Shown here: positions 1-64,000 of the stretch, in pieces
How the letters are laid out: each line of letters begins with the position of its first letter
How positions within the stretch are numbered: the first letter of the stretch is position 1
From: a virus
Length of the DNA: 64,000 bases
Direction: 5' to 3' (one strand)
IMG/VR virus record: IMGVR_UViG_3300035661_000025
Span: 32,401 to 96,400 of that record
Program-made: the position numbers and the translations under genes
Notes under the pieces: generated by a model
What the model was told of the DNA's origin: nothing
The model's database searches: none
The model's input: only the letters and a program-made list of their open reading frames with translations

Positions 1-301
1 AAGCATAGAGTCCGATAATGTAGTGGCTTGTTTGGGTGCAGATTTTCCAGATGAAATATTGAAAAAAGTAAAAGATCCAGTGTTTGTTTATGATAATACC
101 AACATAGACAAGACTGGAGCTAAGAAAGCTTTTAAATACGCAAAACTAGGATATAAAGTTATGATATGGCCTGATATATCATATAAAGATTTTAATGCTA
201 TATTGACTAAAGGTGCGACTAGAGAGAAACTTCAAAAGTTTCTAGAATCAAATATATATCAAGGGCTTTCAGCTCAAGTTAGATTAAAAATGGAAGGATA
301 G
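1..301 (+). CDS. DNA primase, C-terminal part (T4 gp61-like TOPRIM); 5' truncated by window edge
   Basis: Frame open from position 2 (SIESDNVVACLGADF...VFVYDN...D.TG); TOPRIM-like motifs and WP...KDFN as in T4-type primases. Confidence 0.8.
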   Translation, partial: SIESDNVVACLGADFPDEILKKVKDPVFVYDNTNIDKTGAKKAFKYAKLGYKVMIWPDISYKDFNAILTKGATREKLQKFLESNIYQGLSAQVRLKMEG

Positions 302-304
302 AAA

Positions 305-1042
305 ATGAGTAATTTCATAATTTTAAACAAACCTCATTATTCCACAAACATACAGCGAGAATTAATTCAATTGAGTGATGATGAACTTGCTGAGGAATTA
401 TTCTATAGTACTGATTGGTTTACGGATGAATTGTTTGAAGCTCGCACAGATTTGTCAATGTCAATAGGAGCAGAATATAGCCGTCTTATGGTTGATTATG
501 AAAAAATAAACAACATAAAAGAACCTGGAAATGCTATTGGTAGAGGTGTTTTGTATACTCATAATTATCAAGGGAAACTTATGAGATTAATTGATGATAA
601 ATCCAATAAGTTTTTGGCTAGTTATGAAAAACGATTAAAATTTTTCAATGAGCAAATATCACTTGCTGAAAGTTTTTTTGATGAAGTTATCATAATAGAT
701 TGTCATTCTTTTGATACACATTATACTAATGTAGTTAACAATACTCCGGGAATGAAACACCCAGATATTTGTATAGGATATAATGAAAAAAATTGTAATC
801 TGTTGAAAATTCAAGAACTAAAAGAACACTTCAAATCTTTAGGTTATTCGGTTAACTTAAATTTTCCTTTTTCCGGAAGTTATTTGCCTGAATACAATAT
901 AGAAAATCCTAATGTGTTTACGGTCATGATAGAAGTAAACAAAGATCTTTACATGAGTAAAGATGGATTTGTACCTCTTAAGAAAGATTCTTTTAATAAA
1001 TTAAAAGAAGATATAACTAATGGTATTATGATATTCGCATAA
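305..1042 (+). CDS. N-formylglutamate amidohydrolase (FGase/HutG-like)
   Basis: Motifs PH, TDWFTDELF, SRLMVDYE, GRGVLY, IIDCHSF, PDICIG, NFPFSGS, MIEVNKDLY. Confidence 0.85.
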   Translation: MSNFIILNKPHYSTNIQRELIQLSDDELAEELFYSTDWFTDELFEARTDLSMSIGAEYSRLMVDYEKINNIKEPGNAIGRGVLYTHNYQGKLMRLIDDKSNKFLASYEKRLKFFNEQISLAESFFDEVIIIDCHSFDTHYTNVVNNTPGMKHPDICIGYNEKNCNLLKIQELKEHFKSLGYSVNLNFPFSGSYLPEYNIENPNVFTVMIEVNKDLYMSKDGFVPLKKDSFNKLKEDITNGIMIFA

Positions 1043-1610
1043 AAATAACTACTCTAGGGTCTTCAGGATGGACCTTTCCTTCATCATCTACAAAATCAGA
1101 AACTCCGTCTACAATAGCGTAAGCTTCTCCTGGAGTTCCTGAATTCATTGATTTATCAATTTTGAATCCATGTCTCGAGTATAATGAATATAATGGACCA
1201 TAAATTTCTTTACCTTTACGAAACGCAAAACAATCTAAATGTTTCGCCCCATTTTTCACAGCACTTTTCATAATAGCATCTCCAGAAGATCCCTTCGTAC
1301 TAAAAACCGAGACCAATTCATCTCCATGGTTTATTGCATAACCCGATGAGTTATTGTGACCCAAAAAACATTTCATTTTATTATAATCACTACGATTATA
1401 AACAGACAATGTCTCTAGACCTTTATGTGGCAACCCTTTATTGAGCTTAGCTATATCATTTTCTTTTATTTTAGAAATAGCTCTAAAGAACGTAGTCCCG
1501 TCCACTTCTGAAAAATCATTCTCATCAAATAATTTTTGACCTTTTTCTAATTGCTCAGGAGAAAGTCTCCCCATATCATAAAACTTTTCAAATAATTCTT
1601 TTAATGTCAT
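1026..1610 (-). CDS. late protein with GNAT-like fold (possible acetyltransferase)
   Basis: ELVSVFS..GS.G..IM..AV..GA..LDCF...LYSLYSRHGF resembles GNAT motifs A/B; TATAAATA upstream on minus strand. Confidence 0.5.
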   Translation of the reverse strand: MTLKELFEKFYDMGRLSPEQLEKGQKLFDENDFSEVDGTTFFRAISKIKENDIAKLNKGLPHKGLETLSVYNRSDYNKMKCFLGHNNSSGYAINHGDELVSVFSTKGSSGDAIMKSAVKNGAKHLDCFAFRKGKEIYGPLYSLYSRHGFKIDKSMNSGTPGEAYAIVDGVSDFVDDEGKVHPEDPRVVIFMRIS

Positions 1611-1624
1611 CTTTTTATATATTC

Positions 1625-1646
1625 CTAAGGTTATAAATGTTATAAT
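1625..1646 (+). promoter_or_regulatory. early/middle host-sigma70-type promoter
   Basis: CTAAG-N8-TGTTATAAT followed by AAGGA RBS and ATG 1671. Confidence 0.7.
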
Positions 1647-1647
1647 G

Positions 1648-1655
1648 TATTTATA
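1648..1655 (-). promoter_or_regulatory. T4-type late promoter TATAAATA
   Basis: TATTTATA on + strand, 38 nt before start of 1026..1610. Confidence 0.65.
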
Positions 1656-1670
1656 AAAGGACAGAAAGAC

Positions 1671-1898
1671 ATGAAATTAGATTTTTTTAAACAGCCATTG
1701 AATGAAGGTGATTGTGTTGCTTTTCCATCATCTGGTAGTATGATGTTAGGAATTATAGAGAAGTTTAGATTTTTCAAATCTAGAAAAGATCAAACCGTTT
1801 ATCGAGTTGATGGATTTGTACGAAATAGCTCCGGAAACAAAAAATGGAAAGATTGTAGAGATCTTGTAAAATGTCCAGAATCATTTAAGGAGTATTGA
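1671..1898 (+). CDS. hypothetical protein (SH3/KOW-like)
   Basis: ORF with RBS; D.F.QPL.EGD.VAF pattern of small phage beta-barrel proteins. Confidence 0.6.
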   Translation: MKLDFFKQPLNEGDCVAFPSSGSMMLGIIEKFRFFKSRKDQTVYRVDGFVRNSSGNKKWKDCRDLVKCPESFKEY

Positions 1899-2506
1899 TG
1901 AAAATTATCTCTAAATTTCAAGACTATTATGACTTTTCTTGTGGATATTTCGATAATTCAACTTGTTACCCACGAGAAGTGTTCGCTGTTCAGGATAAAA
2001 ACATTCTTGCTAAATTGGAATCTATTGTTCCAAAATATTCATATCGAATTGATGATGAAATAAAACATCATGCAGGTATTGTAATTTTGAACAACATCAT
2101 GTATCCATTCGTTAGAGTTCTCATAAAAGGTAACTTATCTAGTATTTCATATGAGCCTATAGGTAACAGATATTTTGATAGAATTTTTAAATTTAAAGGT
2201 TCGGTTTTTGAAATTGATGCGCCTGTAGCAATATATGACCCATATGGAGTATCTTTACCAAAAGGTATAAAACCGATAAATTTTAATGGATCATTTTATG
2301 ATTGTAATTATGGATTTGAAAAGCGTTTTATTCATAATGCACCTTTGAAGCCTTATAAGTTTCCATTAGATGGCAGAATTGTGTTACAAGAGATTGAAAC
2401 ATTTCTTAATAAACACAAAGAAGAAATGATTCCACAAGTTTTATCAGATAATGATATTCGAGATGCTAAAGGGTTCGATAAAAATTCATTCCGGAGAACA
2501 AAATGA
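1895..2506 (+). CDS. hypothetical phage protein
   Basis: Coupled ORF; KIISKFQDYYD N-terminus and GFDKNSFR C-terminus. Confidence 0.7.
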   Translation: MMKIISKFQDYYDFSCGYFDNSTCYPREVFAVQDKNILAKLESIVPKYSYRIDDEIKHHAGIVILNNIMYPFVRVLIKGNLSSISYEPIGNRYFDRIFKFKGSVFEIDAPVAIYDPYGVSLPKGIKPINFNGSFYDCNYGFEKRFIHNAPLKPYKFPLDGRIVLQEIETFLNKHKEEMIPQVLSDNDIRDAKGFDKNSFRRTK

Positions 2507-2685
2507 TTAAATTACCAATTACTGCAGAAGAGTTTGCTTTGAAATGTGAAGAATTGTGGAGAAATGTAGCAATTGCATATGTTTCAGCTAGCAATTCTTC
2601 AAACAAATATTCAATGAAAGAATGGGCAGATCAAGCAGTTGAAGATTATAGAAAATCTTTTTCATATTGGAATCCAACAAACTAG
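2503..2685 (+). CDS. hypothetical protein
   Basis: ATGA overlap with upstream gene, GGAG RBS. Confidence 0.6.
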   Translation: MIKLPITAEEFALKCEELWRNVAIAYVSASNSSNKYSMKEWADQAVEDYRKSFSYWNPTN

Positions 2686-2767
2686 AGACAACATCATATT
2701 GACAGATATCTAAAACAAAACTGATATAATAAAAGCAGGGGTTTTAAATTCTGAAAAAATTAATATA

Positions 2768-2790
2768 TTCTTAAGGTTAAACCTTAAGAA
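2768..2790. repeat. intergenic inverted repeat
   Basis: TTCTTAAGGTT-A-AACCTTAAGAA, 11-bp arms. Confidence 0.8.
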
Positions 2791-2827
2791 AAATTTAATG
2801 AGATATTATAAACGGTTTAATGTTTAA

Positions 2828-2848
2828 TTAAGAAATTTATGTTATAAT
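2828..2848 (+). promoter_or_regulatory. early promoter
   Basis: TTAAG-N7-TGTTATAAT. Confidence 0.7.
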
Positions 2849-2859
2849 AAAGGATAAAA

Positions 2860-3003
2860 ATGTTAGACGAAACTATAGAATATTGGGTTCAAGAAGCTGT
2901 TTATTTTATCAATGAACTTAATTTTGAAACTGATAATGAAACCGAATTTTGGTTTTATCACAAAGCTGTAGATTATTACATTTTATATCACACATCAAAA
3001 TAA
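2860..3003 (+). CDS. small hypothetical protein (47 aa, not in ORF track)
   Basis: AAGGA RBS + ATG; MLDETIEYWVQEAVYF...HTSK*. Confidence 0.55.
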   Translation: MLDETIEYWVQEAVYFINELNFETDNETEFWFYHKAVDYYILYHTSK

Positions 3004-3014
3004 AAAGGAATGCT

Positions 3015-3350
3015 ATGAAAATTATTTGTTTAGAACTAGATTGGGCAGACGAATTTCATTACCCAATCGTGTCATTAATTTCAAATGAGGATTTGGAAAG
3101 AATCAAAGAGAGGATTGACCATTTAAAAAATGTGGGAACGGATATGAATCACACCCAAGAATATTATTTTGGAACCAACGAAGCTTTTGATTTTTCTTTT
3201 AATGATATTATATCTATGATTGAAGATGCCAAATATATCTCAGAAGAAGAAGTTGATGTATTGATTAAATTTGGTGTTCTTGATTTTGGAACTGATATTG
3301 TAAGCAAATTCTTAGAAACATATGATTATGATGAAGAATGGGATGATTAA
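3015..3350 (+). CDS. hypothetical acidic protein
   Basis: Start reassigned to ATG 3015 after AAGGA; DWADEF, YFGTNE motifs. Confidence 0.7.
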   Translation: MKIICLELDWADEFHYPIVSLISNEDLERIKERIDHLKNVGTDMNHTQEYYFGTNEAFDFSFNDIISMIEDAKYISEEEVDVLIKFGVLDFGTDIVSKFLETYDYDEEWDD

Positions 3351-3404
3351 TATTTATTTAATGTAATTTGTGATATAATAAAACAATTAAAAAGAAGGAT
3401 TTAC

Positions 3405-4316
3405 ATGAAAGAATATCTTCCAAAATTATACAAAAAAATTAATGAAATTGGTTTTAAATTTCATTCAGATATTTTTAAGAAAGCCGTTACAGAAAAAACA
3501 ACTAAATCTGAGTGGGTTGAATTAGAATTGATTTCTTCAAAAACAAACGGACCTATTTTTGAAAGTGAATTCTCTAGATGTATTAAAGATGTGTTAATGA
3601 TAAAAGGCTATCCAAATGATAGTTTTTTTAAATCTGACATTATTCAAGATGTTTTATCATTGTTAGATCACGCATCTGAATTGTTTAAAAGACATGTTTT
3701 TCCAGATGAAGTTTACGAAATCATGGATATTATGAGCCAATACAATACAAAAATGGTAGGCGGCTCTGTAAGAGATATTTTGCTTAATAAATCACCTAAA
3801 GATTTTGATTTTGTAACAGACGCTTCATATAATGAAGTTACAGAAGAATTAACCAAACATGGATATACAATCAAAGAGACTGGTAAACATTTTTTAGTCA
3901 TGATTGCTTCAAAAAATGGATGGGATTTTGAAATTTCTAATTTTCGTAAAGATGGCACATACTCAGATGGTAGACATCCAGAAGCTGTTATGATTGGAGA
4001 TATTTACGATGATGCATTTAGACGAGATTTCACAGTAAATGCTTTGTATTTGGATGTAAAAACATTTAACTTGCAAGACCCTACAGGTCAAGGGCTTGAT
4101 GATTTTCAAGAAAGAACATTGAAATTTGTAGGAAAGCCAAAGGAACGAATTAAAGAAGATTATCTTCGCTGTTTTAGATTTTATCGTTTCCTTGATAAAG
4201 GGTTTGAGCCGGATCCAGTTTCTCTTAGCGCAGTTAGAGAAATATTTTCCGAAGCTATTGCAAAAACATCACCAGAACGTATTCGTGTAGAAATTGAAAG
4301 AATGGTTAAACTATGA
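3405..4316 (+). CDS. cca: class II tRNA nucleotidyltransferase (CCA-adding/poly(A) polymerase family), tail-less
   Basis: VGGSVRD, KDFDFVT, DGRHP loop, RRDFTVNAL, EDYLR, ERIRVE; TGATATAAT promoter at 3371-3379. Confidence 0.9.
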   Translation: MKEYLPKLYKKINEIGFKFHSDIFKKAVTEKTTKSEWVELELISSKTNGPIFESEFSRCIKDVLMIKGYPNDSFFKSDIIQDVLSLLDHASELFKRHVFPDEVYEIMDIMSQYNTKMVGGSVRDILLNKSPKDFDFVTDASYNEVTEELTKHGYTIKETGKHFLVMIASKNGWDFEISNFRKDGTYSDGRHPEAVMIGDIYDDAFRRDFTVNALYLDVKTFNLQDPTGQGLDDFQERTLKFVGKPKERIKEDYLRCFRFYRFLDKGFEPDPVSLSAVREIFSEAIAKTSPERIRVEIERMVKL

Positions 4317-4531
4317 AATTGATGTTTGTAACAGGGCAGAATGGTGTAAAATGCATAGCACAAAAGGCTATATTTGATTATATAGATACAGCTGTTGTAG
4401 ATACAAATAATAAAGATTTATTTTTTAATTTTAAAGATTATGAAATAAAAATAGGTGATGTTCTTGTAACATTTAACAACAAAGAAAATTATACAAAAGT
4501 ATATGAAGAAATTTTAAAAAATATGAATTAG
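4313..4531 (+). CDS. hypothetical protein
   Basis: ATGA-type overlap, in operon. Confidence 0.6.
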   Translation: MKLMFVTGQNGVKCIAQKAIFDYIDTAVVDTNNKDLFFNFKDYEIKIGDVLVTFNNKENYTKVYEEILKNMN

Positions 4532-4541
4532 AAGGAATTAC

Positions 4542-5009
4542 ATGAAATTACTAAAAGTACCTGGATCACGATTAATCAATTTAGAAGCTGTATCTAGCGT
4601 GGGATTTAAGCCTACACCCGAAGGCGAAACTAAGGTTATAGTGAATTATTCACACAGCATTACATTGAAAAATGGTAATATGGTAGCAGATTATACCTAT
4701 ATTTACTACAATAAAAACGTTCAAGAGACCACAAAGGCATTCATAAAAGCTTTGGGTGATACTGCACTAGTAAGTACGGATAAAAATCATTATGTGGTAA
4801 ATGGTGATAAAGTAGCCAACATTGCATTTGACAATGACAAAAGACGTATCATTTTTAATCTTTGTTACTCTAAAGAGATTCAATTGACTGGTGGGGTTTA
4901 CACAATTTCATCTGATTTTTGTTACTGGGATTACTCATCAGATGAAGAATATGAGAAAAATGTAAAAGCATTAGAAGAAAAATCAACACTAGCATCTTTT
5001 AAGGATTAA
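4542..5009 (+). CDS. hypothetical protein with internal duplication
   Basis: Two similar halves: LINLEAVSSVGF..KVIVNYSHSI..DYTYIYY / VVNGDKVANIAF..RIIFNLCYSKEI..DFCYWDY. Confidence 0.7.
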   Translation: MKLLKVPGSRLINLEAVSSVGFKPTPEGETKVIVNYSHSITLKNGNMVADYTYIYYNKNVQETTKAFIKALGDTALVSTDKNHYVVNGDKVANIAFDNDKRRIIFNLCYSKEIQLTGGVYTISSDFCYWDYSSDEEYEKNVKALEEKSTLASFKD

Positions 5010-5010
5010 T

Positions 5011-5346
5011 ATGGGTCAACAATTAACCGATACAGAAATGGAAATGATTGACTCTTTTATAGATCAAAAGCGTTCTGAAGAACAGAATTTGACATTGCAA
5101 TTTGCTAATGAAATTTTAAATCACATGCTTCAGAAAAAAGAAATTGATGGATATATTAAAGACATCAAAACAGACGCCAAAGCAAATGGTATTTTGGTGA
5201 AGCAGGTCATGAAAGCTATTAATGATTTGAAAAAAGAATTAAAAACTACTGATGTGGAAAAATCTGAAGAAGATTTAATTATAACTCTTTTAGATAATGA
5301 TTTTGGTATTAAAAACAAAATTCAAAAATTGATTGAAAAGGATTAA
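5011..5346 (+). CDS. dsDNA-binding protein (T4 DsbA/GapR-like)
   Basis: Helical protein with IKDIKTDAKANG motif. Confidence 0.55.
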   Translation: MGQQLTDTEMEMIDSFIDQKRSEEQNLTLQFANEILNHMLQKKEIDGYIKDIKTDAKANGILVKQVMKAINDLKKELKTTDVEKSEEDLIITLLDNDFGIKNKIQKLIEKD

Positions 5347-5348
5347 TT

Positions 5349-5870
5349 ATGAAGAAAATTTTAACGTTAATGTTATTGGTAACTGGATTGTTCGCATTCC
5401 CAGCAACTGTGGTAAAAATTATAGATGGTGATACTATTACAGTAAAAACTATTGATGGTAATATCACTAAATTGAGATTTGCTGATATTGATACACCTGA
5501 GAAATATCTTGTATCAAATAAAGCTAAATATGATATTAAAACATGTGGTAAATCTACATATACTATGGGGAAAGAAGCAAGTGCTTATTTAGAATCAGTT
5601 GTTAAAATTGGTAATATTGTAGAAGTTAAACTATCTGGAAATACATCTTATGATAGAGATGTTGCTATTATATACTTCAACAATACAAATCTCAATGAAT
5701 TAATGGTTTTACAAGGATATGCTTATGTATGGCATACTGGTAATGATATAACTGATTTATCATATAAAACTATTTTATTAAATAGTCAAACTTCCGCTAA
5801 GGAAAATAAACTAGGTCTTTGGAAAAAATACCCAGATGTTATGGAATGCCTAATTAATTATCATAAGTAA
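5349..5870 (+). CDS. thermonuclease (SNase family) with signal peptide
   Basis: MKKILTLMLLVTGLFA signal; IDGDT, RFADIDTPE, YDR, NELMVLQGYA, GLW. Confidence 0.9.
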   Translation: MKKILTLMLLVTGLFAFPATVVKIIDGDTITVKTIDGNITKLRFADIDTPEKYLVSNKAKYDIKTCGKSTYTMGKEASAYLESVVKIGNIVEVKLSGNTSYDRDVAIIYFNNTNLNELMVLQGYAYVWHTGNDITDLSYKTILLNSQTSAKENKLGLWKKYPDVMECLINYHK

Positions 5871-5873
5871 TCT

Positions 5874-5894
5874 TTAAGGTTAATATGATATAAT
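5874..5894 (+). promoter_or_regulatory. early promoter
   Basis: TTAAG-N7-TGATATAAT. Confidence 0.7.
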
Positions 5895-5924
5895 TATTGT
5901 ATAAAAAGAAAAGAAGGATAGAAA

Positions 5925-6101
5925 ATGGACGAATCATTAATAAAAGGGCTTAGAAGAACTTCAGTAAAAACTCTATTAAGAAATGGAACATCATTTCTAA
6001 AATATGTAGCTAAGGAATTAGACATTGAAATTAATGATTTTATGTCTGATTTAGAAATAGCAAAATCAATTAAAATGAAAATTGAGAAGGATAGAAATTG
6101 A
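5925..6101 (+). CDS. small hypothetical protein (58 aa, not in ORF track)
   Basis: AAGGA RBS after promoter; MDESLIKGLRRT...KDRN*. Confidence 0.6.
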   Translation: MDESLIKGLRRTSVKTLLRNGTSFLKYVAKELDIEINDFMSDLEIAKSIKMKIEKDRN

Positions 6102-6388
6102 CTCAAGGGATAGTAAAGCATAATATCAAAGCATTAGAGATATTAAAAAGGTCAACTCATATACTAGACAGTAGTGGAGCACCGATGTTTACAGATGACG
6201 AGATAGATGAAGCAATTTTAGAACTTGAAAAATTAAAAGATGTTGAGTTAGTGTTCGTTTTACTAAAAAACGAACCTTCAAATTGTGATGTCTGTAAATG
6301 GAAAAATAGTGGTTTATGGTCTAAATGTTTAACTTGTATTCGATACAGAGCACAAGGTCTAAAAGATAATTTTGAAAAGGAAAGATAA
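6098..6388 (+). CDS. hypothetical protein with CxxC...CxxC
   Basis: CDVC and CLTC; TTG start after AAGGA. Confidence 0.6.
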   Translation: MTQGIVKHNIKALEILKRSTHILDSSGAPMFTDDEIDEAILELEKLKDVELVFVLLKNEPSNCDVCKWKNSGLWSKCLTCIRYRAQGLKDNFEKER

Positions 6389-6390
6389 AA

Positions 6391-7446
6391 ATGACATTAT
6401 ACAAATTCCCAAGTATTGAGCAATTTCGCTCAGTGGTAAAACACGTTCGTGAACGTTCACAATTTGATGGGTTAGATGAAAATAACGAACCAATCTACAA
6501 TCATACAAAGAAAGCACCTAAGCTTATGTTTCACGGAACTACTAAGTTGCACGGAACAAATCATTCAATCGTAATTGATAAAGAGGATGGGTTTTATACA
6601 CAATCTCGGGAACGTATTAGTACACCAGAGAAAGATAATGCCGGTTCAAGTATTTGGTCTCATTCACATAAAGAGCATTTTGAAAAGGTAGTACTACCTT
6701 TTATGGAAGACATGCCAGACGCTAAAACTTGTATCATTTATGGTGAATGGTGCGGTGGCAATATTCAAGCAAAAGTAGCGTTAAATAAACTTCCTAAAAT
6801 GTTTGTTATTTTTGGTATCAAATTCATTAACCATGATGAATCTCAAGAATGGATTAATCTTGAAAATTTTAAAGGTCTTGCTGATTCACTAGCAGATGAA
6901 ACAAAAAATATCTATCACATTGAACAATTTCCTACTTGGGATATTGAAATTGACTTTGAGGCACCAGAAGAAGTTCAAAATAAACTGATTGAATTGACTA
7001 CAGAAGTAGAGAAACGATGTCCAGTTGCATTTAAACTTGGAGTAGACGGTATCGGAGAAGGAATTGTGTGGAAATGTGTTACTGATGTTGACGGTATGAA
7101 AACTCGTGATTTAATTTTCAAGGTAAAAGGTGAAGAACATGCAGGTAAATCTAAAACAAAAGTTCTTGCCCCAGTTGACGTTGAACGGATCAAGAACATC
7201 AATGAACTTGTTACTAAACTAACTCCTGATTGGCGTTTGGAACAAATGTATCAAAACGTATTTGATACATTAAATGGTGGAACTGGTGATATTAAACGTC
7301 TTGGTGAATTCCTTAAAGCGATTGTAGGTGATATTGTTAAGGAAGAATTAGATACAATCACTGCTTCTGGATTTGAAGTTAAAGACTTGACTGGAAATAT
7401 CAATAAAGTTAGTCGTGATTGGTTCATGAAGAAATTAGATATTTAA
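6391..7446 (+). CDS. rnl2: RNA ligase, Rnl2 family
   Basis: KLHGTN (motif I), QSR, YGEW.G, GEGIVW, FKVKGE. Confidence 0.88.
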   Translation: MTLYKFPSIEQFRSVVKHVRERSQFDGLDENNEPIYNHTKKAPKLMFHGTTKLHGTNHSIVIDKEDGFYTQSRERISTPEKDNAGSSIWSHSHKEHFEKVVLPFMEDMPDAKTCIIYGEWCGGNIQAKVALNKLPKMFVIFGIKFINHDESQEWINLENFKGLADSLADETKNIYHIEQFPTWDIEIDFEAPEEVQNKLIELTTEVEKRCPVAFKLGVDGIGEGIVWKCVTDVDGMKTRDLIFKVKGEEHAGKSKTKVLAPVDVERIKNINELVTKLTPDWRLEQMYQNVFDTLNGGTGDIKRLGEFLKAIVGDIVKEELDTITASGFEVKDLTGNINKVSRDWFMKKLDI

Positions 7447-7690
7447 ATTACTTACAATAATTTTATCTATTCTCTTTATGGGATGTGATGAAAGAAACCG
7501 CCTATGTTGGATACAAATGATTCTATAGCATTAGTCACAAATAAAAGATTCAAAACAGTTGATGCCGATATAGCATGTGATAAACATGGGTTTACATATT
7601 ATCAATCATATTCAGCCGATGATGAATATACTTACCTATTTTTTTAGAAATGGAGTGTATAATACTTATCAACTAGAATGTAATTTATAA
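7445..7690 (+). pseudogene. frameshifted small lipoprotein remnant
   Basis: KLLTIILSILFMG-C lipobox with no start codon; protein-like sequence continues in two other frames (MLDTNDS..ACDKHGFTYYQ; RNGVYNTYQLECNL*). Confidence 0.45.
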
Positions 7691-7693
7691 ATA
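7686..7693 (+). promoter_or_regulatory. late promoter TATAAATA
   Basis: Exact T4 late consensus upstream of 7722. Confidence 0.65.
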
Positions 7694-7721
7694 ACCTAAA
7701 TAAACAAAAAAGAGGTTTAAA

Positions 7722-7973
7722 ATGACAGATTTTAAAACGTTTATTGCTGGTTCTATGAATGAAGCAGATGGTAAATTTGACAGTGTTGATTTTATGATGG
7801 CGTTTGAAGATGGTGATGTTAATGCAAAACAAGCAATTGATGGTTTCGCGGAACTTATCAAAAGTGGTATTGTTTGGAATCTTCAAGGTGTATATGGTAG
7901 AACTGCAAAAGCATTGATTGATGCTGGTTATATCAATAAAGCTGGTAAGGTTCTTAAATACCCAAAAGACTAA
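7722..7973 (+). CDS. small late protein with capsid-targeting-like leader
   Basis: MTDFKTFIAGSMNE-A leader; WNLQGVYGRTA..LI..GYI domain. Confidence 0.7.
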   Translation: MTDFKTFIAGSMNEADGKFDSVDFMMAFEDGDVNAKQAIDGFAELIKSGIVWNLQGVYGRTAKALIDAGYINKAGKVLKYPKD

Positions 7974-7999
7974 AAAAGTAAGAGTACTCTTACTTTTTT
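7972..7999. terminator. perfect 28-bp palindrome; probable bidirectional intrinsic terminator
   Basis: AAAAAAGTAAGAGT|ACTCTTACTTTTTT directly after stop codon. Confidence 0.7.
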
Positions 8000-8037
8000 T
8001 AATAAAGAATTAATTATAGTTCTTTATTAAAAAAAGA

Positions 8038-8058
8038 TTAAGAATATTATGATATAAT
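8038..8058 (+). promoter_or_regulatory. early promoter
   Basis: TTAAG-N7-TGATATAAT. Confidence 0.7.
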
Positions 8059-8083
8059 TAGTGTAAAGATTGAAGGATAGAAG

Positions 8084-8773
8084 ATGAATTTACCTAAGCA
8101 TTTAATATTATCCATAAAACGAAATGTAGGTGGGTGTTGTAACCATTGTGGGCGAAGCCTTAAACATGTAGTTCAAATAAAAGAAACTGAATCTGGAGAT
8201 ATTTCAAATTTAGGTGCTGGATGTGTTAAAACTGTTACCGGAAAAACTTTAAAAGATATTTTCAAAGAGGAAAAAGTTTACAAAGAAGCCACAAGAATTT
8301 TGGATATTAACAATAAAGGTAAAATCCGAATCCAGGAATACAAAGAGCTAAATGAAGATATGATGAACTTCATAGAAAGCAATTTAGATAATCCATTTTT
8401 GAAATCTATGTACAAGACAATTGAAGAATTTGGAACTCTGTCACCAAATATGTACAACACCGTTTACTCAATGATGTTGCCATTGGAAACCGAAAAAAAT
8501 CCAAAAGATGTAGTAGCGAAAGTTATTAAAGTATCTAAAAAACAAACTGATTTTGGGACAAATTGGACTTTATTTGTAGAACAAAACAGAAAACTCTCTA
8601 GATTATTTTTCAGTTCTTTGAATGCAAAAAACCATGATTTATTTGTAGAATTAGGTTTGTTGGAACCGGATGGTAGTATTTTAATAGATCCACTATCTAA
8701 AGACATAAAGGTTATGTTCTCCGGAACATTTGATGGTTATAAAGTCAAAAGAATAAAAATTAAAAAGGGATAA
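8084..8773 (+). CDS. hypothetical protein with N-terminal Zn-ribbon
   Basis: CNHCGRSLKH...LGAGC. Confidence 0.7.
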   Translation: MNLPKHLILSIKRNVGGCCNHCGRSLKHVVQIKETESGDISNLGAGCVKTVTGKTLKDIFKEEKVYKEATRILDINNKGKIRIQEYKELNEDMMNFIESNLDNPFLKSMYKTIEEFGTLSPNMYNTVYSMMLPLETEKNPKDVVAKVIKVSKKQTDFGTNWTLFVEQNRKLSRLFFSSLNAKNHDLFVELGLLEPDGSILIDPLSKDIKVMFSGTFDGYKVKRIKIKKG

Positions 8774-8775
8774 TA

Positions 8776-9324
8776 ATGTTTGGTTTATTTAAAAGAAAAT
8801 TAAATTTTGTTGACAAAACAGAAAGATTGGTCAATTACACATTTCCTAAAGCTATAGTATCGAGTTTCAATGATAAATTCCCAGGTAAGTTTGACGAAGC
8901 GGAAAAAGGTTTAAAGTTATTCTTCTTTTTGATATTGTGGAATGAAGAAGCCAATTTTTCTGATATGATAGAAATGTATAATAAAAACGCTAATGAGTTG
9001 TGGAATATATTTCTATCAGATGCTAAAGAATATGCAGATTTTTGTGACCATGTGTTTGGACACTTTATTCATTATACTTCATACGATACAGAAAAAGAAT
9101 TAGAGGAGTACTTCATTAAAGCTAGCCGAGAAGTTTTAATCGCTCTTGATAAAATTCAAAGAAGCGATAATGATTCTCACCTATATATGATAACGTGTTT
9201 GGATTTAGATACAAAAATCAAACCTTCAGGACCTATTATGTCATCTGAAACAGATGACTCTCAAACAGATACCCGTTATTCGGAAAATGCATTAGTTTAT
9301 TTATCTTCAGTATTATATATCTGA
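8776..9324 (+). CDS. glycine-rich-domain-containing family protein (degenerate)
   Basis: ANELWNIFL...EYADFCDHVFGHFIHY matches the family core WH..IL...Y..FC...FG.F.HH; Ser/Cys/Gly tail lies out of frame downstream. Confidence 0.6.
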   Translation: MFGLFKRKLNFVDKTERLVNYTFPKAIVSSFNDKFPGKFDEAEKGLKLFFFLILWNEEANFSDMIEMYNKNANELWNIFLSDAKEYADFCDHVFGHFIHYTSYDTEKELEEYFIKASREVLIALDKIQRSDNDSHLYMITCLDLDTKIKPSGPIMSSETDDSQTDTRYSENALVYLSSVLYI

Positions 9325-9556
9325 TTCACCGTATCTTTAGTTATTTAAGTTCATCTTGTAGCTTAAGCTCATGTAGCGTTGGAGATGGTAAATGTGAATA
9401 GCGTTTATAGGCAACTTAAACTAATTTTAAGGTTATTAGACAGATTATGAAATGTATTCTTTAGAAGAAAAATCTAAAGAAACTTTTGGAAGCTCACGAA
9501 TACCTCAAACATAAAAAGGTAAGTTAAATTATACTTATGAAAAAAGGATTTCAAAA

Positions 9557-10495
9557 ATGATTAATGAATATATTAAACACTTGTCACTGAATGACAAGAA
9601 AACACTTACTCAAAAAACTCTAAAGCTTGCAGAAGAGCTTGGTGAATTGTCTAAAGTTATTCTTCCTTTTGAAGGAGCTTATGCTACAAATCATCGGATG
9701 TATGATACTCAGAAAATTTTAGAGGAGCTTGCTGATATTCATTTGGTAAATCAATCAATTTTATATTCTATGGGTTTTTCATATTCAGATTTTGATAATA
9801 TGGTTATCAATAAATCAAAAAAGTGGCAACAGCTTCAAATTAAGGAAGATTTTTCCTTGTCAAAAAGCGATCTTATGCCATATGAAATTCACATTACTGT
9901 AAATACTGAAGATGGTATTGATATTCAACAATACAAAGAAGATTGTGATGAGATTGGAGTTAAGCCTATAGTCCTTGCATTGCAAGATCAATCTGCAGTA
10001 AAAGTTATGAATGATGTTATGACTTCTAGTAAATTTGTTGGTAATAATGGAGAAGCTTTCAAAGAAATGACTAGTATATCAGACGCTTTAGCTAATAAAG
10101 GATACACCGTTATTAGAAATAAAATTGAGGCAAGTTATTGGCATCCTAAAGCTCCTTTTAAACAAGCGGGTGATACAAAAATGCCAGAGGGTTGTTATTT
10201 TGAATGTCATTTTAACGTAGAATGTACTGATGAAAAATTATCAGTCTTATCTGAAATTGCTAAGGCACGTAAATGTCATTTATCTCAAAATGTATTTAAG
10301 GTAAAAGAAGATGGTGTGTTTACAATAATGATGACTTATCGAAGTTATACCCAAATGTTTGAAGATTTTGATGAACATTTGAACTCAATAAAATATGATC
10401 TCAATATGTTTGGATTTCCGCTTGAAAAAGAAATTGTGGAGTTCTGCGTTTATGATTCCAAAATAACACATGATGCTAAATGGTTAGAAGCATAA
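9557..10495 (+). CDS. MazG-like NTP pyrophosphohydrolase fused to unknown C-terminal domain
   Basis: KLAEELGEL...EELADI; C-domain with YEIHITV and YFECHF. Confidence 0.75.
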   Translation: MINEYIKHLSLNDKKTLTQKTLKLAEELGELSKVILPFEGAYATNHRMYDTQKILEELADIHLVNQSILYSMGFSYSDFDNMVINKSKKWQQLQIKEDFSLSKSDLMPYEIHITVNTEDGIDIQQYKEDCDEIGVKPIVLALQDQSAVKVMNDVMTSSKFVGNNGEAFKEMTSISDALANKGYTVIRNKIEASYWHPKAPFKQAGDTKMPEGCYFECHFNVECTDEKLSVLSEIAKARKCHLSQNVFKVKEDGVFTIMMTYRSYTQMFEDFDEHLNSIKYDLNMFGFPLEKEIVEFCVYDSKITHDAKWLEA

Positions 10496-10624
10496 TTTAA
10501 TTTTAACTTCAATATTAATATGTTATAATTATGTTAAGAAAAGAAATAGCGAAAAATGTAAGAATACTAACGAAGAAACCTTAGGTTCAACCTATATTTT
10601 TTAATTTATGTTAAAGGAAATATC

Positions 10625-10780
10625 ATGCCAGTAAAAGATCTAATTGATTTTTTATCTACATTAGATTCAGAAACCATTCTATATAAATGTTATGTAGAAC
10701 AAACTCCTGGAAATTTTCAAGAACTGATTTTACCAGTTATAGATGAAACTGGAGATTTAATTTTCCAAAAAGGAAAATAA
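10625..10780 (+). CDS. small hypothetical protein (51 aa, not in ORF track)
   Basis: AAGGA RBS; MPVKDLIDFLSTLD... Confidence 0.55.
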   Translation: MPVKDLIDFLSTLDSETILYKCYVEQTPGNFQELILPVIDETGDLIFQKGK

Positions 10781-11137
10781 ATGGTATCTAAAAAAATATT
10801 AGATGCTGTTTTGGGGTTGAATATAAGACAATTTGAAATAGTTGGTAATGATATTATATATCAAGTTTTTGAAATGTCTAAAGATGAAAAAATTAACATC
10901 TATGAACTTGCACATAAATGCAAAGAATGGGCTGTTATGTTACAACCAAACAAACAAGCGCTTTCCTCTTACCCACGATGGGGTAATCATAAAGACTATC
11001 CAGAAACAAACGGACACTATTATATTTGTCAACATTTGGTTACTGGCGTACAATTTGAAGCAGAAACAGAGCCAGAAGCAATATTTAAAGCTTGTGAATG
11101 GATATTAGATAATTGTTTAAAAATCTCTTTTAATTGA
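10781..11137 (+). CDS. hypothetical phage protein
   Basis: INIYELAHKCKEWA...ETEPEAIFKACEWIL; AAGGA RBS. Confidence 0.7.
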   Translation: MVSKKILDAVLGLNIRQFEIVGNDIIYQVFEMSKDEKINIYELAHKCKEWAVMLQPNKQALSSYPRWGNHKDYPETNGHYYICQHLVTGVQFEAETEPEAIFKACEWILDNCLKISFN

Positions 11138-11199
11138 TACAATTCAATACAGTAACATCAAAGGTATAGACTCCAATATTACAATGAATAAGGATTAAA

Positions 11200-12252
11200 A
11201 TGCCAGAAAAATACCACTCATATCGTAACCATATAAAACCTATGCTTATGAGAATAAAAGATGATATTCATCTTAACGGAATAGATGGGGAGTCTAAAAA
11301 ACGAATTTTATATTTAGCTGCAATATTTCATGATATATATAATGTTGCTGGGAATATCAAAAATGAAGAAAACAGTGCTGAATATTTTCTTCATTGTTAT
11401 CATAATAAACAATTCATTTTGCCGGCATTGTTTTTTGAGTCCTCATTTAAAGATAATTTATCTATAAATCATCAGTTTATTGTAAATGCTTATGAAGATG
11501 GTTTTATTCCTTTCAATATAATAGAAAATGTTACTGAAGAAGAAAAAGATAAAATCATTGAATTGATTATGAACACCAAAGATACTTTTAATAAAAGACA
11601 CGGAGATGAACTAGGTCATTATTTTTATTTGCTTGATACTTATATACTCCGAGAGGGATTTTATGATTTAATTCAATATGAACATGGCATTTATAATGAA
11701 TATAAAAACAAATATACTCTTGCTGAATATAAAAAAGGTAGAATTGAGTTCCTGCAAAAATGTCTAGAAGAAATTCAAACAGTAAATGAATATGGAATAA
11801 AACAATTAATAAAATACGTTGAAGAAAGAGATTATGGATCTGTAGGAATTTTTGCTGGATCTTTTAATCCATTTCATATTGGTCATAAAAATGTTCTAGA
11901 ACAAGCAAAACGAGATTTTGATAAAGTTATAGTTATACAAATGCAGGATTTTAATAAACCAGTAAATGAATATCGAATGCCTAAATTGAAAGATTGTTTA
12001 GTAATTACTTCAAATGAGACGTTAGTAAACGTATTTGAAACTTACAAACAAGGACATAGAAGCGCTAGCATAGTTAGAGCTCTAAGAAATGGAGATGATC
12101 TTCAACACGAACAAAACTTGAAATTGGTTGTACATGATTTTAATAAACATGTTAGATTTACATACTATCTTGCGGATGAAGGTTTTAGTCATATCTCATC
12201 ATCTCTTGTAAGATCTCTTCCTGATGATCTGAGAGGAAAATATCTTGTTTGA
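11200..12252 (+). CDS. coaD: HD-domain phosphohydrolase fused to phosphopantetheine adenylyltransferase (CoaD)-like domain
   Basis: YH..H, AAIFHDIY, NEENSA (HD); FAGSFNPFHIGH, IVRALRNGDD..E, HISSSLVR (HIGH nucleotidyltransferase, CoaD type). Confidence 0.8.
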   Translation: MPEKYHSYRNHIKPMLMRIKDDIHLNGIDGESKKRILYLAAIFHDIYNVAGNIKNEENSAEYFLHCYHNKQFILPALFFESSFKDNLSINHQFIVNAYEDGFIPFNIIENVTEEEKDKIIELIMNTKDTFNKRHGDELGHYFYLLDTYILREGFYDLIQYEHGIYNEYKNKYTLAEYKKGRIEFLQKCLEEIQTVNEYGIKQLIKYVEERDYGSVGIFAGSFNPFHIGHKNVLEQAKRDFDKVIVIQMQDFNKPVNEYRMPKLKDCLVITSNETLVNVFETYKQGHRSASIVRALRNGDDLQHEQNLKLVVHDFNKHVRFTYYLADEGFSHISSSLVRSLPDDLRGKYLV

Positions 12253-12514
12253 TAAATCTTACATATATAACTCATCTGAATTTAAAATAACAGAATCATT
12301 ACTTCAGAACTTAAAAAATAATGATGTAATAAGCGATTATGAAATAAAAGTAAATTCAGGATATGAAAATACTATAAATGATATAGAGCAGGAATTATCC
12401 GACATTCCCAAGCATGGTCATAGACACATTCATTTACTACAAAATCCATTAATAAATGTTAACATTTACCCAAAACGGGCTATAGAACACATCACTATAT
12501 CCATAAATATTTAA
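12245..12514 (+). CDS. stand-alone protein resembling tail-sheath C-terminal domain
   Basis: LLQNLKNNDVISDYEIKV...NT...INVNIYPKRAIEHITISI pattern. Confidence 0.5.
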   Translation: MFDKSYIYNSSEFKITESLLQNLKNNDVISDYEIKVNSGYENTINDIEQELSDIPKHGHRHIHLLQNPLINVNIYPKRAIEHITISINI

Positions 12515-12526
12515 AAAGGATAAGAC

Positions 12527-12676
12527 ATGGAAAAAGATAATCGAGAAGAAAAATTACAAATTGAATTAGATGAATTATTGTCTCTTTATGAATACATGCC
12601 TGATGAAGATAAAAAGAAAATGCTGATAGATATTATTAGACTTGAAGATGAAATAGATTATTTAACCAAAGGATAA
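12527..12676 (+). CDS. small acidic protein (49 aa, not in ORF track)
   Basis: AAGGA RBS; MEKDNREEKLQIEL...LTKG*. Confidence 0.55.
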   Translation: MEKDNREEKLQIELDELLSLYEYMPDEDKKKMLIDIIRLEDEIDYLTKG

Positions 12677-12679
12677 GTC

Positions 12680-13405
12680 ATAAAATTCGCTCCATATAGT
12701 TACTCAAAAATATCATCATTTGCCTGCCCTAACCGATTCAAATTATCTTATATAGATAAGATTAAGGTTTCCAACACTAGTCCTGCTTTAGAAAAAGGGA
12801 CTTTCGTACATCTTGTATTGGAGAATTATGAAACGTTTAAGCAATCTAATTTTCGAGATTTTCCTGATTTTAATTTTAGTGTCCTTACTTCAGACGAGCA
12901 AGAAACAGCTAAACAAATAGTTAAAAAGTTTATAGACTCAGACATAGGAAAATATTATCTAGAAAATAATGAAGTCATAGGTGAAGAAGTCGAATTTGGT
13001 TTAGATAAAAAATTAAATCCCGTTGGGTATTATAGCAAAGAAGCCATAATACGTGGAAAGATTGACAAACTAATCATCAAAGATTCTGAATATATCATAA
13101 TAGATTACAAAACTGGAAAATTTCCAGAAGCGCAATATCACGATAATGGTCAAGGTATTTTATATGCATTATGGTTTTTTAGAAAGTATCCAGAAATACA
13201 AGAAATAAAAATGACTTATGTGTTTGTGGAGCATCTAAAAGAACATGTGTACACATTCAAAAGACAATACCTTCAAAATTATGCAACATTATATAGCAAT
13301 AAAATCATAAAGATAGAAAAATGTGAAGATTATGTAAAAAATGAAACGAAGCTTTGTGATTATTGTGATTATAGAAAATCAGGGTATTGTTTTCCTGAAA
13401 CATAA
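12680..13405 (+). CDS. Cas4-like/RecB-family PD-(D/E)xK nuclease
   Basis: SYSKISSFACP...GTFVHLVLE upstream of annotated TTG; E, RGKID, IDYKTG, Q..LYA, CDYCDY...C; probable ATA start behind AAGGA. Confidence 0.85.
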   Translation: MKFAPYSYSKISSFACPNRFKLSYIDKIKVSNTSPALEKGTFVHLVLENYETFKQSNFRDFPDFNFSVLTSDEQETAKQIVKKFIDSDIGKYYLENNEVIGEEVEFGLDKKLNPVGYYSKEAIIRGKIDKLIIKDSEYIIIDYKTGKFPEAQYHDNGQGILYALWFFRKYPEIQEIKMTYVFVEHLKEHVYTFKRQYLQNYATLYSNKIIKIEKCEDYVKNETKLCDYCDYRKSGYCFPET

Positions 13406-13433
13406 ATAATTTAAATTTTATTAAGGATTTTCA

Positions 13434-13805
13434 ATGAAAAAATATATCGCAGAGTTAGACAGAGATTCAATAAGCTTAGATTTAGGTTTTAAAATCGCTG
13501 TAATTCATAATGGAACTGTTTATTCAGAATCTGAAGTTACAACTAAATTCCCAAAATATTTCAAAGAAGTAAAAGGTGAAGAAACAGATTCAGTTGCTAA
13601 AGAGGAAATTTTGTTAGTAGATGATTCATCTAAAGTTGAAGTTAAAACTGAAGAAGCTCCAGTTGAGCAATCGGAAGTAGATTCATCTACAGCGGAAGAA
13701 GCTCCAGTTGAAGTTAAAGTTGAAGAAATTCAAGAAGCTCCAGTTGAGTCATCAGAAGATGACTCAACTTCTGATGAGCAAAAAACTTCTCGTAAAAAAT
13801 CGTAA
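13434..13805 (+). CDS. acidic low-complexity late protein
   Basis: EAPVE x3; CATAAATA at 13401. Confidence 0.7.
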   Translation: MKKYIAELDRDSISLDLGFKIAVIHNGTVYSESEVTTKFPKYFKEVKGEETDSVAKEEILLVDDSSKVEVKTEEAPVEQSEVDSSTAEEAPVEVKVEEIQEAPVESSEDDSTSDEQKTSRKKS

Positions 13806-13814
13806 GGCTGATTT

Positions 13815-14543
13815 ATGGCTACCATAAAAACTAAAAATGATTTGTCTGAGTATATACTAAGAAAATTAGGTAGCCCGGTTATTGATGTAGAGGTTTCTCC
13901 TGACCAACTATCAGATATTATAGACTCTGTAATTAGAGAATATTCAGAATATGCTATGGATGGTCAAGAAGAAAAATGTTTTATTATACCTTTGGATAAA
14001 GATATAAAAACGTACATTTTAGATGACCATATTTACTCAATAATCAATCTTAGAACGGCATCTAATTATTCTCCGTTCTCTATTCCTGGTGGATATATTA
14101 TTAATAACACATACAATTTCTTAGGATTTGGAAACAACGGACCTATGAGTCTTAGTGATATTCAGATGTTGACTACACAGTTTCAAATGATTCAAGATTA
14201 TTTCAATATTCCTATAAATCATACTTATAACGCTAACAACAACAAATTAATCTTTTTAGATGAGACTAATATAACTAATACTCATATGTTAGTTCATTGT
14301 TGGAGTTATTATAACCCAGATGAAGTAGATGGTATTTTTAATCATCCTTGGATTAAAGACATGAGTGTAGCTAAAGCTAAATTGCAATGGGCTACAAACT
14401 TAGGCAAATATAATGCACCTCTTATAAATGGAGCTACTATAAATTATAGCGACATTTATTCTCAAGGTCAAACAGAAGAGGAACGTTTACATCAAGAATT
14501 GCTTGATAGATGGTCACCTCCATTAGGAATAACAGTAGGTTAA
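13815..14543 (+). CDS. gp13: neck protein gp13-like
   Basis: YILRKLGSPVIDVEV..DQL; WIKD...AKAKLQWATNLGKY...NG. Confidence 0.9.
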   Translation: MATIKTKNDLSEYILRKLGSPVIDVEVSPDQLSDIIDSVIREYSEYAMDGQEEKCFIIPLDKDIKTYILDDHIYSIINLRTASNYSPFSIPGGYIINNTYNFLGFGNNGPMSLSDIQMLTTQFQMIQDYFNIPINHTYNANNNKLIFLDETNITNTHMLVHCWSYYNPDEVDGIFNHPWIKDMSVAKAKLQWATNLGKYNAPLINGATINYSDIYSQGQTEEERLHQELLDRWSPPLGITVG

Positions 14544-14545
14544 AA

Positions 14546-14770
14546 ATGAAAACATTTAAATATATAGCAGAAAATGATCTTAACGAAGCAATGAAGCTTC
14601 CTGATATTATTTCCAAATTAAATAAAATTCACAAACAAATAGGTGAATTAGCTAATCAACTAGATAAAGATCTTTATGATTCTTCTAAAGTTTCTAATAG
14701 TGTTAACCCGATTTTAAACGGAATTAAAGATCTAATTGAAAAATTGAGTAAAGGTAAATTAAACTCATGA
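14546..14770 (+). CDS. small late protein with capsid-targeting-like leader
   Basis: Start reassigned to ATG 14546: MKTFKYIAENDLNE-A. Confidence 0.65.
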   Translation: MKTFKYIAENDLNEAMKLPDIISKLNKIHKQIGELANQLDKDLYDSSKVSNSVNPILNGIKDLIEKLSKGKLNS

Positions 14771-15111
14771 ATAAGTTTAAAGAATTTGTTCTAGACTCAA
14801 TGAATGAAGCTGGTGTTAAACCCTTCATCAAAAAAGTTGGTAAAAAAACGTGGGTAGTTAAAATAAATGCCTTGGGTTCAGACCAAGGATTTGCTGAGTA
14901 TAATTTCGGTCAACAAATCGATCCATTAAAAAAGGTAAAAGCTTGGAAAGAAGATGCTAAAAAAGAGTATGTTGATGCAAAAGGTAAAGCAACATTACAA
15001 GCTGTAAAAGATTGGATTAAAGTTAAAAATCCTTCTGAATTTTATGCTTCATGGGAATCTGATTCACCAACATATAAAGATGATTCTGTAGAAATCTTTT
15101 ACAAAGATTAA
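14767..15111 (+). CDS. late protein with capsid-targeting-like leader
   Basis: MNKFKEFVLDSMNE-A. Confidence 0.7.
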   Translation: MNKFKEFVLDSMNEAGVKPFIKKVGKKTWVVKINALGSDQGFAEYNFGQQIDPLKKVKAWKEDAKKEYVDAKGKATLQAVKDWIKVKNPSEFYASWESDSPTYKDDSVEIFYKD

Positions 15112-15572
15112 AACAGATCTTCCTCTGTAATAATACGAAATTCCAGTTTATTTAAATCACAAAATTCTCTAGCCGCTTTCCATTTACATTGGTTAGTGAT
15201 ATATGTTTTCATAGCTTTCTCAAAACCTAAAACGCTTTTAGATGTTTTCTTTTTGGGTGGTTTTGGAGGCATAGTTTCTTTTAATGGTTTTATTTCCACT
15301 AAACATCTTCTAATATTTCCCCCACTATCTTCATATTCCATATATAAGTCTACAAAATATCTATGCATTTTTTGATCTGCCTCATTAAAATAAGGTATAG
15401 GAAATGGTTCTGAGCTCCACTTTTTTACAGCTGGGTTCATGTCACAAAATAAGAAAAACCGTTCCTCCCAGCTAGACATATATCTTATTCCTTTTCCAGA
15501 AGTTAATGATTGTTTGGAGTTAATATATTTTTCTGGTTTTTTTAGGTTATACCATCCTTGTTTCGGTGCCAT
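15108..15572 (-). CDS. gp4: head completion nuclease gp4-like (TnsA-type)
   Basis: PEKY, SSWE, WSSE..IPY, HRYFVD, EIKP, N..KW.AA, ITEEDL. Confidence 0.92.
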   Translation of the reverse strand: MAPKQGWYNLKKPEKYINSKQSLTSGKGIRYMSSWEERFFLFCDMNPAVKKWSSEPFPIPYFNEADQKMHRYFVDLYMEYEDSGGNIRRCLVEIKPLKETMPPKPPKKKTSKSVLGFEKAMKTYITNQCKWKAAREFCDLNKLEFRIITEEDLF

Positions 15573-15690
15573 GTTATTCCTTTTACAATGTAAGTAATTT
15601 GTATAACTGAATTATTCTTATAACTTCCAATGTGATAAAATTTTCCAGCTTAAAAAAAGTCCGATTGATATGAAAAATACCTTTTTTGAA

Positions 15691-15702
15691 TATTTATAAA
15701 TA
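15691..15702. promoter_or_regulatory. overlapping divergent late promoters
   Basis: Palindrome TATTTATAAATA between divergent gp4 and capsid-family genes. Confidence 0.7.
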
Positions 15703-15728
15703 CATCAATTAATAACTAAGGACATTTT

Positions 15729-16667
15729 ATGAAGAAATCACAGTTAGATTTAATTATTGAAAATTCAATAAAAACAAAAATTCAAGAACTAGTGAAAATG
15801 GATGAAGCTACTACAAGTGCAGATATTGTACCTACGGATAGAATTATTGGAGAACTTATTAAAGAAGTTTACCCATCTTCACTTGCAGGACAAATTTGTA
15901 GTATACAACCATTAACAGGTCCAGAAGGTCATATTATTGCAATTGGCCGTAAACGTGATGCAAATGATAATGTTATTGAAGGACCTGGTTCAGGTATAGA
16001 AACACGTAGAACTTTAGTAACAGCAAAAGATCACATTTTAGAAACAGATTTCACTATTGAATTTATACAAGATATGATTAATTTGTATGGAGAAGATGGT
16101 TATAGTTTCCTAGCAGCTTGGTTGAAAAACACATTAATTGAAGATATGAATAGTGCATTAATTGCTGATATTCGTGCATGTGCAGGAGATGCAGGGCATC
16201 TCATTCCTAAAACAGATTCTGATTTTGATGGTGGTACACACTCAATCATCTATAAAGCACAAAAACTTTACGGGGAAATTCTATCAAAAACAAACCGTTT
16301 CTTTAACCCATTTGTAATCTGTACACCATCAATTGGTATGATGTTAACATTGGGTTCAGATTCAGTTGAGAAAACAGAACATAAAAACTACCTTGGGACT
16401 GTTGCAAATTTTCAGATTTATATCGATAACAATGCAACAGATGATTATGTAATCGTAGGACATCAAGGGAAAGACCCAGGTGATGCAGGATATATTTTCT
16501 CACCTTATGTAACACAGGTGTATGAATCCACATCAGGTCATGATGGTACAATGAAAATATTTGTTAATAACAGATACGCATTAACAAAAAATCCAGCAGA
16601 TCGTGATGAAACTGGCACAAATAGCGATTTCTTTTATAAATTTACAGTTGATCTTTCAGCGTTCTAA
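15729..16667 (+). CDS. gp23/gp24-family capsid protein (probable vertex/minor capsid)
   Basis: MDE-ATTSADI processing site, ICSIQPLTGPEG, DAGYIFSPY, RYAL..NP; shorter than a typical gp23. Confidence 0.8.
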   Translation: MKKSQLDLIIENSIKTKIQELVKMDEATTSADIVPTDRIIGELIKEVYPSSLAGQICSIQPLTGPEGHIIAIGRKRDANDNVIEGPGSGIETRRTLVTAKDHILETDFTIEFIQDMINLYGEDGYSFLAAWLKNTLIEDMNSALIADIRACAGDAGHLIPKTDSDFDGGTHSIIYKAQKLYGEILSKTNRFFNPFVICTPSIGMMLTLGSDSVEKTEHKNYLGTVANFQIYIDNNATDDYVIVGHQGKDPGDAGYIFSPYVTQVYESTSGHDGTMKIFVNNRYALTKNPADRDETGTNSDFFYKFTVDLSAF

Positions 16668-16677
16668 GGAATAATAA

Positions 16678-16995
16678 ATGAATTTTTCTGAATTTGCATT
16701 AAAGGATTTTATCATTGAAGGTGCAGTACCTTCAATTAAAGCTGTTAGAGAAAGAATAAAGATAATTACATCTTTGAATGAAAAACCAAAAACAGATCCA
16801 GTTTTTGAGATTCAACGATTATTAAGAATATCTGGATATAAAATAAAAAACACTTCGTATGATGCTAAAGGAAATGCTTACATTGAATTAGCATTTTCAA
16901 GCGATATAAAAGATGCTATGAAATATTTAGAAAATCTCGACAATCTACCAACAGAAGTAGAAATAAAAGACAACAAAATATTCGTTCATGCTTAA
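16678..16995 (+). CDS. hypothetical late protein
   Basis: AAGGA RBS; MNFSEF...IIE-G leader. Confidence 0.65.
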   Translation: MNFSEFALKDFIIEGAVPSIKAVRERIKIITSLNEKPKTDPVFEIQRLLRISGYKIKNTSYDAKGNAYIELAFSSDIKDAMKYLENLDNLPTEVEIKDNKIFVHA

Positions 16996-17642
16996 GCATC
17001 AGAAACCTTAATTGCAGGAACTTTAACACCTTTGTTATAGTAAGTTGTAATTAGGGTTTTTCCTTCTATCTTTTCAGTTCTCAAAATCTTATAATTAAAC
17101 TCTGCTTCTAATTCACCTGGCTTATTAAACTCTTTCATATCTTGTTTGGTTTTTTCAAAAAGTACCTGATCTGATGTTAAATGTCCTTTGACATATTTGT
17201 TAAACGCCATAGATAATTTCCAACGATGTGTTCCCATTTCATATATTTTTATACCCAAATCTTGTGACAATTTTCTAAGATCTTCATTACTTTTATATTT
17301 GAATATCACCATATAATCAGATGATAATGCTTCTGTCCAATAATCATTCATTACAAATTTAGAAATATTAGTAGCTGGATCTGTATCTCTTCTTAGAAGT
17401 AAATAAGCATCTTGAGATCGTTGCGGTACTATTGCGCTAACTAAATATCTCTCTTCAGCTTTTGGTTTAACATCAAAATCCACAAATTTAGGCATATCAG
17501 AGTCTGACACTTTTATATACCAATAATATGGAGGGCGAGTATCTACCCATTGAGAATATTCAATCCCATTATTTTGTAATGCGGATAACATTCTATTATA
17601 GTCAGAAACTTTATAATAAGGGTCTACCGTTATGTAAGCCAT
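16992..17642 (-). CDS. hypothetical late protein
   Basis: AAGGA RBS; TATAAATA on minus strand at 17684-17691. Confidence 0.7.
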   Translation of the reverse strand: MAYITVDPYYKVSDYNRMLSALQNNGIEYSQWVDTRPPYYWYIKVSDSDMPKFVDFDVKPKAEERYLVSAIVPQRSQDAYLLLRRDTDPATNISKFVMNDYWTEALSSDYMVIFKYKSNEDLRKLSQDLGIKIYEMGTHRWKLSMAFNKYVKGHLTSDQVLFEKTKQDMKEFNKPGELEAEFNYKILRTEKIEGKTLITTYYNKGVKVPAIKVSDA

Positions 17643-17661
17643 TTAAATCCTTCAATAGTTT

Positions 17662-17691
17662 TTAAGTTTTTTTATGTTATAATTATTTATA
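17662..17691. promoter_or_regulatory. early promoter (+) abutting late promoter (-)
   Basis: TTAAG-N8-TGTTATAAT immediately followed by TATTTATA. Confidence 0.7.
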
Positions 17692-17705
17692 AAACAAGGG
17701 AAACT

Positions 17706-18203
17706 ATGGATAAATTTGTTGATTTAAATATACCAGAAGAGTTTAGTCTTGAAGAACGTCTAGAATTTATGTCTAAGATGTGTGAAGAATCTGGATTGGC
17801 TGCGGGGATTTATTATTCAGATATCCATCTTGGCGGAAGAAATGGAGACAAAGTAATCTATTTTAACATAGCTAGAGGTATTCACACTATAAAAGAATTA
17901 AATTTAGATGAAAACAATCGTGGTTTTTATGCTATAAGTTTCTATGAAGATATTAAAAAAGACCCTTTAGCATTGACATTTGTAGATCAAAATCAAGTTC
18001 ATCATATGGGTTTTAGGCTAATAGAAGGAAATTATATATTAGGATCTTTTATTGATAATTTAATTTTTATATATGAACGATTGAATGAAGAAATAAACAA
18101 AAATAGAAAAGTTTTTGTTTCTGAAACCGAAGTAGATCGCAATGCATTAAAGAAAATTTTAGCTGATAAAATTCACCCATTCAGACCTGAAGTTTTCTTA
18201 TAA
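17706..18203 (+). CDS. hypothetical early protein ending RPEVFL
   Basis: ORF with RBS directly under early promoter. Confidence 0.7.
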   Translation: MDKFVDLNIPEEFSLEERLEFMSKMCEESGLAAGIYYSDIHLGGRNGDKVIYFNIARGIHTIKELNLDENNRGFYAISFYEDIKKDPLALTFVDQNQVHHMGFRLIEGNYILGSFIDNLIFIYERLNEEINKNRKVFVSETEVDRNALKKILADKIHPFRPEVFL

Positions 18204-18225
18204 ATAATAAAAAAGGAGAGATACG

Positions 18226-18771
18226 TTGGCTAGTAATGACAGACAATTAGCTTTGGATTCTTTAAAAATGTTCAAAGAATTACTAAAAACTAACACCAAA
18301 CCTAGAGATAGAAATACATTTACCGTAGGAAACATGGTGGCGTATTCATATAATGCTAAAAACCAAGAAGCAATATTTGATAAATCTCCGTTGATATTTG
18401 TATTAAGATCTTCAAAATCATACGTTTTAGGCCTAAATTTTCACTGGTGCCCGCCTCCATCTAGAAAGATATTGATAAATTATGTGTTAAAATTAAATAA
18501 AGAAAATATAAAGAAAAATAAACCTTTAGTAATATCATATAAAATGTTAATGCCCGCAATTATTAGGCTGAGACTTAAGTATGTAATCCGTTTGTATATA
18601 AAGAACAGAATATCAAAACGCTGTTTGATTATACCTCATGAATATTTCTTAAAAGCTGTTCATTTGCCAGCAGAAAATTTCAATAATGGAATGTCATCCA
18701 CTCAATTGTATCAATGGGCTAAAGGTAAAGCCAAAAAACGAATGATTGACAGGAAACCTCGAAAAAAATAG
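18226..18771 (+). CDS. gp2: DNA end protector gp2-like
   Basis: GNM..YSYNAK, FDKSPLI, LGLNFHW.P; TATAAATA at 18199-18206. Confidence 0.85.
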   Translation: MASNDRQLALDSLKMFKELLKTNTKPRDRNTFTVGNMVAYSYNAKNQEAIFDKSPLIFVLRSSKSYVLGLNFHWCPPPSRKILINYVLKLNKENIKKNKPLVISYKMLMPAIIRLRLKYVIRLYIKNRISKRCLIIPHEYFLKAVHLPAENFNNGMSSTQLYQWAKGKAKKRMIDRKPRKK

Positions 18772-18781
18772 AAAGGAAAGT

Positions 18782-21451
18782 ATGTATTCTCTAACAAAAT
18801 TCAACGCTAAGAAATCTACAGAGAAAGTTCCTAAATCACCATATGGAAATAAAGCGTACAAATTCACTACAGTCAAGTGCTTGACCTTAGAAGAATGTGT
18901 TTCTGTGCTTTCAGAAAATTGGATTTTATCTAATGCTTTAACTGTTGAAAGCATCATAGCTGAAAAAAACAAATCTGAATTAGCTCAATATCGTGACAAA
19001 TCTAACAATATCATGGTATTAGATTTGGATGAGATTACATGTTCAGATGATTATTATAAAATACGAGATTTTTTCAAAGATTCTGATTATACCTGTGTCT
19101 TAGCAAAGTCTAAATCTTTTAATGGATTAGACAATTTCAACATAAAAGGATTCTTAGTAATAAACACTGAGAACACTAATACAACGCTAAGAAAACATGT
19201 CCAATTCCTTCAAGCACATCTTCAAGATTTATGTAAAGTAGATTTGACAGTAAAAAATGATGTGTCTTTTCATGCACCAACATATCAAACTGAGATATTA
19301 TATGTAAATGAATTTGGATCTAATTTTATTGATATAGAAAAGGTCAAACACCGAGAAGTAAAAATCCAAAAACCCTCATTATCCATGGCACATAACTGCA
19401 TTTATAAATGCATCAATATTTACCAATCTATGGGTTATCATATGGTAGATGGTTCTATAAAAGAAAATGGTAGTATTAATTTTGAACATAACTCTGAGCA
19501 GAAATCTAAGGGCGGGTTTTTTATGTTTATTGAAAAACCATTTATAATGCATCATAACAATGAATCTAGAACAGTAAGCATATGGAATGCATTTAAACAA
19601 TCCGAAGAGGGTAAAGAATATTTAAAGAAGTTATTTAAAAAACAACAAGAAGACAATATTTCTGATTTAAACTCTTATAGTAATTTATTGTTGCTTAATG
19701 ATAGATACATAGATATTGAGAAATGTTCTGAATTCATCGATGAATTCATGGAAACAAATAATTCTGTATTGAAAATAAAATCAGCTATGGGGACTGGAAA
19801 GAGCTCAATTATTGATTACATAATAAAAAATACAGATGAACGGGTACTCATAATTTCAAATAGAATATCCGTAGCCATGGATTATAGTAACAAATATAAC
19901 ATCAAAACCTATTTAGATAAAGGTGATGATTCATGGACTCCAGGAGAGCATTTGATTGTTCAATTTGATTCTTTATATAAGTATCAAATTAAATATTTTG
20001 ATATTGTAATCTTAGATGAATTTATGTCTTTATTGTTTCAATCTAGATCTGAATTATCTAATGACAAAAATTATAATTTAAGTAAATTTTATAGTATATT
20101 AAATGGTTCCAAAAAAATAGTAATAGCAGATGCATTTTTAAATGGTTTTGAAAATTCATTATTAACTAAAAAATTTATGTATTATATAAGAAATGATTAT
20201 AAGGATGTAATAAAACATTACAATTATAAACACCGGGAAATGTTTTTTAGTTCTTTGCTACATGTTCTTAAAAACAAACAAAAAAATGAATCCGTTACTG
20301 TATCAGTTATGTCCAAAAACGCTTTGCATGCTATGGAAATGGAGCTTTCCAAATTAGGGTTTAATGTTCAGACGCTAACTGCAGAAACTCCAGAATTGAG
20401 AAAGAGAAAAATATATGAGATATTTCAAGAAGAAGAAGCTAAATGGGATGTTTTATTATTTTCTCCTACATTAACTGTAGGCGTGTCTAATCTAAATAAT
20501 GTAACACATCATTTTCATTTTGATACTGGATTATCCGCAGATGTTATTAGTTCATTACAAATGGTGAAAAGATCTAGAAAAGCTACAGTTCTTCATACAT
20601 TTTTAAAAGAGTCTCAACGATATAATCCTACAAATTCTGAAGATCTTGATACATTATCTAATTATGATATTGTCAATTACTTTAATGGGAGACAAAGCAC
20701 TTTATTGATAGAAATTGATGAAGAGGGAGATTTCAAATTATCTTGGCTAGGAAAATTTGCTAATCAAATAGAAGCTTATTACAATATTTTAGAAAACAAT
20801 CATTCTAATGCTTTTAAAATATTAATGGGGGAACAATTCAGCTACACAACTGAAGAAATTTCTGTTAATGATAATTCATTAAGCTTTTATAATATGATTA
20901 AAGAGCATAAAGATGCCCTAAAAGACAGCATAATTACTATGCTTAAAAATAACAAAGAATGTAATTACTCAGATGAATATCTAATGGAATTAAGATCCAA
21001 AACAATTGATTTAACAGATGAAGAGCGTACTGCACTGATATTGGGTGACATTAAAGAAAAATTTCCTAAGCTTAAAAGAAATGATGTATTAAAAATTGCA
21101 GAAATAAATGCTAGAGAATCTGGAAAATTCATAAAAGAATTGCAGTTATTAAAAGAATCATCTTTGGATGTAGAAGTAATTCAAAAGAAGCTATCTTTGA
21201 TTATCGCATCTTCTGTAAATTCTATTCAAAATAAAGATAAAATATCCTTTTATTCATATTTGATTCAATTAAAACTTTCAACCATAAAAACATGGTATTC
21301 TGAAAATGAAATCTTACAAATAGATTCAGATATAAATCAAGGTAGAAAATTTAAAAGTTTCTTAAAGAAAATAGGTTACAAACCCAAAAATGGAAGAATG
21401 GTCTTAAGCGAAGAACACATAAAATATTACAAATATTTTAATCAACATTGA
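18782..21451 (+). CDS. UL9/origin-binding-protein-like SF2 helicase with N-terminal primase-like DxD domain
   Basis: KSAMGTGKS, ISNRIS, QFDSLYK, ILDEFMS, SPTLTVGVS, QMVKRSR; N-terminal VLDLD; start at ATG 18782 after AAGGA. Confidence 0.8.
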   Translation: MYSLTKFNAKKSTEKVPKSPYGNKAYKFTTVKCLTLEECVSVLSENWILSNALTVESIIAEKNKSELAQYRDKSNNIMVLDLDEITCSDDYYKIRDFFKDSDYTCVLAKSKSFNGLDNFNIKGFLVINTENTNTTLRKHVQFLQAHLQDLCKVDLTVKNDVSFHAPTYQTEILYVNEFGSNFIDIEKVKHREVKIQKPSLSMAHNCIYKCINIYQSMGYHMVDGSIKENGSINFEHNSEQKSKGGFFMFIEKPFIMHHNNESRTVSIWNAFKQSEEGKEYLKKLFKKQQEDNISDLNSYSNLLLLNDRYIDIEKCSEFIDEFMETNNSVLKIKSAMGTGKSSIIDYIIKNTDERVLIISNRISVAMDYSNKYNIKTYLDKGDDSWTPGEHLIVQFDSLYKYQIKYFDIVILDEFMSLLFQSRSELSNDKNYNLSKFYSILNGSKKIVIADAFLNGFENSLLTKKFMYYIRNDYKDVIKHYNYKHREMFFSSLLHVLKNKQKNESVTVSVMSKNALHAMEMELSKLGFNVQTLTAETPELRKRKIYEIFQEEEAKWDVLLFSPTLTVGVSNLNNVTHHFHFDTGLSADVISSLQMVKRSRKATVLHTFLKESQRYNPTNSEDLDTLSNYDIVNYFNGRQSTLLIEIDEEGDFKLSWLGKFANQIEAYYNILENNHSNAFKILMGEQFSYTTEEISVNDNSLSFYNMIKEHKDALKDSIITMLKNNKECNYSDEYLMELRSKTIDLTDEERTALILGDIKEKFPKLKRNDVLKIAEINARESGKFIKELQLLKESSLDVEVIQKKLSLIIASSVNSIQNKDKISFYSYLIQLKLSTIKTWYSENEILQIDSDINQGRKFKSFLKKIGYKPKNGRMVLSEEHIKYYKYFNQH

Positions 21452-21929
21452 GTTCATTTTTAAGTTCTAATAATTGCTTAGTCCATTTTCCAGAGCTGGG
21501 ATATTTTAATGGTTTTCGTTTAGGATATTTTTCCGAATAAATTTTAGCTAATTTTTTGAATTCATTTTTACCTAATTTAGGTTCTTTAGGAACCTCAGTT
21601 GGGTGTATATATTCGGTTGGTTCTCTTTCTAAATAGTCTGCTAAATTTCTCAAAAGATCTGGCAAAGTTATATCTATTTTATGTAAACCTAATCGTCTCC
21701 ATGCATTGAAAACCTTTCCTTCAAAAGAGTTAACAGATCTATGCAAAACTCCTCTACAAAATCCTGCTCCATCTTCACCTAAAGGTTGATCTTTAAATAG
21801 TTTATGTTTATGATCTAGAACTGCTATCTCACCAAAAATGGGAATTTTTGATATAGGACAGATTCCACCTTGTTGCTCTAATAACATCTCTTTAATTTGT
21901 CGTATTTCGTTAGTTTTTAAATATATCAT
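21438..21929 (-). CDS. gp49: recombination endonuclease VII (gp49-like)
   Basis: QGGICPI, VLDHKH, CRGVL..SVN.FEGKV, LRNLADYL, HP. Confidence 0.85.
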   Translation of the reverse strand: MIYLKTNEIRQIKEMLLEQQGGICPISKIPIFGEIAVLDHKHKLFKDQPLGEDGAGFCRGVLHRSVNSFEGKVFNAWRRLGLHKIDITLPDLLRNLADYLEREPTEYIHPTEVPKEPKLGKNEFKKLAKIYSEKYPKRKPLKYPSSGKWTKQLLELKNELNVD

Positions 21930-21989
21930 ATTTTTTCTTAATGTTGATTTAAACATATTTATGTTATAATATAAAAATAAGGAGATTCA

Positions 21990-22217
21990 ATGAATAGTAC
22001 AGAAGACATAGTAAAAACTTATCTCCAATGTCATTCAGTACAAGAGATGAGCCTACAATTGAAATACTTTATTTTATTAAGAAACTTGAATGAATTAGAT
22101 TTCACTTCTCGACATGCTTTGAATTTTATTCATCGAGAATATTTTGAGATGAATACGTATACTTATCAAGATTTTATTGATACAATTTTATTAGCAAAGG
22201 AATTACATGGTGTTTGA
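21990..22217 (+). CDS. hypothetical early protein
   Basis: TGTTATAAT at 21962-21970, AGGAG RBS. Confidence 0.65.
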   Translation: MNSTEDIVKTYLQCHSVQEMSLQLKYFILLRNLNELDFTSRHALNFIHREYFEMNTYTYQDFIDTILLAKELHGV

Positions 22218-22695
22218 TAGAGAGATTGTCCAAAATGATTTATTTGAAGGAATCATGGGACAACATGAATTCAAAGAATATCATAAATTGTTATCTACTG
22301 AAGATAGAAAAAAATTAGTTCTTATATCTATAACCGAGCCCGAAGCTAGCGCTCCATATATGAGCGTAGATGACCCAACATCTACAATAGGATTCCATGA
22401 TGTTTTAGAAATAAAATTTTGGGATGTAGAATATAAGATAGGAAAATATGAACCATTGACTTGGGAACAAGGAAAAATTATCAGAGATTTTATTGTAAAA
22501 AATAAAGACAAAAAATTTCTCATACATTGCAGAGCTGGAGTTAGCAGATCTGCAGGAGTAGGTTGTGCAGTTGAATGTTTAGTTAATCATGATGGTGATG
22601 TATATAATTATTATCTATCAAAAAGTGATATAAAAAACATGCCTAGATATGACCCAAATCTTACAGTGTTTGATCGAATAATTAAAGCTCAATAA
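22207..22695 (+). CDS. protein-tyrosine/dual-specificity phosphatase family
   Basis: IHCRAGVSRS (CX5R), F.D acid loop, PN..V. Confidence 0.9.
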   Translation: MVFDREIVQNDLFEGIMGQHEFKEYHKLLSTEDRKKLVLISITEPEASAPYMSVDDPTSTIGFHDVLEIKFWDVEYKIGKYEPLTWEQGKIIRDFIVKNKDKKFLIHCRAGVSRSAGVGCAVECLVNHDGDVYNYYLSKSDIKNMPRYDPNLTVFDRIIKAQ

Positions 22696-22728
22696 ATACT
22701 ACTGTATTTTTTTATACAGGAGAATGAT

Positions 22729-22950
22729 ATGATTTTAGGCATAATTCTAACACCCCACGTTTATGATGGAGTACGAAAAATAAAAGTTGAAACCGTTGGA
22801 TTATTTACTTGGTTTAAAGGACCTTATGAAATTCCTGCAACTAACGAACTTTTTAGTGAATTTGATATTGATGAATTGTATTCCAGAGGAATACCTATGT
22901 CTTTTCATATCGACAAAGAAAAGTTATTAGCATATCAGGATCCACAATAA
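22729..22950 (+). CDS. hypothetical protein
   Basis: AGGAG RBS. Confidence 0.6.
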   Translation: MILGIILTPHVYDGVRKIKVETVGLFTWFKGPYEIPATNELFSEFDIDELYSRGIPMSFHIDKEKLLAYQDPQ

Positions 22951-23237
22951 CTTAACAATTTTACTATTTTTTCATAACAACAAAGGAGTTATGAACAAAC
23001 AATCAGCTAATCTTTCTGAGAAAAATATTGATTATAATCTCAGAAAATTGGTAAATAAAATTAATTTTCCTTTAAGATTATCATGATATAATTATTGTAT
23101 AGAAAGAAGAATTAAAAATACAATTTATGCTTTTCTCTATGAGTTAAACATACATTGGTTTTTGATGTGAATTGTTTAAGATTATAGTTTAGTAAATGGG
23201 ATTAGAGATTTTCAATTTGAGAATGAAGGATAACTAA

Positions 23238-24011
23238 ATGAAAATTAAAGCTATTGTAAATGTAAATGATCCACGTCAAGATTCATATATCAGATTTCTT
23301 TCCAAATCATTTCCCGAGATGATGAATGAAGAAAATCCAGAAATGTACTTTGTAGTGGGCGGTGATGGCAGCATGCTTCATGCCCACAAGAATTATAATG
23401 AAGCTATCCCGTTTTTTGGAAAAGGATTAGGCACTCTTAATTTCATCATGAACAATTTTGGCAATGATTTTCGTGTTATTGAAGGATTGCTTAATGATAC
23501 ATTAAAACCAACCATTATAAAAACTCCTAAAATTAAAATAATTACAAAATTTCAATCTGGTATGATTGGAGAATATGAAGCAATTAATGATGTTATTATA
23601 GGCTCAGACATTTCTGATTGGAATTCTTTTGAAATCTCTTCTAAGAATGGATCTTTTGAAGAATTTAAATTTAATGGAACTGGTATTTGTGTAAGCACTC
23701 CTTTGGGTTCCTCGGCGTTTAATATGAACAATGGTGGTAAATTATTGCCTATTGACTCTAATCTTTGGAGCATTACATCTGTGGTTTCTAATCATCGAAT
23801 AAATGAATTGATGAAACCACAGAAAGTCAAAATAAAAATTGAATCATTAAGATCAAATCCTACTTTATATGTAGATGGGGTTCCTATTACCGGTTTAGAA
23901 AAAGGTGACAAGGTTTATCTTAAAAAATGTCCGGAATCTTTTCAAATTGCATTTTTGGACCCAAAAGAATTTTTTGCTAAGCGTATGAAATTGCAGCAGG
24001 AGCGAAGATGA
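23238..24011 (+). CDS. nadK: NAD kinase
   Basis: GGDGSML, GTLNF, AINDV, G..VSTPLGSSAFN..GG, VDG. Confidence 0.9.
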   Translation: MKIKAIVNVNDPRQDSYIRFLSKSFPEMMNEENPEMYFVVGGDGSMLHAHKNYNEAIPFFGKGLGTLNFIMNNFGNDFRVIEGLLNDTLKPTIIKTPKIKIITKFQSGMIGEYEAINDVIIGSDISDWNSFEISSKNGSFEEFKFNGTGICVSTPLGSSAFNMNNGGKLLPIDSNLWSITSVVSNHRINELMKPQKVKIKIESLRSNPTLYVDGVPITGLEKGDKVYLKKCPESFQIAFLDPKEFFAKRMKLQQERR

Positions 24012-24108
24012 TTAATATTACAGTTGTCATTGTCATAAGCTTATGGATTATGTCAGATGCTATGATTAAGATTGCCAAAATTAAATATAAAGCTAAAAAG
24101 GAAGAAAA

Positions 24109-24360
24109 ATGATAGATTATGAACAATTCAAACAGATAGTAAATCATTGTGGAGGTTCTAGACCATTCAATTCAGCAAAAAATGCAGATAATTTCTTTGT
24201 TTATTTAGATCATAACATTGGATTATATAATTTTGCTACAGTTAATGACCGATGTCAAGCACCGGAAAGATTGTATATGGATGCTCAAGTAGCTTTAGAT
24301 GTTAGAAATTTATTGAATGATTTGATTTTGAAACAAAAAGTTCCAAATGTGACATGTTAG
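24109..24360 (+). CDS. hypothetical protein
   Basis: AAGGA RBS. Confidence 0.6.
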   Translation: MIDYEQFKQIVNHCGGSRPFNSAKNADNFFVYLDHNIGLYNFATVNDRCQAPERLYMDAQVALDVRNLLNDLILKQKVPNVTC

Positions 24361-24439
24361 AAGAAAGATTTATGTAAACATTACTTTGATAAAACATGTT
24401 TACATTGTGAGAATTTAAATTTATTTGAGGAAAAACCTA

Positions 24440-24739
24440 ATGAGATTTGTAATTGAATTTTTAGCTGTATTATTATTTTTTGTTATTATCGTAGTCATAG
24501 CTATTATTGAGCCTGATTTTATCGATAAGCGTTACATTAAATATACCGACAACAATAAAGAATATTTGACTCAAGAAGGTCAATGTGTAGGTACTTATTA
24601 TTTTGTAGGAGATACACAAGTATTTAATTTAGAAAAAAATCCTATCGAATGTGAATATACCGTGGTCAAAGGTAAAAAATTCAAAGATTTCAATACTTCT
24701 TATTATGTTGAAATGGTCAAAAAGAAATTTAATGAATAA
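24440..24739 (+). CDS. single-TM membrane protein
   Basis: GAGG RBS; hydrophobic N-terminal helix. Confidence 0.6.
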   Translation: MRFVIEFLAVLLFFVIIVVIAIIEPDFIDKRYIKYTDNNKEYLTQEGQCVGTYYFVGDTQVFNLEKNPIECEYTVVKGKKFKDFNTSYYVEMVKKKFNE

Positions 24740-24899
24740 AATATTTGTTTATGTTATTATAGGAATGTTGATATTATTTTCATTTCCTTATATTATAAGT
24801 TTCTTGTTTATGATTCTAGCATTGTTAATTAAATTGTCTTGGAATATTTTGTGGGTTTTTGTCATAGCTGGAGTTACAATTCTTTACATTAAGAAATAA
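24732..24899 (+). CDS. small two-TM membrane protein
   Basis: MNKIFVYVIIGMLILF...; overlaps upstream stop. Confidence 0.55.
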   Translation: MNKIFVYVIIGMLILFSFPYIISFLFMILALLIKLSWNILWVFVIAGVTILYIKK

Positions 24900-24948
24900 C
24901 TTTATTTTAGGCTAAGTTTATTATGTTATAATTATAAAAAGGAAAATT

Positions 24949-25305
24949 ATGATTATTGACAAATTCAATTTAGAAATGGTTTTTTGTAAAAAGAACAACT
25001 CAGTAATCAAAGCTGTTCCAATGAGTTACAAAATATCTTCCGCATTGCAAGATAAAGAAATAGTCACATGTTATGACGTTATTTTGAAATTAGAAGATGG
25101 TGATTCTATAATTAGATCTTTTTTTGAAATTGATGGAATGCTAAAATCAAATGCTAAAGATATTTTTGTAAATGTTTTAGACTTAAAGGCAGATTTTTTA
25201 AAGCCGTTAGGTTTTGATACTTTACTAATGATTAGACAGAGAGAAGCTAAGTATAACCAATTTGTAAAAAAATATGGTAAAGAATTTCCAGAATTATATT
25301 TATAA
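24949..25305 (+). CDS. hypothetical early protein ending FPELYL
   Basis: CTAAG-N7-TGTTATAAT promoter 24912-24932, AAGGA RBS. Confidence 0.7.
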   Translation: MIIDKFNLEMVFCKKNNSVIKAVPMSYKISSALQDKEIVTCYDVILKLEDGDSIIRSFFEIDGMLKSNAKDIFVNVLDLKADFLKPLGFDTLLMIRQREAKYNQFVKKYGKEFPELYL

Positions 25306-25314
25306 AGGATTGAT

Positions 25315-26568
25315 GTGAAAACTGCAGGAAATAGATTTTATTTTGAAGAAATTGTAGCAAATATGATAGATCCTACAAATAATCTACAATTTTATGCACA
25401 TTTATTGGCTCAATGTAAAATTTCGATGGATAAATCTTTTAGAGCCCCTGCAGGTGTTTATTTTGATACTTATACATATGGTTTGGTTATAAATCCAATT
25501 CTGTTCAATAAATTTACAAAAAAAGAAAAAGTAGCTATTTTAATTCATGAAGCGTTTCATATAGCATACAATCATGTAACAGTTAGAAAAAAAGATGACC
25601 ATGAAAGATGGAATTATGCTACAGATATAGCTATAAATCAGCTAATCAAAGATCTTCCAAAAACAGCTCTTCATTATAGTCAATTTGATTTACCTGCAGG
25701 ATTTTCGGCAGAGCAATATTATATTGCATTACTTGATAATGAGAAATATAATCAGAAAAAAGAGCAAGATGAAAAGCTAAAAAAACAGATGGAAGAATTG
25801 TTTGAAGAAGCAATTAAGAAAGGATCTTTAGATGTAGATTCTGATGAATGTTTTGGAGATGGTTCTGAAATTGATATACCTTTTGATATACCGATTGATG
25901 CTCATGATAAAGAATCAGAAGGGGATGAAGAATATAGAAAAGAAGTTACCAAAAATATGTTAGAAAAAGCCTCTGAAAAATCTAGAGGAAATGAACCAAG
26001 CGATTACGCTGACATGATTTCTTTATATACAAAAAAAGCTGTGGTTGATTGGCGCAAAGAATTGAGACGGATCGTTGGAAACAAAAAAGCAAATAAACGT
26101 AGAACAATCATGCGTCCAGATCGAAGATTCCCTAATAGAGAAGAAATTAAAGGAATAACTAAAGATCGTATATTTGACTTAATTGTAGTCATGGATGTTT
26201 CTGGCTCTATGCAAGACAAAATGTTGGCTGATGGTTTGAATGAAATTAAAGAAATTTGTAAATTGACTAATTCAAATCTAAAAGTTATTCAAGTCGATAC
26301 AGATATTCATGAAGTAACTGAGGTAACAAAAACAACCACTAAATTTAATAGATCAGCTCATGGCGGAACTAGAATTTACCCAGCAATTGAATATATTAGA
26401 GATAATAAAATAGACCACAACGCTATAGTAATAATTAGTGATATGTGGATAGAATCATCAACAGAGTGGAAAATTCCTCCAAAAGTACCTTGTTTTTTCT
26501 TAAACACTTCAGGTAAAGATTGGGATGGATTTTCTAAATTTAAAAATTTTAAAAATTACCGTATATAA
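25315..26568 (+). CDS. DUF2201-type metallopeptidase + VWA domain protein (MoxR partner)
   Basis: HEAFH, WNYATDIAIN, SAEQYY, W...L; MIDAS DVSGSM, GGT, SD. Confidence 0.9.
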   Translation: MKTAGNRFYFEEIVANMIDPTNNLQFYAHLLAQCKISMDKSFRAPAGVYFDTYTYGLVINPILFNKFTKKEKVAILIHEAFHIAYNHVTVRKKDDHERWNYATDIAINQLIKDLPKTALHYSQFDLPAGFSAEQYYIALLDNEKYNQKKEQDEKLKKQMEELFEEAIKKGSLDVDSDECFGDGSEIDIPFDIPIDAHDKESEGDEEYRKEVTKNMLEKASEKSRGNEPSDYADMISLYTKKAVVDWRKELRRIVGNKKANKRRTIMRPDRRFPNREEIKGITKDRIFDLIVVMDVSGSMQDKMLADGLNEIKEICKLTNSNLKVIQVDTDIHEVTEVTKTTTKFNRSAHGGTRIYPAIEYIRDNKIDHNAIVIISDMWIESSTEWKIPPKVPCFFLNTSGKDWDGFSKFKNFKNYRI

Positions 26569-26579
26569 AGAAGAAAAAA

Positions 26580-27311
26580 ATGAACATTAAATTGCGAGAC
26601 AATTTACATGAACTTAAACAAAAATTGCTACAGAACGTGTTATGTATTTCTGATACTCATTTCGGGCATGTAAAAGTCTTTGAGAAATTTGAACCAATTA
26701 GAAAAACTTATACATTATCTAAAGGTAAGCAAACATTAAAAGATTTTGAAGATCTTATGGTAGAAAACTGGAATGAAACTGTTTTTGATTCTGATACTTT
26801 AATTCATTTAGGTGATGTATGTATTGATAAAATGAACCCGACAAAAACTGAAGAAAACCTAGCAATATCTTTAAAGTTGGAAGGGGAATCATTAATCTTA
26901 ATTAAAGGCAATCATGATAAATCTGATAATTCTCTTTATTATCAAAACGGATGGAATTTCGTAATTGATTGTCCAGTAATTTTATTAGATAATCCTAAAA
27001 TCATAGACAATGCTCCAGGACTAGCTCATTGTATTATAATTGATATAAACGGCAAAAGGGTAATGTTTTCCCATTTTGGAATCCACCAATATAATGAAAA
27101 CTTTGAGGGAAAATATAGAGAACCATTTAGATATTTGACCAAATTATACAATGATTATAAATGTGATTATAATATCCATGGACATAGTCATTCAAATGCT
27201 ATTAACTCAGAAAAATCATTTAACTGTAGTGTTGAAGTAATAAACTTCACACCTAAAAAATTGACAGATATTTTCGCTGTTTTAACTAAATTTAAGAATA
27301 AACTGTTATAA
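26580..27311 (+). CDS. calcineurin-like metallophosphoesterase
   Basis: SDTHFGH, HLGD, KGNHD, SH, HGHSH. Confidence 0.9.
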   Translation: MNIKLRDNLHELKQKLLQNVLCISDTHFGHVKVFEKFEPIRKTYTLSKGKQTLKDFEDLMVENWNETVFDSDTLIHLGDVCIDKMNPTKTEENLAISLKLEGESLILIKGNHDKSDNSLYYQNGWNFVIDCPVILLDNPKIIDNAPGLAHCIIIDINGKRVMFSHFGIHQYNENFEGKYREPFRYLTKLYNDYKCDYNIHGHSHSNAINSEKSFNCSVEVINFTPKKLTDIFAVLTKFKNKLL

Positions 27312-27337
27312 TAATATACAAAATAAAAGGAAAGAAT

Positions 27338-28189
27338 ATGACCTCAAAAATTCAAGAAAAAGACCCATTCGGTCATAGAATTAAAGAATATGAAGCAAGT
27401 GCAGAGATTTATTTGGATAAATCCAAATACTCCATCATGCGAATTGATGGGCACGGCTTTTCTAAATGGACGAAAGGTTTCTCAAAACCTTTCGATGAAT
27501 TTTTAGCAAATGCATTAGCAGAAACAGCTAGAGCATTGATGGATGAATTTAAAGCAGTTTGCGCTTATTCTCAATCTGACGAAATCACCTTGATTTTTGC
27601 TCCAGATGATAACTTGATTTATTCTGGAAGAATTCAAAAACTAACTTCATTAGCGGCATCATTTGCTTCAATGAAGTTCAATGAATTAATCAGAGAAACT
27701 CTTAGTAAATTATACACTGAGAAAGAAGGTTTGATGCGTGTTAGATCTGCTTCTGTTGAATTATCTAAAGAATATGATAAAATTAACAATAAGGTTTCTT
27801 TTTTGGAGACAAAAATTGGAAGAGCATTTTTTGATGCTCGAGTTTTTCAAGTTCCAGATAAAACTGAGGCATTTAATTCACTTTTATGGAGAACCAGAGA
27901 TTGTGAACGAAACTCTAAAAACGTTTTTGCTCAAAGTATTCTATCCCATAAAGAATGTCAAAACAAAACAAGCAATGAACTAGTTGAGATATGTGAAGAG
28001 CTTGGTCATTTTTGGAGCGATATTCCAGATAAATACAAATATGGAATTCTTTGGAAAAAAGAAACGTATTTGAAACAGCCAGAAAACCCAGAGTTAGAAC
28101 CATGTTTCAGAACAAGATTCATCCAAATCATTAAGAGATTGAATTACTCAGACGAGAATGTTGAAATGGTGCTTTGTAATAAACTTTAA
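27338..28189 (+). CDS. thg1: tRNA(His) guanylyltransferase Thg1-like 3'-5' polymerase
   Basis: RIDGHGFS, QSDEITL, GRIQKL.S, FDAR, WR..DC.RNS; promoter 27292-27312. Confidence 0.92.
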   Translation: MTSKIQEKDPFGHRIKEYEASAEIYLDKSKYSIMRIDGHGFSKWTKGFSKPFDEFLANALAETARALMDEFKAVCAYSQSDEITLIFAPDDNLIYSGRIQKLTSLAASFASMKFNELIRETLSKLYTEKEGLMRVRSASVELSKEYDKINNKVSFLETKIGRAFFDARVFQVPDKTEAFNSLLWRTRDCERNSKNVFAQSILSHKECQNKTSNELVEICEELGHFWSDIPDKYKYGILWKKETYLKQPENPELEPCFRTRFIQIIKRLNYSDENVEMVLCNKL

Positions 28190-28242
28190 TAAGTTTCAAA
28201 GGTAATTTCTGTTATAATTAAATGTAAGAAAGAAGGAGTCCT

Positions 28243-28347
28243 ATGGCGTATTTTTTAACAATTACATTCATTGCTATAATGATGTATGGCGTATTTTCAT
28301 CTTGTAATGTATTTTCAGAATTGAAGGGTAGAATAAATGTTAATTAG
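28243..28347 (+). CDS. small membrane peptide (34 aa, not in ORF track)
   Basis: AAGGAG RBS after TGTTATAAT (28210-28218); hydrophobic. Confidence 0.45.
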   Translation: MAYFLTITFIAIMMYGVFSSCNVFSELKGRINVN

Positions 28348-28711
28348 CAATATACGAAGTGTATTAGAGATTTGTTTCAAATCTAATGAAACTTTAATGA
28401 TTGAAGGCCCTCATGGGATTGGAAAATCAGAGGTTGTAGCTAATTTTGCTACAGAAAATAATATGCATAATGAAACATTATTCTTGTCCAACCAAGAAGT
28501 GGGTGATTTGATTGGTATGCCACGTTCAATAGAACGTAATGGTGAGGTTATTCATACATGGACGAAACCTATTTGGTTACAAAAAATGGAAGAAGCGGTT
28601 ATGCCCGCTAAATTCGATGTAGATGATTTAGAATTTTCGGATGAGGACTTCAAGGCTTTCGTTTACTCAAAACTAAAGGAATTGAATGAAGTTAGTAAGG
28701 GACAAATATAA
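28337..28711 (+). CDS. MoxR/AAA_5-type ATPase, N-terminal half (Walker A)
   Basis: IEGPHGIGKS, LFLS.QEVGDLIGMP, W..P.W; no Walker B. Confidence 0.85.
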   Translation: MLISNIRSVLEICFKSNETLMIEGPHGIGKSEVVANFATENNMHNETLFLSNQEVGDLIGMPRSIERNGEVIHTWTKPIWLQKMEEAVMPAKFDVDDLEFSDEDFKAFVYSKLKELNEVSKGQI

Positions 28712-29213
28712 AGATATAATCCCAGAAGATAAGTTATTTTATATTGAACAAACAGATAAAAAAAGTTTAATAAAATATCTTTCTTTAAAACTAAAAGAGG
28801 AAACTCAAGAGTTTATAGATACTGGATTGACATCTCTAGAAGAACTAGCGGATATTATGGAAGTTTTAGATACCATAATGGAAACATTTGGAATCAATCC
28901 TGATGAGTTGGCGAATGTAGCTAAAAATAAAAATGAAGAAAAAGGGTCTTTTAAAGATTATCTTCTATATGATGATTCTGTTCCAGAAGAAGCAAAAAAT
29001 AATGGCGGAAGCACAGATTATTATAAACTTCCTGCGGGAGCTAAAGATTTGCAAGATCTCATTGAATTTAAAAATATGAACTTTTCTCAAGGTAATATAT
29101 TCAAAGCTATGTATAGATCTGGCGTAGAGCATCATTCGACATATGAAAGAGATTTGAATAAAATTATTTTCTTTGCAAAAAGAGAGTTAAACCGAATTAA
29201 AGGAGACTCATGA
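28686..29213 (+). CDS. MazG-like pyrophosphohydrolase fused to DUF3310-like domain
   Basis: MKLVRD, KLKEE..E, EELADI; GGSTDYY, DLIE..MNF.QGNIFKA.YR, DL.K. Confidence 0.75.
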   Translation: MKLVRDKYKDIIPEDKLFYIEQTDKKSLIKYLSLKLKEETQEFIDTGLTSLEELADIMEVLDTIMETFGINPDELANVAKNKNEEKGSFKDYLLYDDSVPEEAKNNGGSTDYYKLPAGAKDLQDLIEFKNMNFSQGNIFKAMYRSGVEHHSTYERDLNKIIFFAKRELNRIKGDS

Positions 29214-29734
29214 AAGTAATAAATTTTTTCGGCGGTCCAGGTACCGGAAAAAGCACTACAGCTGCAGGATTGTTTCATTTAATGAAAACAATGGGTTATA
29301 AAGTAGAATTGGTAACAGAATACGCCAAAGACGTAGTTTATCAAGAATCATTTTTTAAACTTAAAGATCAATTGTATATTTTTACTAAACAACATCATAA
29401 GCTGTGGAAACTTAGAGGAAAAGTAGATTATGTTATAACGGATAGCCCGTTATTGTTATCGTTACATTACTTTCAAGAAAACCCCATTTATAATGAAGAT
29501 AATTTCAAAGCTTTTGTTAAAAGCACATATGATGCTTATGACAATATAAATATTTATCTCATCAGGAATTTAGACCATCACCCATATCAGGGATATGGTC
29601 GAACTCAATCAGAATCTGAGGCGATACAGATAGATCGAGATCTTGTAGAGTTGTTGACACAAAATAAGGTTCAATATTCATCTAAACTAATTACTTCAAG
29701 TATTGTTCAGGATGTTTTTGATATAATCAAATAA
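29210..29734 (+). CDS. P-loop kinase (AAA_28/NadR-like)
   Basis: GGPGTGKST, EYAK, ITDSPLLL, GR.Q...EA..ID. Confidence 0.8.
   Translation: MKVINFFGGPGTGKSTTAAGLFHLMKTMGYKVELVTEYAKDVVYQESFFKLKDQLYIFTKQHHKLWKLRGKVDYVITDSPLLLSLHYFQENPIYNEDNFKAFVKSTYDAYDNINIYLIRNLDHHPYQGYGRTQSESEAIQIDRDLVELLTQNKVQYSSKLITSSIVQDVFDIIK
29719..29727 (+). promoter_or_regulatory. extended -10 promoter for SLT-bactofilin operon
   Basis: TTTTTGATATAAT inside the last codons of the kinase gene. Confidence 0.5.
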
Positions 29735-29879
29735 CCTAAAAATGTAAGGTTATGTAACTTTTGTTTTTCTGGCAAATGAAACAAAAAGATAGTTACAATG
29801 ATTGAAGCACTTTCTTAAGAAAGTAGGTAAAAGATGATAGGTTTCATCTTCCAACGAAATTGAAAAAAGGAGATCAATA
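29731..29879 (+). other. candidate structured 5' leader RNA
   Basis: Four consecutive stem-loops: ATAACCT/AGGTTAT, GTAACT.TTTGTTT/AAACAAA.AGTTAC, ACTTTCT/AGAAAGT, AAGATGA/TCATCTT. Confidence 0.45.
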
Positions 29880-30593
29880 ATGGTAATAAATCCAATTGAT
29901 AATTTACGGAAATCTATTAGAATTCAACGAAATTTAATAGTCGGTTTAGTAGCACTTGTTGCAGTGACAGTGTATAGCGCTAAATTGTACATTGATTCGT
30001 ATTATAACGACATTCGTATTGAGAATAAGAATGTAAAAGAACTCAATGATAAAAAAGCTCAAGAAATCGAGCGCCTTAAGAAAGATTTGGAAAGAAATGA
30101 AGCTGAGTTGAAGAAATTTAATGTTCAGAAACAAGTAATTTCAATGTATATTAAGGAGAAAAATCCTAAAGTTGATGATAAAGAAGCTGCTTATTATGCT
30201 ACTGAAATCATCAAATCCTCAAACAAGTATGAAAATGTTAAACATACGGTTTTAACCGGTTTAATAGATTCTGAATCTTCTTTTAAGAAGAATGTCAAAC
30301 ACAATGCTGGATCATCTATACACATTGGTGTAAAAGGATTTACAGGAGTTGCTTCAGGTATATGGTCTAAAGAATTGATTGCCAATCATGTTATCCGAAA
30401 ACCAAGTGATTTGGAAATTCCAAAATACGCTATAGCCGCCGGGGCATATATTTTGAACAAATATTCTAAACATCAGTCCACGTTTGAGGCACTAGTTGAT
30501 TATAAATCAGACTGTCCTTTAGGTAGAAAACAAGCTCTAGATGTTTTAGCTAGAGCTGATAAAATCAAAAGAATGGAAGAAAGATATGCTTAA
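29880..30593 (+). CDS. membrane-anchored lytic transglycosylase (SLT-like)
   Basis: N-terminal TM, coiled coil, then GLIDSESSF (catalytic Glu), G.KGFTGV, I.AGAYIL, AL..Y. Confidence 0.7.
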   Translation: MVINPIDNLRKSIRIQRNLIVGLVALVAVTVYSAKLYIDSYYNDIRIENKNVKELNDKKAQEIERLKKDLERNEAELKKFNVQKQVISMYIKEKNPKVDDKEAAYYATEIIKSSNKYENVKHTVLTGLIDSESSFKKNVKHNAGSSIHIGVKGFTGVASGIWSKELIANHVIRKPSDLEIPKYAIAAGAYILNKYSKHQSTFEALVDYKSDCPLGRKQALDVLARADKIKRMEERYA

Positions 30594-30936
30594 TTTTTTC
30601 AAAAAAGAAAATCCCGATTTTACAATAATCGGGAAAGATTCTACATTTAAAGGCGAGATAACCAGTTCTCATCAAGTTTACATAAAAGGCACTGTAGAAG
30701 CTAATAAAATCATAGCTAAAAGTGTTTTTATTGAAGTTGGAGGTTCTTTAACTGCCGATATAGAATGTTCCGAAGTTTTTATCGCTGGAGTTTATAAAGG
30801 AAACATTAATTGTAGTAATATCACTATTGAACCTACCGGTGACGTAGAATCAGATATTACTTATACATCTATGTTGAATATAAATCCAAACTGCACATAT
30901 AATGGAACCATAAAAAAATCTTTAAATTCCGTTTAA
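30586..30936 (+). CDS. bactofilin (polymer-forming cytoskeletal protein, CcmA-like)
   Basis: MLNFFKK membrane-targeting-like start; TIIGKDSTFKGEI, IKGTVEA, IEVGGSLTADI, IAG.YKGNI, IEPTGDVESDI.Y..L.I....YNG beta-helix turns. Confidence 0.88.
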   Translation: MLNFFKKENPDFTIIGKDSTFKGEITSSHQVYIKGTVEANKIIAKSVFIEVGGSLTADIECSEVFIAGVYKGNINCSNITIEPTGDVESDITYTSMLNINPNCTYNGTIKKSLNSV

Positions 30937-30938
30937 AT

Positions 30939-30972
30939 TATCAGGTTGTTTTAAGCAACAACCTGATATAAT
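30939..30972 (+). promoter_or_regulatory. early promoter embedded in a 12-bp inverted repeat
   Basis: TATCAGGTTGTT-TTAAGC-AACAACCTGATA overlapping TTAAG-N8-TGATATAAT. Confidence 0.65.
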
Positions 30973-30999
30973 AATACAAATAAACCTTCAGGAATGATT

Positions 31000-31953
31000 A
31001 TGATAATAACTCGAGAAATCCTTCAAAACTTATACAATCAGTATTATGAAACAGACCACAGTCTGTTGAGCAAACACAACACTCACGTTCATTATTCAAA
31101 AGGTAAACACACCTCATTATTACTAGATGAGTTAAATCGTGCACCATTGGATATAAGACAAGCTGCACTTCAATTAATCCTAAGCAAACAAATACATCAA
31201 CATACATTACCTTATTTTAAAGGTATTCCGGCTATGGTTACAGCTTGTATTAATCCAGAAGATGGATATCAAGTTGAAGCTATGGACCCAGCATTGCTAG
31301 ACAGATTTTTAACATTAAATGTTACTGTTGATGCAAACGCTTGGCTAAAATGGGCGGAAAATCATGATGTCTTAAAAGTTATTAGATCTTTCATTCGTGA
31401 TAATCCAGACAAATTACATTGGAGTTCAGTAGAAGTTCAAGATTCAAAATATCCTACTCCACGAGCATGGACTAAATTATCGGACGTTCTTAAAAACATC
31501 CCAAATGCCAAGAAAAATCCTTTGACTTTAGATTTAATAAAAGGAAAAATTGGAGAGAGTATTGGGACTCGTTTTTATACTTATTTTTGTAAATTTGATG
31601 AACAAATAACATCAGATGATATTCAAGCATATGTAGAAAATCATGAATCTGAAGATCCAGAAATCATTGGAAATGATTTGAGAAAATCATTATTAAAATC
31701 TATGGATGTATTGAACAAATCTGAATTGACTGAGTTTTTCATTAAGACACAAATAGTAAAAAACGCCACAGTCAGTTCAGCCCTTACCGCACTCAGTATG
31801 TTATGGTGTGTAGAATTGGAAACTCGTGGTTCTATTTTGAGCAATTTAAAAGAAAATCATCTAGATGTATTTAAAATTTTCTTGAATTTGGATACAGATC
31901 GTAAAATAACTAAATCCATCACTTCTTTAATATTAAAAGGACGTGAATCATAA
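31000..31953 (+). CDS. MoxR/AAA_5-type ATPase, C-terminal half (Walker B, Arg finger, lid)
   Basis: LLLDELNRA, ACINP, MDPALLDRF, PTPRAW; no Walker A; AGGA RBS favours ATG 31000. Confidence 0.85.
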   Translation: MIITREILQNLYNQYYETDHSLLSKHNTHVHYSKGKHTSLLLDELNRAPLDIRQAALQLILSKQIHQHTLPYFKGIPAMVTACINPEDGYQVEAMDPALLDRFLTLNVTVDANAWLKWAENHDVLKVIRSFIRDNPDKLHWSSVEVQDSKYPTPRAWTKLSDVLKNIPNAKKNPLTLDLIKGKIGESIGTRFYTYFCKFDEQITSDDIQAYVENHESEDPEIIGNDLRKSLLKSMDVLNKSELTEFFIKTQIVKNATVSSALTALSMLWCVELETRGSILSNLKENHLDVFKIFLNLDTDRKITKSITSLILKGRES

Positions 31954-32048
31954 ATATTTTTAATTAAAATAAAGGAGTACATGTGGGTATTGAATGTTGA
32001 TATGACTTTGAAGGAAAGATTTGATTAATCACCTTTAGAGGCAGTATA

Positions 32049-33404
32049 TTGAATAATTTTGAAAAAATTTATGTTTTAGACACGAACGTTATTTTGAATG
32101 ATGTAGTTAATATTGAGATCTTATCTCAACAATCATCTAACTTGATAGTTTTACCAGAAACGGTAATGGACGAAATTGATGTTAAAAAGACTGGGTTTGA
32201 AGAAATAAATTTCCAAGCCAGATCTTTCGGACGCTTGCTAGAGAAAGCTGATATATTGTACGCTGATAAAAATACAGATTACACAATATCAAGAATGTTT
32301 ATCAATTCGGATAAAAACATTACTATAGATGTTATTTCATTAAACAAATACAAAAGTGTAGAAGGAAATGTAGACCGACACATTTTAAATGACCGAAAAA
32401 TTTTAGAGGTAGCTGAAGAATGTGAAAGACTTTATGATATTCCAATAGTGTTCATTTCTAATGATGTTATGTGTAGACTAAGAGCAATATCTTTAGGTTT
32501 AAAAACTGAAGGTATGGGTCGAGATTACAAAGAAGACTTGGAATTATATCAAGAAATTGAATATAAAGAAGATACATTACCTAAAGCAGTTGAAGCTAAA
32601 GATTTATCAATTCCTGATAATATTTTTGGATTATGTTTGTATAAAGAAGATGGAAATCGAAGTTACTATTACAGATCTGGAAACATATTTCATGAGATTA
32701 ATGAAGATGAACTTAAACGCCAAGATATCAAACCTCAAAACATAGAACAAAAAATATATTCTAGTATGATAAACGATCCATTTTATGATGTAGTTGTAGT
32801 AGATGCACCAGCAGGTTCTGGAAAAACATTGATTGCTTTGAGTGCAGCTATGAAATTAGTAAAAAAGAATCCTACAAGATTCAATAAAATCGTTTACATG
32901 AGAAAAACAGTAAATGCAGATGATGAAGAAATGGGCTTTCTTCCAGGAACACAAGAAGATAAATTATCTCCTTATTTGGCTCCATTGTATTCTAACTTAG
33001 AAGCAATAATCAATGCTAAATTTAAACAAAATAGAAAATTCACTAAAGAAGAATTAGAGAATAAGATGATTGATTTGATTAAAGAATATCAAATAACATC
33101 TTTGTTTGAAGGTTTTTTGCGTGGAACTAATATAAGAGATGCTGTTGTAATTATAGATGAAATTCAAAATGAATCGGTAGCTAGCATTAGAACATCATTG
33201 ACTCGGGTAACAGAAGGTTGTAAAATAATTGCTATTGGTTCTAATAAACAAATAGATAACAAATATATCAATAAACACACATCGGCTCTAACATATTTGA
33301 TTAACCGAATAATGTTAGAAAACAAAGATGTTAATATTGGAGCAATTAAATTAACAAAAACTGTACGTTCTAGAATTGCAGAATGGGCAGACGATTTTAA
33401 ATAA
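32049..33404 (+). CDS. phoH: PIN-PhoH protein
   Basis: VLDTNV, ND.KIL; APAGSGKT, MGFLPG, LRG, IIDEIQN, TRV, QID, RS. Confidence 0.92.
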   Translation: MNNFEKIYVLDTNVILNDVVNIEILSQQSSNLIVLPETVMDEIDVKKTGFEEINFQARSFGRLLEKADILYADKNTDYTISRMFINSDKNITIDVISLNKYKSVEGNVDRHILNDRKILEVAEECERLYDIPIVFISNDVMCRLRAISLGLKTEGMGRDYKEDLELYQEIEYKEDTLPKAVEAKDLSIPDNIFGLCLYKEDGNRSYYYRSGNIFHEINEDELKRQDIKPQNIEQKIYSSMINDPFYDVVVVDAPAGSGKTLIALSAAMKLVKKNPTRFNKIVYMRKTVNADDEEMGFLPGTQEDKLSPYLAPLYSNLEAIINAKFKQNRKFTKEELENKMIDLIKEYQITSLFEGFLRGTNIRDAVVIIDEIQNESVASIRTSLTRVTEGCKIIAIGSNKQIDNKYINKHTSALTYLINRIMLENKDVNIGAIKLTKTVRSRIAEWADDFK

Positions 33405-33413
33405 AGGAAAGAA

Positions 33414-33962
33414 ATGGGTGTTAGAGAAATAGATTTTATTTCAGAATCAGAAGATTCTTTAAGAGATAAGCTAACCCCATTGCCTTTATCTCCAAGAGAG
33501 CAAGTCTTCGCAGCTAATCAATTGATACAGAATAATAAATGTATAGACATTTATGAAAAAATATTAAAACAATTGATTTTTGAAGACAAAAAATTCCTCA
33601 CAATGATAGCAAAAGCATCATTGACTCAAACGAAAAATCAAATTTACTTTTCTAAATTCCTGGATACTATCCAGGAATTGAATTATAAAACAAAAGAATC
33701 TATAATTCAAGATACATTTCAAAGCACATGTACATCTATGAGAGATGAAATGTTTGATTATTGTTTATCTGTTATTCAAGATGCTTCATTTAAAGACAAT
33801 GTAATTTTCTTTTTATTGAGAAATAATCAAAACTTAAATATGAATAAAGTGAAAATTAGACCTGAGGTTATCCATCAAGGGTTTGTGTCCAATCAAGAAG
33901 AAATTATTGAGAATATAGATAAAGACAAATTTTACTTCAAACATCCAGAATTTTACTTATAA
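33414..33962 (+). CDS. hypothetical protein ending HPEFYL
   Basis: AAGGA RBS. Confidence 0.7.
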   Translation: MGVREIDFISESEDSLRDKLTPLPLSPREQVFAANQLIQNNKCIDIYEKILKQLIFEDKKFLTMIAKASLTQTKNQIYFSKFLDTIQELNYKTKESIIQDTFQSTCTSMRDEMFDYCLSVIQDASFKDNVIFFLLRNNQNLNMNKVKIRPEVIHQGFVSNQEEIIENIDKDKFYFKHPEFYL

Positions 33963-34018
33963 TTAATTTTACATTAAGTATTTTTTGTTATAATTATATC
34001 ATAAAATAAAGGAATACA

Positions 34019-35392
34019 ATGGTAATAAAAATTTTTAATGAGTTAAATGAAACAAATTCTACAAAAGTTAAAGAGCAAATCTTAAGAAAATATGAAGATT
34101 TTGAATTGCTTAAAAAAGTAGTTTATTTGGCATTGAGCCCTCGTGTTAAATTTTATCTTAGAAAAATTCCTGAATACACCTCCAAAGAAAATATGACATT
34201 AGAGGAAGCTTTAGAATCATTATCAGTGTTAAGTTCTAGAGAGAAAACAGGTAATGATGCTATTGAACATCTAAAAGGTATTTTAGAAAACCTATCAGTG
34301 AATGATGCTACAGTTATTGAACGAATCATAAAAAAAGATCTAAAAATTGGTTTAAATGAATCCACTGTAAATAAAGTTTGGAAAAAATTAATTGAAACTA
34401 CTCCATATCAAGGTGCTATAGCTTATGATAAAAGTAAAGTTCAAAAACTATTTACAGATCCCAAAGGTGTTATGTCTCAAGTCAAAATGGATGGAAGATA
34501 TGCCAATACAATAATCACAGAATCAATTGTTCATGAATCCCGTTCTGGAGAAATAACATATTTATCTGGAGCGTTGGATGATGTGTTTGAATCATTCCCT
34601 ATGAATGTAATTTTAAATGGGGAATTAACTATTGATGGAGTAAATCGTTACACATCAAATGGCATCATCGCAAGCGTGGTAAGCATTAGCAAAAAAATGA
34701 ACAATGGAGAAGATGTTTCTAAAGAATTAGATGCATTTAATGAAGAATATAATCTAACATTTGAAGAAATGTTACCAAAAATCAAATATACCGTTTGGGA
34801 TTGTATAACCTTAGATGAGTATTTGAATGCTGGATCGAAACGTCCATACCATGAAAGATGGGAAGAATTACAAGAGATGCTTAAATTTGTAAAAACCGAT
34901 AGAGTTAGATTGGTAGAATACAAAATGGTTAAATCTCCAGAAGAAGCTATGAAACATTTTCAAGAATTATTGGCTCGTGGTGAAGAAGGAACTATTGTAA
35001 AAGGAATGAGCGGTATTTGGAAAGATGGTAAACCAAATTATCAAATCAAAATTAAACTTGAGATTGCTGTAGACCTTAGAATCATTGGGTTCAATGAAGG
35101 TAAAAAGGGTACTCGTTTAGAAGGCAATTTAGGTTCATTGATTTGTGAATCAGAATGTGGTATACTGAAAACAGACCCAGCAGGAATTACAGATGAAATG
35201 AGAAAATTCATTTGGGATAATAGAGAATCATTGCTAAACACTTATGCAGAAGTGAAATGTAAGGGAGTTAGTGTTACCGAAAATGGATACAGTTTGTTAC
35301 ATCCAGTATTCGGAAAACTCAGAGATGATAAAACATCTGGTGACACATTGGAAAATATTTTAAAAATTGAAGAGGCAGCGAAAAGCATATGA
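34019..35392 (+). CDS. gp30: ATP-dependent DNA ligase (gp30-like)
   Basis: KMDGR, SRSG, NGEL, WD, EGTIVK, KIK, HPVF..LRDDK; promoter 33974-33994. Confidence 0.95.
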   Translation: MVIKIFNELNETNSTKVKEQILRKYEDFELLKKVVYLALSPRVKFYLRKIPEYTSKENMTLEEALESLSVLSSREKTGNDAIEHLKGILENLSVNDATVIERIIKKDLKIGLNESTVNKVWKKLIETTPYQGAIAYDKSKVQKLFTDPKGVMSQVKMDGRYANTIITESIVHESRSGEITYLSGALDDVFESFPMNVILNGELTIDGVNRYTSNGIIASVVSISKKMNNGEDVSKELDAFNEEYNLTFEEMLPKIKYTVWDCITLDEYLNAGSKRPYHERWEELQEMLKFVKTDRVRLVEYKMVKSPEEAMKHFQELLARGEEGTIVKGMSGIWKDGKPNYQIKIKLEIAVDLRIIGFNEGKKGTRLEGNLGSLICESECGILKTDPAGITDEMRKFIWDNRESLLNTYAEVKCKGVSVTENGYSLLHPVFGKLRDDKTSGDTLENILKIEEAAKSI

Positions 35393-35685
35393 ATAAATTC
35401 ACAGACGAAAACATCACAAAATTTCAACCAACAGGAGACGCAGTTTTGGTTAAATGCTCATTTAAACCAAAAGAAACGCTATCTGGAATAATTTTAGCAG
35501 AAAAAGATACAATTATTGACCGGCCCGATAGAGGACAGGTAATATCTGTAGGTAATATTGTTAAATGTGTGAAAATAAATGATTTTGTAGTATTTGATAA
35601 AACTGCAGGTTATGATTTATATGAAGGAAGTGATGCACTTTATATTTTAATGCAAGATTCCAAAATATTTGGAATCATTTCTTAA
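35389..35685 (+). CDS. groES: GroES-like co-chaperonin
   Basis: PTGDAVLV, T.SGIIL, G.VISVG, VK..D.V.F, I.GII. Confidence 0.88.
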   Translation: MNKFTDENITKFQPTGDAVLVKCSFKPKETLSGIILAEKDTIIDRPDRGQVISVGNIVKCVKINDFVVFDKTAGYDLYEGSDALYILMQDSKIFGIIS

Positions 35686-35806
35686 CGGTTATAATATAAC
35701 AGTTATTAGCATACCTTAATAATTGTAGTTTTCCAGAAAAAAATTCAGATTCTAAATTAATAGAATAAAAAAGTTAATGGAGAATTTATTATTTGTTCTA
35801 CAAGTC

Positions 35807-35833
35807 AATAACTTAGAAATCTTCTAAGTTATT
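35807..35833. terminator. inverted repeat between convergent operons
   Basis: AATAACTTAGAA-ATC-TTCTAAGTTATT. Confidence 0.55.
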
Positions 35834-35953
35834 TTATCTAAAATATATTTAGTACTTATTAAATGATTATAATTATCATGAAAATCTTAGTCTATTTTCA
35901 TTTTAAAAAACTTTTGTTTCATCTATTTCAGAATCATCAGATAATGATATTTT

Positions 35954-36583
35954 TTACTTCATTTTAGCTTCTAAATCTTGTATTCTAATCTCTTGTTCTT
36001 TTATAGCTTCTACTAATAATGCAACAACATTAGCATATGCTACAGAATAATATCCATCAACTTCTTTTACAATTTCAGGAATTACATCCAAAACGTCTTG
36101 GGCAATAAATCCGATATTTTCTTCACCTGTAGAATTTTTCGTAAAACTAACACCTTGTAAAGAAAGAACTTTACTCAATGAATTTTCTAACGGTTTAATA
36201 TTAGATTTGGTTCTTATATCTGATGTTTCCGTTATACTACCAGACACTACTAAATTTGCATTGATTATTAAATCACCCGTCATTGTTCCTCCAGCTAAAG
36301 GAACTTTAGTATTATCTGTTGTTGACATTGACATTGATTGAATATTATCTAAAATATTTGCAGCTACATCAGAAACAAACTTAGCATTTACAGCTTTTCC
36401 AGAAGATTCCCCTAATGTCAAATTAGGAACTATAGGAGATTCCGTGAAAGTTTTTATTCCAGCAATAGTCTGAGGATCTATAATAGTTACCGCGTTGAAT
36501 GTTTTGTTAGCTAATTCGTAAAAATTATTGTCTACTTCATCTCTAGTTAATGGAGAGTCTTTTTCTCTTCTTAATACTATCAT
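35954..36583 (-). CDS. short fibre with C-terminal intramolecular chaperone (peptidase S74)
   Basis: TSDIRTKSNI, GFIAQDV..VIPE, VAY..VALLVEAIKEQ. Confidence 0.85.
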   Translation of the reverse strand: MIVLRREKDSPLTRDEVDNNFYELANKTFNAVTIIDPQTIAGIKTFTESPIVPNLTLGESSGKAVNAKFVSDVAANILDNIQSMSMSTTDNTKVPLAGGTMTGDLIINANLVVSGSITETSDIRTKSNIKPLENSLSKVLSLQGVSFTKNSTGEENIGFIAQDVLDVIPEIVKEVDGYYSVAYANVVALLVEAIKEQEIRIQDLEAKMK

Positions 36584-36584
36584 A

Positions 36585-36941
36585 TTATCCTACCAATTCT
36601 CTAAATTCTTTTCGTTTTTGTAAAACATCAGCGTAATCAGTTAAAAGCTTTTCTTTTAGCACATTATCATCTAATATCATAGCTTCGCTTATTTTAGTAA
36701 CTACATAATCAGTTTCTAATAAAAATCGTTTAGCCTTTACAATTTCTTGTGCTTTTTGTTCTTCGGTTGATTGTGTTTTTGTAAGAACTGGGTCATGAAT
36801 ACCTTTAGCTTTTGTATACCATTTTCCCGCACATTCATATCCAGCACCTTCTATAAAGACAATAGACGAATTTTCACTTACTTGAGAGGGTTCATTTTCA
36901 TGAATACCTGTAATTAATTTATTATTTATTTCTATCCACAT
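36585..36941 (-). CDS. tail fibre assembly/chaperone-like protein
   Basis: Between two fibre genes; FLLETDYVV.K...Y..VL..R...R. Confidence 0.6.
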   Translation of the reverse strand: MWIEINNKLITGIHENEPSQVSENSSIVFIEGAGYECAGKWYTKAKGIHDPVLTKTQSTEEQKAQEIVKAKRFLLETDYVVTKISEAMILDDNVLKEKLLTDYADVLQKRKEFRELVG

Positions 36942-36951
36942 TCAAAAATCC

Positions 36952-37917
36952 TTATTTTTGCCAAAAAGTTACATAGTTAGCTTGTGCTGCGGCTCGTTGT
37001 TCTGAATTTCCACATTGTATTCTTATTCTATCAGTCATTACATAACTGATACAGTATGAAATATCATCACTGTTAACTGTTCCTGCAAACCACATATTTC
37101 TAATAGAAGGTATTACACCCTTGAAATGATCCATTGTGTATCCAGTAGGTGGAAATACATCTGCATAATTTTCTTCAGTAGATTCTGGTTGATAACCTAC
37201 TTTACTAGTAAAACCTCCGCTACATACAACCATACCAGATGATACAAATAATGAACTTCCTGGTCCAGCTGGTCCCATTGGACCTTGAGGACCTTGAGGT
37301 CCAGCAGGTCCCATTGGCCCTGGAGTAGATGAACCTCCACTAAATCCAATCAACGCAGTTTTTACAAATTCAGTGGTAGCCACTTTAGTAGAATTATCAC
37401 TAGAAGGTGGTGTTGGAGCTGTTGGACTAACTGAAAATGATTTTTGCCCTGAAATTGTTTGATTGGTGCTCAATGTAACAAAACTATCAGTGTCAAATGG
37501 AATAGTAATATCTTGAGAACCGTCAAACATAACACCATTTATTTTTCTACCTATTTTGAATTTATCTGTAGTTCCTGAGTTTCCAGATATATCCGTAATC
37601 AAACCATCTGAAAAAGTTTTTACACCAGTAAACGTTTGAGGTTGTGTATTGATAGCCACACCATCTAATGTTTGTGCCGGGATAATAATATTTTGAGTTC
37701 CGTCAAAAGCTACACCATTAATAGTTCTTGGAGTTTGTAATTTTGTAGCAGATGTCGCATTTCCTACTAAATTACCTTGAATAGGTGAAGTGAATGTTTT
37801 AATACCAGCAATTGTTTCATCTGTGGTTTTATTAACCTTCGTGTTATCAAGATAAGTTAAATTGGAATCCATTTCTTCATAAGTTAATGCTGAACCTTTA
37901 GCAGTTCTTAAAATCAT
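36952..37917 (-). CDS. tail fibre protein with collagen-like segment
   Basis: ATKLQTPRTINGVAFDGT, PTAPT...NST.VATT.FV, (GPx)n. Confidence 0.85.
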   Translation of the reverse strand: MILRTAKGSALTYEEMDSNLTYLDNTKVNKTTDETIAGIKTFTSPIQGNLVGNATSATKLQTPRTINGVAFDGTQNIIIPAQTLDGVAINTQPQTFTGVKTFSDGLITDISGNSGTTDKFKIGRKINGVMFDGSQDITIPFDTDSFVTLSTNQTISGQKSFSVSPTAPTPPSSDNSTKVATTEFVKTALIGFSGGSSTPGPMGPAGPQGPQGPMGPAGPGSSLFVSSGMVVCSGGFTSKVGYQPESTEENYADVFPPTGYTMDHFKGVIPSIRNMWFAGTVNSDDISYCISYVMTDRIRIQCGNSEQRAAAQANYVTFWQK

Positions 37918-37943
37918 TTAGAAACCTTCCTTATGTTTTGTAA

Positions 37944-37955
37944 TATTTATAAATA
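37944..37955. promoter_or_regulatory. overlapping divergent late promoters
   Basis: Palindrome TATTTATAAATA. Confidence 0.7.
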
Positions 37956-37974
37956 GAAATAAAAAGGTTCAAAT

Positions 37975-38259
37975 ATGAATTTGCCCGAGTTTTATATAGA
38001 AAAAAATAATTTTTACAAGAAAGATGATATTGTTTATGAATTGATTTATCAAAATGACCAGTTTAGTATTACTTTAAAGCACCCAATAACTTTCACTGAG
38101 GAAGAAAATACTCAATTAGACACTAGAATTATAGATACCGATTATTTTAGAACGTATTATCCAAAAATATCAGAAACATTTCCTAGCGCTAATTATAAAC
38201 AGAAAAAACTAGTCATAACACATGCACTTAATTCATTAAAGGCATTAGCTGGAGAATGA
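37975..38259 (+). CDS. hypothetical late protein
   Basis: AAGG RBS, late promoter. Confidence 0.6.
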   Translation: MNLPEFYIEKNNFYKKDDIVYELIYQNDQFSITLKHPITFTEEENTQLDTRIIDTDYFRTYYPKISETFPSANYKQKKLVITHALNSLKALAGE

Positions 38260-38501
38260 ATATGAAATTTGATGATAATATTAGTTCAGTAATTTATTTT
38301 ATTGAAGAAGAATTTAATTTAGAAGAATATCTAGATGTTATTTTCTCAAGAAATTTATCAGATGATGAATTTGAGAAACAAATATTTGAATATGTAGATA
38401 TGATTATATTAGAAATTTCAAATACATTACATATAGAGTTTGACGAAGGAAAGGCTCTATATGATGAATATTTGACTAGAAATATCATTGATATATTATA
38501 G
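38256..38501 (+). CDS. acidic hypothetical protein
   Basis: GGAG RBS, ATGA overlap. Confidence 0.6.
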   Translation: MNMKFDDNISSVIYFIEEEFNLEEYLDVIFSRNLSDDEFEKQIFEYVDMIILEISNTLHIEFDEGKALYDEYLTRNIIDIL

Positions 38502-39042
38502 TAAAAATTCCTTCTATAGATGAAAATTCTTGAATATCAAAATCATTGAATTTAAACATATGATTTTCATTTAATTCATTGAACCCGAGCAATATATCAT
38601 TATCAGAGTATTGAAGTTCTTTTTGTGATATTAAACTCTCCGCGCCCTCTTCTCCTGAATAATTGTTTATTTCAAAAACTTTACCTTCATCATCATACAT
38701 CAAGTAATATGCATAAAAACTATTTCCTCGCTTTTCTTTAATTTTAAACAAAATTTCATCTTTATAAGTCAGCTGAAAATAATCACCATTGTCAGCCAAT
38801 AATCCAGTCATTTTGGAATTTGTATAAGATGGAGTGAAAACGATTACATCATCTCTAATAATTTTGACATATTGAAAGCCTGAGATTTCTCTTGAGTTCA
38901 AAAAAGGTATAGATGCATCTATACCTAAAAAAGGCATTTGGGTGGATGGTATTGAATCATTGAACGTAAACTCTATAGATGTATTTTTACCTTCTATTTT
39001 AAACAAATTTAAAGGTACTGAATAATTAATAATTTCAGTCAT
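38485..39042 (-). CDS. hypothetical protein, YD-repeat-like
   Basis: YDDEGKVFEI, YSDNDILL; TAATG coupling. Confidence 0.65.
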   Translation of the reverse strand: MTEIINYSVPLNLFKIEGKNTSIEFTFNDSIPSTQMPFLGIDASIPFLNSREISGFQYVKIIRDDVIVFTPSYTNSKMTGLLADNGDYFQLTYKDEILFKIKEKRGNSFYAYYLMYDDEGKVFEINNYSGEEGAESLISQKELQYSDNDILLGFNELNENHMFKFNDFDIQEFSSIEGIFTIIYQ

Positions 39043-40565
39043 TATTTATCTCCTAGCTCATAATATTCGCGTAATTTTAAATCATCTGTATTAATATCAA
39101 AATCTAATGTATATTGAGTGTATTCTTGAACGTCATTATCTTTATCATATATAACTTGACCTATCTCCAACTTGCCATAATTATCATAAATTGAAGCAAT
39201 TTTATTATCTTTAGTCATTTTGAAAGAATATTTACCTGATTTAAACTCACCTACTCCGGCGCTATCATGTTCCACAATTAAAGTTCGATCTAATGGATTA
39301 TATGGATTTCTATCATAAACAAACGTGTTAGCCCATATAGGTTGATCTGTTTTGTTATAATAATAAGTTTCAATACTAGAAATCAAATTTTTAGAATAAA
39401 AATATTTAATATAACCTAACTTAGTCAATGAGTCAAAATCATGTATTCCCAATGTTACAATTTTACCTCTTTTATATTCTGGAATAAACTTATATATGTT
39501 TACTCCTTTATAAATGTATTCTATTTCAGAAATATTTGGTTGTAAGCCTAACATATCTATATTATACATAAACAAATTAGAAATAGTTCTATCTGGTGTT
39601 ATAATTCCAGGAACCACAAATCTATTTACGAATGATTTAGTTACGTTATATTTGAAGTTAAGAACAGCTTCGCCAAATATCGAACTTTTCTGTAATTTAT
39701 CTCCTTTAAATCTAAATGAAGTTATATCATTATTAGAGAATGTCAAGTAGTTTTTATTAACTTTGAACCATAAATTTTTTGAAGTTGTTATTTTATATAC
39801 AGAACTTAACTCACCTACGGAATTATATTGTAATTCAATTTTTTTGTAAGGTGTTCCCGTGCTAGTAATATATGCTACTCTATCATTAGAATAAAATAAA
39901 CTAAAGCTAGCATCTAAAAGATATTGTTCGTTTCCCAAAGGTGTTTTTCTTAATGAGTATTCATCTATTCGTATAAGAATATCATCAGAATTATAAATGT
40001 AGTTTACCCTAAAATTTAGATTATTGACTTGGTCATAACCCAACACATTTAGTATTTTTCCATCGTAATATGTGGGAACAATCTGTAGTGACGTATCATA
40101 ATTTCTTATAAGATCTATCTGAGCTTGTTTTCCTCTACAATCAATATTTTCTAAATTATATTCTCTTAAAATACTAATAGGTATTTTATTTACTATTTCT
40201 CTTTCATCATGAAAATGAAATAATTTCTCTTTTCTTCCAGAATGATATTCAGATTCTTTAGATATAATGGATTTTCTTACATAAAACTCATTGTAATCAT
40301 CACTATTGGCTAATTTTACTATAGCTTCTTTTTTATCTTTATGTAAGATAAATTTTATAACTTCATCATTCACATCTCTTTGAAACGTAACTATAGGCTC
40401 AATATTAGAGGTTCTTTTATCTGATACATTCAATATTTTTCCATTAAGGAATTCTAAATCATATTCTACAGAATCCAATCCTGGCGCTATTCTAGACATA
40501 CTAGTTATATCATTACCAGTTTCATCATTACCAGTTTTGTTGTAAATATAAACTCTTTGTGCCAT
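39042..40565 (-). CDS. YD/RHS-like repeat protein
   Basis: YNSDDILIRI, YNSVGELSSV, YKRGKIV, YDKDNDV. Confidence 0.7.
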   Translation of the reverse strand: MAQRVYIYNKTGNDETGNDITSMSRIAPGLDSVEYDLEFLNGKILNVSDKRTSNIEPIVTFQRDVNDEVIKFILHKDKKEAIVKLANSDDYNEFYVRKSIISKESEYHSGRKEKLFHFHDEREIVNKIPISILREYNLENIDCRGKQAQIDLIRNYDTSLQIVPTYYDGKILNVLGYDQVNNLNFRVNYIYNSDDILIRIDEYSLRKTPLGNEQYLLDASFSLFYSNDRVAYITSTGTPYKKIELQYNSVGELSSVYKITTSKNLWFKVNKNYLTFSNNDITSFRFKGDKLQKSSIFGEAVLNFKYNVTKSFVNRFVVPGIITPDRTISNLFMYNIDMLGLQPNISEIEYIYKGVNIYKFIPEYKRGKIVTLGIHDFDSLTKLGYIKYFYSKNLISSIETYYYNKTDQPIWANTFVYDRNPYNPLDRTLIVEHDSAGVGEFKSGKYSFKMTKDNKIASIYDNYGKLEIGQVIYDKDNDVQEYTQYTLDFDINTDDLKLREYYELGDK

Positions 40566-41566
40566 TAATATTCCTCTCTAACTTGTGTTATATTTCCATT
40601 TGAGTCATAGTCATAATATAATGTGCTTATCAAATTTCTATCTCCATCAGTGTATTTAACATGATGAATCTTATATGGATCTGGAACAGAGTTAACAACT
40701 CCGCCATAATACATTATAAACTGGTTCAATATTTTAGTTCTAGAATAATTAAGTATTTCTATGTAATCAATATAAGGCTGATTAGTATTAGATGGTATCA
40801 TATAAAATTGTAAAGGACCTTGTTCACCCATATAAAAAGTGTTTACATACGGAAGATCTTTATTATAAACTACATGAATAAATCTATCATCTATTTCACT
40901 AAAAGAAAATGCAGAATGAATTGTAGGCTCAACGAAGTCAGGTTCATTATTTACCCAATCTAAATTATCATACATTCCATTAATTGCTAAAGTGTTATTT
41001 CTAGCACTAGCATAATCTGAATAATCCAGCTCAACATAATCTGATTGAGAATATAATTCTTCATTATAATTAGGGTTTACATTTTCATAAGTATTATCAT
41101 CCCAATAATCATGGCTAACATACCCTCTAGGAGTTAGCAAATGACCTGATCTAACATATTCCTGAATTACGGTATAAAATATTCCTTCTGTTAAGTATCC
41201 AGAAACTAAAGACCCTTCATATTTGACAGATAGATATGGTGATTCTATCATATTATCTCTATAATTTATGATAGACTCTAATATATTATCAGAGCTAAAT
41301 TTCATCAATTGTTTTTCATTAGATACCATACCTATTGCAGATTCAAAATCTGTATAGATATAATTATCAAAAATGTTTATTTCTTTTTCTAAGCTTAGAT
41401 AGCCACCATCTAAGCTTCTTATTTTTCGATTATAAACCTCAGTATCCGCATAATTATAGGAAACATATGTTGGTTCCACATAAAGTTCTTCAACAGGTCT
41501 ATAACTAGACAAAACTCCTGCTTCATATAAATTTAATGTAGAGGTTTCTAAATCATTGTATCCCAT
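40565..41566 (-). CDS. Tyr/Asp-rich protein with YD-like and YVxxDY repeats
   Basis: YDYDSNGNITQV; YVEPTYV, YVSHDYWDD, DYVELDY. Confidence 0.7.
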   Translation of the reverse strand: MGYNDLETSTLNLYEAGVLSSYRPVEELYVEPTYVSYNYADTEVYNRKIRSLDGGYLSLEKEINIFDNYIYTDFESAIGMVSNEKQLMKFSSDNILESIINYRDNMIESPYLSVKYEGSLVSGYLTEGIFYTVIQEYVRSGHLLTPRGYVSHDYWDDNTYENVNPNYNEELYSQSDYVELDYSDYASARNNTLAINGMYDNLDWVNNEPDFVEPTIHSAFSFSEIDDRFIHVVYNKDLPYVNTFYMGEQGPLQFYMIPSNTNQPYIDYIEILNYSRTKILNQFIMYYGGVVNSVPDPYKIHHVKYTDGDRNLISTLYYDYDSNGNITQVREEY

Positions 41567-41699
41567 TGTATATTATCCTCCTGGATATTGAATATAGCCA
41601 TCTTAATCAATGGCATAATTTTCATCGGAATGTAACTAAACAGATCATAAATCTAATGCATATGATACATCTACGTAATTAAATTACATACAGTATCTT

Positions 41700-43799
41700 T
41701 TACAAGCACATAGCTACATACTCAAAATCTGATGAGAAATCATCATCCCAATAGCTAGTGTCACATTCATCATCTGGACATGGCTCATAAATTGGGTATT
41801 GACTAACATAACCTTCTTTTGGAATTACATAATCATCAACTTCAAAATACCCTAACTTGTGATAACTATCTACAAAATCGATATATTTTATAGCGTTAGA
41901 ATTTTCTGAGTTAAAATATCCATCTTTAGTCATATATGGTTTAGCTACCATGATTTGATATTCAATATCAGGGTGTTCAAATTTAGATGATTCTCTTCCT
42001 AAAGTGCTAAGGAATTCAATTCTTTTTATGAAATTTCCAACGTAAACATCATTTATTTTCTCAAATACATCTACATATTGACAAATGCCATCTTTTCTAT
42101 AAAAAGGAATGAAGAAAAAATCAATGCCCCCGTTTTTAACTATTATGTATTTCAAGTAAGGTTGACAACCAGTTCCTTCAGCAAAGTTCCAATCATTTTC
42201 ATTCATAAAAAATCTTTGAACTTTAGGTCTATTATAATCATAAACATAATCTAATGAATTGTTTTCATCAATAAACACAGATTCTGTAGCAACGGGATCA
42301 TCTTTATCAGAAACACCATCAATTTCGCCAATGATACAATCACCATCACTAAGAAATTTCAATTCAATAGTTAAAGTATCTTCAAAAAATATCCCGTTTA
42401 TTTTAGAGCTAGAGTAACAAATTTTATACCAAAGAACTGGATTTTCATGTACATTGATATATCTATAAGCTTTATGAAAATAACCATTGTATTTTTTATA
42501 CTCTAAGTGAATATCAAAATTAATGTTTTTTCTATTCAAGAAGGTTTCAATCCTTCCTTTATCATCTCTAACAACCGTATAATATTTAGATATATTTTCG
42601 TCCGCATCAAAAAACATAACTTTATATAATTTTCCATTCAAATCATAATAATAATTCATTATACCATAATATGAATAATTTACTCCATCACTTTCTATAC
42701 GTTCAAAAATTAAAGAATCTATAAGATTATCTGGGCGATATTTTGGAGTAGCTTTTTGATATAAAATATCAATTTCATTGTAATATAAAATTTCTTCAAC
42801 ATGCTTATGTTTTTTATCGAAAGATAAAAAAGCGAGACCATAATCTGACATATCTGAGAATGCATTTACAGGAGGCTTATCTTCATTAATTAATACTTCT
42901 ATACGTCTAGAACCTTCTTTTTTTGCTCCAAAATATTGTTCGCATTTTATAGCTAAATTTAAATTAGCTGGTCCCGTAACAAAAGGTTTTTCAGCAAAGT
43001 AGAATATATTACAAGCTATAACAGTATTCCACTCTTTTTGATATGAAATTACTTTAGCTCTTCCATCAACGTCTGTACTGAATCTCATGTAAGAATAATT
43101 TTCTCTATCAAATCCTATCAAGAATCTTGAAGTATTTGTATAAGAGTAAACACATTTTTGAAAATCGACAACTTCACCATTTTCGATATATGATTGTCTC
43201 ATTTGAACATCATAAAGCTTACCATCTTCATCTGTATTCAATGACTCTATAGTTCTAACTAATTCAAATGTAGTTCCATTAGATGAAGTATATTCTTTAA
43301 CTGTTATGTTTCCATTGATATATTCATATGTCCATTTTTTTGTGGTTAATTTCGATTGAATGTCTACATATAACAAAGTATTAATTTGGAATTTATCTTC
43401 TAATTCATCATACTGAGTAATATATTCTCCTATTATGAAACCATTGTAAAATTTCTTAATAGATTTTATAAAACAAACATCTAAAGATTTATCAAAAGAT
43501 GCGTAATATAACATGTTTCTAAAGTTAGTAAATGGTATTATTTTCTTTTTAGTATTGTCATATTCAAAAAGCAATCCTATATTCAAACCGTTTTCTTGGC
43601 AAATTTCATAATGAACATTATTACAATTATATTCTAAAGGTACTACAGCTTCTTTAGAAATATTTGTATTTTTGTAGATAGGAGCTATAAGATTATATGG
43701 TTTGCTAGGTATTCCAAATACAGTAGCTAAGTCTGACGTGGCATTAAGGTCTCGGTACTCATATTCAAAAATGTGAACATTTGGACTCAAAATTTCCAT
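41700..43799 (-). CDS. large YD/RHS-like repeat protein with sheath-like N-terminus
   Basis: YEYINGNI, YYYDLNGKL, RDDKGRI; starts ILSPNVHIFE...DLATVFGIP. Confidence 0.7.
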   Translation of the reverse strand: MEILSPNVHIFEYEYRDLNATSDLATVFGIPSKPYNLIAPIYKNTNISKEAVVPLEYNCNNVHYEICQENGLNIGLLFEYDNTKKKIIPFTNFRNMLYYASFDKSLDVCFIKSIKKFYNGFIIGEYITQYDELEDKFQINTLLYVDIQSKLTTKKWTYEYINGNITVKEYTSSNGTTFELVRTIESLNTDEDGKLYDVQMRQSYIENGEVVDFQKCVYSYTNTSRFLIGFDRENYSYMRFSTDVDGRAKVISYQKEWNTVIACNIFYFAEKPFVTGPANLNLAIKCEQYFGAKKEGSRRIEVLINEDKPPVNAFSDMSDYGLAFLSFDKKHKHVEEILYYNEIDILYQKATPKYRPDNLIDSLIFERIESDGVNYSYYGIMNYYYDLNGKLYKVMFFDADENISKYYTVVRDDKGRIETFLNRKNINFDIHLEYKKYNGYFHKAYRYINVHENPVLWYKICYSSSKINGIFFEDTLTIELKFLSDGDCIIGEIDGVSDKDDPVATESVFIDENNSLDYVYDYNRPKVQRFFMNENDWNFAEGTGCQPYLKYIIVKNGGIDFFFIPFYRKDGICQYVDVFEKINDVYVGNFIKRIEFLSTLGRESSKFEHPDIEYQIMVAKPYMTKDGYFNSENSNAIKYIDFVDSYHKLGYFEVDDYVIPKEGYVSQYPIYEPCPDDECDTSYWDDDFSSDFEYVAMCL

Positions 43800-43816
43800 A
43801 GTGACCTCATTAAAGT

Positions 43817-43838
43817 TTAAGTTAAGTTATGATATAAT
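43817..43838 (+). promoter_or_regulatory. early promoter
   Basis: TTAAG-N8-TGATATAAT. Confidence 0.65.
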
Positions 43839-43885
43839 ATACTTATAAATCATAAATATTTTGAATTATTTATCAAAGGATCTAC

Positions 43886-44203
43886 ATGGAATATGATAAA
43901 GTTTCCAAAATACCTAGCTCAATAGCAGATGCCCGAAACATCATTGATATTTCTAAACGAAAAAACCAAATGATTTTAACATACGATATTAAGCAACATT
44001 TTTCTGACGACACTACCTCTTTAGAAGAGAAAAAAACAATAATTATAACTTATAACAAAAAAATTAAAAGCTTTGATGTACAAGTAGATGAAGAAGATAA
44101 TGTTTTCTTAGGTGTTGTTTTTAAACCTCCTTTTTCATTTTTTGGGTGGAGATTAACAAAGGATAATAATGCAGTTAACCCCTCATCAACAACTAATATT
44201 TAA
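43886..44203 (+). CDS. hypothetical protein
   Basis: AAGGA RBS. Confidence 0.6.
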   Translation: MEYDKVSKIPSSIADARNIIDISKRKNQMILTYDIKQHFSDDTTSLEEKKTIIITYNKKIKSFDVQVDEEDNVFLGVVFKPPFSFFGWRLTKDNNAVNPSSTTNI

Positions 44204-45485
44204 TGATATAATTGATGGAATAGATACGTCTCTAGGAATGGGTCAAAAATTCTTTGGATCTTTAACTGGACCCGCAGGAACAGGAAAAACTGTAATTTCT
44301 TCAAGAATAATTAAATATCTTTTAGAAAAATATCCTATGAAAAATTTAAGAGTTACTACACCTACTCACAAATCATTAAAAGTTTTAAATGACTATATTG
44401 ATAAAAGCATCAAAAAACATAGAAATTATTCATCAAGCACTATTCACTCTTATTTAAAACTGAAAATGCAAAAATTAGAAGATAGAATTGTATTGATAGA
44501 AGATTTTGATGATGGAAAAATGGATAAAACAAAAATTTTAATTATAGATGAAAGCTCTATGGTCTCTAAATCTTTGTTTGACCATATAAAAAACAAAGCA
44601 TTTAAAAGTGGAATAGATGTAGTTTTATTTGTTGGAGATAAGATGCAATTACCTCCAGTAGAAGGTGGAGAAAACCCAGTCTATGATTCTATAGATCAAT
44701 ATGAATTAACCGAAGTAGTAAGACAGGCTGCAGATAGCCCTATTTTGAAAAAAGCTACAGAAATTAGAATGTGTATAGCTAATAACAATTTTGATATGAA
44801 TGTGTTGAGATTTGATGAGTTTACAAATTCTTCTAATGGAATATTTCTTTATAAAGATATGAAAGAATGGCTTAAACATTACTTAGAAAATAAAGATGAC
44901 AAAATGTTATCTTCGTTTACAAACGATTCTGTTAATGCTTATAATAAATTTGTTAGAAATTATGTTAATGGTAGTGTAAATTTACCTAAATTGATAGATG
45001 GAGAAGAGGTAGTTCTTCAAGAAGCATATTCATTTGATAATAAATTTTTATCAAATGGCGATACTTTAACAGTATATTCACCAGTTTTAAATCATCACCC
45101 AGTATTAAAAGTTAATTATTGGTCATTTACTCCAAAAGAAGAAGATACTGAGGGAATTTTCGTTCAAGTCCTAGATGATGATTCTATTGGAGCTTATAAT
45201 GAATTATTAGACAAAATATCAACAAAAGCAAAAAAATTCAAATTTGAAGGTAAACACAAGGAAGCCAAAGAATTATGGGATAAGTATTGGGAAGTTAAAT
45301 CTATGTTTGTAGATGTAAAATACAACTTTGCCAATACCATTCATAAATTACAAGGTTCCAGTTACAATGATGTTTATCTTAATTTAAAAGAAACTATTGA
45401 TAATTCACCAGATAGAAAAATGTTATTTCATCTAGTTTATGTTGCATTAACTAGAGCTAGAAAAAATGTTTATCTTTTCGTTTAA
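44169..45485 (+). CDS. dda: Dda-like SF1B DNA helicase
   Basis: GPAGTGKT, TPTHKS, STIHS, IDESSM, GDKMQLPPV, VRQ, TIHKLQGS, YVALTRA. Confidence 0.93.
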   Translation: MQLTPHQQLIFNDIIDGIDTSLGMGQKFFGSLTGPAGTGKTVISSRIIKYLLEKYPMKNLRVTTPTHKSLKVLNDYIDKSIKKHRNYSSSTIHSYLKLKMQKLEDRIVLIEDFDDGKMDKTKILIIDESSMVSKSLFDHIKNKAFKSGIDVVLFVGDKMQLPPVEGGENPVYDSIDQYELTEVVRQAADSPILKKATEIRMCIANNNFDMNVLRFDEFTNSSNGIFLYKDMKEWLKHYLENKDDKMLSSFTNDSVNAYNKFVRNYVNGSVNLPKLIDGEEVVLQEAYSFDNKFLSNGDTLTVYSPVLNHHPVLKVNYWSFTPKEEDTEGIFVQVLDDDSIGAYNELLDKISTKAKKFKFEGKHKEAKELWDKYWEVKSMFVDVKYNFANTIHKLQGSSYNDVYLNLKETIDNSPDRKMLFHLVYVALTRARKNVYLFV

Positions 45486-45507
45486 TTGAACATTTGAATG
45501 TTCAATT
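45484..45507 (+). terminator. inverted repeat after dda followed by T-run
   Basis: AATTGAACATT-TG-AATGTTCAATT then TTT. Confidence 0.6.
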
Positions 45508-45617
45508 TTTCATTTTTGGAAGGTTTTATATTCAAAAATAAATTTTTTAAACTCACCTCAAAATAATTCTACTTATTTTTTCTGTATAAATATTATAATT
45601 CAATTAAGGCAATTATA

Positions 45618-46211
45618 ATGCAGAAATTCTCTCAGTTCATCACAGAAACTATTTCTTATGACCAAATTATAAAAGCTATAAAACTAAATAATCTAAACGG
45701 ACCTTTCCTTTGGCGAGGAGTAACTTTCAAATTAGATGATGATTTTGGTTTGAAAAAAGTTAGAAAAGATAGAGAATCTCTATCTAATTACTCTTATCAT
45801 TATGAATTTAATGAGCTGTTTTTCAAAAAATTTAAATCTAAATTAAGATCTGAAGCTGTTTTTTGTGTAAAAAATCAACATTTAGCTGCAGATTATGGAA
45901 CTCCTGTAATTGTTATACCTAAAGATAAAGCTAAGTTTTATCATTCGCCATTTGTTAAAGACTTAATTACATTTGATAAAATAAAATTAAATCTTCAAAA
46001 TAATGAGATTCTGAAAGATAAAAAAACCATAGAAGAAAAATTACAAGCAATAGTAGATACATATATTGAATATTCTGATATTTCTAAAATAAAAGATAAC
46101 AATGAAATAATGATATTATGTAATGAATATTATTATATTAATGTAGAAAATATGCCGTATATGCATACTTATGAGGATTTAGTTGATTATTTGGAGGAAA
46201 ATAATGTTTAG
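45618..46211 (+). CDS. late protein with capsid-targeting-like leader; possible ADP-ribosyltransferase fold
   Basis: TATAAATA 45585-45592; MQKFSQFITE; LWRG...RSEAVFC...A.DYG...NEIM. Confidence 0.55.
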   Translation: MQKFSQFITETISYDQIIKAIKLNNLNGPFLWRGVTFKLDDDFGLKKVRKDRESLSNYSYHYEFNELFFKKFKSKLRSEAVFCVKNQHLAADYGTPVIVIPKDKAKFYHSPFVKDLITFDKIKLNLQNNEILKDKKTIEEKLQAIVDTYIEYSDISKIKDNNEIMILCNEYYYINVENMPYMHTYEDLVDYLEENNV

Positions 46212-46692
46212 CTTCAAAACATATCTAGATGATTTGAACAATCAAGTGAATACTTTTGATTTAAATAAAGATTTAATAGAGACTATTATAGATCCTTGTA
46301 TAAAATACTCTAAACGATTAAAAAATAGAGATTTATTTTTTATAGAAACTAATTTTTCAAATATACAAGGTCCAGGTATAATAGTTAAAAACATATTAGA
46401 ACCAACTGAAGTTAAAAGAGAAGGTGAAAATGTTTTTATACCAATAGATTTATTTCAATGCACACAGATCGTAAATAATGAAGAAATCAAAACTTTAAAA
46501 ACTCTTGAAGAAAGTATTATAATGTTTGAATCTAATAATTATTTTATTTTAAACTTATCTAGATTATTTTCATTTATGAACAAGAGCAAATTAAATAAAA
46601 TAAAATCTATTAATGAAGTTAAAACATACAGTGATTTAATTTATTTTTTAACTGTATTTAAAGATTATTACAATTATAGGAGAGGAAAATGA
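46204..46692 (+). CDS. diverged paralogue of upstream gene
   Basis: MFSFKTYL leader; IMFESNNYFILN..KTYSDLIYFL vs IMILCNEYYYIN..HTYEDLVDYL. Confidence 0.6.
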   Translation: MFSFKTYLDDLNNQVNTFDLNKDLIETIIDPCIKYSKRLKNRDLFFIETNFSNIQGPGIIVKNILEPTEVKREGENVFIPIDLFQCTQIVNNEEIKTLKTLEESIIMFESNNYFILNLSRLFSFMNKSKLNKIKSINEVKTYSDLIYFLTVFKDYYNYRRGK

Positions 46693-46838
46693 ATGAAGAA
46701 ACTGCAGCTGCAGATATAGCAGGTGTTGACTTACCATTAGGTGATAAAAACAATAAATACAATCAGATAGTTAAACGCATTAAAAAAATCAAAAAAAGGA
46801 AACCTGATGCAAAGCAGATACAACAAGCACCTGAATGA
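46689..46838 (+). CDS. small basic protein (49 aa, not in ORF track)
   Basis: GAGG RBS; MNEETAAADIAGVDLPLG...KRIKKIKKRK. Confidence 0.55.
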   Translation: MNEETAAADIAGVDLPLGDKNNKYNQIVKRIKKIKKRKPDAKQIQQAPE

Positions 46839-46976
46839 ATTAGACGGTGGCTCAAATGATGAAAAAGAGCTTTTGGGAAAAATTGAAAGATAATGCAGAA
46901 ATTTTAATTAAATATAGACAGCTATTGCTTTTAAAAGATCTATAAGATCTAATGAATTTAGGATAAGGAATAAATT

Positions 46977-48149
46977 ATGGCATTAATATTAAGAAGAGAC
47001 AAAGGTACTGTATTAACACACAATGAAGTGGATGATAATTTCGTTTATCTAGATACCACTGCTGTAAAGTTAACAGGCAGTCAAACTATAGATGGAGTTA
47101 AAACATTCACTAGTACAATTGCTGGTTCAATTACTGGTAATTCAGAAACAGTAACTAATGGTGTTTATACAATTGGAAATCAATCCATAGATGGAGTTAA
47201 AACATTCACTAGTACAATTGCTGGTTCAATTACTGGTAATTCAGAAACAGTAACTAATGGTGTTTATACAATTGGCAATCAGATTATTGCAGGAACAAAA
47301 ACATTCTCTAGTACAATTATTGGGTCAATTTCAGGTAATGCAGCTACAGTAACTGATGGAGTTTATGCTAGTACCACTCAAACTATTACAGGAGCTAAAA
47401 CATTTACTACAATTATTACTGGTAATATTTCAGGAAATGCAGCTACAGTAACAAATGGTGTTTATACAACAGGAAACCAAACTATAGCTGGTGTTAAAAC
47501 TTTTTCAGATGGTATAGTAGCAAATACAACAGGTAATGCAACAACAGTAACTGATGGAGTTTATGCTAGTACCACTCAAACTATTACAGGAGCTAAAACA
47601 TTTACTCAGATAATTACTGGGTCAATTTCAGGTAATGCTGGAACAGTTACAAATGGAGTTTATACAACAGGAAACCAAACGATAGCTGGTGTTAAAACAT
47701 TCTCTAGTACCATTACTGGGTCAATTTCAGGTAATGCTGGAACAGTAACTGATGGAGTTTATGCTAGTACCACTCAAACTATTACAGGAGCTAAAACATT
47801 CTCTAGTACAATTATAGGATCAATTTCGGGAAATGCTGGAACAGTAACTGATGGAGTTTATGCTAGTACCACTCAAACTATTACAGGAGCTAAAACATTC
47901 TCTAGTACCATTACTGGGTCAATTACTGGTAATGCTGGAACAGTTACAAATGGAGTTTATACTGTAGGAAATCAGTCAATAGCTGGTGTTAAAACATTTA
48001 TTGATGATGTTGTTATGACTCCTAGTGCATCAGTTGTTCCAGTAAATAACGGGGATATGATGTTTGAATTAACATCTGATACATCATTAACGATAAAAGT
48101 AAAAGGTTCAGATGGCGTAGTTCGTAGTACAGTTTTAACTTTAGCATAA
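46977..48149 (+). CDS. fibre protein with 33-aa tandem repeats
   Basis: Ten Q.I.G.KTF units; shared N-terminal LRRDKG..LT..EVD.NF; C-terminal IKVKGSDGVVRS. Confidence 0.85.
   Translation: MALILRRDKGTVLTHNEVDDNFVYLDTTAVKLTGSQTIDGVKTFTSTIAGSITGNSETVTNGVYTIGNQSIDGVKTFTSTIAGSITGNSETVTNGVYTIGNQIIAGTKTFSSTIIGSISGNAATVTDGVYASTTQTITGAKTFTTIITGNISGNAATVTNGVYTTGNQTIAGVKTFSDGIVANTTGNATTVTDGVYASTTQTITGAKTFTQIITGSISGNAGTVTNGVYTTGNQTIAGVKTFSSTITGSISGNAGTVTDGVYASTTQTITGAKTFSSTIIGSISGNAGTVTDGVYASTTQTITGAKTFSSTITGSITGNAGTVTNGVYTVGNQSIAGVKTFIDDVVMTPSASVVPVNNGDMMFELTSDTSLTIKVKGSDGVVRSTVLTLA
47060..48000 (+). repeat. 99-bp coding tandem repeat, about 9.5 copies
   Basis: e.g. ATAGATGGAGTTAAAACATTCACTAGTACAATT at 47088 and 47187. 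Confidence 0.9.
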
Positions 48150-48156
48150 TTTATTA

Positions 48157-48178
48157 GAAGGGTTAAGTGTAACCCTTC
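48157..48178 (+). terminator. hairpin after fibre gene
   Basis: GAAGGGTTA-AGTG-TAACCCTTC. Confidence 0.6.
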
Positions 48179-48236
48179 ATAATATATTAAGTTTATTATG
48201 TTATAATATTGTATTAAAAATTAAAGGATAGAAGAA

Positions 48237-48467
48237 ATGAAAACACAAGTATTCAAAACAGAAGCGGTTAAGACCATTAAAGTAAAAGGTGAGCTTGTAG
48301 AATTGAATAATGGAGAATATGCAATTAAATTATATGATGGACGTATTATGGTTCCGGTTCTTACTTTTATGGAAAGTAGAGATATGACAGGCAATAGCCT
48401 TACTGGTTATGATGAAGAGTTTTATGCTAGAGGAATGTCTTTTAGCAATAAAATAAATATTGCTTAA
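48237..48467 (+). CDS. hypothetical early protein
   Basis: TTAAG-N7-TGTTATAAT at 48187-48207, AAGGA RBS. Confidence 0.7.
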   Translation: MKTQVFKTEAVKTIKVKGELVELNNGEYAIKLYDGRIMVPVLTFMESRDMTGNSLTGYDEEFYARGMSFSNKINIA

Positions 48468-48486
48468 GAGTTTTCGCTCTTAAGCA
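48461..48486. terminator. hairpin at convergent gene junction
   Basis: TGCTTAAGAG-TTTTCG-CTCTTAAGCA then TTTT. Confidence 0.55.
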
Positions 48487-48994
48487 TTTTTATAATATCA
48501 TGAGTGCTTGAAATGAAATTGTTTTGAGTATTATTGACTGTATTTGGACCTTCTTGTTTGCCAAAATTCATAATTTCTTTTTGAACTTGTACGATGTCTT
48601 TATATATAGAGCTAAGCAATTTCAAAGATTGGTTGACTGCATTAGTTAATTCAGCAAATGAAGTTATCATTTGAGCTTTTCTTTCAGAATCAGAAATTAA
48701 TAACTCATCAGCAACTGATTGTAATATCAATCTTCCGCTTTTAACAGTACTTAACAACGTTTCACGAATTGTCATGAAATCTTCTTTTAAAAGTGATGTT
48801 TTAATTACACTTTCAGCAACTTCTACTGGAAGTTCAATTGGATTTGTTTCAAATGTAGCTTCTTGAGGTAAAGTTTCTAAAATATATTCATGCATTTCAT
48901 CAGCTGCACTTTCTGCTATATCAAATTGAGAGGCAATTTTATCTAATTTTTTAGATAATTGTTCCCCTCTTTTTATTTTTTCCGCTAAGCTCAT
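48464..48994 (-). CDS. gp16: terminase small subunit (gp16-like)
   Basis: DF..IRETL helical body; NNTQNNFISST.DIIKML C-terminus. Confidence 0.65.
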   Translation of the reverse strand: MSLAEKIKRGEQLSKKLDKIASQFDIAESAADEMHEYILETLPQEATFETNPIELPVEVAESVIKTSLLKEDFMTIRETLLSTVKSGRLILQSVADELLISDSERKAQMITSFAELTNAVNQSLKLLSSIYKDIVQVQKEIMNFGKQEGPNTVNNTQNNFISSTHDIIKMLKSENS

Positions 48995-49665
48995 AACTCT
49001 CCTTTAGGTGATGGATCAAACCCATTATAAACATTAGCTATTACATGATTTATTATTTTTCCATCTTTTATAGGAGGATATAAGTTACCATTAAGAGATA
49101 ATGAAATTTCAGCAGTAACAAGACGTATATTATCATCCATAGACAAATCCGTATCAAGATTCCATGATACTTCGTTAATTTTAACAGGTATATTAGTGTA
49201 TTCAGAATGAAATTCAATATCTTTTATTTTTAAAGTATATGTTGGGTTAAACATTGGTACTATTTGCTCTACTATCATTGTTAAATCTGTAAATGTATCA
49301 GCTAAAATATGAAGAGTAAAATCGAAAGTCCACGCTACAGAATTATACGTGTATGTTATATTCTTTCCATCATCATTTATCTTTAATGTTTTATTTAATT
49401 TGTTTGTGTCTCTCTCTGGAGCTTTGCTCATTCCATCAAAAGATAAAGCCATTCTAGGTAGAACATTATATTTAGATTCTCGATATTTTGTATAATCATC
49501 ATCTGTTAATGTGTAAGCTTTTTGAGCCGAAGCAAAAGAGATAGGTACTATGTAATCAGATTCTTCAATGTTTGTTTCTGAGAATCTTTTTACATGTATA
49601 TCATTAAAAGTATCTTTTAATGCGGCTGTGTATCGCCGCAAACTGTAGTGATGAAAAAAATTCAT
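48991..49665 (-). CDS. gp15: tail sheath stabiliser/terminator gp15-like
   Basis: F.H.S.RRY...F.DI.V.R, VPISFA, LPRM, IVEQI.P.F.P, LYPP. Confidence 0.9.
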   Translation of the reverse strand: MNFFHHYSLRRYTAALKDTFNDIHVKRFSETNIEESDYIVPISFASAQKAYTLTDDDYTKYRESKYNVLPRMALSFDGMSKAPERDTNKLNKTLKINDDGKNITYTYNSVAWTFDFTLHILADTFTDLTMIVEQIVPMFNPTYTLKIKDIEFHSEYTNIPVKINEVSWNLDTDLSMDDNIRLVTAEISLSLNGNLYPPIKDGKIINHVIANVYNGFDPSPKGEL

Positions 49666-49685
49666 CTAAATTCCTTTCGGATAAA

Positions 49686-50177
49686 TTATGCCCAGTGACT
49701 ATAAGCAAATGTAACTGTGAATTCTGAAATTGTATCAGCTGAATCTGATGCAAGATCTACTGATGAAATTACAGTTGGGTATGCGTTGAATAAAACGAAC
49801 TCACGAGTTGGGTTGTTTTTAGAATCCAATTGTGTTACGCTCAAGTTAACCATGTATTCATCATTACCACTGACTGATTTTTGTTCAGTTAAATAACTAT
49901 CAATTTTTGCAATTTCTTGAGTGAAAATATCTCGAAGATTCAAATCTTCTGTATTGTAAAATGTAACATCCCATGTTCCTGCATATTGAGCTTCTCCAGC
50001 AACCAATAATTTACGTCCACGATGCCAAACTTCTACAGTTCCTAATGTAACATCAGGTAATGAAGTTGCCTTAGCTAGTACGTCCATTTCCTGAGCACTT
50101 GAATAAGGCAAATTAATTCGGTATTTGTTAGCACGAGCTCCAAGGCCTAAAGTACTCTTTAAAAGATCAAGACTCAT
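49686..50177 (-). CDS. gp19: tail tube protein gp19-like
   Basis: ARANKY, LP..TLG.VEV..RGRK..AG, W.VTFYN, YP..IS.VDL, EFTVTFAYS.W. Confidence 0.85.
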   Translation of the reverse strand: MSLDLLKSTLGLGARANKYRINLPYSSAQEMDVLAKATSLPDVTLGTVEVWHRGRKLLVAGEAQYAGTWDVTFYNTEDLNLRDIFTQEIAKIDSYLTEQKSVSGNDEYMVNLSVTQLDSKNNPTREFVLFNAYPTVISSVDLASDSADTISEFTVTFAYSHWA

Positions 50178-50197
50178 ATGTTCTCCTATATGTTTTG

Positions 50198-50220
50198 TAT
50201 AAATATCTTATATATTTATA
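50198..50220. promoter_or_regulatory. pair of divergent late promoters
   Basis: TATAAATA 50198-50205 (+) and TATTTATA 50213-50220 (-). Confidence 0.7.
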
Positions 50221-50245
50221 TCATTAAAAACTGGGAGATAAAAAA

Positions 50246-50731
50246 ATGAGCATGATGCCTCAATTGCAAAAAATCAAATCAACCAATATAGATAGCCCCA
50301 ATAAATTTGATGTTACTATATCTAAAGGGTTATTAACCATAGAAGAAGCCCAGCTATCATTAAAATCTATAAATATACCTCAATACAATGATGAATCTAT
50401 AGAAACCTTTTTCAACAATAGATGGGTTATGACTAGAGGAAGAGCCTCTATTTTTCAAATTCAGTTAACTCTAAGAAATATAAAATCATTGTATTTGTAT
50501 CAAAGGTATCTTAAATGGATGAATGATAATGTAAATGAGTATCCTATAAAACAATATGTTGACATAGAAGTTACTTACACCGGAAATTTTAAAGGTCAAA
50601 CCCATAAAACCATTATTTTTAAAGATTGTTTAATGTCTAATTTATCAGATTTGGCATTTGACCATAGTATAACCAACAGCACATTAGATTTTTCTGTTGG
50701 TTTTAAATCTAATAGCATGATAATTAAATAA
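50246..50731 (+). CDS. tube-fold baseplate protein (gp54-like)
   Basis: PNKF.V, SINIP, DFSV.F tube-like pattern; position. Confidence 0.6.
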   Translation: MSMMPQLQKIKSTNIDSPNKFDVTISKGLLTIEEAQLSLKSINIPQYNDESIETFFNNRWVMTRGRASIFQIQLTLRNIKSLYLYQRYLKWMNDNVNEYPIKQYVDIEVTYTGNFKGQTHKTIIFKDCLMSNLSDLAFDHSITNSTLDFSVGFKSNSMIIK

Positions 50732-50760
50732 ATATATAAAATATAAAAAAAAGGATATTG

Positions 50761-51435
50761 ATGTTACCTAAAATACAACCTACTTATTACGATTTTGAAA
50801 TTAATGGAAAAATTGTAGAGTTCAGAGCTTGGAAAACTAAAGACGAAAAAGAGTTTTTGATTTTACAAACAACTAAAGATGAAATTTCTGATGAAGATCT
50901 ATACAACTCATTGGTTAAGCCTTGTTTAAAAAACCCTGATATTAAATTGACTGAGGGTGAAAAACAAATGCTTATGATTGAAATAAGAAAAAAATCTTTT
51001 GGTGATAGTATAGATGTTCAATTTACATGTGGGAATTGTAAAAAATATAATGAAACTAAAATGAAACTTAGTGATATTGTAAAATATACACCTTATAGAT
51101 TTGAAAAAATCACAAAAAATGGAATATCTATTAGTTTTAGAAATGAAATTGATGTTTCTAAATTACCTAAAAATTCAGTCGCAGAATATAATTTCTCAAA
51201 ATTTGTAATGCATGTTGAAACAATTACTATAGACAATGAAGTTCATAGAGATTTTTCATTCGATGAAGCATTTTCATTTTTTGATGAGTTAGAAGCAGAG
51301 ACTTTTGATTATTTCTTTAATGAATATTCAAAGCAATTGGAAGATGTTAGCTATCATTCCGTAGAAAAATGTATGTTCTGTAAAACTGAACAAGATATTG
51401 GATTAGGTGATATCCCAAATTTATTTCCATGGTAA
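50761..51435 (+). CDS. gp26-like baseplate hub/tail assembly chaperone
   Basis: LPKI..TYY, FR.W..KDEK, IRKKS.G, CGNC, CMFC. Confidence 0.85.
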   Translation: MLPKIQPTYYDFEINGKIVEFRAWKTKDEKEFLILQTTKDEISDEDLYNSLVKPCLKNPDIKLTEGEKQMLMIEIRKKSFGDSIDVQFTCGNCKKYNETKMKLSDIVKYTPYRFEKITKNGISISFRNEIDVSKLPKNSVAEYNFSKFVMHVETITIDNEVHRDFSFDEAFSFFDELEAETFDYFFNEYSKQLEDVSYHSVEKCMFCKTEQDIGLGDIPNLFPW

Positions 51436-51590
51436 TTACGAGTACCACGCTCAGTGACTTGTACAATTATTATAATAATATGAAATATTATGGAAACTAT
51501 ACTACATTTGAAATAGATGATATGTACCCATTTGAGCGTGAGATTTACCATGGATTATTATTTGAGACTCGAAAAATCAATAATGAATAA
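51429..51590 (+). CDS. gp51-like small ORF (not in ORF track), -1 frame of upstream gene
   Basis: L...Y..MKY.G.Y..EI..MYPFEREIY..LL. Confidence 0.75.
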   Translation: MVITSTTLSDLYNYYNNMKYYGNYTTFEIDDMYPFEREIYHGLLFETRKINNE

Positions 51591-51613
51591 AACAATGAAA
51601 GGAGAACTTAAAT

Positions 51614-54460
51614 TTGGAAAATAAAGAAAATAACGGGCTCCTTTCTAAATTAAAGGGGTTTCGCGATTCTACAGCCGAGTCTGTAGAAAAGATAGGAAAT
51701 TCAAAAGCTGTAAAAACTGTAAAAGGTACTAAAAACGTTTTAAGTTATTTGTTTACAGATAAAGGTTATGAGAAACATTCCAAAGATATTCATAAGACTT
51801 TAAAAGATACAGTTAAAAATATAGTTTTATCTGAATATCAAAAAGAGAAAAAAGATTTTGAAGAAAATTTAAAACAAACTATAGATATTTTATTAAAAGA
51901 TTTGAAAGGTGATGAAGCCGATGAAATCAAAGATAAAATAATGAAAGAAACCGTTTCAAAAATAATGAAACGAGATAAAGATGAATTGTCTAAAATAATG
52001 AAAGATAGTAAATTGATGACTGAAGAATTTACTGCTTCATTAGATGGTGCAATGAAGCCATTTGAAAAAGTTCTTTCTCCAGATCATTTTTCTGATACAA
52101 TAGATAATGCAATCAAACGTGCTTTTTTTGGAGATATTGAACAGAAAAATCAAAAAGAAAATAAAAAAGTATTTGATGAAATATCTAATAAAGTTGATAA
52201 TTTACCAGATTCAGATGAAATTAATTTATCTATAAAATCTATAGTAAAAGAAGCTGAAGGTAAATTATCAAAAAGAGTAAATAAGTTAGACACCAAGCTT
52301 ACTAAGTTATTGCTTAAATCACATAGGCCTGATTTAGATTTTGATAATGCAATGGCTGGAAAAAATCTTGGCGAAAATAAACCAGGATTATTCAAAAAAT
52401 TGGACACTAATTTAAAAACTGACCAATCTGTGAATAAAGATTCCAGTGGCGGCGGATTATTAGATATGTTTTTAGGCGGTGCCAGCGCTGTAGGTGCATG
52501 GGCTGCCATGAAAAAAATGTTAGGTATTGGCAAAACACCGGTTAATGAGTCAGTTAATCCTAAAGTTAAACCAAATTCATGGTCAACTAAATTAGGTGAT
52601 GTTGAAGCCGGATCTGATATTAAACCAGTAAATAAATTAGCTCCAGTAAAACCGTTAGCTCAGTCGGCACCTGTAAGTGACGTTAGCAGATTATCAAAAT
52701 TAACGTCTAAAATTCCTACGGGTGTTTCAAAAGGGTTAAAGGTTGCTGGAAATGTAGCTAGTAAAGTTGCAGTTCCCTTAACGGGTGCAATTGCTGGATA
52801 TGATAGATATAATCAAGTAAAAAATGATGAAACATTATCTACGGGTCAAAAAACAACTAAGGTAGCGGCAACCGCCGGAGGAGCAATGGCAGGAGCCGCT
52901 ACGGGTGCAATGGCAGGAGCCGCTATTGGAAGTGTAGTTCCTGTTTTTGGTACTGCTATTGGAGGTATTGTTGGTGGTATTGCCGGTGCATATTTAGGGC
53001 AAAAAGGTGGTGATGCTTTAGGTGATTATGCAAGCTCAAAAATGCAATCACCTAAAGCGCCAGCTGGATATATCCCACAAAAAACAGTTCCTGGTATAAA
53101 ACAAGGACCTGTTCCAGATGGTATGTTACCTCCGCCTCCTCTATTAGTAAAACAAATAGATCGTGTAGAAAACGCGGCTGATAAATTAGAAGGTCTTAGT
53201 GGAACATCTAAAGTTTCTAAAAATAACAAAACTGTTATTAAAAAACCAGTAACTATAGATCAAAAAGTAGCTAAGATAGAACAAAATACTAAAGATATTT
53301 CTAAAAACGTTAGTATATTGACTAGAAACCTTATAAAAGAGAAACAAAAAGAATCTTTAGGATTTGATACCACCACAGCTAATAAACCAGATAAATCAGT
53401 TAAAATTGAAGCTACAAATGTTGCTGATGAAGGTGATGATGATGATAATAAAGGATTTTTAGGTTCTATAACTTCAGGATATCAAAATAATGGATTATCT
53501 GGTTCAATTAAAGCAGGTGCTCAATATATTTCTAATAAAGTGTCTTCAGGTGGAGGACTTTTTGGAGGATCTAATAATGGCGGCGGTTCCGCATCTCCTG
53601 GATCATTTTTCTCAAAAGCTTGGCAAAATGCTTCTAACGCTGTAACTAATATAGGTAATTCAATCAAAGGAAAAGGTTTCAAGCTAAGTGGTGGCGTAAA
53701 TTACCAAGGAGTTAATTCTGGGGTCAAAAAGAATTTTGAAGAAATGGCTGCAGAATATAAGCAAAAAACTGGTAAAGATATTTTAATCACTTCTGGATAT
53801 AGATCTTCTGAAGAACAAGCTAGATTGTATGCTTCCAAACCAAAAGGGATGGCAGCAAAACCAGGAAGATCTATGCATGAATATGGTATGGCTATAGATA
53901 TAGATCCATCTAACGCAAATGACTTGGCTAATATGGGGTTATTATCAAAATATGGATTTGATAGACCTTACTTATATAATAGAGGTGAGACTTGGCATAT
54001 AGAACCAGTAGGTTTAAATAAAGATGCTATAATGAAAGCTGGTTATCAAAACACTCAAGCAGCAACAGCCAAAACTTCAACACCCTCAACTCAATCATCT
54101 GGAGTAAGCAAAAAACCTACAGCTACAGATATGGCTACGGATGGTGTAGATACACAAACATTAGAAGCCGATAAGGAAGAAGATTCTGTTGCAGCAGCAT
54201 TAGACAAAAAGACTTATTCATCACCAACAGTTTCTAATCCTAAAGCAGTATCAGTAGATATAAAACCATCAGATTCACCAGTTACAGTTGCTCATCAAAA
54301 TGATAAACTAGATACTACAAAAACTAAAAAAGCGGCTCCTATTGTTATAAATAATCAAAATAATAATAGTAAAAGCGAAAAAGCTCGCGACAAATCAGAA
54401 TTCGGAATGAAACATTTAGAAAGCGTTAATCCGTATATCACGGCATTAATGACTTTGTAA
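51614..54460 (+). CDS. tape-measure/gp29-like protein with M15 (VanY-like) peptidase domain
   Basis: Long helical, Gly/Ala zipper; ITSGYRS..EQ, PGRSMHEYG.AIDI, ETWHIE. Confidence 0.8.
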   Translation: MENKENNGLLSKLKGFRDSTAESVEKIGNSKAVKTVKGTKNVLSYLFTDKGYEKHSKDIHKTLKDTVKNIVLSEYQKEKKDFEENLKQTIDILLKDLKGDEADEIKDKIMKETVSKIMKRDKDELSKIMKDSKLMTEEFTASLDGAMKPFEKVLSPDHFSDTIDNAIKRAFFGDIEQKNQKENKKVFDEISNKVDNLPDSDEINLSIKSIVKEAEGKLSKRVNKLDTKLTKLLLKSHRPDLDFDNAMAGKNLGENKPGLFKKLDTNLKTDQSVNKDSSGGGLLDMFLGGASAVGAWAAMKKMLGIGKTPVNESVNPKVKPNSWSTKLGDVEAGSDIKPVNKLAPVKPLAQSAPVSDVSRLSKLTSKIPTGVSKGLKVAGNVASKVAVPLTGAIAGYDRYNQVKNDETLSTGQKTTKVAATAGGAMAGAATGAMAGAAIGSVVPVFGTAIGGIVGGIAGAYLGQKGGDALGDYASSKMQSPKAPAGYIPQKTVPGIKQGPVPDGMLPPPPLLVKQIDRVENAADKLEGLSGTSKVSKNNKTVIKKPVTIDQKVAKIEQNTKDISKNVSILTRNLIKEKQKESLGFDTTTANKPDKSVKIEATNVADEGDDDDNKGFLGSITSGYQNNGLSGSIKAGAQYISNKVSSGGGLFGGSNNGGGSASPGSFFSKAWQNASNAVTNIGNSIKGKGFKLSGGVNYQGVNSGVKKNFEEMAAEYKQKTGKDILITSGYRSSEEQARLYASKPKGMAAKPGRSMHEYGMAIDIDPSNANDLANMGLLSKYGFDRPYLYNRGETWHIEPVGLNKDAIMKAGYQNTQAATAKTSTPSTQSSGVSKKPTATDMATDGVDTQTLEADKEEDSVAAALDKKTYSSPTVSNPKAVSVDIKPSDSPVTVAHQNDKLDTTKTKKAAPIVINNQNNNSKSEKARDKSEFGMKHLESVNPYITALMTL

Positions 54461-54472
54461 TAAGAGGGAAAA

Positions 54473-55372
54473 ATGAATAATGCTAAGACAACATCTTTAG
54501 GCGGAACAACTTCAAATAATAAATCAAGTACACCTAAAGGCTTAATTTTTCCAACGAGAACTGCAGCATTAGAACAGGAGCCATATATATGTATAACTGC
54601 AGCATATGAAAATGAAGATTCTAAAAAAGGTGATAAACGATATAAAGCTTTAGCACCTGCTTTAGAAATAAAAGGTTCTGTGGTTTTGCCTATGCCTAAT
54701 CAAATACAAGATGCTCAAGAGCATATGTGGTCTACATATTCAATAACAGACTCTGTTCAAGAATTTGCCGGAGAGGTTGGATCTGCATTGGGTGGTGTTG
54801 CTTCAAAAATTGCAGGAGCAGCGTCTACCGTTGGAGGATTGGTCGCATCTAATGGGCTTATTAGTAAATTATCAAGACGAACAACCGGAGTTGGTATAGA
54901 TCCAAACACTAGATTGGAATACACTGGAGAAGGACTAAGGGAATTTACTTTCAATTTTACATTGTTACCTGAGTCAGCTGCGGATGCAACTGCAATAAAA
55001 AATATAATTAAATTCTTTAGAGTATTTGGAACTGGTATAAAATCTCAAACATCAGGGGATATGACTGCTAGCGTAAGTGAGGGTCTTCAAGCTATAGGAG
55101 TTAATAATATTAATGCATTTATAAAAGAGCCTCATGTGTTCATTATAAATTTTGCTAATCCTCATATTAATGATATGCTAATGCCTATAGATTGTGTATT
55201 GGTTAATTTTAGTACATCATTTTTTGAAGATGGTTATGCCGCATTTTTCAAAGATGGTATGCCAAAAAAAGTATCTATTTCTATGACATTTAAAGAGCGT
55301 TATACATTATATGCCCAGGATTGGTTAAAAACTTCTTCAGGTGTAAGTGTAGGAAAAACTGATAAAATTTAA
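54473..55372 (+). CDS. gp48: baseplate tail-tube cap gp48-like
   Basis: LPMP..I.D...W, DPN...Y.G..LREFTF.F.L.P, G.P....MTFKE. Confidence 0.85.
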   Translation: MNNAKTTSLGGTTSNNKSSTPKGLIFPTRTAALEQEPYICITAAYENEDSKKGDKRYKALAPALEIKGSVVLPMPNQIQDAQEHMWSTYSITDSVQEFAGEVGSALGGVASKIAGAASTVGGLVASNGLISKLSRRTTGVGIDPNTRLEYTGEGLREFTFNFTLLPESAADATAIKNIIKFFRVFGTGIKSQTSGDMTASVSEGLQAIGVNNINAFIKEPHVFIINFANPHINDMLMPIDCVLVNFSTSFFEDGYAAFFKDGMPKKVSISMTFKERYTLYAQDWLKTSSGVSVGKTDKI

Positions 55373-55381
55373 GGAACAAAT

Positions 55382-56206
55382 ATGAAATCTAGAATAAAAT
55401 TTGATGATATTGTAACAACATCTAAATATGGAGAATTTTCCTTTAAAAATTTTACTAGAAATTTGAATTTAATTCCTGATGAGTATTTTAAAGATGATTA
55501 TTATAATAAAATTTTAGTAGATGATGATTTAACTTTTGAATTATGTTCATTAGGAATATATGGAGTAACCGATTATTGGGATATCTTGATGATATACAAT
55601 AAAATTAACGACCCTTTAGTATTACCTAAATCCACTTATGTAGTTTCAGATTTGGTTGATGTTAAGTTTAATAAATGGTTAGAACGTTACTTAAGAAAAG
55701 GTAAAGACATAGACGTTCCAGATATAATGATTAAAGATAATATTTGGTACATGTTTGTTGCTGATGAATATTCTACAAGAATAGAAAATAAAGAACTTAT
55801 TACCAAACAATCTGAGTACAACAAACAAATAGACGAAAAAACTCTTAAATTAACATTGTTAGAATCAGAGTATGAATCTATAAAAGATGACGGGTCCGAA
55901 TACGGTGTATTTAGAAGAAAAAATTTAAGACAAGAAATATATGATATTAGAGAAGAAATATTTAAAATTCAAGAAATAATTTTAGATTTAGTAGAAGATG
56001 GCATTGAACCTAAAGGAACATGGGTTCCTATTAAACAAAAAGATGCTGAAAAATTAATTAATAAAAATACTTCAACAATGGTTAAGAATGTTTATGATAA
56101 AATGATGAATGATGAATTGATTAAAAATGAACAATATAGATACATTAAATATCCTAAAAGAGAATATTTAGCAAAAATTCTAGATTTCATAAACAAAGGA
56201 CTTTAA
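55382..56206 (+). CDS. gp53: baseplate wedge gp53-like with coiled-coil insertion
   Basis: E..S..IYG..DYW.ILM.YN.I.DP..LP; NE..RYIKYPK..YL. Confidence 0.75.
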   Translation: MKSRIKFDDIVTTSKYGEFSFKNFTRNLNLIPDEYFKDDYYNKILVDDDLTFELCSLGIYGVTDYWDILMIYNKINDPLVLPKSTYVVSDLVDVKFNKWLERYLRKGKDIDVPDIMIKDNIWYMFVADEYSTRIENKELITKQSEYNKQIDEKTLKLTLLESEYESIKDDGSEYGVFRRKNLRQEIYDIREEIFKIQEIILDLVEDGIEPKGTWVPIKQKDAEKLINKNTSTMVKNVYDKMMNDELIKNEQYRYIKYPKREYLAKILDFINKGL

Positions 56207-57414
56207 TGAAAGCGAGCCCATTATCTGAATTATTCATAAAAGAATGTGAATTCTTTTTTAAAAACAAAGCTGGTGAAAAATATTTTGTAGAACCAAGTTG
56301 GATAGATATGTTTGTTATTCATTGGGATCTTTTAAAGATGAATGGACTTGTGGGTAGCACATTATCTTTTCAGGATTATCTATCATTTCATGAAACAATG
56401 CCTATAGAACCTGGAGTTACTTTTGAAGTTAATTTAGTAGATACACAAAAAAATAAATTTAAATATATTTTCATAGTCACTGATTTTAATGTAGAAACTG
56501 TAAAAAGAGATAGAAAACGCATTACCGCAGCTATGATGGATCCATACTCTTATAAGATGTCTCAGATATTTGATAGCAAGGGTTATTCATTAAAAAGAAC
56601 TGATGAAATATGGAATGCGATAAAAACAGACCCGGATTATAAATTAGATAAGCCAGTCAATGGACATCATGAGTTTATAAATTCTACTAAAGATTGGGAG
56701 ATACCTACAGATTTTTGTAAGACTTATAGTTATATATTAAATGGGAAAAAATCATTATTCAGAAATTTAAAAGATAAATATTATGAAGAAGGTTTGCTTT
56801 GTTTCACTGATAGAAAAAATAGACAATTAACATTTTTAAAAGAAATCTTTAAAGATAAAGAACCTAGACCAGATATATATCATGTAGTAGCTCCAAATGA
56901 TAATTATTATTATAAAATTGATGAGGTACATAAGTTACCGCCAGAGATAATAGATCTACAAGATGACACTTTGAAAAAAGAATGGTTTTCACAATTTTAT
57001 GCATTTCCCCAAAGAGTGGATATAGATCTTCCAGAATATGAAAAAAATTTTGGATACAAAAAGAAAATTAATAAACCGTATGATTATCATGCTAAAATTG
57101 GTGAAAACGATACTAGGTTAAATGATGTATCTCCTGAAGGTAGAATAATTCACACATATTTATCTAAAGTTGTACAACGGCATAAAATTAAAATTATGAT
57201 TTATGGTGACTTTACTTTGGAAATAGGTACTTTATTGGAAACTTGTGTTTATTCAACGGGTGGAAGAACTGATGAAGTTGATGAAGAAATGTCTGGAGTG
57301 TGGTTGGTAATTGGAATACAAGATGTGATTCAACCTCCTTCTTTTTATCAAATAGTTACTTTAGCTAGACCTAGAATAATGAAAACAGATACTGCGCCTG
57401 TAAAACCTAAATAA
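56206..57414 (+). CDS. baseplate hub gp27-like
   Basis: Position before gp5; GDF.L.IG, MSG.WLV..I.D C-terminus. Confidence 0.6.
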   Translation: MKASPLSELFIKECEFFFKNKAGEKYFVEPSWIDMFVIHWDLLKMNGLVGSTLSFQDYLSFHETMPIEPGVTFEVNLVDTQKNKFKYIFIVTDFNVETVKRDRKRITAAMMDPYSYKMSQIFDSKGYSLKRTDEIWNAIKTDPDYKLDKPVNGHHEFINSTKDWEIPTDFCKTYSYILNGKKSLFRNLKDKYYEEGLLCFTDRKNRQLTFLKEIFKDKEPRPDIYHVVAPNDNYYYKIDEVHKLPPEIIDLQDDTLKKEWFSQFYAFPQRVDIDLPEYEKNFGYKKKINKPYDYHAKIGENDTRLNDVSPEGRIIHTYLSKVVQRHKIKIMIYGDFTLEIGTLLETCVYSTGGRTDEVDEEMSGVWLVIGIQDVIQPPSFYQIVTLARPRIMKTDTAPVKPK

Positions 57415-57435
57415 ATATTAAAAAAGGAGTATATA

Positions 57436-58413
57436 ATGGATGACTTTCAAAGATTAAAAGATACTGTCAATCCTAATTATATATTTTACAGAGCATTAGT
57501 AGAAGATAATAAAGATCCTGAATTATTGAATAGATGTAAGATTAGAATAGTAAGCATTCACACTGAAGATAAGAAAAAATTACCTACAGAGGCTCTCCCA
57601 TGGGCTGAATTAGCATTTCCTACAACTAGGGGAGACCAAAGCATTCCTTTACCTGGAGATTGGGTCTGGTGTTTCTTTGATAGAGATGATGAAAATCGTC
57701 CCATAATTTTTGCAAGAATTCCGTTTTTAAACCAAGGAAAACCAGATTTATCTAAAGGTTTTAGTGACCCATCAGGTGTATATCCTAAAGAACAAGATTA
57801 TAATCAATTAAGCACTCATAGATGTTCTAGAGTTCAAGAGTTAGATAAAACACCGCATAAGATAATAAATGATTCTTTAACTGAATGTGATGAATCTGGA
57901 GCAGCTTGTGGAACAAGCGTTTCCTTTTATTTTAAAGAGAAACCTTCAAAAAATGATGCATCAAAATATCCAGATGTTGCCGTTCAGGAAACTTCAGCTG
58001 GTCATGTTTTTGAAATAGATGATACTGCAGGAAATAATAGAATACGTGTTTTTCATTCATCTCACACATATTATGAGATAGAAAATACGGGAACTTTAAC
58101 GTTAAAAACTGTAAAAAACTTTGAAAGATTCGTAGAAGCTGATGATTATGAAAATATTAAAGGCAATAAATTAAAAAGAGTTGTGGGTAATGAAAAAACT
58201 GGTATTGATGGAAATCGTGAAACCTTAGTAAAAGGTAATGTGGAACAAGCTATTGTTGGTAATCAAACCGAAGGAATTTCTGGTAACGTTACTAGAAAAG
58301 TTTGTGGAAAAGAAGATGTTAATATTTCAGGCGGATTTAATATGAACGCTAACCCAAAAGCAAAAATTCATGCAAGTGCTGTTTTTATAGACAGCTATGT
58401 CTATTTAGGATAA
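57436..58413 (+). CDS. gp5: baseplate central spike gp5-like (no lysozyme domain)
   Basis: VEDNKDP..L.R.KIR, LPWA, GDWVW.FF, ETSAGH..EIDDT, V.GN beta-helix repeats. Confidence 0.9.
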   Translation: MDDFQRLKDTVNPNYIFYRALVEDNKDPELLNRCKIRIVSIHTEDKKKLPTEALPWAELAFPTTRGDQSIPLPGDWVWCFFDRDDENRPIIFARIPFLNQGKPDLSKGFSDPSGVYPKEQDYNQLSTHRCSRVQELDKTPHKIINDSLTECDESGAACGTSVSFYFKEKPSKNDASKYPDVAVQETSAGHVFEIDDTAGNNRIRVFHSSHTYYEIENTGTLTLKTVKNFERFVEADDYENIKGNKLKRVVGNEKTGIDGNRETLVKGNVEQAIVGNQTEGISGNVTRKVCGKEDVNISGGFNMNANPKAKIHASAVFIDSYVYLG

Positions 58414-58422
58414 AGGAACACA

Positions 58423-61400
58423 ATGGCTACAGCTAAAATGATAACTACCATAACTGAAAAGATCTCTACTTCTGGTCCGGGAACTCCTCAGTTAGATGCA
58501 CTTAATGGTATATTAAGAACAGCAAAAACTAGTTGTATAAGTCAAACTGGATTTTTAACTGAGGCACTTAGTCAGTATAATCAAATAAGAAGCTTATTAA
58601 ATTCAGCATCTTGTACCGTACATTGGAGTACTTTTGATTTTGCAGGAAGAATAGCTATGGGTGACTTCATGGATGATTCCATGACAGAATTACTTGGAAC
58701 TAATCCTTCAGCAGCGTTAACAAAAGCAAACAATTTAATAAATTCTGCATGTTCTATGATAAATGGTCTTATGAATTTTGTAAACATGATGAAAAATTTC
58801 ATGCTTCAGATATATTCACTTTTAGACTTTCTTAAAGGAATAGGAGATTTTGATATTGATTGTAATTTTGGCGATCTAGTTACATTATTATCTCAAACAC
58901 CTAATTTTTCACCTTCAACATCGTTTCCGTCTTATATGGAAGGTCATTTAAGAAAAACCGAAAGAATAATCGGAAAAATGTACGGAAATAAATCTAATGG
59001 CACTAGAAATATAAAAGCTTTAAATGAAGTTCAATTGACTAGATATCCGACAGAAAATATATCTTTAGCAGATATTTTGAAGTATAGTAAAGTGAATATT
59101 GATAGTGCGGAATATGACCCAGATTTTGGTTATATGTATGACGCTGGTGTTAGATATGACCAAGAATTGGTAGATATGCAATCTAGACTAGTAAATGCTT
59201 TAGTTGCTGAAGCTGGAGATATTGGAACTTCAGAATTACAAACTCAAGGTTTTTGTTCTATTTCAGGAAATGATACTAAAGAAGCGTGTTTAGCTGCTGG
59301 TGGTATTTGGACATTAAATGATGATATATCAAAAACAGTAAAAAAAGTTCCTAGAACATGGTATGTAGAATCTGATATAGATTTTATGAATTTAGATATT
59401 CTAGCTGGTGATAATGTAGAAGATAAAAGAAATGGAACATTATATATAAAAACACATGAAATAATTCCAGAATTGTTTTCTGATGTAATGATTCAAGGTT
59501 GGGCAAATCATGTAGCCCCATTCAATTTCATTTTAGATAATAAAAGCAAAAAGGGTGATAATTCATTCATAACTCTTCAAGATATTCCAAATCTAGAAAA
59601 AATATTGATTAGAGCTAAAACTGACTATGATAATTCAATTTATAAAAAGACTATAACAATAGCTAAATATACTGATTCATTATCTAGATTAGCTGAGACG
59701 GGAGAAACCCCATCAGTAATACAAGATTATTTAACTTTTATGAATTCATATGACTTAAGAACTGTAAATTTATACACATTATATGAGATTTTGGATAATA
59801 ATCCAAACAAAATTGGTAGATTAAAATGGATTATTGAAGCTGGTAAAGACGCTATTGCTAATAAAACAAATAGCTTCACTAAAAATGATGGTATAAATGG
59901 GAATATAACTCTTACTTTTCCATTATCATCATATGATTATGAAAATATAAAGAACAATGACATAAACAATAGCAATGAATTTATAAGCACAGATATTTCA
60001 AAAATTAATTCATTTAATTATCATATAAAACAATTTTATGATGAATTCAAAAACTTTGATGAATTTATTACTAACTTAACCGAAAAGATTACGGAAATGG
60101 ATTCAAAATATAATGATTTCATTATAAAAAATTCATTATCAGATGCTTTATATTACGGAACCAAAAAATCTTATGATTACCCAGGTAAAAATATAATTAG
60201 AATAGGGGACGGCAAAGTTTATTTAGCTTTTTCTAATCCACACATTCAAATAACAAACGAAGTTTCCGAAAATCCTTCTTTGAATTTATTTCATGGCGAT
60301 GTTTGGCAAGATAGTACTACACATAAAGTTTACATGTATTTGAGATTACTGGGTAGCACTTCATCTACATTCACTTATGAATGGAAAGAGATTGGAAGTA
60401 CTGTTCAAATTTTTAGGGATTTAAATGAAGATCCCATAAATGTAACTTTAACATTAGATGCTTCGGTTTTTTCTAATATTGATAACAAAACAAATACATA
60501 CTCATCTAATGATGGAATAGACCCAGCTGCTACTTGGAATGAGTATCAATCATGGACTAATATTGGAGATATTTGGTTAGATTCTAGTGATTCTGCTTTA
60601 GGTATTAGACAAAAAGTATATTCATATAATGGAACTAATTTCGTTTGGACTCCTTTGTTATCAAATAACCCTCCTATTATTGCTCCAGTAGTAATAAATA
60701 CAGCTGAAGATACTGCAATTACTGGAAATATGTTGAATGGTGTTTTTGATATTGATGGTGATAGTTTCTATCTAGATAGCATCAAAATAAATGGAACAGA
60801 AATTTCTACGAACCCTAATTTAGCTAGTGTTGATGTTCATATATCTGGATTTGGTTTGTTAAAATTGATTGGAAATAAAGGTGATTATTATTTTTATCCA
60901 GATCAAAATGTAAATGGTTCATTTAGTTTCAGTTATAAAGTAATTGATTCTAAAGGAGCATCTAGCGTTTCGTTATGGACTATATATATCACTCCCGTCA
61001 ATGATAGACCTGTTATATCAGGGCCAATCAATGTGGTTTATAGCGCAGATGTGTTGACTACTCAATCTATAAATTTATTGCAAAATGCTTCAGATCCAGA
61101 AAATGATGAATTGTTTGTATCAGATATAGAATGTTTGACTGATAATGATAAAGCTGGTCAGTCTGGTATTGAAAAATATTTTACAACATCTAATATATTG
61201 AATGTGCTGCCATCATATTATAAAGATATATTAAAAAGATCTGAAACAGAAATTATAAATTATACTTATTCAATAACAGATGGTTATTCACCTAAAGCGT
61301 TCACTGGATTGACTATTTCAATAACTGGTATCAATCACGCTCCAGTTTTAAATGAGGTTATTAAAAATTATAATTTCTTTGCAGATGTTAATTCCACTGA

Positions 61401-61956
61401 TATTTTATTATCAGATTTAGCTACAGATTTTGATGGAGATATTTTAAATATTTCAGATTACGTGAAATTTACAGATCCGAAAAATTCATTATCTGCAAAC
61501 GTTACAAAGTTTGTGATAAATCCATCCAAATATTATAATGTTTTGAAAAGAGGTGAAGTTCAAAATATATCAGCTAATTATAAAGCTAATGATTTGAATG
61601 GTGGGTTTTCAGATTTAGGAACATTGAATTTTAAAATAACTGGAGTTAATCACGCCCCAGAAATAACACAAGATTATGGGGTTAGTTTTATAAAAACTGA
61701 TGCATCTTCCAATATAGATATGCTAAAATATGCTATTGATTTTGACGATGATGTATTACTTGTAGAACCAAATAGTATCTCAATAACTGGAGACGATGCT
61801 GGGATAGCTATTAATAATAACATAATTACAGTAACACCATCTTCGTATTCGACAATAACAAATCCTGAGATCATAACAATATTTTTCAAAGTTAAAGATG
61901 AAATGAATGTAGAATCTAATCTAGGAAAAATTATTATAACTATAAATCCTCAATAA
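58423..61956 (+). CDS. large virion protein with C-terminal cadherin/Ig-like repeats
   Basis: NNPP..TAEDT, VNDRP, INHAP, VNHAP with D.D/EGD.L; GD.W.D repeats. Confidence 0.75.
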   Translation: MATAKMITTITEKISTSGPGTPQLDALNGILRTAKTSCISQTGFLTEALSQYNQIRSLLNSASCTVHWSTFDFAGRIAMGDFMDDSMTELLGTNPSAALTKANNLINSACSMINGLMNFVNMMKNFMLQIYSLLDFLKGIGDFDIDCNFGDLVTLLSQTPNFSPSTSFPSYMEGHLRKTERIIGKMYGNKSNGTRNIKALNEVQLTRYPTENISLADILKYSKVNIDSAEYDPDFGYMYDAGVRYDQELVDMQSRLVNALVAEAGDIGTSELQTQGFCSISGNDTKEACLAAGGIWTLNDDISKTVKKVPRTWYVESDIDFMNLDILAGDNVEDKRNGTLYIKTHEIIPELFSDVMIQGWANHVAPFNFILDNKSKKGDNSFITLQDIPNLEKILIRAKTDYDNSIYKKTITIAKYTDSLSRLAETGETPSVIQDYLTFMNSYDLRTVNLYTLYEILDNNPNKIGRLKWIIEAGKDAIANKTNSFTKNDGINGNITLTFPLSSYDYENIKNNDINNSNEFISTDISKINSFNYHIKQFYDEFKNFDEFITNLTEKITEMDSKYNDFIIKNSLSDALYYGTKKSYDYPGKNIIRIGDGKVYLAFSNPHIQITNEVSENPSLNLFHGDVWQDSTTHKVYMYLRLLGSTSSTFTYEWKEIGSTVQIFRDLNEDPINVTLTLDASVFSNIDNKTNTYSSNDGIDPAATWNEYQSWTNIGDIWLDSSDSALGIRQKVYSYNGTNFVWTPLLSNNPPIIAPVVINTAEDTAITGNMLNGVFDIDGDSFYLDSIKINGTEISTNPNLASVDVHISGFGLLKLIGNKGDYYFYPDQNVNGSFSFSYKVIDSKGASSVSLWTIYITPVNDRPVISGPINVVYSADVLTTQSINLLQNASDPENDELFVSDIECLTDNDKAGQSGIEKYFTTSNILNVLPSYYKDILKRSETEIINYTYSITDGYSPKAFTGLTISITGINHAPVLNEVIKNYNFFADVNSTDILLSDLATDFDGDILNISDYVKFTDPKNSLSANVTKFVINPSKYYNVLKRGEVQNISANYKANDLNGGFSDLGTLNFKITGVNHAPEITQDYGVSFIKTDASSNIDMLKYAIDFDDDVLLVEPNSISITGDDAGIAINNNIITVTPSSYSTITNPEIITIFFKVKDEMNVESNLGKIIITINPQ

Positions 61957-61977
61957 ATATTTTAAAAGGATAACATT

Positions 61978-62256
61978 ATGCCACCAGTATCTAGACAGGG
62001 TGATACTTGTAATCATCCTTGTTGGTCATCTCATGTAATTCAAATGGGGTCCAACAATGTTTTTACTAATAACATTCCTACAGCTAGGCTTCAAGATCCG
62101 GTAACTACTCATTGTTGTGTTACTTGTCATTCTGGAACATTTTGTAAAGGATCTAACAAAGTGTTTGTTAATGGAAAACCATGTATTAGAATAGGGGATT
62201 CTGTGGATTGTGGATCTATGTCTGCTATGGGGTCATCTAATGTATTTGCTAACTAA
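61978..62256 (+). CDS. PAAR spike-tip protein (gp5.4-like)
   Basis: PVSR.GD...H, PTARL.D, PCIRIGD..CG...GS.NVF. Confidence 0.9.
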   Translation: MPPVSRQGDTCNHPCWSSHVIQMGSNNVFTNNIPTARLQDPVTTHCCVTCHSGTFCKGSNKVFVNGKPCIRIGDSVDCGSMSAMGSSNVFAN

Positions 62257-62265
62257 AGGACTATA

Positions 62266-62514
62266 ATGAATGAAGAATTTTCTTTAAAAGCGACATCTCT
62301 ACCTGATTTACCTAAAGGAAATCTTAGTATTTTATCTTTAGAGGAGAAGATAGATAAAGTATTATCTATATTTGAATCTATAGATGAAGTTGATGGTTAT
62401 ACCGTGGTTAAGTTTAAATCTAAAATAATTTTAGGTTCTGATAAAGAATTAGGGTTAGTTTCTGGAACTAATGTGGTTATAAAAACTATTGATGGCGGAA
62501 TCTTTCTTAATTGA
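62266..62514 (+). CDS. hypothetical protein
   Basis: AAGGA RBS in baseplate operon. Confidence 0.65.
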   Translation: MNEEFSLKATSLPDLPKGNLSILSLEEKIDKVLSIFESIDEVDGYTVVKFKSKIILGSDKELGLVSGTNVVIKTIDGGIFLN

Positions 62515-62542
62515 ATAAATAATTAAAAAGATGGAGTTGTTA

Positions 62543-62905
62543 ATGAAATATTCTGATATATCTCCGGATTTCGTGACTCATTCTATAATTGACAAAGATA
62601 GTATAAGAAATTCTATAAAAAATCTAATATTGATAAAGAAAAATACTTTGATGGGTAATGTCTTGTTAGGTTCTAGAGTTACTGGCTATTTGTTCAAAAA
62701 TATGAATCTAGCAGATCAAATAAATTTAGAATTGGAAATAAAAACAGTTTTAAAAAATCACGAACCGAGAATAAAAGTAGATTCAGTGTCCATAATATTA
62801 ACAGATAATAATGAATTATTTTGTAATATTTTTTATACAATTTTAGAAAGTTTTGAAGAAACCCAAGATTCCGTTAGAATCTTGTTAGAAAAAGGAGTTT
62901 ATTAA
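62543..62905 (+). CDS. gp25: baseplate wedge gp25-like
   Basis: YSDI, SI.NSIKNL, LGS, EPRI.V. Confidence 0.88.
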   Translation: MKYSDISPDFVTHSIIDKDSIRNSIKNLILIKKNTLMGNVLLGSRVTGYLFKNMNLADQINLELEIKTVLKNHEPRIKVDSVSIILTDNNELFCNIFYTILESFEETQDSVRILLEKGVY

Positions 62906-64000
62906 TGTTAGAAGTAGTTCCATTCAATTTTGAAGAAATAAAAGAATCTTTAAAAAATAAAATGAAAGAGTCTGATGTATTTAAAGATGTTGATTATGAA
63001 GGTTCTAACATTTCTGTGTTGATAACATTATTAGCTTCAGCAGCTCAAATTGTTAATGCAAATACATCTTTTGGTATTAATGAGATGTTGCTTACAGATG
63101 CTGTAGATCGCACAAATATTCTCAAAGTGGCTAGAAATTTAGGTTATGAGGCGTTAAGAAGAAAATCTGCAGAATTTGAAATAACATTAGTTCCTAAACT
63201 AAATATCAATGATTGGCCAGCCAATGAAATTACCTTTAGAATTTCTAAATACACTCGTTTCAAAGCTTCTAATAATCTTTACTGTTATTACATGGGTGAA
63301 GATTTTGAAAGAACTATAACTAAACAAGATATTTTAAATTACAACGAAAATTCAAGAATAAAATTGAAAGTCAAAGAAGGTATTTTAATTAAAAATACTG
63401 ATAGAGATGATTTTAATTATGTAATTAATACCTTTGTAGATTATAATGGAGAAATAAAAGTAGAATCATCGGTATTGATCTATGAAGAAAATATCGAAGA
63501 AGATGGAATCGAAGTTTTTGTAACCTCTCCAGATGACATAAATGTATATTTTCAGGAAGAAATTCCTACAATGGTTCCTAAAAACTCATTGTGGGTGAGA
63601 ACAGCTAATTCAAATGGCTTAATTAAAGATATCGCTCAAGAAACTAACATTTATATAGCAAAAGCTGAAGGTTCATCTAACCTTATGAAAGGTGAATGGG
63701 AATTTTTAAGTTCTTGGAGAAATTCAACAAATAGTGTAATTAAAAACTATAAAAATAATCCACTGTTAGATATTCAATCCGTAGATCCTATGAAATCTAG
63801 ACCATTCACTAAACGTACATATTTTGTAGTTGATGATGAAGTTGATAACAATAAAGATAGTTTTTTACCTTTGTTAGATTTTGACACTAATTTTTTAAGA
63901 TTATATTTTAGTTATGGAAGAACTGGAAAAAATTTATATCCAGGATCTAAAGTTAGCGTTAATGTATTAAAATCATCTGGATCTTTAGGCAATGACATTA
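62905..64000 (+). CDS. gp6: baseplate wedge gp6-like, 3' truncated by window edge (not in ORF track)
   Basis: FEEIKESLK, F.DVDYEGSN.SVL..LLA, NEM.L..A..R, A..LGY. Confidence 0.9.
   Translation, partial: MLEVVPFNFEEIKESLKNKMKESDVFKDVDYEGSNISVLITLLASAAQIVNANTSFGINEMLLTDAVDRTNILKVARNLGYEALRRKSAEFEITLVPKLNINDWPANEITFRISKYTRFKASNNLYCYYMGEDFERTITKQDILNYNENSRIKLKVKEGILIKNTDRDDFNYVINTFVDYNGEIKVESSVLIYEENIEEDGIEVFVTSPDDINVYFQEEIPTMVPKNSLWVRTANSNGLIKDIAQETNIYIAKAEGSSNLMKGEWEFLSSWRNSTNSVIKNYKNNPLLDIQSVDPMKSRPFTKRTYFVVDDEVDNNKDSFLPLLDFDTNFLRLYFSYGRTGKNLYPGSKVSVNVLKSSGSLGNDI

Follow-up and report, generated by a model that had tools for sequence, protein, structure and literature searches.

The window, a 64,000-nt stretch of viral DNA (positions 32,401 to 96,400 of IMG/VR record IMGVR_UViG_3300035661_000025), carries the motifs of a MoxR-type AAA+ ATPase on two separate open reading frames (ORFs) of the plus strand. 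The N-half (28337–28711; 124 aa, stop codon TAA at 28709–28711) covers β1, Walker A, α1, β2, α2 with the helix-2 hairpin and an acidic tail, and contains GPHGIGKS (Walker A, residues 24–31) and GDLIGMP. The C-half (31000–31953; 317 aa) covers a head, Walker B, sensor 1, the arginine finger, sensor 2 and a helical lid/C-terminal domain, with the motifs LLLDELNRA (Walker B), INP (sensor 1), DPALLDRF and TPRAW; it has no P-loop. Its start codon is most likely ATG 31000 rather than the alternative ATG 30994, because an AGGA ribosome-binding site (RBS; 30988–30991) lies 8 nt upstream, the starts of relatives align with it and the database protein has 317 aa. The 356-position profile phrog_1297 ('ATPase') matches the N-half at positions 11–96 (E = 2.5e-12) and the C-half at positions 97–310 (E = 8e-38), and it matches only these two ORFs in the whole 96.4-kb record. 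The halves thus complement each other within a single family profile, in agreement with the earlier note, which had recognized the two ORFs by their motifs. Taken singly, each half falls short of the Pfam gathering score (AAA_3 gives 18.0 bits against 27), and PF07728/PF07726 are present in one-piece homologues.

The gap between the halves measures 2288 nt, matching the ~2.3 kb previously estimated, and holds four genes co-oriented with them on the plus strand. Insert gene 1 (28686–29213, 175 aa), whose first 26 nt are shared with the end of the N-half, has a weakly MazG/PRA-PH-like N-terminal part (Pfam PRA-PH, E = 0.035, under the cut-off) and a kinase-associated C-terminal domain common to phage kinase-fused PHROGs (phrog_4521, E = 7.6e-12; phrog_4897); its counterpart in relatives is a 90–93-aa ORF or two ORFs. 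Insert gene 2 (29210–29734, 174 aa) is P-loop nucleotide-kinase-like (Pfam AAA_28, E = 1.8e-11; phrog_2107 'thymidylate kinase', E = 1.1e-20) and is 61–64% identical in relatives. Insert gene 3 (29880–30593, 237 aa) encodes a lytic transglycosylase with an SLT domain (Pfam SLT, E = 4.8e-6) and is also kept in relatives. Insert gene 4 (30586–30936, 116 aa) encodes a bactofilin (Pfam Bactofilin, E = 7.5e-20), which is longer in relatives (155–247 aa). The earlier note had listed MazG-DUF3310, kinase, SLT and bactofilin genes; Pfam supports the last three, whereas the MazG match is sub-threshold and the Pfam scan did not detect DUF3310 in insert gene 1. Pfam and PHROG scans of the four genes found no nuclease family, hence no homing endonuclease at the break, and no recombinase. 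Two related loci (L005 and L009) carry at the break an extra 329-aa ORF matching phrog_2475 (unknown function), the beta-rich model of which has no PDB match. Upstream, a hydrophobic 34-aa leader ORF (28243–28347) overlaps the N-half start by 11 nt; relatives have a different ORF of 47–48 aa at this position. Further upstream, the partner gene of the MoxR ATPase (25315–26568, plus strand, 417 aa) is intact, as had been claimed, and encodes a metallopeptidase (HExxH) and VWA-like protein with a HEAFH motif and matches to DUF2201_N (E = 2.3e-20), DUF2201 (E = 6.7e-12) and phrog_1314 (E = 2e-68).

Both halves lie downstream of a promoter-like extended −10 motif on the plus strand. One, TGTTATAAT (28210–28218), is upstream of the leader ORF and the N-half, and L005, L006 and L008 have TTTAAG-N10-TGATATAAT at the equivalent site upstream of their N-halves. 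The other, TGATATAAT (30964–30972), has TTTAAGC 10 nt upstream and is conserved in four genomes. A repeat search located a perfect 12-bp stem-loop (30939–30968, plus strand) directly 3' of the bactofilin stop codon, with a fold z-score of −3.9 and a 3' arm that extends into this second motif; a hairpin occurs at the equivalent place in L005, L006 and L008. The whole block before the C-half, consisting of hairpin, TGATATAAT, AAGGA and ATG, is kept in four genomes, which supports the proposed dedicated promoter and RBS of the C-half. Motifs of this class number 23 on the plus strand and 4 on the minus strand of the window and precede many plus-strand genes; a sigma-70 consensus scan returned sites no commoner than chance, and the promoter assignment is based on motif recurrence and conservation. 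This pattern supports separate expression of the halves, each putatively from behind the same promoter-like motif.

Proteins that combine both halves exist in other phages. In Alteromonas phage AD45-P1, a single frame, gp052 (435 aa), aligns with residues 5–124 of the N-half and then with residues 5–286 of the C-half, and a homologue of the partner gene lies directly upstream of this one-piece ATPase. At least eight uncultured 'long' one-piece forms likewise have no stop codon through the break region. The break coincides with an insertion of ~65–70 aa between helix α2 and the Walker B strand, which is contiguous in AD45-P1 and many uncultured phages, and which the Vibrio phage forms (369 aa) lack. 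Both the tail of the N-half and the head of the C-half are homologous to this contiguous insertion, corresponding to its first and second half, respectively. Only ~12 residues at the end of the N-half and ~5 at the start of the C-half (~17 in total) have no homology to one-piece proteins. Structural modeling with AlphaFold2 was done on a one-piece long homologue, P0010 (mean pLDDT 93.6), rather than on the halves of the window. In this model, the insertion (residues 89–157) is ordered, with strands 92–94 and 98–100, helix 103–112, a loop at 113–120, strand 121–123, helix 124–134 and strand 151–153, immediately followed by β3/Walker B (159–164). A helix-2 β-hairpin (62–67/70–75) between helices 55–59 and 79–88 marks a MoxR-like AAA+ core, and Foldseek ranks NorQ, both by itself and together with the NorD VWA domain, and CbbQ highest (E = 3e-9 to 3e-7); by sequence, the nearest PDB entry is the MoxR protein 2r44. 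The break of the window aligns to loop 113–120 of P0010 and is thus predicted to fall in a surface loop of the ordered insertion domain. The alignments to full-length homologues and the model together bear out the suggestion in the earlier note that the break lies inside a ~70-aa insertion between Walker A and Walker B.

The split arrangement is conserved. Five IMG/VR contigs from five samples, at 53–58% amino-acid identity, show the same split order with both ORFs intact in all five, namely VWA, Thg1-like, N-half, variable cargo, kinase, SLT, bactofilin, C-half and PhoH; the halves are 2.3–3.8 kb apart across split loci, and a VWA gene is near the ATPase in L014–L017. Thirteen stand-alone N-halves (alignment A5) share G24, H26, G27, I28, G29 and K30 without exception, and D43 and E44 (Walker B), N85 (sensor 1), R102 (arginine finger) and R155 (sensor 2) of the C-half are likewise invariant (alignments A2 and A6). 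The NG86 dN/dS of the two halves is about 0.05–0.11 overall, with ~0.10 for the N-half and 0.05–0.10 (0.03–0.10 at the widest) for the C-half, and it reaches 0.08–0.25 in the N-half tail and ~0.16 in the C-half head; the values are comparable to those of neighbouring genes but rough, because synonymous divergence (dS, 0.8 to >3) among the relatives approaches saturation. Contigs from independent runs bridge both junctions, and a ~95% identical 22.6-kb contig from a wastewater study covers 27300–32100 unbroken, excluding misassembly. Stand-alone halves, 100% to 52% identical, recur in many independent assemblies. Since both pieces are kept intact by selection in distant relatives, this is not a dead gene but most probably a working 'gene in pieces', as the earlier note had argued.

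Breakage at this loop appears to have occurred more than once. Stand-alone N- and C-halves ending or starting in the same loop are found at no fewer than four places on the family tree, and an AU test rejects a single origin of stand-alone halves (p = 3e-7). We tentatively consider, as a rather doubtful extension, that the ~65–70-aa module between α2 and Walker B could be a dedicated, evolutionarily mobile 'clasp' that gives this AAA+ family its tolerance to fission. Under this joint proposal, the same loop would have been broken independently in at least four, perhaps at least eight, lineages; the long, short and split states would interconvert through recombination; once-split genes may have fused again to give some of the one-piece 'long' forms; and the break would be a landing site within an operon at which phages gather cargo genes, in this case those for the kinase, SLT protein and bactofilin. 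If true, a natural and portable point at which to split an AAA+ core would exist between Walker A and Walker B.

We propose, with a probability of about 0.8, that the phage makes a functional MoxR-class AAA+ ATPase from two separately encoded pieces, whose re-association, ATPase activity and biological role we infer. The ancestor would be a one-piece gene of the 'long' subfamily with the ordered insertion domain. DNA presumably entered the surface loop of this domain and cut the gene in two, the inserted DNA now being the 2.3-kb four-gene block. The N- and C-piece would be translated separately, each from its own start codon and RBS and each preceded by a TTTAAG-N10-TGnTATAAT promoter-like motif. 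The two polypeptides most likely co-fold into one AAA+ protomer, to which the N-piece would contribute β1 with Walker A and β2, and the C-piece β3 (Walker B), β4 (sensor 1), β5, the arginine finger, sensor 2 and the lid. With the catalytic elements divided in this way, the active site would therefore be composite. As the two halves of the insertion domain, the N-piece's acidic tail and the C-piece's head probably form the clasp uniting the pieces, and the assembled ATPase would act with the metallopeptidase-VWA protein at 25315, as in MoxR-VWA pairs. Fragment complementation of this kind is demanding and counts against the proposal, as the core sheet would be built from both chains with β1 between β4 and β5.

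The distance between the pieces and their separate promoter-like motifs could also suggest that both were retained after the split but no longer cooperate; the C-piece might, for example, serve the VWA protein as an ATP-independent adaptor, with the N-piece being a small P-loop protein. We regard such separate roles as unlikely. The N-piece keeps an invariant Walker A, and the C-piece an invariant Walker B, sensor 1, arginine finger and sensor 2, which is expected only if a complete ATP site still forms, and both halves occur together in all five related loci. Purifying selection also acts on the tail and head, neither of which contains catalytic residues, and under the established AAA+ topology neither piece alone holds the full core sheet. 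That the pieces are decaying pseudogene remnants left after an insertion, or an assembly chimera, is scarcely credible: neither half alone reaches the Pfam gathering score, but both ORFs are intact at 53–58% identity with dN/dS of ~0.1, and the independent assemblies contain both the stand-alone halves and the two junctions.

It is also very improbable that a single product is restored by joining, whether through a self-splicing intron, split-intein trans-splicing, ribosomal bypassing or programmed DNA excision. Introns and inteins are frequent in phage genes (PMC2988022), and two contig 'joints' skip 2.5–2.9 kb; however, both joints match by only 21 letters on one side, in one contig each, and the joint from 28582 to 31132 looks as expected for a short-form homologue in a different phage. 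A search of 27500–32500 matched no Rfam family at E ≤ 1, group I and II introns included, and the interval is filled by four conserved protein genes with their own starts, under purifying selection, with no recombinase or nuclease gene among them; an intron-interrupted gene was rejected on the lack of a ribozyme match there and on this gene content. The junction has no conserved Cys/Ser/Thr, and the ~12 + ~5 non-homologous residues leave no room for IntN/IntC, on which grounds a gene fractured by a split intein was rejected as well.

The two-piece ATPase can be compared with several known systems. Phage MoxR AAA+ ATPases with a metallopeptidase-vWA cochaperone have been described (Iyer et al. 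2021, PMC7824862), and in the rV5-like phage Bas54 the MoxR gene is required to overcome the defence system DS-28 (PMC13716836); rV5-like MoxR genes are distant tblastn matches of the C-half (22% identity, E = 2e-7). The locus shares with these systems a MoxR-class ATPase and a vWA protein whose N-terminal domain is a HExxH peptidase, but their ATPase is a single polypeptide, whereas the one encoded here is divided over two ORFs, with two further genes between it and the partner gene. Its role in this phage may be that of a virion-assembly chaperone or an anti-defence factor. The bacterial MoxR AAA+ hexamers NorQ-NorD and CbbQ-CbbO (PDB 9qh4, 9qh8, 6l1q) likewise have an AAA+ core with a helix-2 insert and a VWA partner. 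Their sequence identity to the one-piece homologue is only 12–16%, and NorQ and CbbQ are single chains of 246–267 residues, whereas the one-piece homologue has 433 aa with the ~65–70-aa insertion and a long helical C-terminal domain. In the fractured genes that Dassa et al. reportedly described in 2009, split inteins occur together with a free-standing endonuclease; the two ORFs with other genes between them are similar here, but intein halves are absent. Narrow literature searches found no published description of a natural AAA+ module split at this point.

The split phage MoxR ATPase is a variant of phage 'genes in pieces' with no homing endonuclease in the break. Phage enzymes made in two parts and assembled without splicing have precedents among T4-like phages, including NrdA-a/mobE/NrdA-b of Aeromonas phage Aeh1, gene 39/60 with mobA of T4, and 43A/43B of phages 25 and 44RR (PMC3045599, PMC2988022). 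As in the Aeh1 type, the gene is contiguous in relatives, inserted DNA has produced two separately translated ORFs with their own starts, reassembly would need to occur without RNA or protein splicing, and the terminal peptides at the break are candidate assembly elements. The locus departs from that type in that Pfam and PHROG scans show no HNH, GIY-YIG, LAGLIDADG or similar endonuclease between the pieces, and the insert, which varies in content among relatives, consists instead of four cellular-type cargo genes. The tail and head, being homologous to a contiguous domain, predate the insertion, and only the ~12 + 5 terminal residues are new. Also in contrast to the Aeh1 type, the interrupted protein is an AAA+ motor, with the cut between its Walker A and Walker B motifs, and the same loop has been broken in several lineages.

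The 96.4-kb IMG/VR viral record that holds the window is ~55% complete and has ~30% G+C, and genes of nucleotide metabolism are numerous in the window, RNA ligase, helicases, PhoH, DNA ligase, NAD kinase and a Thg1-like protein among them. An earlier note had described here a MoxR-type AAA+ ATPase in two pieces with complementary motifs and four genes between them, and this arrangement is borne out by the ORFs and by the PHROGs profile phrog_1297 ('ATPase'). The N-half (28337-28711, 124 aa) contains the P-loop and GDLIGMP and then stops; the C-half (30994/31000-31953) contains Walker B, sensor 1, DPALLDRF and TPRAW and has no P-loop. They occupy profile positions 11-96 and 97-310, respectively, and are the only phrog_1297 matches in the window's own record, where no second, intact copy of the ATPase was found. 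In Pfam, each half by itself scores under threshold, so that ATPases split in this way are probably recorded as hypothetical proteins or pseudogenes. Four co-oriented genes fill the 2288-nt gap between the pieces. The first (28686-29213) encodes a 175-aa protein that combines a MazG/PRA-PH-like part with a C-terminal domain associated with kinases; it is followed by genes for a nucleotide-kinase-like protein of the AAA_28 family, an SLT transglycosylase and a 116-aa bactofilin (30586-30936). The kinase, SLT and bactofilin identities proposed before were recovered, and the MazG part of the first gene is a sub-threshold match only. The metallopeptidase-VWA partner, said to be intact, is indeed so at 25315-26568. 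A metallophosphoesterase gene and a Thg1-like gene stand between the VWA-peptidase and ATPase genes in the window (25315-28336), the former with no match in the five IMG/VR contigs that share the split locus (L005-L009); in Alteromonas phage AD45-P1 (L001 2679-5305), the VWA-peptidase and ATPase genes overlap by 4 nt. The VWA/ATPase module as a whole gives the impression of an insertion hot spot.

To locate the break, we compared the pieces with one-piece homologues. Among cultured phages (tblastn), AD45-P1 gp052 ('MoxR-like ATPase', 435 aa) matches N-half residues 5-124 and then C-half residues 5-286, consecutively and in one frame. Against the 369-aa protein of ~190-kb Vibrio phages, the alignment is confined to N residues 1-92 and C residues 35-319. 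The two sets of alignments thus separate a 'long' subfamily, which carries an insertion of ~65-70 aa, from a 'short' subfamily that lacks it. Judged from these alignments, the window carries a long form that has been cut within its insertion; in eight further uncultured long forms the reading frame is open across the break region. We modelled the long homologue P0010 with AlphaFold2 from a 140-sequence alignment (mean pLDDT 93.6). In the model, the insertion (residues 89-157) is ordered and consists of a pair of short strands followed by a helix (92-112), then a loop (113-120) and a strand-helix-strand unit (121-153), directly preceding beta3/Walker B at 159-164; the helix-2 beta-hairpin typical of this AAA+ clade lies upstream of it. 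By alignment, loop 113-120 is where the N-piece ends and the C-piece begins, which agrees with the prediction of a break inside a ~70-aa insertion between Walker A and Walker B. Structurally, the model comes closest to NorQ, both by itself and in complex with the NorD VWA domain, and to CbbQ; the sole PDB sequence match is the MoxR protein 2r44.

Several trivial explanations for the split were weighed. Misassembly, for which a read or contig check had been proposed, is contradicted by contigs from independent public sequencing runs that cover both junctions, one of which, 22.6 kb long and ~95% identical, comes from a wastewater study and spans 27300-32100 in one piece. Two contig joints that skip the insert, each seen in a single contig with 21 letters on one side, were set aside as short-form genes of other phages; one of them, which links 28582 to 31132 in one contig of run X4, corresponds to the point where alpha2 meets Walker B in a short-form gene and so probably stems from another phage of that sample. 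Rejoining by splicing finds little to stand on, as Rfam detects no intron or ribozyme at the locus. None of the runs on record as RNA holds the stretch, and the libraries from wastewater that carry the label 'RNA-Seq cDNA' probably represent DNA. Intein halves are excluded because only ~12 residues at the C-terminus of the N-piece and ~5 at the N-terminus of the C-piece have no homology to one-piece proteins. As for a mobile element, the interval between the pieces encodes no recombinase or endonuclease, and the flanks of the insert showed no repeats, direct or inverted, indicative of a transposon or target-site duplication. Nor do the heads of split lineages, the part of the insertion at the start of the C-half, resemble one another more than the bodies do (37-50% versus 44-54% identity), as a mobile cassette would predict.

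The split is also conserved. Database proteins of C-piece length share 75, 73, 54, 53 and 52% identity with the C-half and have their start residue in common, and those of N-piece length share 79-52% with the N-half. L005-L009, from five samples, have a common gene order of VWA, Thg1-like, N-piece, cargo, kinase, SLT, bactofilin, C-piece and PhoH, with the ligase farther on. Both ATPase pieces are intact in all five while the cargo between them differs; the interval was therefore remodelled with both pieces preserved. Among L005, L006 and L008, the N-piece has a dN/dS (NG86) of ~0.10 and the C-piece of 0.05-0.10, similar to neighbouring genes; the tail at the end of the N-half has 0.08-0.25 and the head ~0.16. 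With dS high, all these values are rough. Rough as they are, these codon-level estimates exclude relaxed selection on the pieces, the outcome that the dN/dS comparison had been proposed to detect. With the catalytic residues all invariant as well, the suggestion that the gene is not dead holds.

Differences in the cargo can be followed gene by gene. L005 (4193-5182) and L009 have an extra 329-aa gene directly after the N-half, which belongs to phrog_2475 (unknown function), has 10 homologues and no match in the window's own record, and gives a beta-rich AlphaFold2 model (pLDDT 80). It was considered as a homing endonuclease and rejected, with no Pfam family, no Atlas match and no PDB fold match. 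The first cargo gene, a fusion in the window (28686-29213), is present as two same-frame ORFs in L005 (5007-5804), and L006-L008 keep its C-terminal domain alone (L006 4063-4335). The bactofilin is 116 aa in the window versus 155-247 aa in relatives (L005 7172-7915; L006 5697-6164), with variable C-terminal extensions, and the SLT gene always precedes it with a short overlap.

The earlier note had also assigned the C-half its own promoter and RBS. A generic sigma-70 and terminator consensus scan was uninformative, with promoters at chance level. The phage does have a recurrent motif, (T)TTAAG, ~10 nt, TG(A/T)TATAAT, then AAGGA and ATG 15-25 nt on. TGnTATAAT occurs 23 times on the + strand of the window and 4 times on the - strand, mostly just 5' of genes, and exact TGATATAAT 11 times against 4.2 expected. 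Promoter-like motifs on the + strand lie at 2840, 3371, 5886, 8050, 17675, 21962, 23084, 24924, 27304, 28210, 30964, 33986, 43830 and 48199, among others. The one at 30964 precedes the C-piece and follows a perfect 12-bp hairpin that trails the bactofilin stop, and this block of hairpin, motif, AAGGA and ATG is kept whole in L005, L006 and L008, in line with the assignment. The motif likewise stands ahead of the N-piece, with its short leader ORF, in relatives as well as in the window. Both pieces thus appear to be driven by one promoter class, which, if real, would help to keep them in step. The leader ORF (28243-28347) encodes a hydrophobic 34-aa peptide between the promoter-like motif and the N-half, whose start it overlaps by 11 nt; its place in relatives is taken by an unrelated, basic ORF of 47-48 aa.

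Stand-alone halves also occur outside the window clade, as C-halves (P0014, P0029 and P0032) and as N-halves (P0129-P0134, P0137, P0140, P0144/P0280, P0150 and P0154/P0294). The three C-halves have a Met 2-4 residues ahead of the same 'TR.EL' helix, and the N-pieces of at least seven more clusters, drawn at 50% identity, all stop no more than a few residues past the 'F..FV' helix. P0280, with 53 contigs, and P0294, with 24 (up to 61 kb), are too abundant to be sequencing errors. Trees were built from the C-terminal body, excluding the insertion columns. On them, split forms fall at four places, namely the window clade, P0014 beside the short form P0019 (83% identical), P0029 beside the long form P0010 (67% identical) and P0032 beside the short form P0045, and the starred branches force at least three origins. 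A single clade of split forms is rejected by the AU test (delta lnL 278, p = 2.6e-7), for a group defined after the tree was seen. The tree fits with independent fission as well as with recombination inside the gene. Viral contigs searched with the single C-half, or with P0294 and P0280, gave no relative, and those searched with profile A3 gave relatives but no locus of the other split lineages; genome contigs searched with P0029 and P0280 gave no relative, a single metagenome scan returned one-piece forms only, and INPHARED held no phage with the split and no DNA-level relative. P0195, a public metagenome protein, is a stand-alone N-half-like form in which an apparent LacI-type helix-turn-helix N-terminus replaces the P-loop region, and may be a chimera or assembly artefact. 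Among protein representatives, the N-half profile A5 also matches repeated AAA modules in giant proteins of 2,400-5,000 aa, in 4-5 stretches each. The repeated breakage of one loop across lineages suggests a structural permissive site or a mobile-element target.

The strand order of the AAA+ sheet is 5-1-4-3-2. The N-piece would supply beta1 (with the P-loop) and beta2 and the C-piece beta3-beta5, so that neither could form the core alone and the ATP site would be composite. The insertion domain, one half of which lies on each piece, is the obvious candidate for a clasp. All 18 of 18 stand-alone N-halves have acidic tails (net charge -1 to -8), and the six window-clade heads scored are neutral to slightly basic. 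In Aeh1 NrdA-a/NrdA-b, the assembled enzyme requires the tails that flank the break (PMC3045599). We propose the break-side tails as assembly elements in the window's ATPase too, with the difference that they are halves of a pre-existing domain and not new sequence. As for function, phage MoxR/peptidase-vWA pairs are proposed virion-assembly chaperones (PMC7824862), and a distant rV5-type MoxR gene is needed to overcome a defence system (PMC13716836).

In summary, the sequence evidence indicates that the two-piece MoxR AAA+ ATPase is real, conserved and under selection, and its re-association and activity are predicted. The position of the cut means that the central beta-sheet and the ATP site would need building from two chains; should the pieces reassemble, the locus would supply AAA+ engineering with a split site and clasp ready for use, and would allow the co-folding of a Rossmann-like core to be tested. 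A narrow search of the literature turned up no account of a natural AAA+ module whose cut separates Walker A from Walker B. To our knowledge, phage "genes in pieces" have so far been tied to homing endonucleases; ordinary cargo genes as the interrupting DNA, stable over deep divergence, make the phenomenon wider than endonuclease insertions. Fragmented phage genes are an established phenomenon and the locus is an instance of it, yet one that differs from the known members in that a four-gene cargo block forms the interruption and there is no endonuclease, the cut falls between Walker A and Walker B, and the break site is common to several lineages.

Follow-up and report, generated by a model that had tools for sequence, protein, structure and literature searches.

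A conserved bactofilin and membrane-anchored transglycosylase gene pair in large uncultured phages: a candidate two-gene envelope module

The window analysed here, that is, the whole 64 kb stretch of DNA, is a piece of a 96.4 kb IMG/VR virus record, which is about 55% complete according to the CheckV estimate, 45% of the genome being missing. Two open reading frames of its plus strand, one for a membrane-anchored SLT-type transglycosylase (29880-30593, 237 aa) and the other for a bactofilin (30586-30936, 116 aa), share an 8-nt overlap (ATGCTTAA, 30586..30593, plus strand), in which the start of the bactofilin gene lies over the transglycosylase stop. The presence of this pair, with the positions and overlap given by the first-pass annotation, has been confirmed. 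The overlap is likely to reflect translational coupling, and the view of both genes as one coupled unit is supported: gene pair and overlap alike recur in diverged relatives, so the pair is not a chance association. The region in which it lies holds replication and nucleotide-metabolism genes (Thg1, MoxR, PhoH and ligase), and an envelope protein, a TonB-dependent receptor (564-aa ORF), is encoded elsewhere in the record.

The search for the pair in other phage genomes revealed it on five IMG/VR contigs (L003-L007), whose proteins are 42% (SLT) and 30% (bactofilin) identical to those of the window. The ATGNNTAA overlap was found in four lineages, reading ATGCTTAA in the window, ATGTTTAA in both L004 and L006, and ATGCATAA in L005. 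Relatives of both proteins also occur on five further contigs (14697, 11659, 2357, 5931 and 2150 nt), paired by matching sizes only, and a wastewater relative is about 95.6% identical and colinear over the entire block. Bactofilin relatives are seen only by exhaustive phmmer, since their identity falls below about 45%, and a word-based protein search gave none. Among GenBank phages, neither megablast of 28000-32200 nor tblastn of the SLT protein produced any match, and the same was true of tblastn of three different bactofilins against 50,697 GenBank phage records; no PHROG family matched any bactofilin tested. Moreover, no match came from scanning IMG/VR with the SLT protein, the bactofilin of the window, P0011, P0159 or the C-part of MoxR, nor from two JGI metagenome scans and two GTDB genome scans. 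Hydrothermal-vent runs contain small shares of the stretch, as short pieces only. None of the RNA datasets was listed as containing it, and the wastewater 'RNA-Seq' runs in which it appears are probably DNA.

In every case, the pair is located within a multi-gene insert that splits the gene of a MoxR-type AAA+ ATPase between Walker A and Walker B. At the left border, the N-piece (28337..28711, plus strand) covers PHROG 1297 positions 11-96 and carries the Walker A GPHGIGKS and a new tail of 32 aa; Vibrio phage phiKT1024 has an intact ATPase of 369 aa, whose residues 1-92 match this piece with 54% identity. The C-piece at the right border (30994..31953, plus strand) covers positions 97-310 of the same PHROG and carries the Walker B LLLDELNRAP and a new head of 34 aa; its residues 35-319 align to residues 89-369 of the intact phiKT1024 enzyme, and relatives of this part with the split length (313-317 aa) were found down to 52% identity. 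The first gene of the insert (28686..29213, plus strand, 175 aa) consists of a MazG-like N-half, with a weak Pfam PRA-PH match to the gene, and a conserved 'NNGG.TDYY' C-half matching PHROG 4521/4897; in L006 each half has an ORF of its own, and the C-half stands alone in L004. The second (29210..29734, plus strand, 174 aa) encodes a small P-loop protein of AAA_28 or nucleotide-kinase-like type (Pfam E 1.8e-11; PHROG 2107), 62-64% identical in L003-L007. In total, the insert comprises four genes in the window and L004, and six ORFs in L006.

Regarding the nature of the 2.4 kb that separates the two parts of MoxR, an intron was discarded, with no Rfam match in 27500-32500 and no flanking repeats, and an intein was ruled out by the stops and separate starts. 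Neither a homing endonuclease nor terminal repeats were detected at the insert. The arrangement resembles that of NrdA in Aeromonas phage Aeh1, in that inserted DNA has in both cases divided the gene of a phage enzyme into two pieces, which are retained and translated separately. The Aeh1 gene in pieces was reportedly split by the homing endonuclease mobE, whereas the insert described here is made up of four to six non-endonuclease genes.

The pair is flanked by non-coding elements on both sides. Upstream of the transglycosylase gene, aligned blocks delimit a conserved element (29800..29879, plus strand) formed, in this order, by GATTGAAGC, a small hairpin (CTTTC-loop-GAAAG) and AACGAAATTnAAAAAAGGAG with the ribosome-binding site. 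These blocks are identical in the window and L004, L005 and L006, although the adjoining protein is only 42% identical, and the window holds a single copy of the motif; the element, of about 80 nt, is a candidate promoter, operator or 5' leader. Its interpretation as a structured RNA was rejected, the RNAalifold result being too weak (-1.95 kcal/mol, 2 compensatory pairs). Downstream, a perfect 12-bp hairpin (TATCAGGTTGTT / AACAACCTGATA, 6-nt loop; 30939..30968, plus strand), identified by repeat search and from the sequence, starts 3 nt past the bactofilin stop; after it comes TGATATAAT, which resembles an extended -10 motif (TGnTATAAT) and is placed ahead of the MoxR C-part. The relatives exhibit, in the matching place, a hairpin AGTGA-gtaa-TCACT together with TGATATAAT or CGTTATAAT, and hairpin and motif are presumably functional.

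The first-pass annotation had given the two genes a transcription unit of their own, expressed from a host-type rather than a late promoter. The first part of this proposal stands as plausible only, by virtue of the conserved upstream element, the hairpin after the stop and the TGnTATAAT before the next gene. A host-type promoter is not established: the sigma-70 consensus scan gave 21 sites against 21.6 expected, with no enrichment, and was uninformative, and no single promoter can be named. A T4-type late promoter was discarded as well, since the 146-nt gap ahead of the SLT gene lacks TATAAATA; in the window as a whole this motif is not enriched (15 occurrences against 19.6 expected).

The transglycosylase is laid out as a tail (residues 1-19), a transmembrane segment (20-38), a stalk reaching to about residue 94 and an SLT/GH23 domain (100-237), in which E132 is the putative catalytic residue. 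Its match to Pfam SLT (PF01464) is borderline (26.6 bits, cut-off 21.3), a Pfam search with the L004 and L006 orthologues gave nothing at E 0.01, and the family profile had zero matches among PDB sequences. Hydropathy shows a single stretch of strong hydrophobicity at residues 20-38 (mean Kyte-Doolittle 2.0), preceded by a flank of net positive charge; Leu, Ile and Val abound in this transmembrane segment, whose mean values on the same scale span 2.0-2.4. The AlphaFold2 model (pLDDT 86) shows an unbroken helix from residue 5 to 94 and then a globular domain similar to GH23 lytic transglycosylases (Foldseek probability 1.0, with E-values of only ~1e-2). The domain superimposes on gonococcal LtgA 5o1j with an rmsd of 1.8 A over 144 columns, and further Foldseek matches include the GH23 chitinase 3w6f, Slt 5ohu and MltE. 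As modelled, it has the goose-type-lysozyme-like alpha-helical catalytic fold. The order of transmembrane segment, coiled coil and SLT domain that had been read from the letters agrees with the hydropathy, the long helix and the GH23 domain.

Family and predicted fold point to a lytic transglycosylase, a lysozyme-type hydrolase activity being also compatible with the fold. The glutamate of the 'ESSF' motif, E132, lies within S-E-[SC]-x-F and is invariant in all eight aligned family members; it is probably the catalytic one, an equivalence established through the Pfam register and not by residue-level superposition. In the cytoplasmic tail, which measures 14-19 residues and in the model forms the beginning of the long helix, N4-P5 are the sole invariant residues of a conserved basic stretch (8-member alignment). 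Furthermore, the ESM Atlas contains virus-only clusters of comparable helix-plus-SLT proteins, which suggests that this type of enzyme may exist in phages beyond the present clade.

The bactofilin consists of an MLNFFKK N-terminus and a beta-helix core (approximately residues 12-111), without a C-terminal tail; tails of 40-130 aa are present in the relatives. It matches Pfam PF04519 with 71.4 bits (E 7.5e-20, cut-off 27.9) over positions 1-97 of the 98 in the profile, and the L004 and L006 relatives score 58.6 and 50.1 bits, respectively. The AlphaFold2 model (pLDDT 91.5) has the Thermus structure 6rib as its top Foldseek match (TM 0.87, rmsd 1.8 A) and also superimposes on Caulobacter BacA 2n3d (TM 0.85, Foldseek). 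Judged by this model, the ORF is a true bactofilin with a right-handed triangular beta-helix core, so that for both proteins profile scores and predicted folds agree with the families first assigned to them.

In a profile alignment to 2n3d and 6ria, Y105 of the window protein corresponds to F130 of BacA and F105 of TtBac, and the relatives have F, I or V in this position. Polymerisation is lost in BacA F130R (PMC12448750), and the change of TtBac F105 to Arg stops polymerisation (PDB 6ria title). The membrane-targeting consensus of bactofilins is MFSKKKK, with N-terminal hydrophobic residues and two lysines (PMC12448750). The N-termini of the window protein and its relatives (MLNFFKK, MLNWFKK and GIFKKKE) resemble that consensus; MLNFFKK, whose motif recurs in the relatives, contains the hydrophobic residues and both lysines without being identical to it. 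In line with the first-pass annotation, MLNFFKK is a candidate peptide for membrane targeting.

Purifying selection acts on the two genes, the dN/dS values among relatives being 0.12 for the SLT gene and 0.20-0.35 for the bactofilin core; dN is about 4 times as high in the bactofilin as in the SLT.

The reading proposed here is that of an envelope module of two genes, carried by the phage and constructed along the lines of the bacterial BacA-LmdC and BacA-PbpC pairs. A bactofilin polymer would cluster the transglycosylase in it; we would put the chances of this reading at about even. The bactofilin would polymerise on the cytoplasmic face of the host inner membrane, attached by its hydrophobic and lysine-rich MLNFFKK N-terminus. 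The co-translated bitopic enzyme would expose to the cytoplasm a short basic tail with an invariant N-P-[I/L/F] motif, while its single stable transmembrane helix and a helical stalk of ~8 nm would hold the SLT domain at the peptidoglycan. Binding and clustering of the enzyme tails by the polymer would then focus the cleavage of glycan strands at defined sites of the infected cell. The candidate benefits are local loosening or reshaping of the wall, a block of division, the choice of the lysis site and the exclusion of other phages. Polymerisation, membrane binding, the contact between tail and bactofilin, enzyme activity, time of expression and benefit to the phage are all aspects that we infer.

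Several observations speak against this mechanism. The tail has 14-19 residues and is predicted as a helix, not as the beta-hairpin of LmdC. Sequence comparison gives no sign of co-evolution between tail and bactofilin among the window, P0003 and P0004: the tails of the window and P0003 are near-identical, yet their bactofilins are only 44% identical, while the tails of P0003 and P0004 differ, yet their bactofilins share one 90% cluster. The roughly four-fold faster evolution of the bactofilin and its variable C-terminal tail would point in the same direction, and so would the SLT relatives of L004 and L006, which Pfam does not detect, and the virus-only helix-plus-SLT clusters of the ESM Atlas.

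Alternatively, the pair might be a lysis device, the anchored transglycosylase acting as endolysin or lysis accessory and the bactofilin restraining, timing or localising it as a regulator or organiser in the cytoplasm. The enzyme could simply serve lysis, since a search of the 96 kb gave no dedicated endolysin: its SLT domain is the only one in the 96.4 kb record, where no Phage_lysozyme, Amidase_2, M23, GH108 or GH19 was detected, and the sole other wall-hydrolase domain, a VanY/M15, lies within a 948-aa virion-type protein. The combination of transmembrane segment and coiled coil recalls an Rz-type i-spanin, the N-part of P0003 weakly matches the Rz-like spanin PHROG 739 (E 0.004), and the similar helix-plus-SLT proteins of the ESM Atlas clusters are virus-only. 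However, a normal cassette for lysis may be encoded in the 45% of the genome that the record lacks. Moreover, no holin or spanin-like small membrane gene adjoins the pair, its neighbours in all lineages being the P-loop kinase-like gene and the bactofilin, and the pair is located among replication and nucleotide-metabolism genes. SAR anchors are weakly hydrophobic, Gly/Ala-rich and releasable; the transmembrane segment found here, with its Kyte-Doolittle values of 2.0-2.4, is unlike them. Lysis as the function of the pair is considered unlikely.

It is quite improbable that the bactofilin interferes chiefly with the host, targeting its bactofilin or its machinery of division and elongation by co-polymerisation or competition for clients, while the transglycosylase works independently. 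The conserved core and end-interface residue would allow it, and the fast lineage-specific change of the bactofilin, with about four times the dN of the SLT, would fit the tracking of a host target. On the other hand, an overlap with the SLT gene that is conserved over deep divergence argues for joint function, and both the co-polymerisation and the presence of a bactofilin in the host are hypothetical. The first-pass annotation had envisaged a Campylobacterota host and the poisoning of its CcmA. Neither such a host nor, consequently, the poisoning of CcmA is established. The TonB-dependent receptor of the phage has no close genomic relative in GTDB.

The idea of passenger genes, brought by a mobile insert that split MoxR and kept by linkage with little benefit, is very improbable. 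It agrees with the variable gene content of the insert, from the four genes of the window and L004 to the six ORFs of L006, and with one sediment-run contig that may join 28582 to 31132 without it, one side being anchored by 21 nt only. Against it, neither gene is disrupted, and purifying selection has acted on the two of them in lineages that share ~42% and 30% protein identity. The overlap has likewise been retained, as has the non-coding element ahead of the SLT gene, and no terminal repeats, homing endonuclease or intron match accompany the insert. Finally, superinfection exclusion or envelope modification, by which an altered wall or periplasm would block later phages, is the least probable reading, compatible with the position among non-structural genes, the membrane location and the other envelope proteins of the record, such as the TonB-dependent receptor, but with no specific support and, to our knowledge, no known exclusion system of such build.

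Returning to the two-gene envelope module, bactofilins are known as bacterial scaffolds which place wall enzymes such as PbpC, LmdC and the Csd proteins. All bactofilin clients described in the literature searched are synthases or endopeptidases, with no lytic transglycosylase among them, and no viral bactofilin appears there, in agreement with the earlier impression that no phage example had been characterised. What is new here is the conservation of a bactofilin-transglycosylase pair in a clade of large uncultured phages. That a viral bactofilin cytoskeleton positions a periplasmic lytic transglycosylase, as the first viral module of this kind and with the first client that cleaves glycan strands, is a tentative claim which we hold with somewhat more doubt than belief. 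If true, the phage would determine the sites at which the wall of its host is opened or remodelled in the course of infection, by a new route for manipulating the architecture of the host envelope, and a further class of phage cytoskeleton would stand beside the tubulin-like and actin-like proteins. Besides, the pair would be a compact, minimal one (116 aa and 237 aa, without extra domains) in which to study how bactofilins recognise their clients.

The parallel with bacterial modules of bactofilin and wall hydrolase, already drawn by the first-pass annotation, is a good one, LmdC having the same layout. The BacA-LmdC system of Hyphomonas neptunium and Rhodospirillum rubrum pairs a bactofilin with an M23 endopeptidase (eLife 2024; PMC10945521), and LmdC comprises a short cytoplasmic tail that binds BacA, a transmembrane segment, a periplasmic coiled coil and a hydrolase domain (PMC10945521). 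In both systems, the bactofilin gene adjoins that of a bitopic peptidoglycan hydrolase, in an operon that is putative for the phage, and the phage enzyme shares with LmdC the short N-terminal cytoplasmic region, the single transmembrane segment, the coiled coil and the C-terminal catalytic domain. This domain is SLT/GH23, which cuts glycan strands, whereas the M23 endopeptidase of LmdC cuts peptide cross-links, and no M23 domain exists anywhere in the phage record. The tail also differs, with 14-19 aa as a predicted helix against ~38 aa with a beta-hairpin in LmdC. In addition, the present pair is phage-encoded, with the hydrolase gene first and the 8-nt overlap with the bactofilin gene, and the binding is only proposed.

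In Caulobacter crescentus, BacA recruits the bitopic PBP PbpC by the first 13 residues of the latter (eLife 2025; PMC12448750), this N-terminal peptide being both necessary and sufficient for recruitment (PMC12448750). Like BacA, the phage bactofilin has an aromatic residue at the polymerisation interface (F130 in BacA, Y105 here), and its candidate membrane-targeting peptide MLNFFKK would correspond to MFSKQAKS of BacA; like PbpC, the proposed client is bitopic, acts on the wall according to its family, and is conserved in the peptide at its extreme N-terminus. Nevertheless, PbpC is a synthase and the phage enzyme is predicted to be lytic, the genes do not overlap in Caulobacter, and the N-terminal peptides have no sequence similarity (MNDWTLPPYKFDD in PbpC, MVINPIDNLRK in the phage).

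In the helical shape locus of Helicobacter pylori and Campylobacter jejuni, CcmA sits beside the M23 peptidases Csd1 and Csd2. The phage locus resembles it in having a small bactofilin next to wall-hydrolase genes, as described for C. jejuni CcmA (PMC10151779). It differs in that the partners of CcmA are M23 peptidases and that the CcmA locus is chromosomal and sets the steady-state shape of the cell.

Finally, PhuZ/TubZ (tubulin-like) and AlpC (actin-like) are phage polymer-forming proteins that organise the infected cell. The bactofilin is likewise phage-encoded and belongs to a polymer-forming family, but those proteins are nucleotide-driven and position DNA or the phage nucleus, whereas a bactofilin is a nucleotide-independent beta-helix scaffold, linked here to a periplasmic enzyme.

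The gene at 30586-30936 (+ strand) encodes a protein of 116 aa which, by all tests at hand, on sequence as well as on modelled structure, is a bactofilin. It matches Pfam PF04519 at 71.4 bits (E 7.5e-20, 97 of the 98 profile positions covered), this being the sole match to the family in the record, and its AlphaFold2 model (pLDDT 91.5) is an all-beta helix, for which Foldseek gave the Thermus thermophilus filament 6rib (TM 0.87, rmsd 1.8 A) and Caulobacter BacA 2n3d (TM 0.85) as the top two PDB matches. The N-termini of the phage bactofilins (MLNFFKK, MLNWFKK or ...GIFKKKE) appear to resemble the membrane-targeting consensus MFSKKKK, where binding is by N-terminal hydrophobic residues and two lysines (PMC12448750). 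Moreover, Y105 of the window protein, a position taken by F, I or V in relatives, corresponds in the alignment to F130 of BacA and F105 of TtBac, the T. thermophilus bactofilin; this residue lies at the interface, and replacing it with Arg abolishes polymerisation (PMC12448750; PDB 6ria). An exhaustive phmmer search returned 964 bactofilins at E <=1e-3, just three of them below 1e-10, the nearest being the metagenomic protein P0009 (43%), and no PHROG family matched the bactofilins tested.

The preceding gene (29880-30593, + strand) encodes a protein of 237 aa that passes the Pfam SLT profile more narrowly than the bactofilin passes its own (26.6 bits, cut-off 21.3). Its AlphaFold2 model (pLDDT 86) consists of an unbroken helix (residues 5-94) followed by a globular domain with the predicted catalytic Glu, which Foldseek relates with probability 1.0, at E-values of only ~1e-2, to GH23 enzymes: Ralstonia chitinase, P. 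aeruginosa Slt, gonococcal LtgA (rmsd 1.8 A, 144 columns) and MltE. A single TM segment stands out strongly in the hydropathy profile (residues 20-38; mean Kyte-Doolittle value 2.0), with four Lys/Arg on its N-side and a charge-balanced C-side, from which an N-in orientation and a periplasmic SLT domain are predicted. In the enzyme family, whose metagenomic members P0003-P0006 are 80, 69, 50 and 37% identical to the window protein, the cytoplasmic tail is short and basic, N4-P5 being its sole invariant residues. Thus, the complete bactofilin beta-helix and the protein with TM segment, coiled coil and SLT-like domain described in the first-pass annotation are both borne out by profile searches and models, and the two ORFs lie at the positions given there, with the 8-nt overlap (ATGCTTAA).

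No relative of either protein was detected among the cultured phages in GenBank; metagenomic relatives were found for both. Their pairing was read off equal recorded nucleotide sizes of the SLT- and bactofilin-bearing contigs: P0003 with P0159 (14697 nt), P0007 with P0158 (11659 nt), P0008 with P0009 (2357 nt), P0004 with P0160 (5931 nt) and P0005 with P0046 (2150 nt), the SLT relative being named first. Furthermore, the same pair was found directly in other phage genomes, on the IMG/VR contigs L003-L007, reached via P0178, a relative of the neighbouring ATPase in its split form. All five share with the window the order Thg1, MoxR-N, small genes, AAA_28, TM-coiled-coil-SLT, bactofilin, MoxR-C, PhoH, where MoxR-N and MoxR-C are the two pieces of a split MoxR-type AAA+ ATPase; the SLT proteins share 42-43% identity with that of the window, and the bactofilins, which pass Pfam at 50-59 bits, 29-31%. 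In L004, L005 and L006 the start-over-stop overlap is again 8 nt (ATGTTTAA, ATGCATAA and ATGTTTAA), and such an overlap argues for coupled translation. A wastewater contig of 22.6 kb is colinear with window 26500-33998 at ~95.6% identity, and the sole indel listed between 28.7 and 31.9 kb falls in an intergenic gap. Among L004, L005 and L006, dN/dS is 0.12 for the SLT gene, 0.20-0.35 for the bactofilin core and 0.5-1.3 for the bactofilin C-terminal tail; these values indicate that both genes are kept by selection, the bactofilin being the faster-evolving member, and it is less likely that the pair are mere passenger genes. The near-neutral tails, charged and 40-130 aa long on the relatives' bactofilins (L004 5697-6164, L005 5549-6106, L006 9172-9915), are wholly missing from the window protein.

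As regards the insert that holds the pair, ORFs 28337-28711 and 30994-31953 correspond to positions 11-96 and 97-310 of the ATPase profile PHROG 1297. With the unsplit MoxR-like ATPase (369 aa) of Vibrio phage phiKT1024 as reference, MoxR-N aligns with residues 1-92 (54% identity) and residues 35-319 of MoxR-C with residues 89-369, which locates the break between Walker A and Walker B. Between the halves lie ~2.4 kb of unrelated DNA with four genes, encoding a MazG-like fusion, an AAA_28 P-loop protein, the SLT protein and the bactofilin. Neither an intron match nor flanking repeats were found for the insert, nor a recognisable homing endonuclease in the window and the relatives' loci. MoxR-C relatives are of split length (313-317 aa) down to 52% identity and intact (363-376 aa) just at <=41%; the extensions of the two pieces (a 32-aa tail on MoxR-N, a 34-aa head on MoxR-C), also conserved down to 52% identity, may allow the separately translated halves to reassemble. 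The content of the insert varies: L004 lacks the MazG half, and L006 carries it as its own ORF, together with a 329-aa protein (6193-7182, directly after MoxR-N; PHROG 2475, unknown function, E 2e-13; no Pfam match) that may be the element by which the gene was originally split. The window fusion (28686-29213, 175 aa) joins the MazG-like N-half to a conserved 'NNGGSTDYYKLP' C-half, the only half present in L004 and, like its partner, a separate ORF in L006. A sediment contig (run X4), anchored on one side by 21 nt only, joins window 28582 to 31132, skipping 2549 nt, and is a weak indication that some relative has its MoxR gene unsplit. Upstream, at 25315-26568 and conserved in L004 and L006, a 417-aa protein was recognised as a DUF2201 metallopeptidase plus VWA protein, the PHROG 1314 label 'HNH endonuclease' being rejected. 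Such proteins are the usual partners of MoxR ATPases.

Concerning regulation, some 80 nt upstream of the SLT start are far better conserved between the window and L004-L006 than the adjacent protein. This element, single-copy in the window and with weak RNA structure support, comprises GATTGAAGC, a CTTTC-loop-GAAAG hairpin with variable loop, and AACGAAATTnAAAAAAGGAG. A perfect 12-bp hairpin lies 3' of the bactofilin stop, and just ahead of MoxR-C the extended -10-like motif TGATATAAT (window 30960-30975, L004 ~6235-6250, L006; CGTTATAAT in L005) suggests a promoter of its own for that gene. Taken together, these elements make it plausible that the SLT and bactofilin genes form a unit of their own, as had been claimed, and one under specific control. 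The accompanying claim that the promoter is of host type and not late finds no confirmation here: a sigma-70 consensus scan was uninformative (21 sites against 21.6 expected), and TATAAATA, the T4-type late-promoter motif, is absent from the 146-nt intergenic stretch ahead of the SLT gene. Two exact direct copies of the 13-nt sequence TATGGCGTATTTT lie 43 nt apart just upstream of MoxR-N (28242-28254 and 28285-28297), with an inverted copy inside the SLT gene (30422-30434); the repeat is possibly an operator or promoter element.

The record comprises 96.4 kb, at an estimated completeness of 55%, and its final 64 kb, the window, have a G+C content of ~29% and no tRNA genes found. The cultured phages matched by the helicase are confined to the Va1/phiKT1024 group of Vibrio phages (36%) and to Campylobacter phages (32%), and a search with the MoxR piece pointed the same way. 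Window DNA is present in microbial-mat and sediment runs, and a 95.6% identical relative in wastewater. Kinship and habitat are compatible with the Campylobacterota host proposed, but do not show one; host-like genes were sought and none was found. A 1177-aa protein with bacterial cadherin-like and Big_9 Ig domains (58423-61956), which lacks a PHROG match, is likely a fibre or adhesin.

The anchored transglycosylase may have a role in lysis. The search for other SLT, Phage_lysozyme, Amidase_2, M23, GH108 and GH19 domains found none in the record, where the sole other wall-hydrolase domain found is the VanY/M15 peptidase (residues 700-769) of a 948-aa virion-type protein; the TM helix with its coiled coil bears a weak resemblance to an Rz i-spanin, and similar helix-plus-SLT proteins occur in virus-only clusters. 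However, no holin or spanin was found adjacent to the pair, whose neighbours are replication and nucleotide-metabolism genes, the hydrophobicity of the TM segment exceeds that of a releasable SAR anchor, and 45% of the genome lies outside the record. The 948-aa protein (51614-54460), with tape-measure and tail-lysin PHROG matches, is probably a virion-borne wall-piercing enzyme. Readings in which the phage protein interferes with a host bactofilin, or the pair excludes superinfection, are less likely.

We propose that the bactofilin would form a membrane-bound polymer capturing the enzyme's tail, a reading drawn from the N4-P5 tail, the MLNFFKK-type start, Y105 and two bacterial precedents. 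Capture would cluster glycan-strand cleavage, and the 56-residue periplasmic helix (~8 nm by our estimate) would position the catalytic domain at the wall. Against this model, tails and bactofilins do not visibly co-vary: near-identical tails occur with 44%-identical bactofilins, and different tails with >90%-identical ones.

The first precedent is LmdC, an M23 endopeptidase in which a short cytoplasmic N-region is followed by a TM helix, then by a coiled coil in the periplasm and finally by the hydrolase domain at the C-terminus; its cytoplasmic region and BacA interact directly (KD ~15 uM; PMC10945521). The phage enzyme shares this architecture, although its tail lacks the beta-hairpin of LmdC, a further point against the model. 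In the second, the Caulobacter BacA client PbpC, a peptide of the first 13 residues is required for recruitment and suffices for it, and binding requires polymerised BacA (PMC12448750). A phage bactofilin, or a bactofilin-transglycosylase pair, appeared in no paper found by our literature search, in line with the earlier statement that no characterised phage example was known. Bactofilin/hydrolase modules are already known in bacteria; what appears to be new is that the module is phage-borne and that its proposed client is a lytic transglycosylase.
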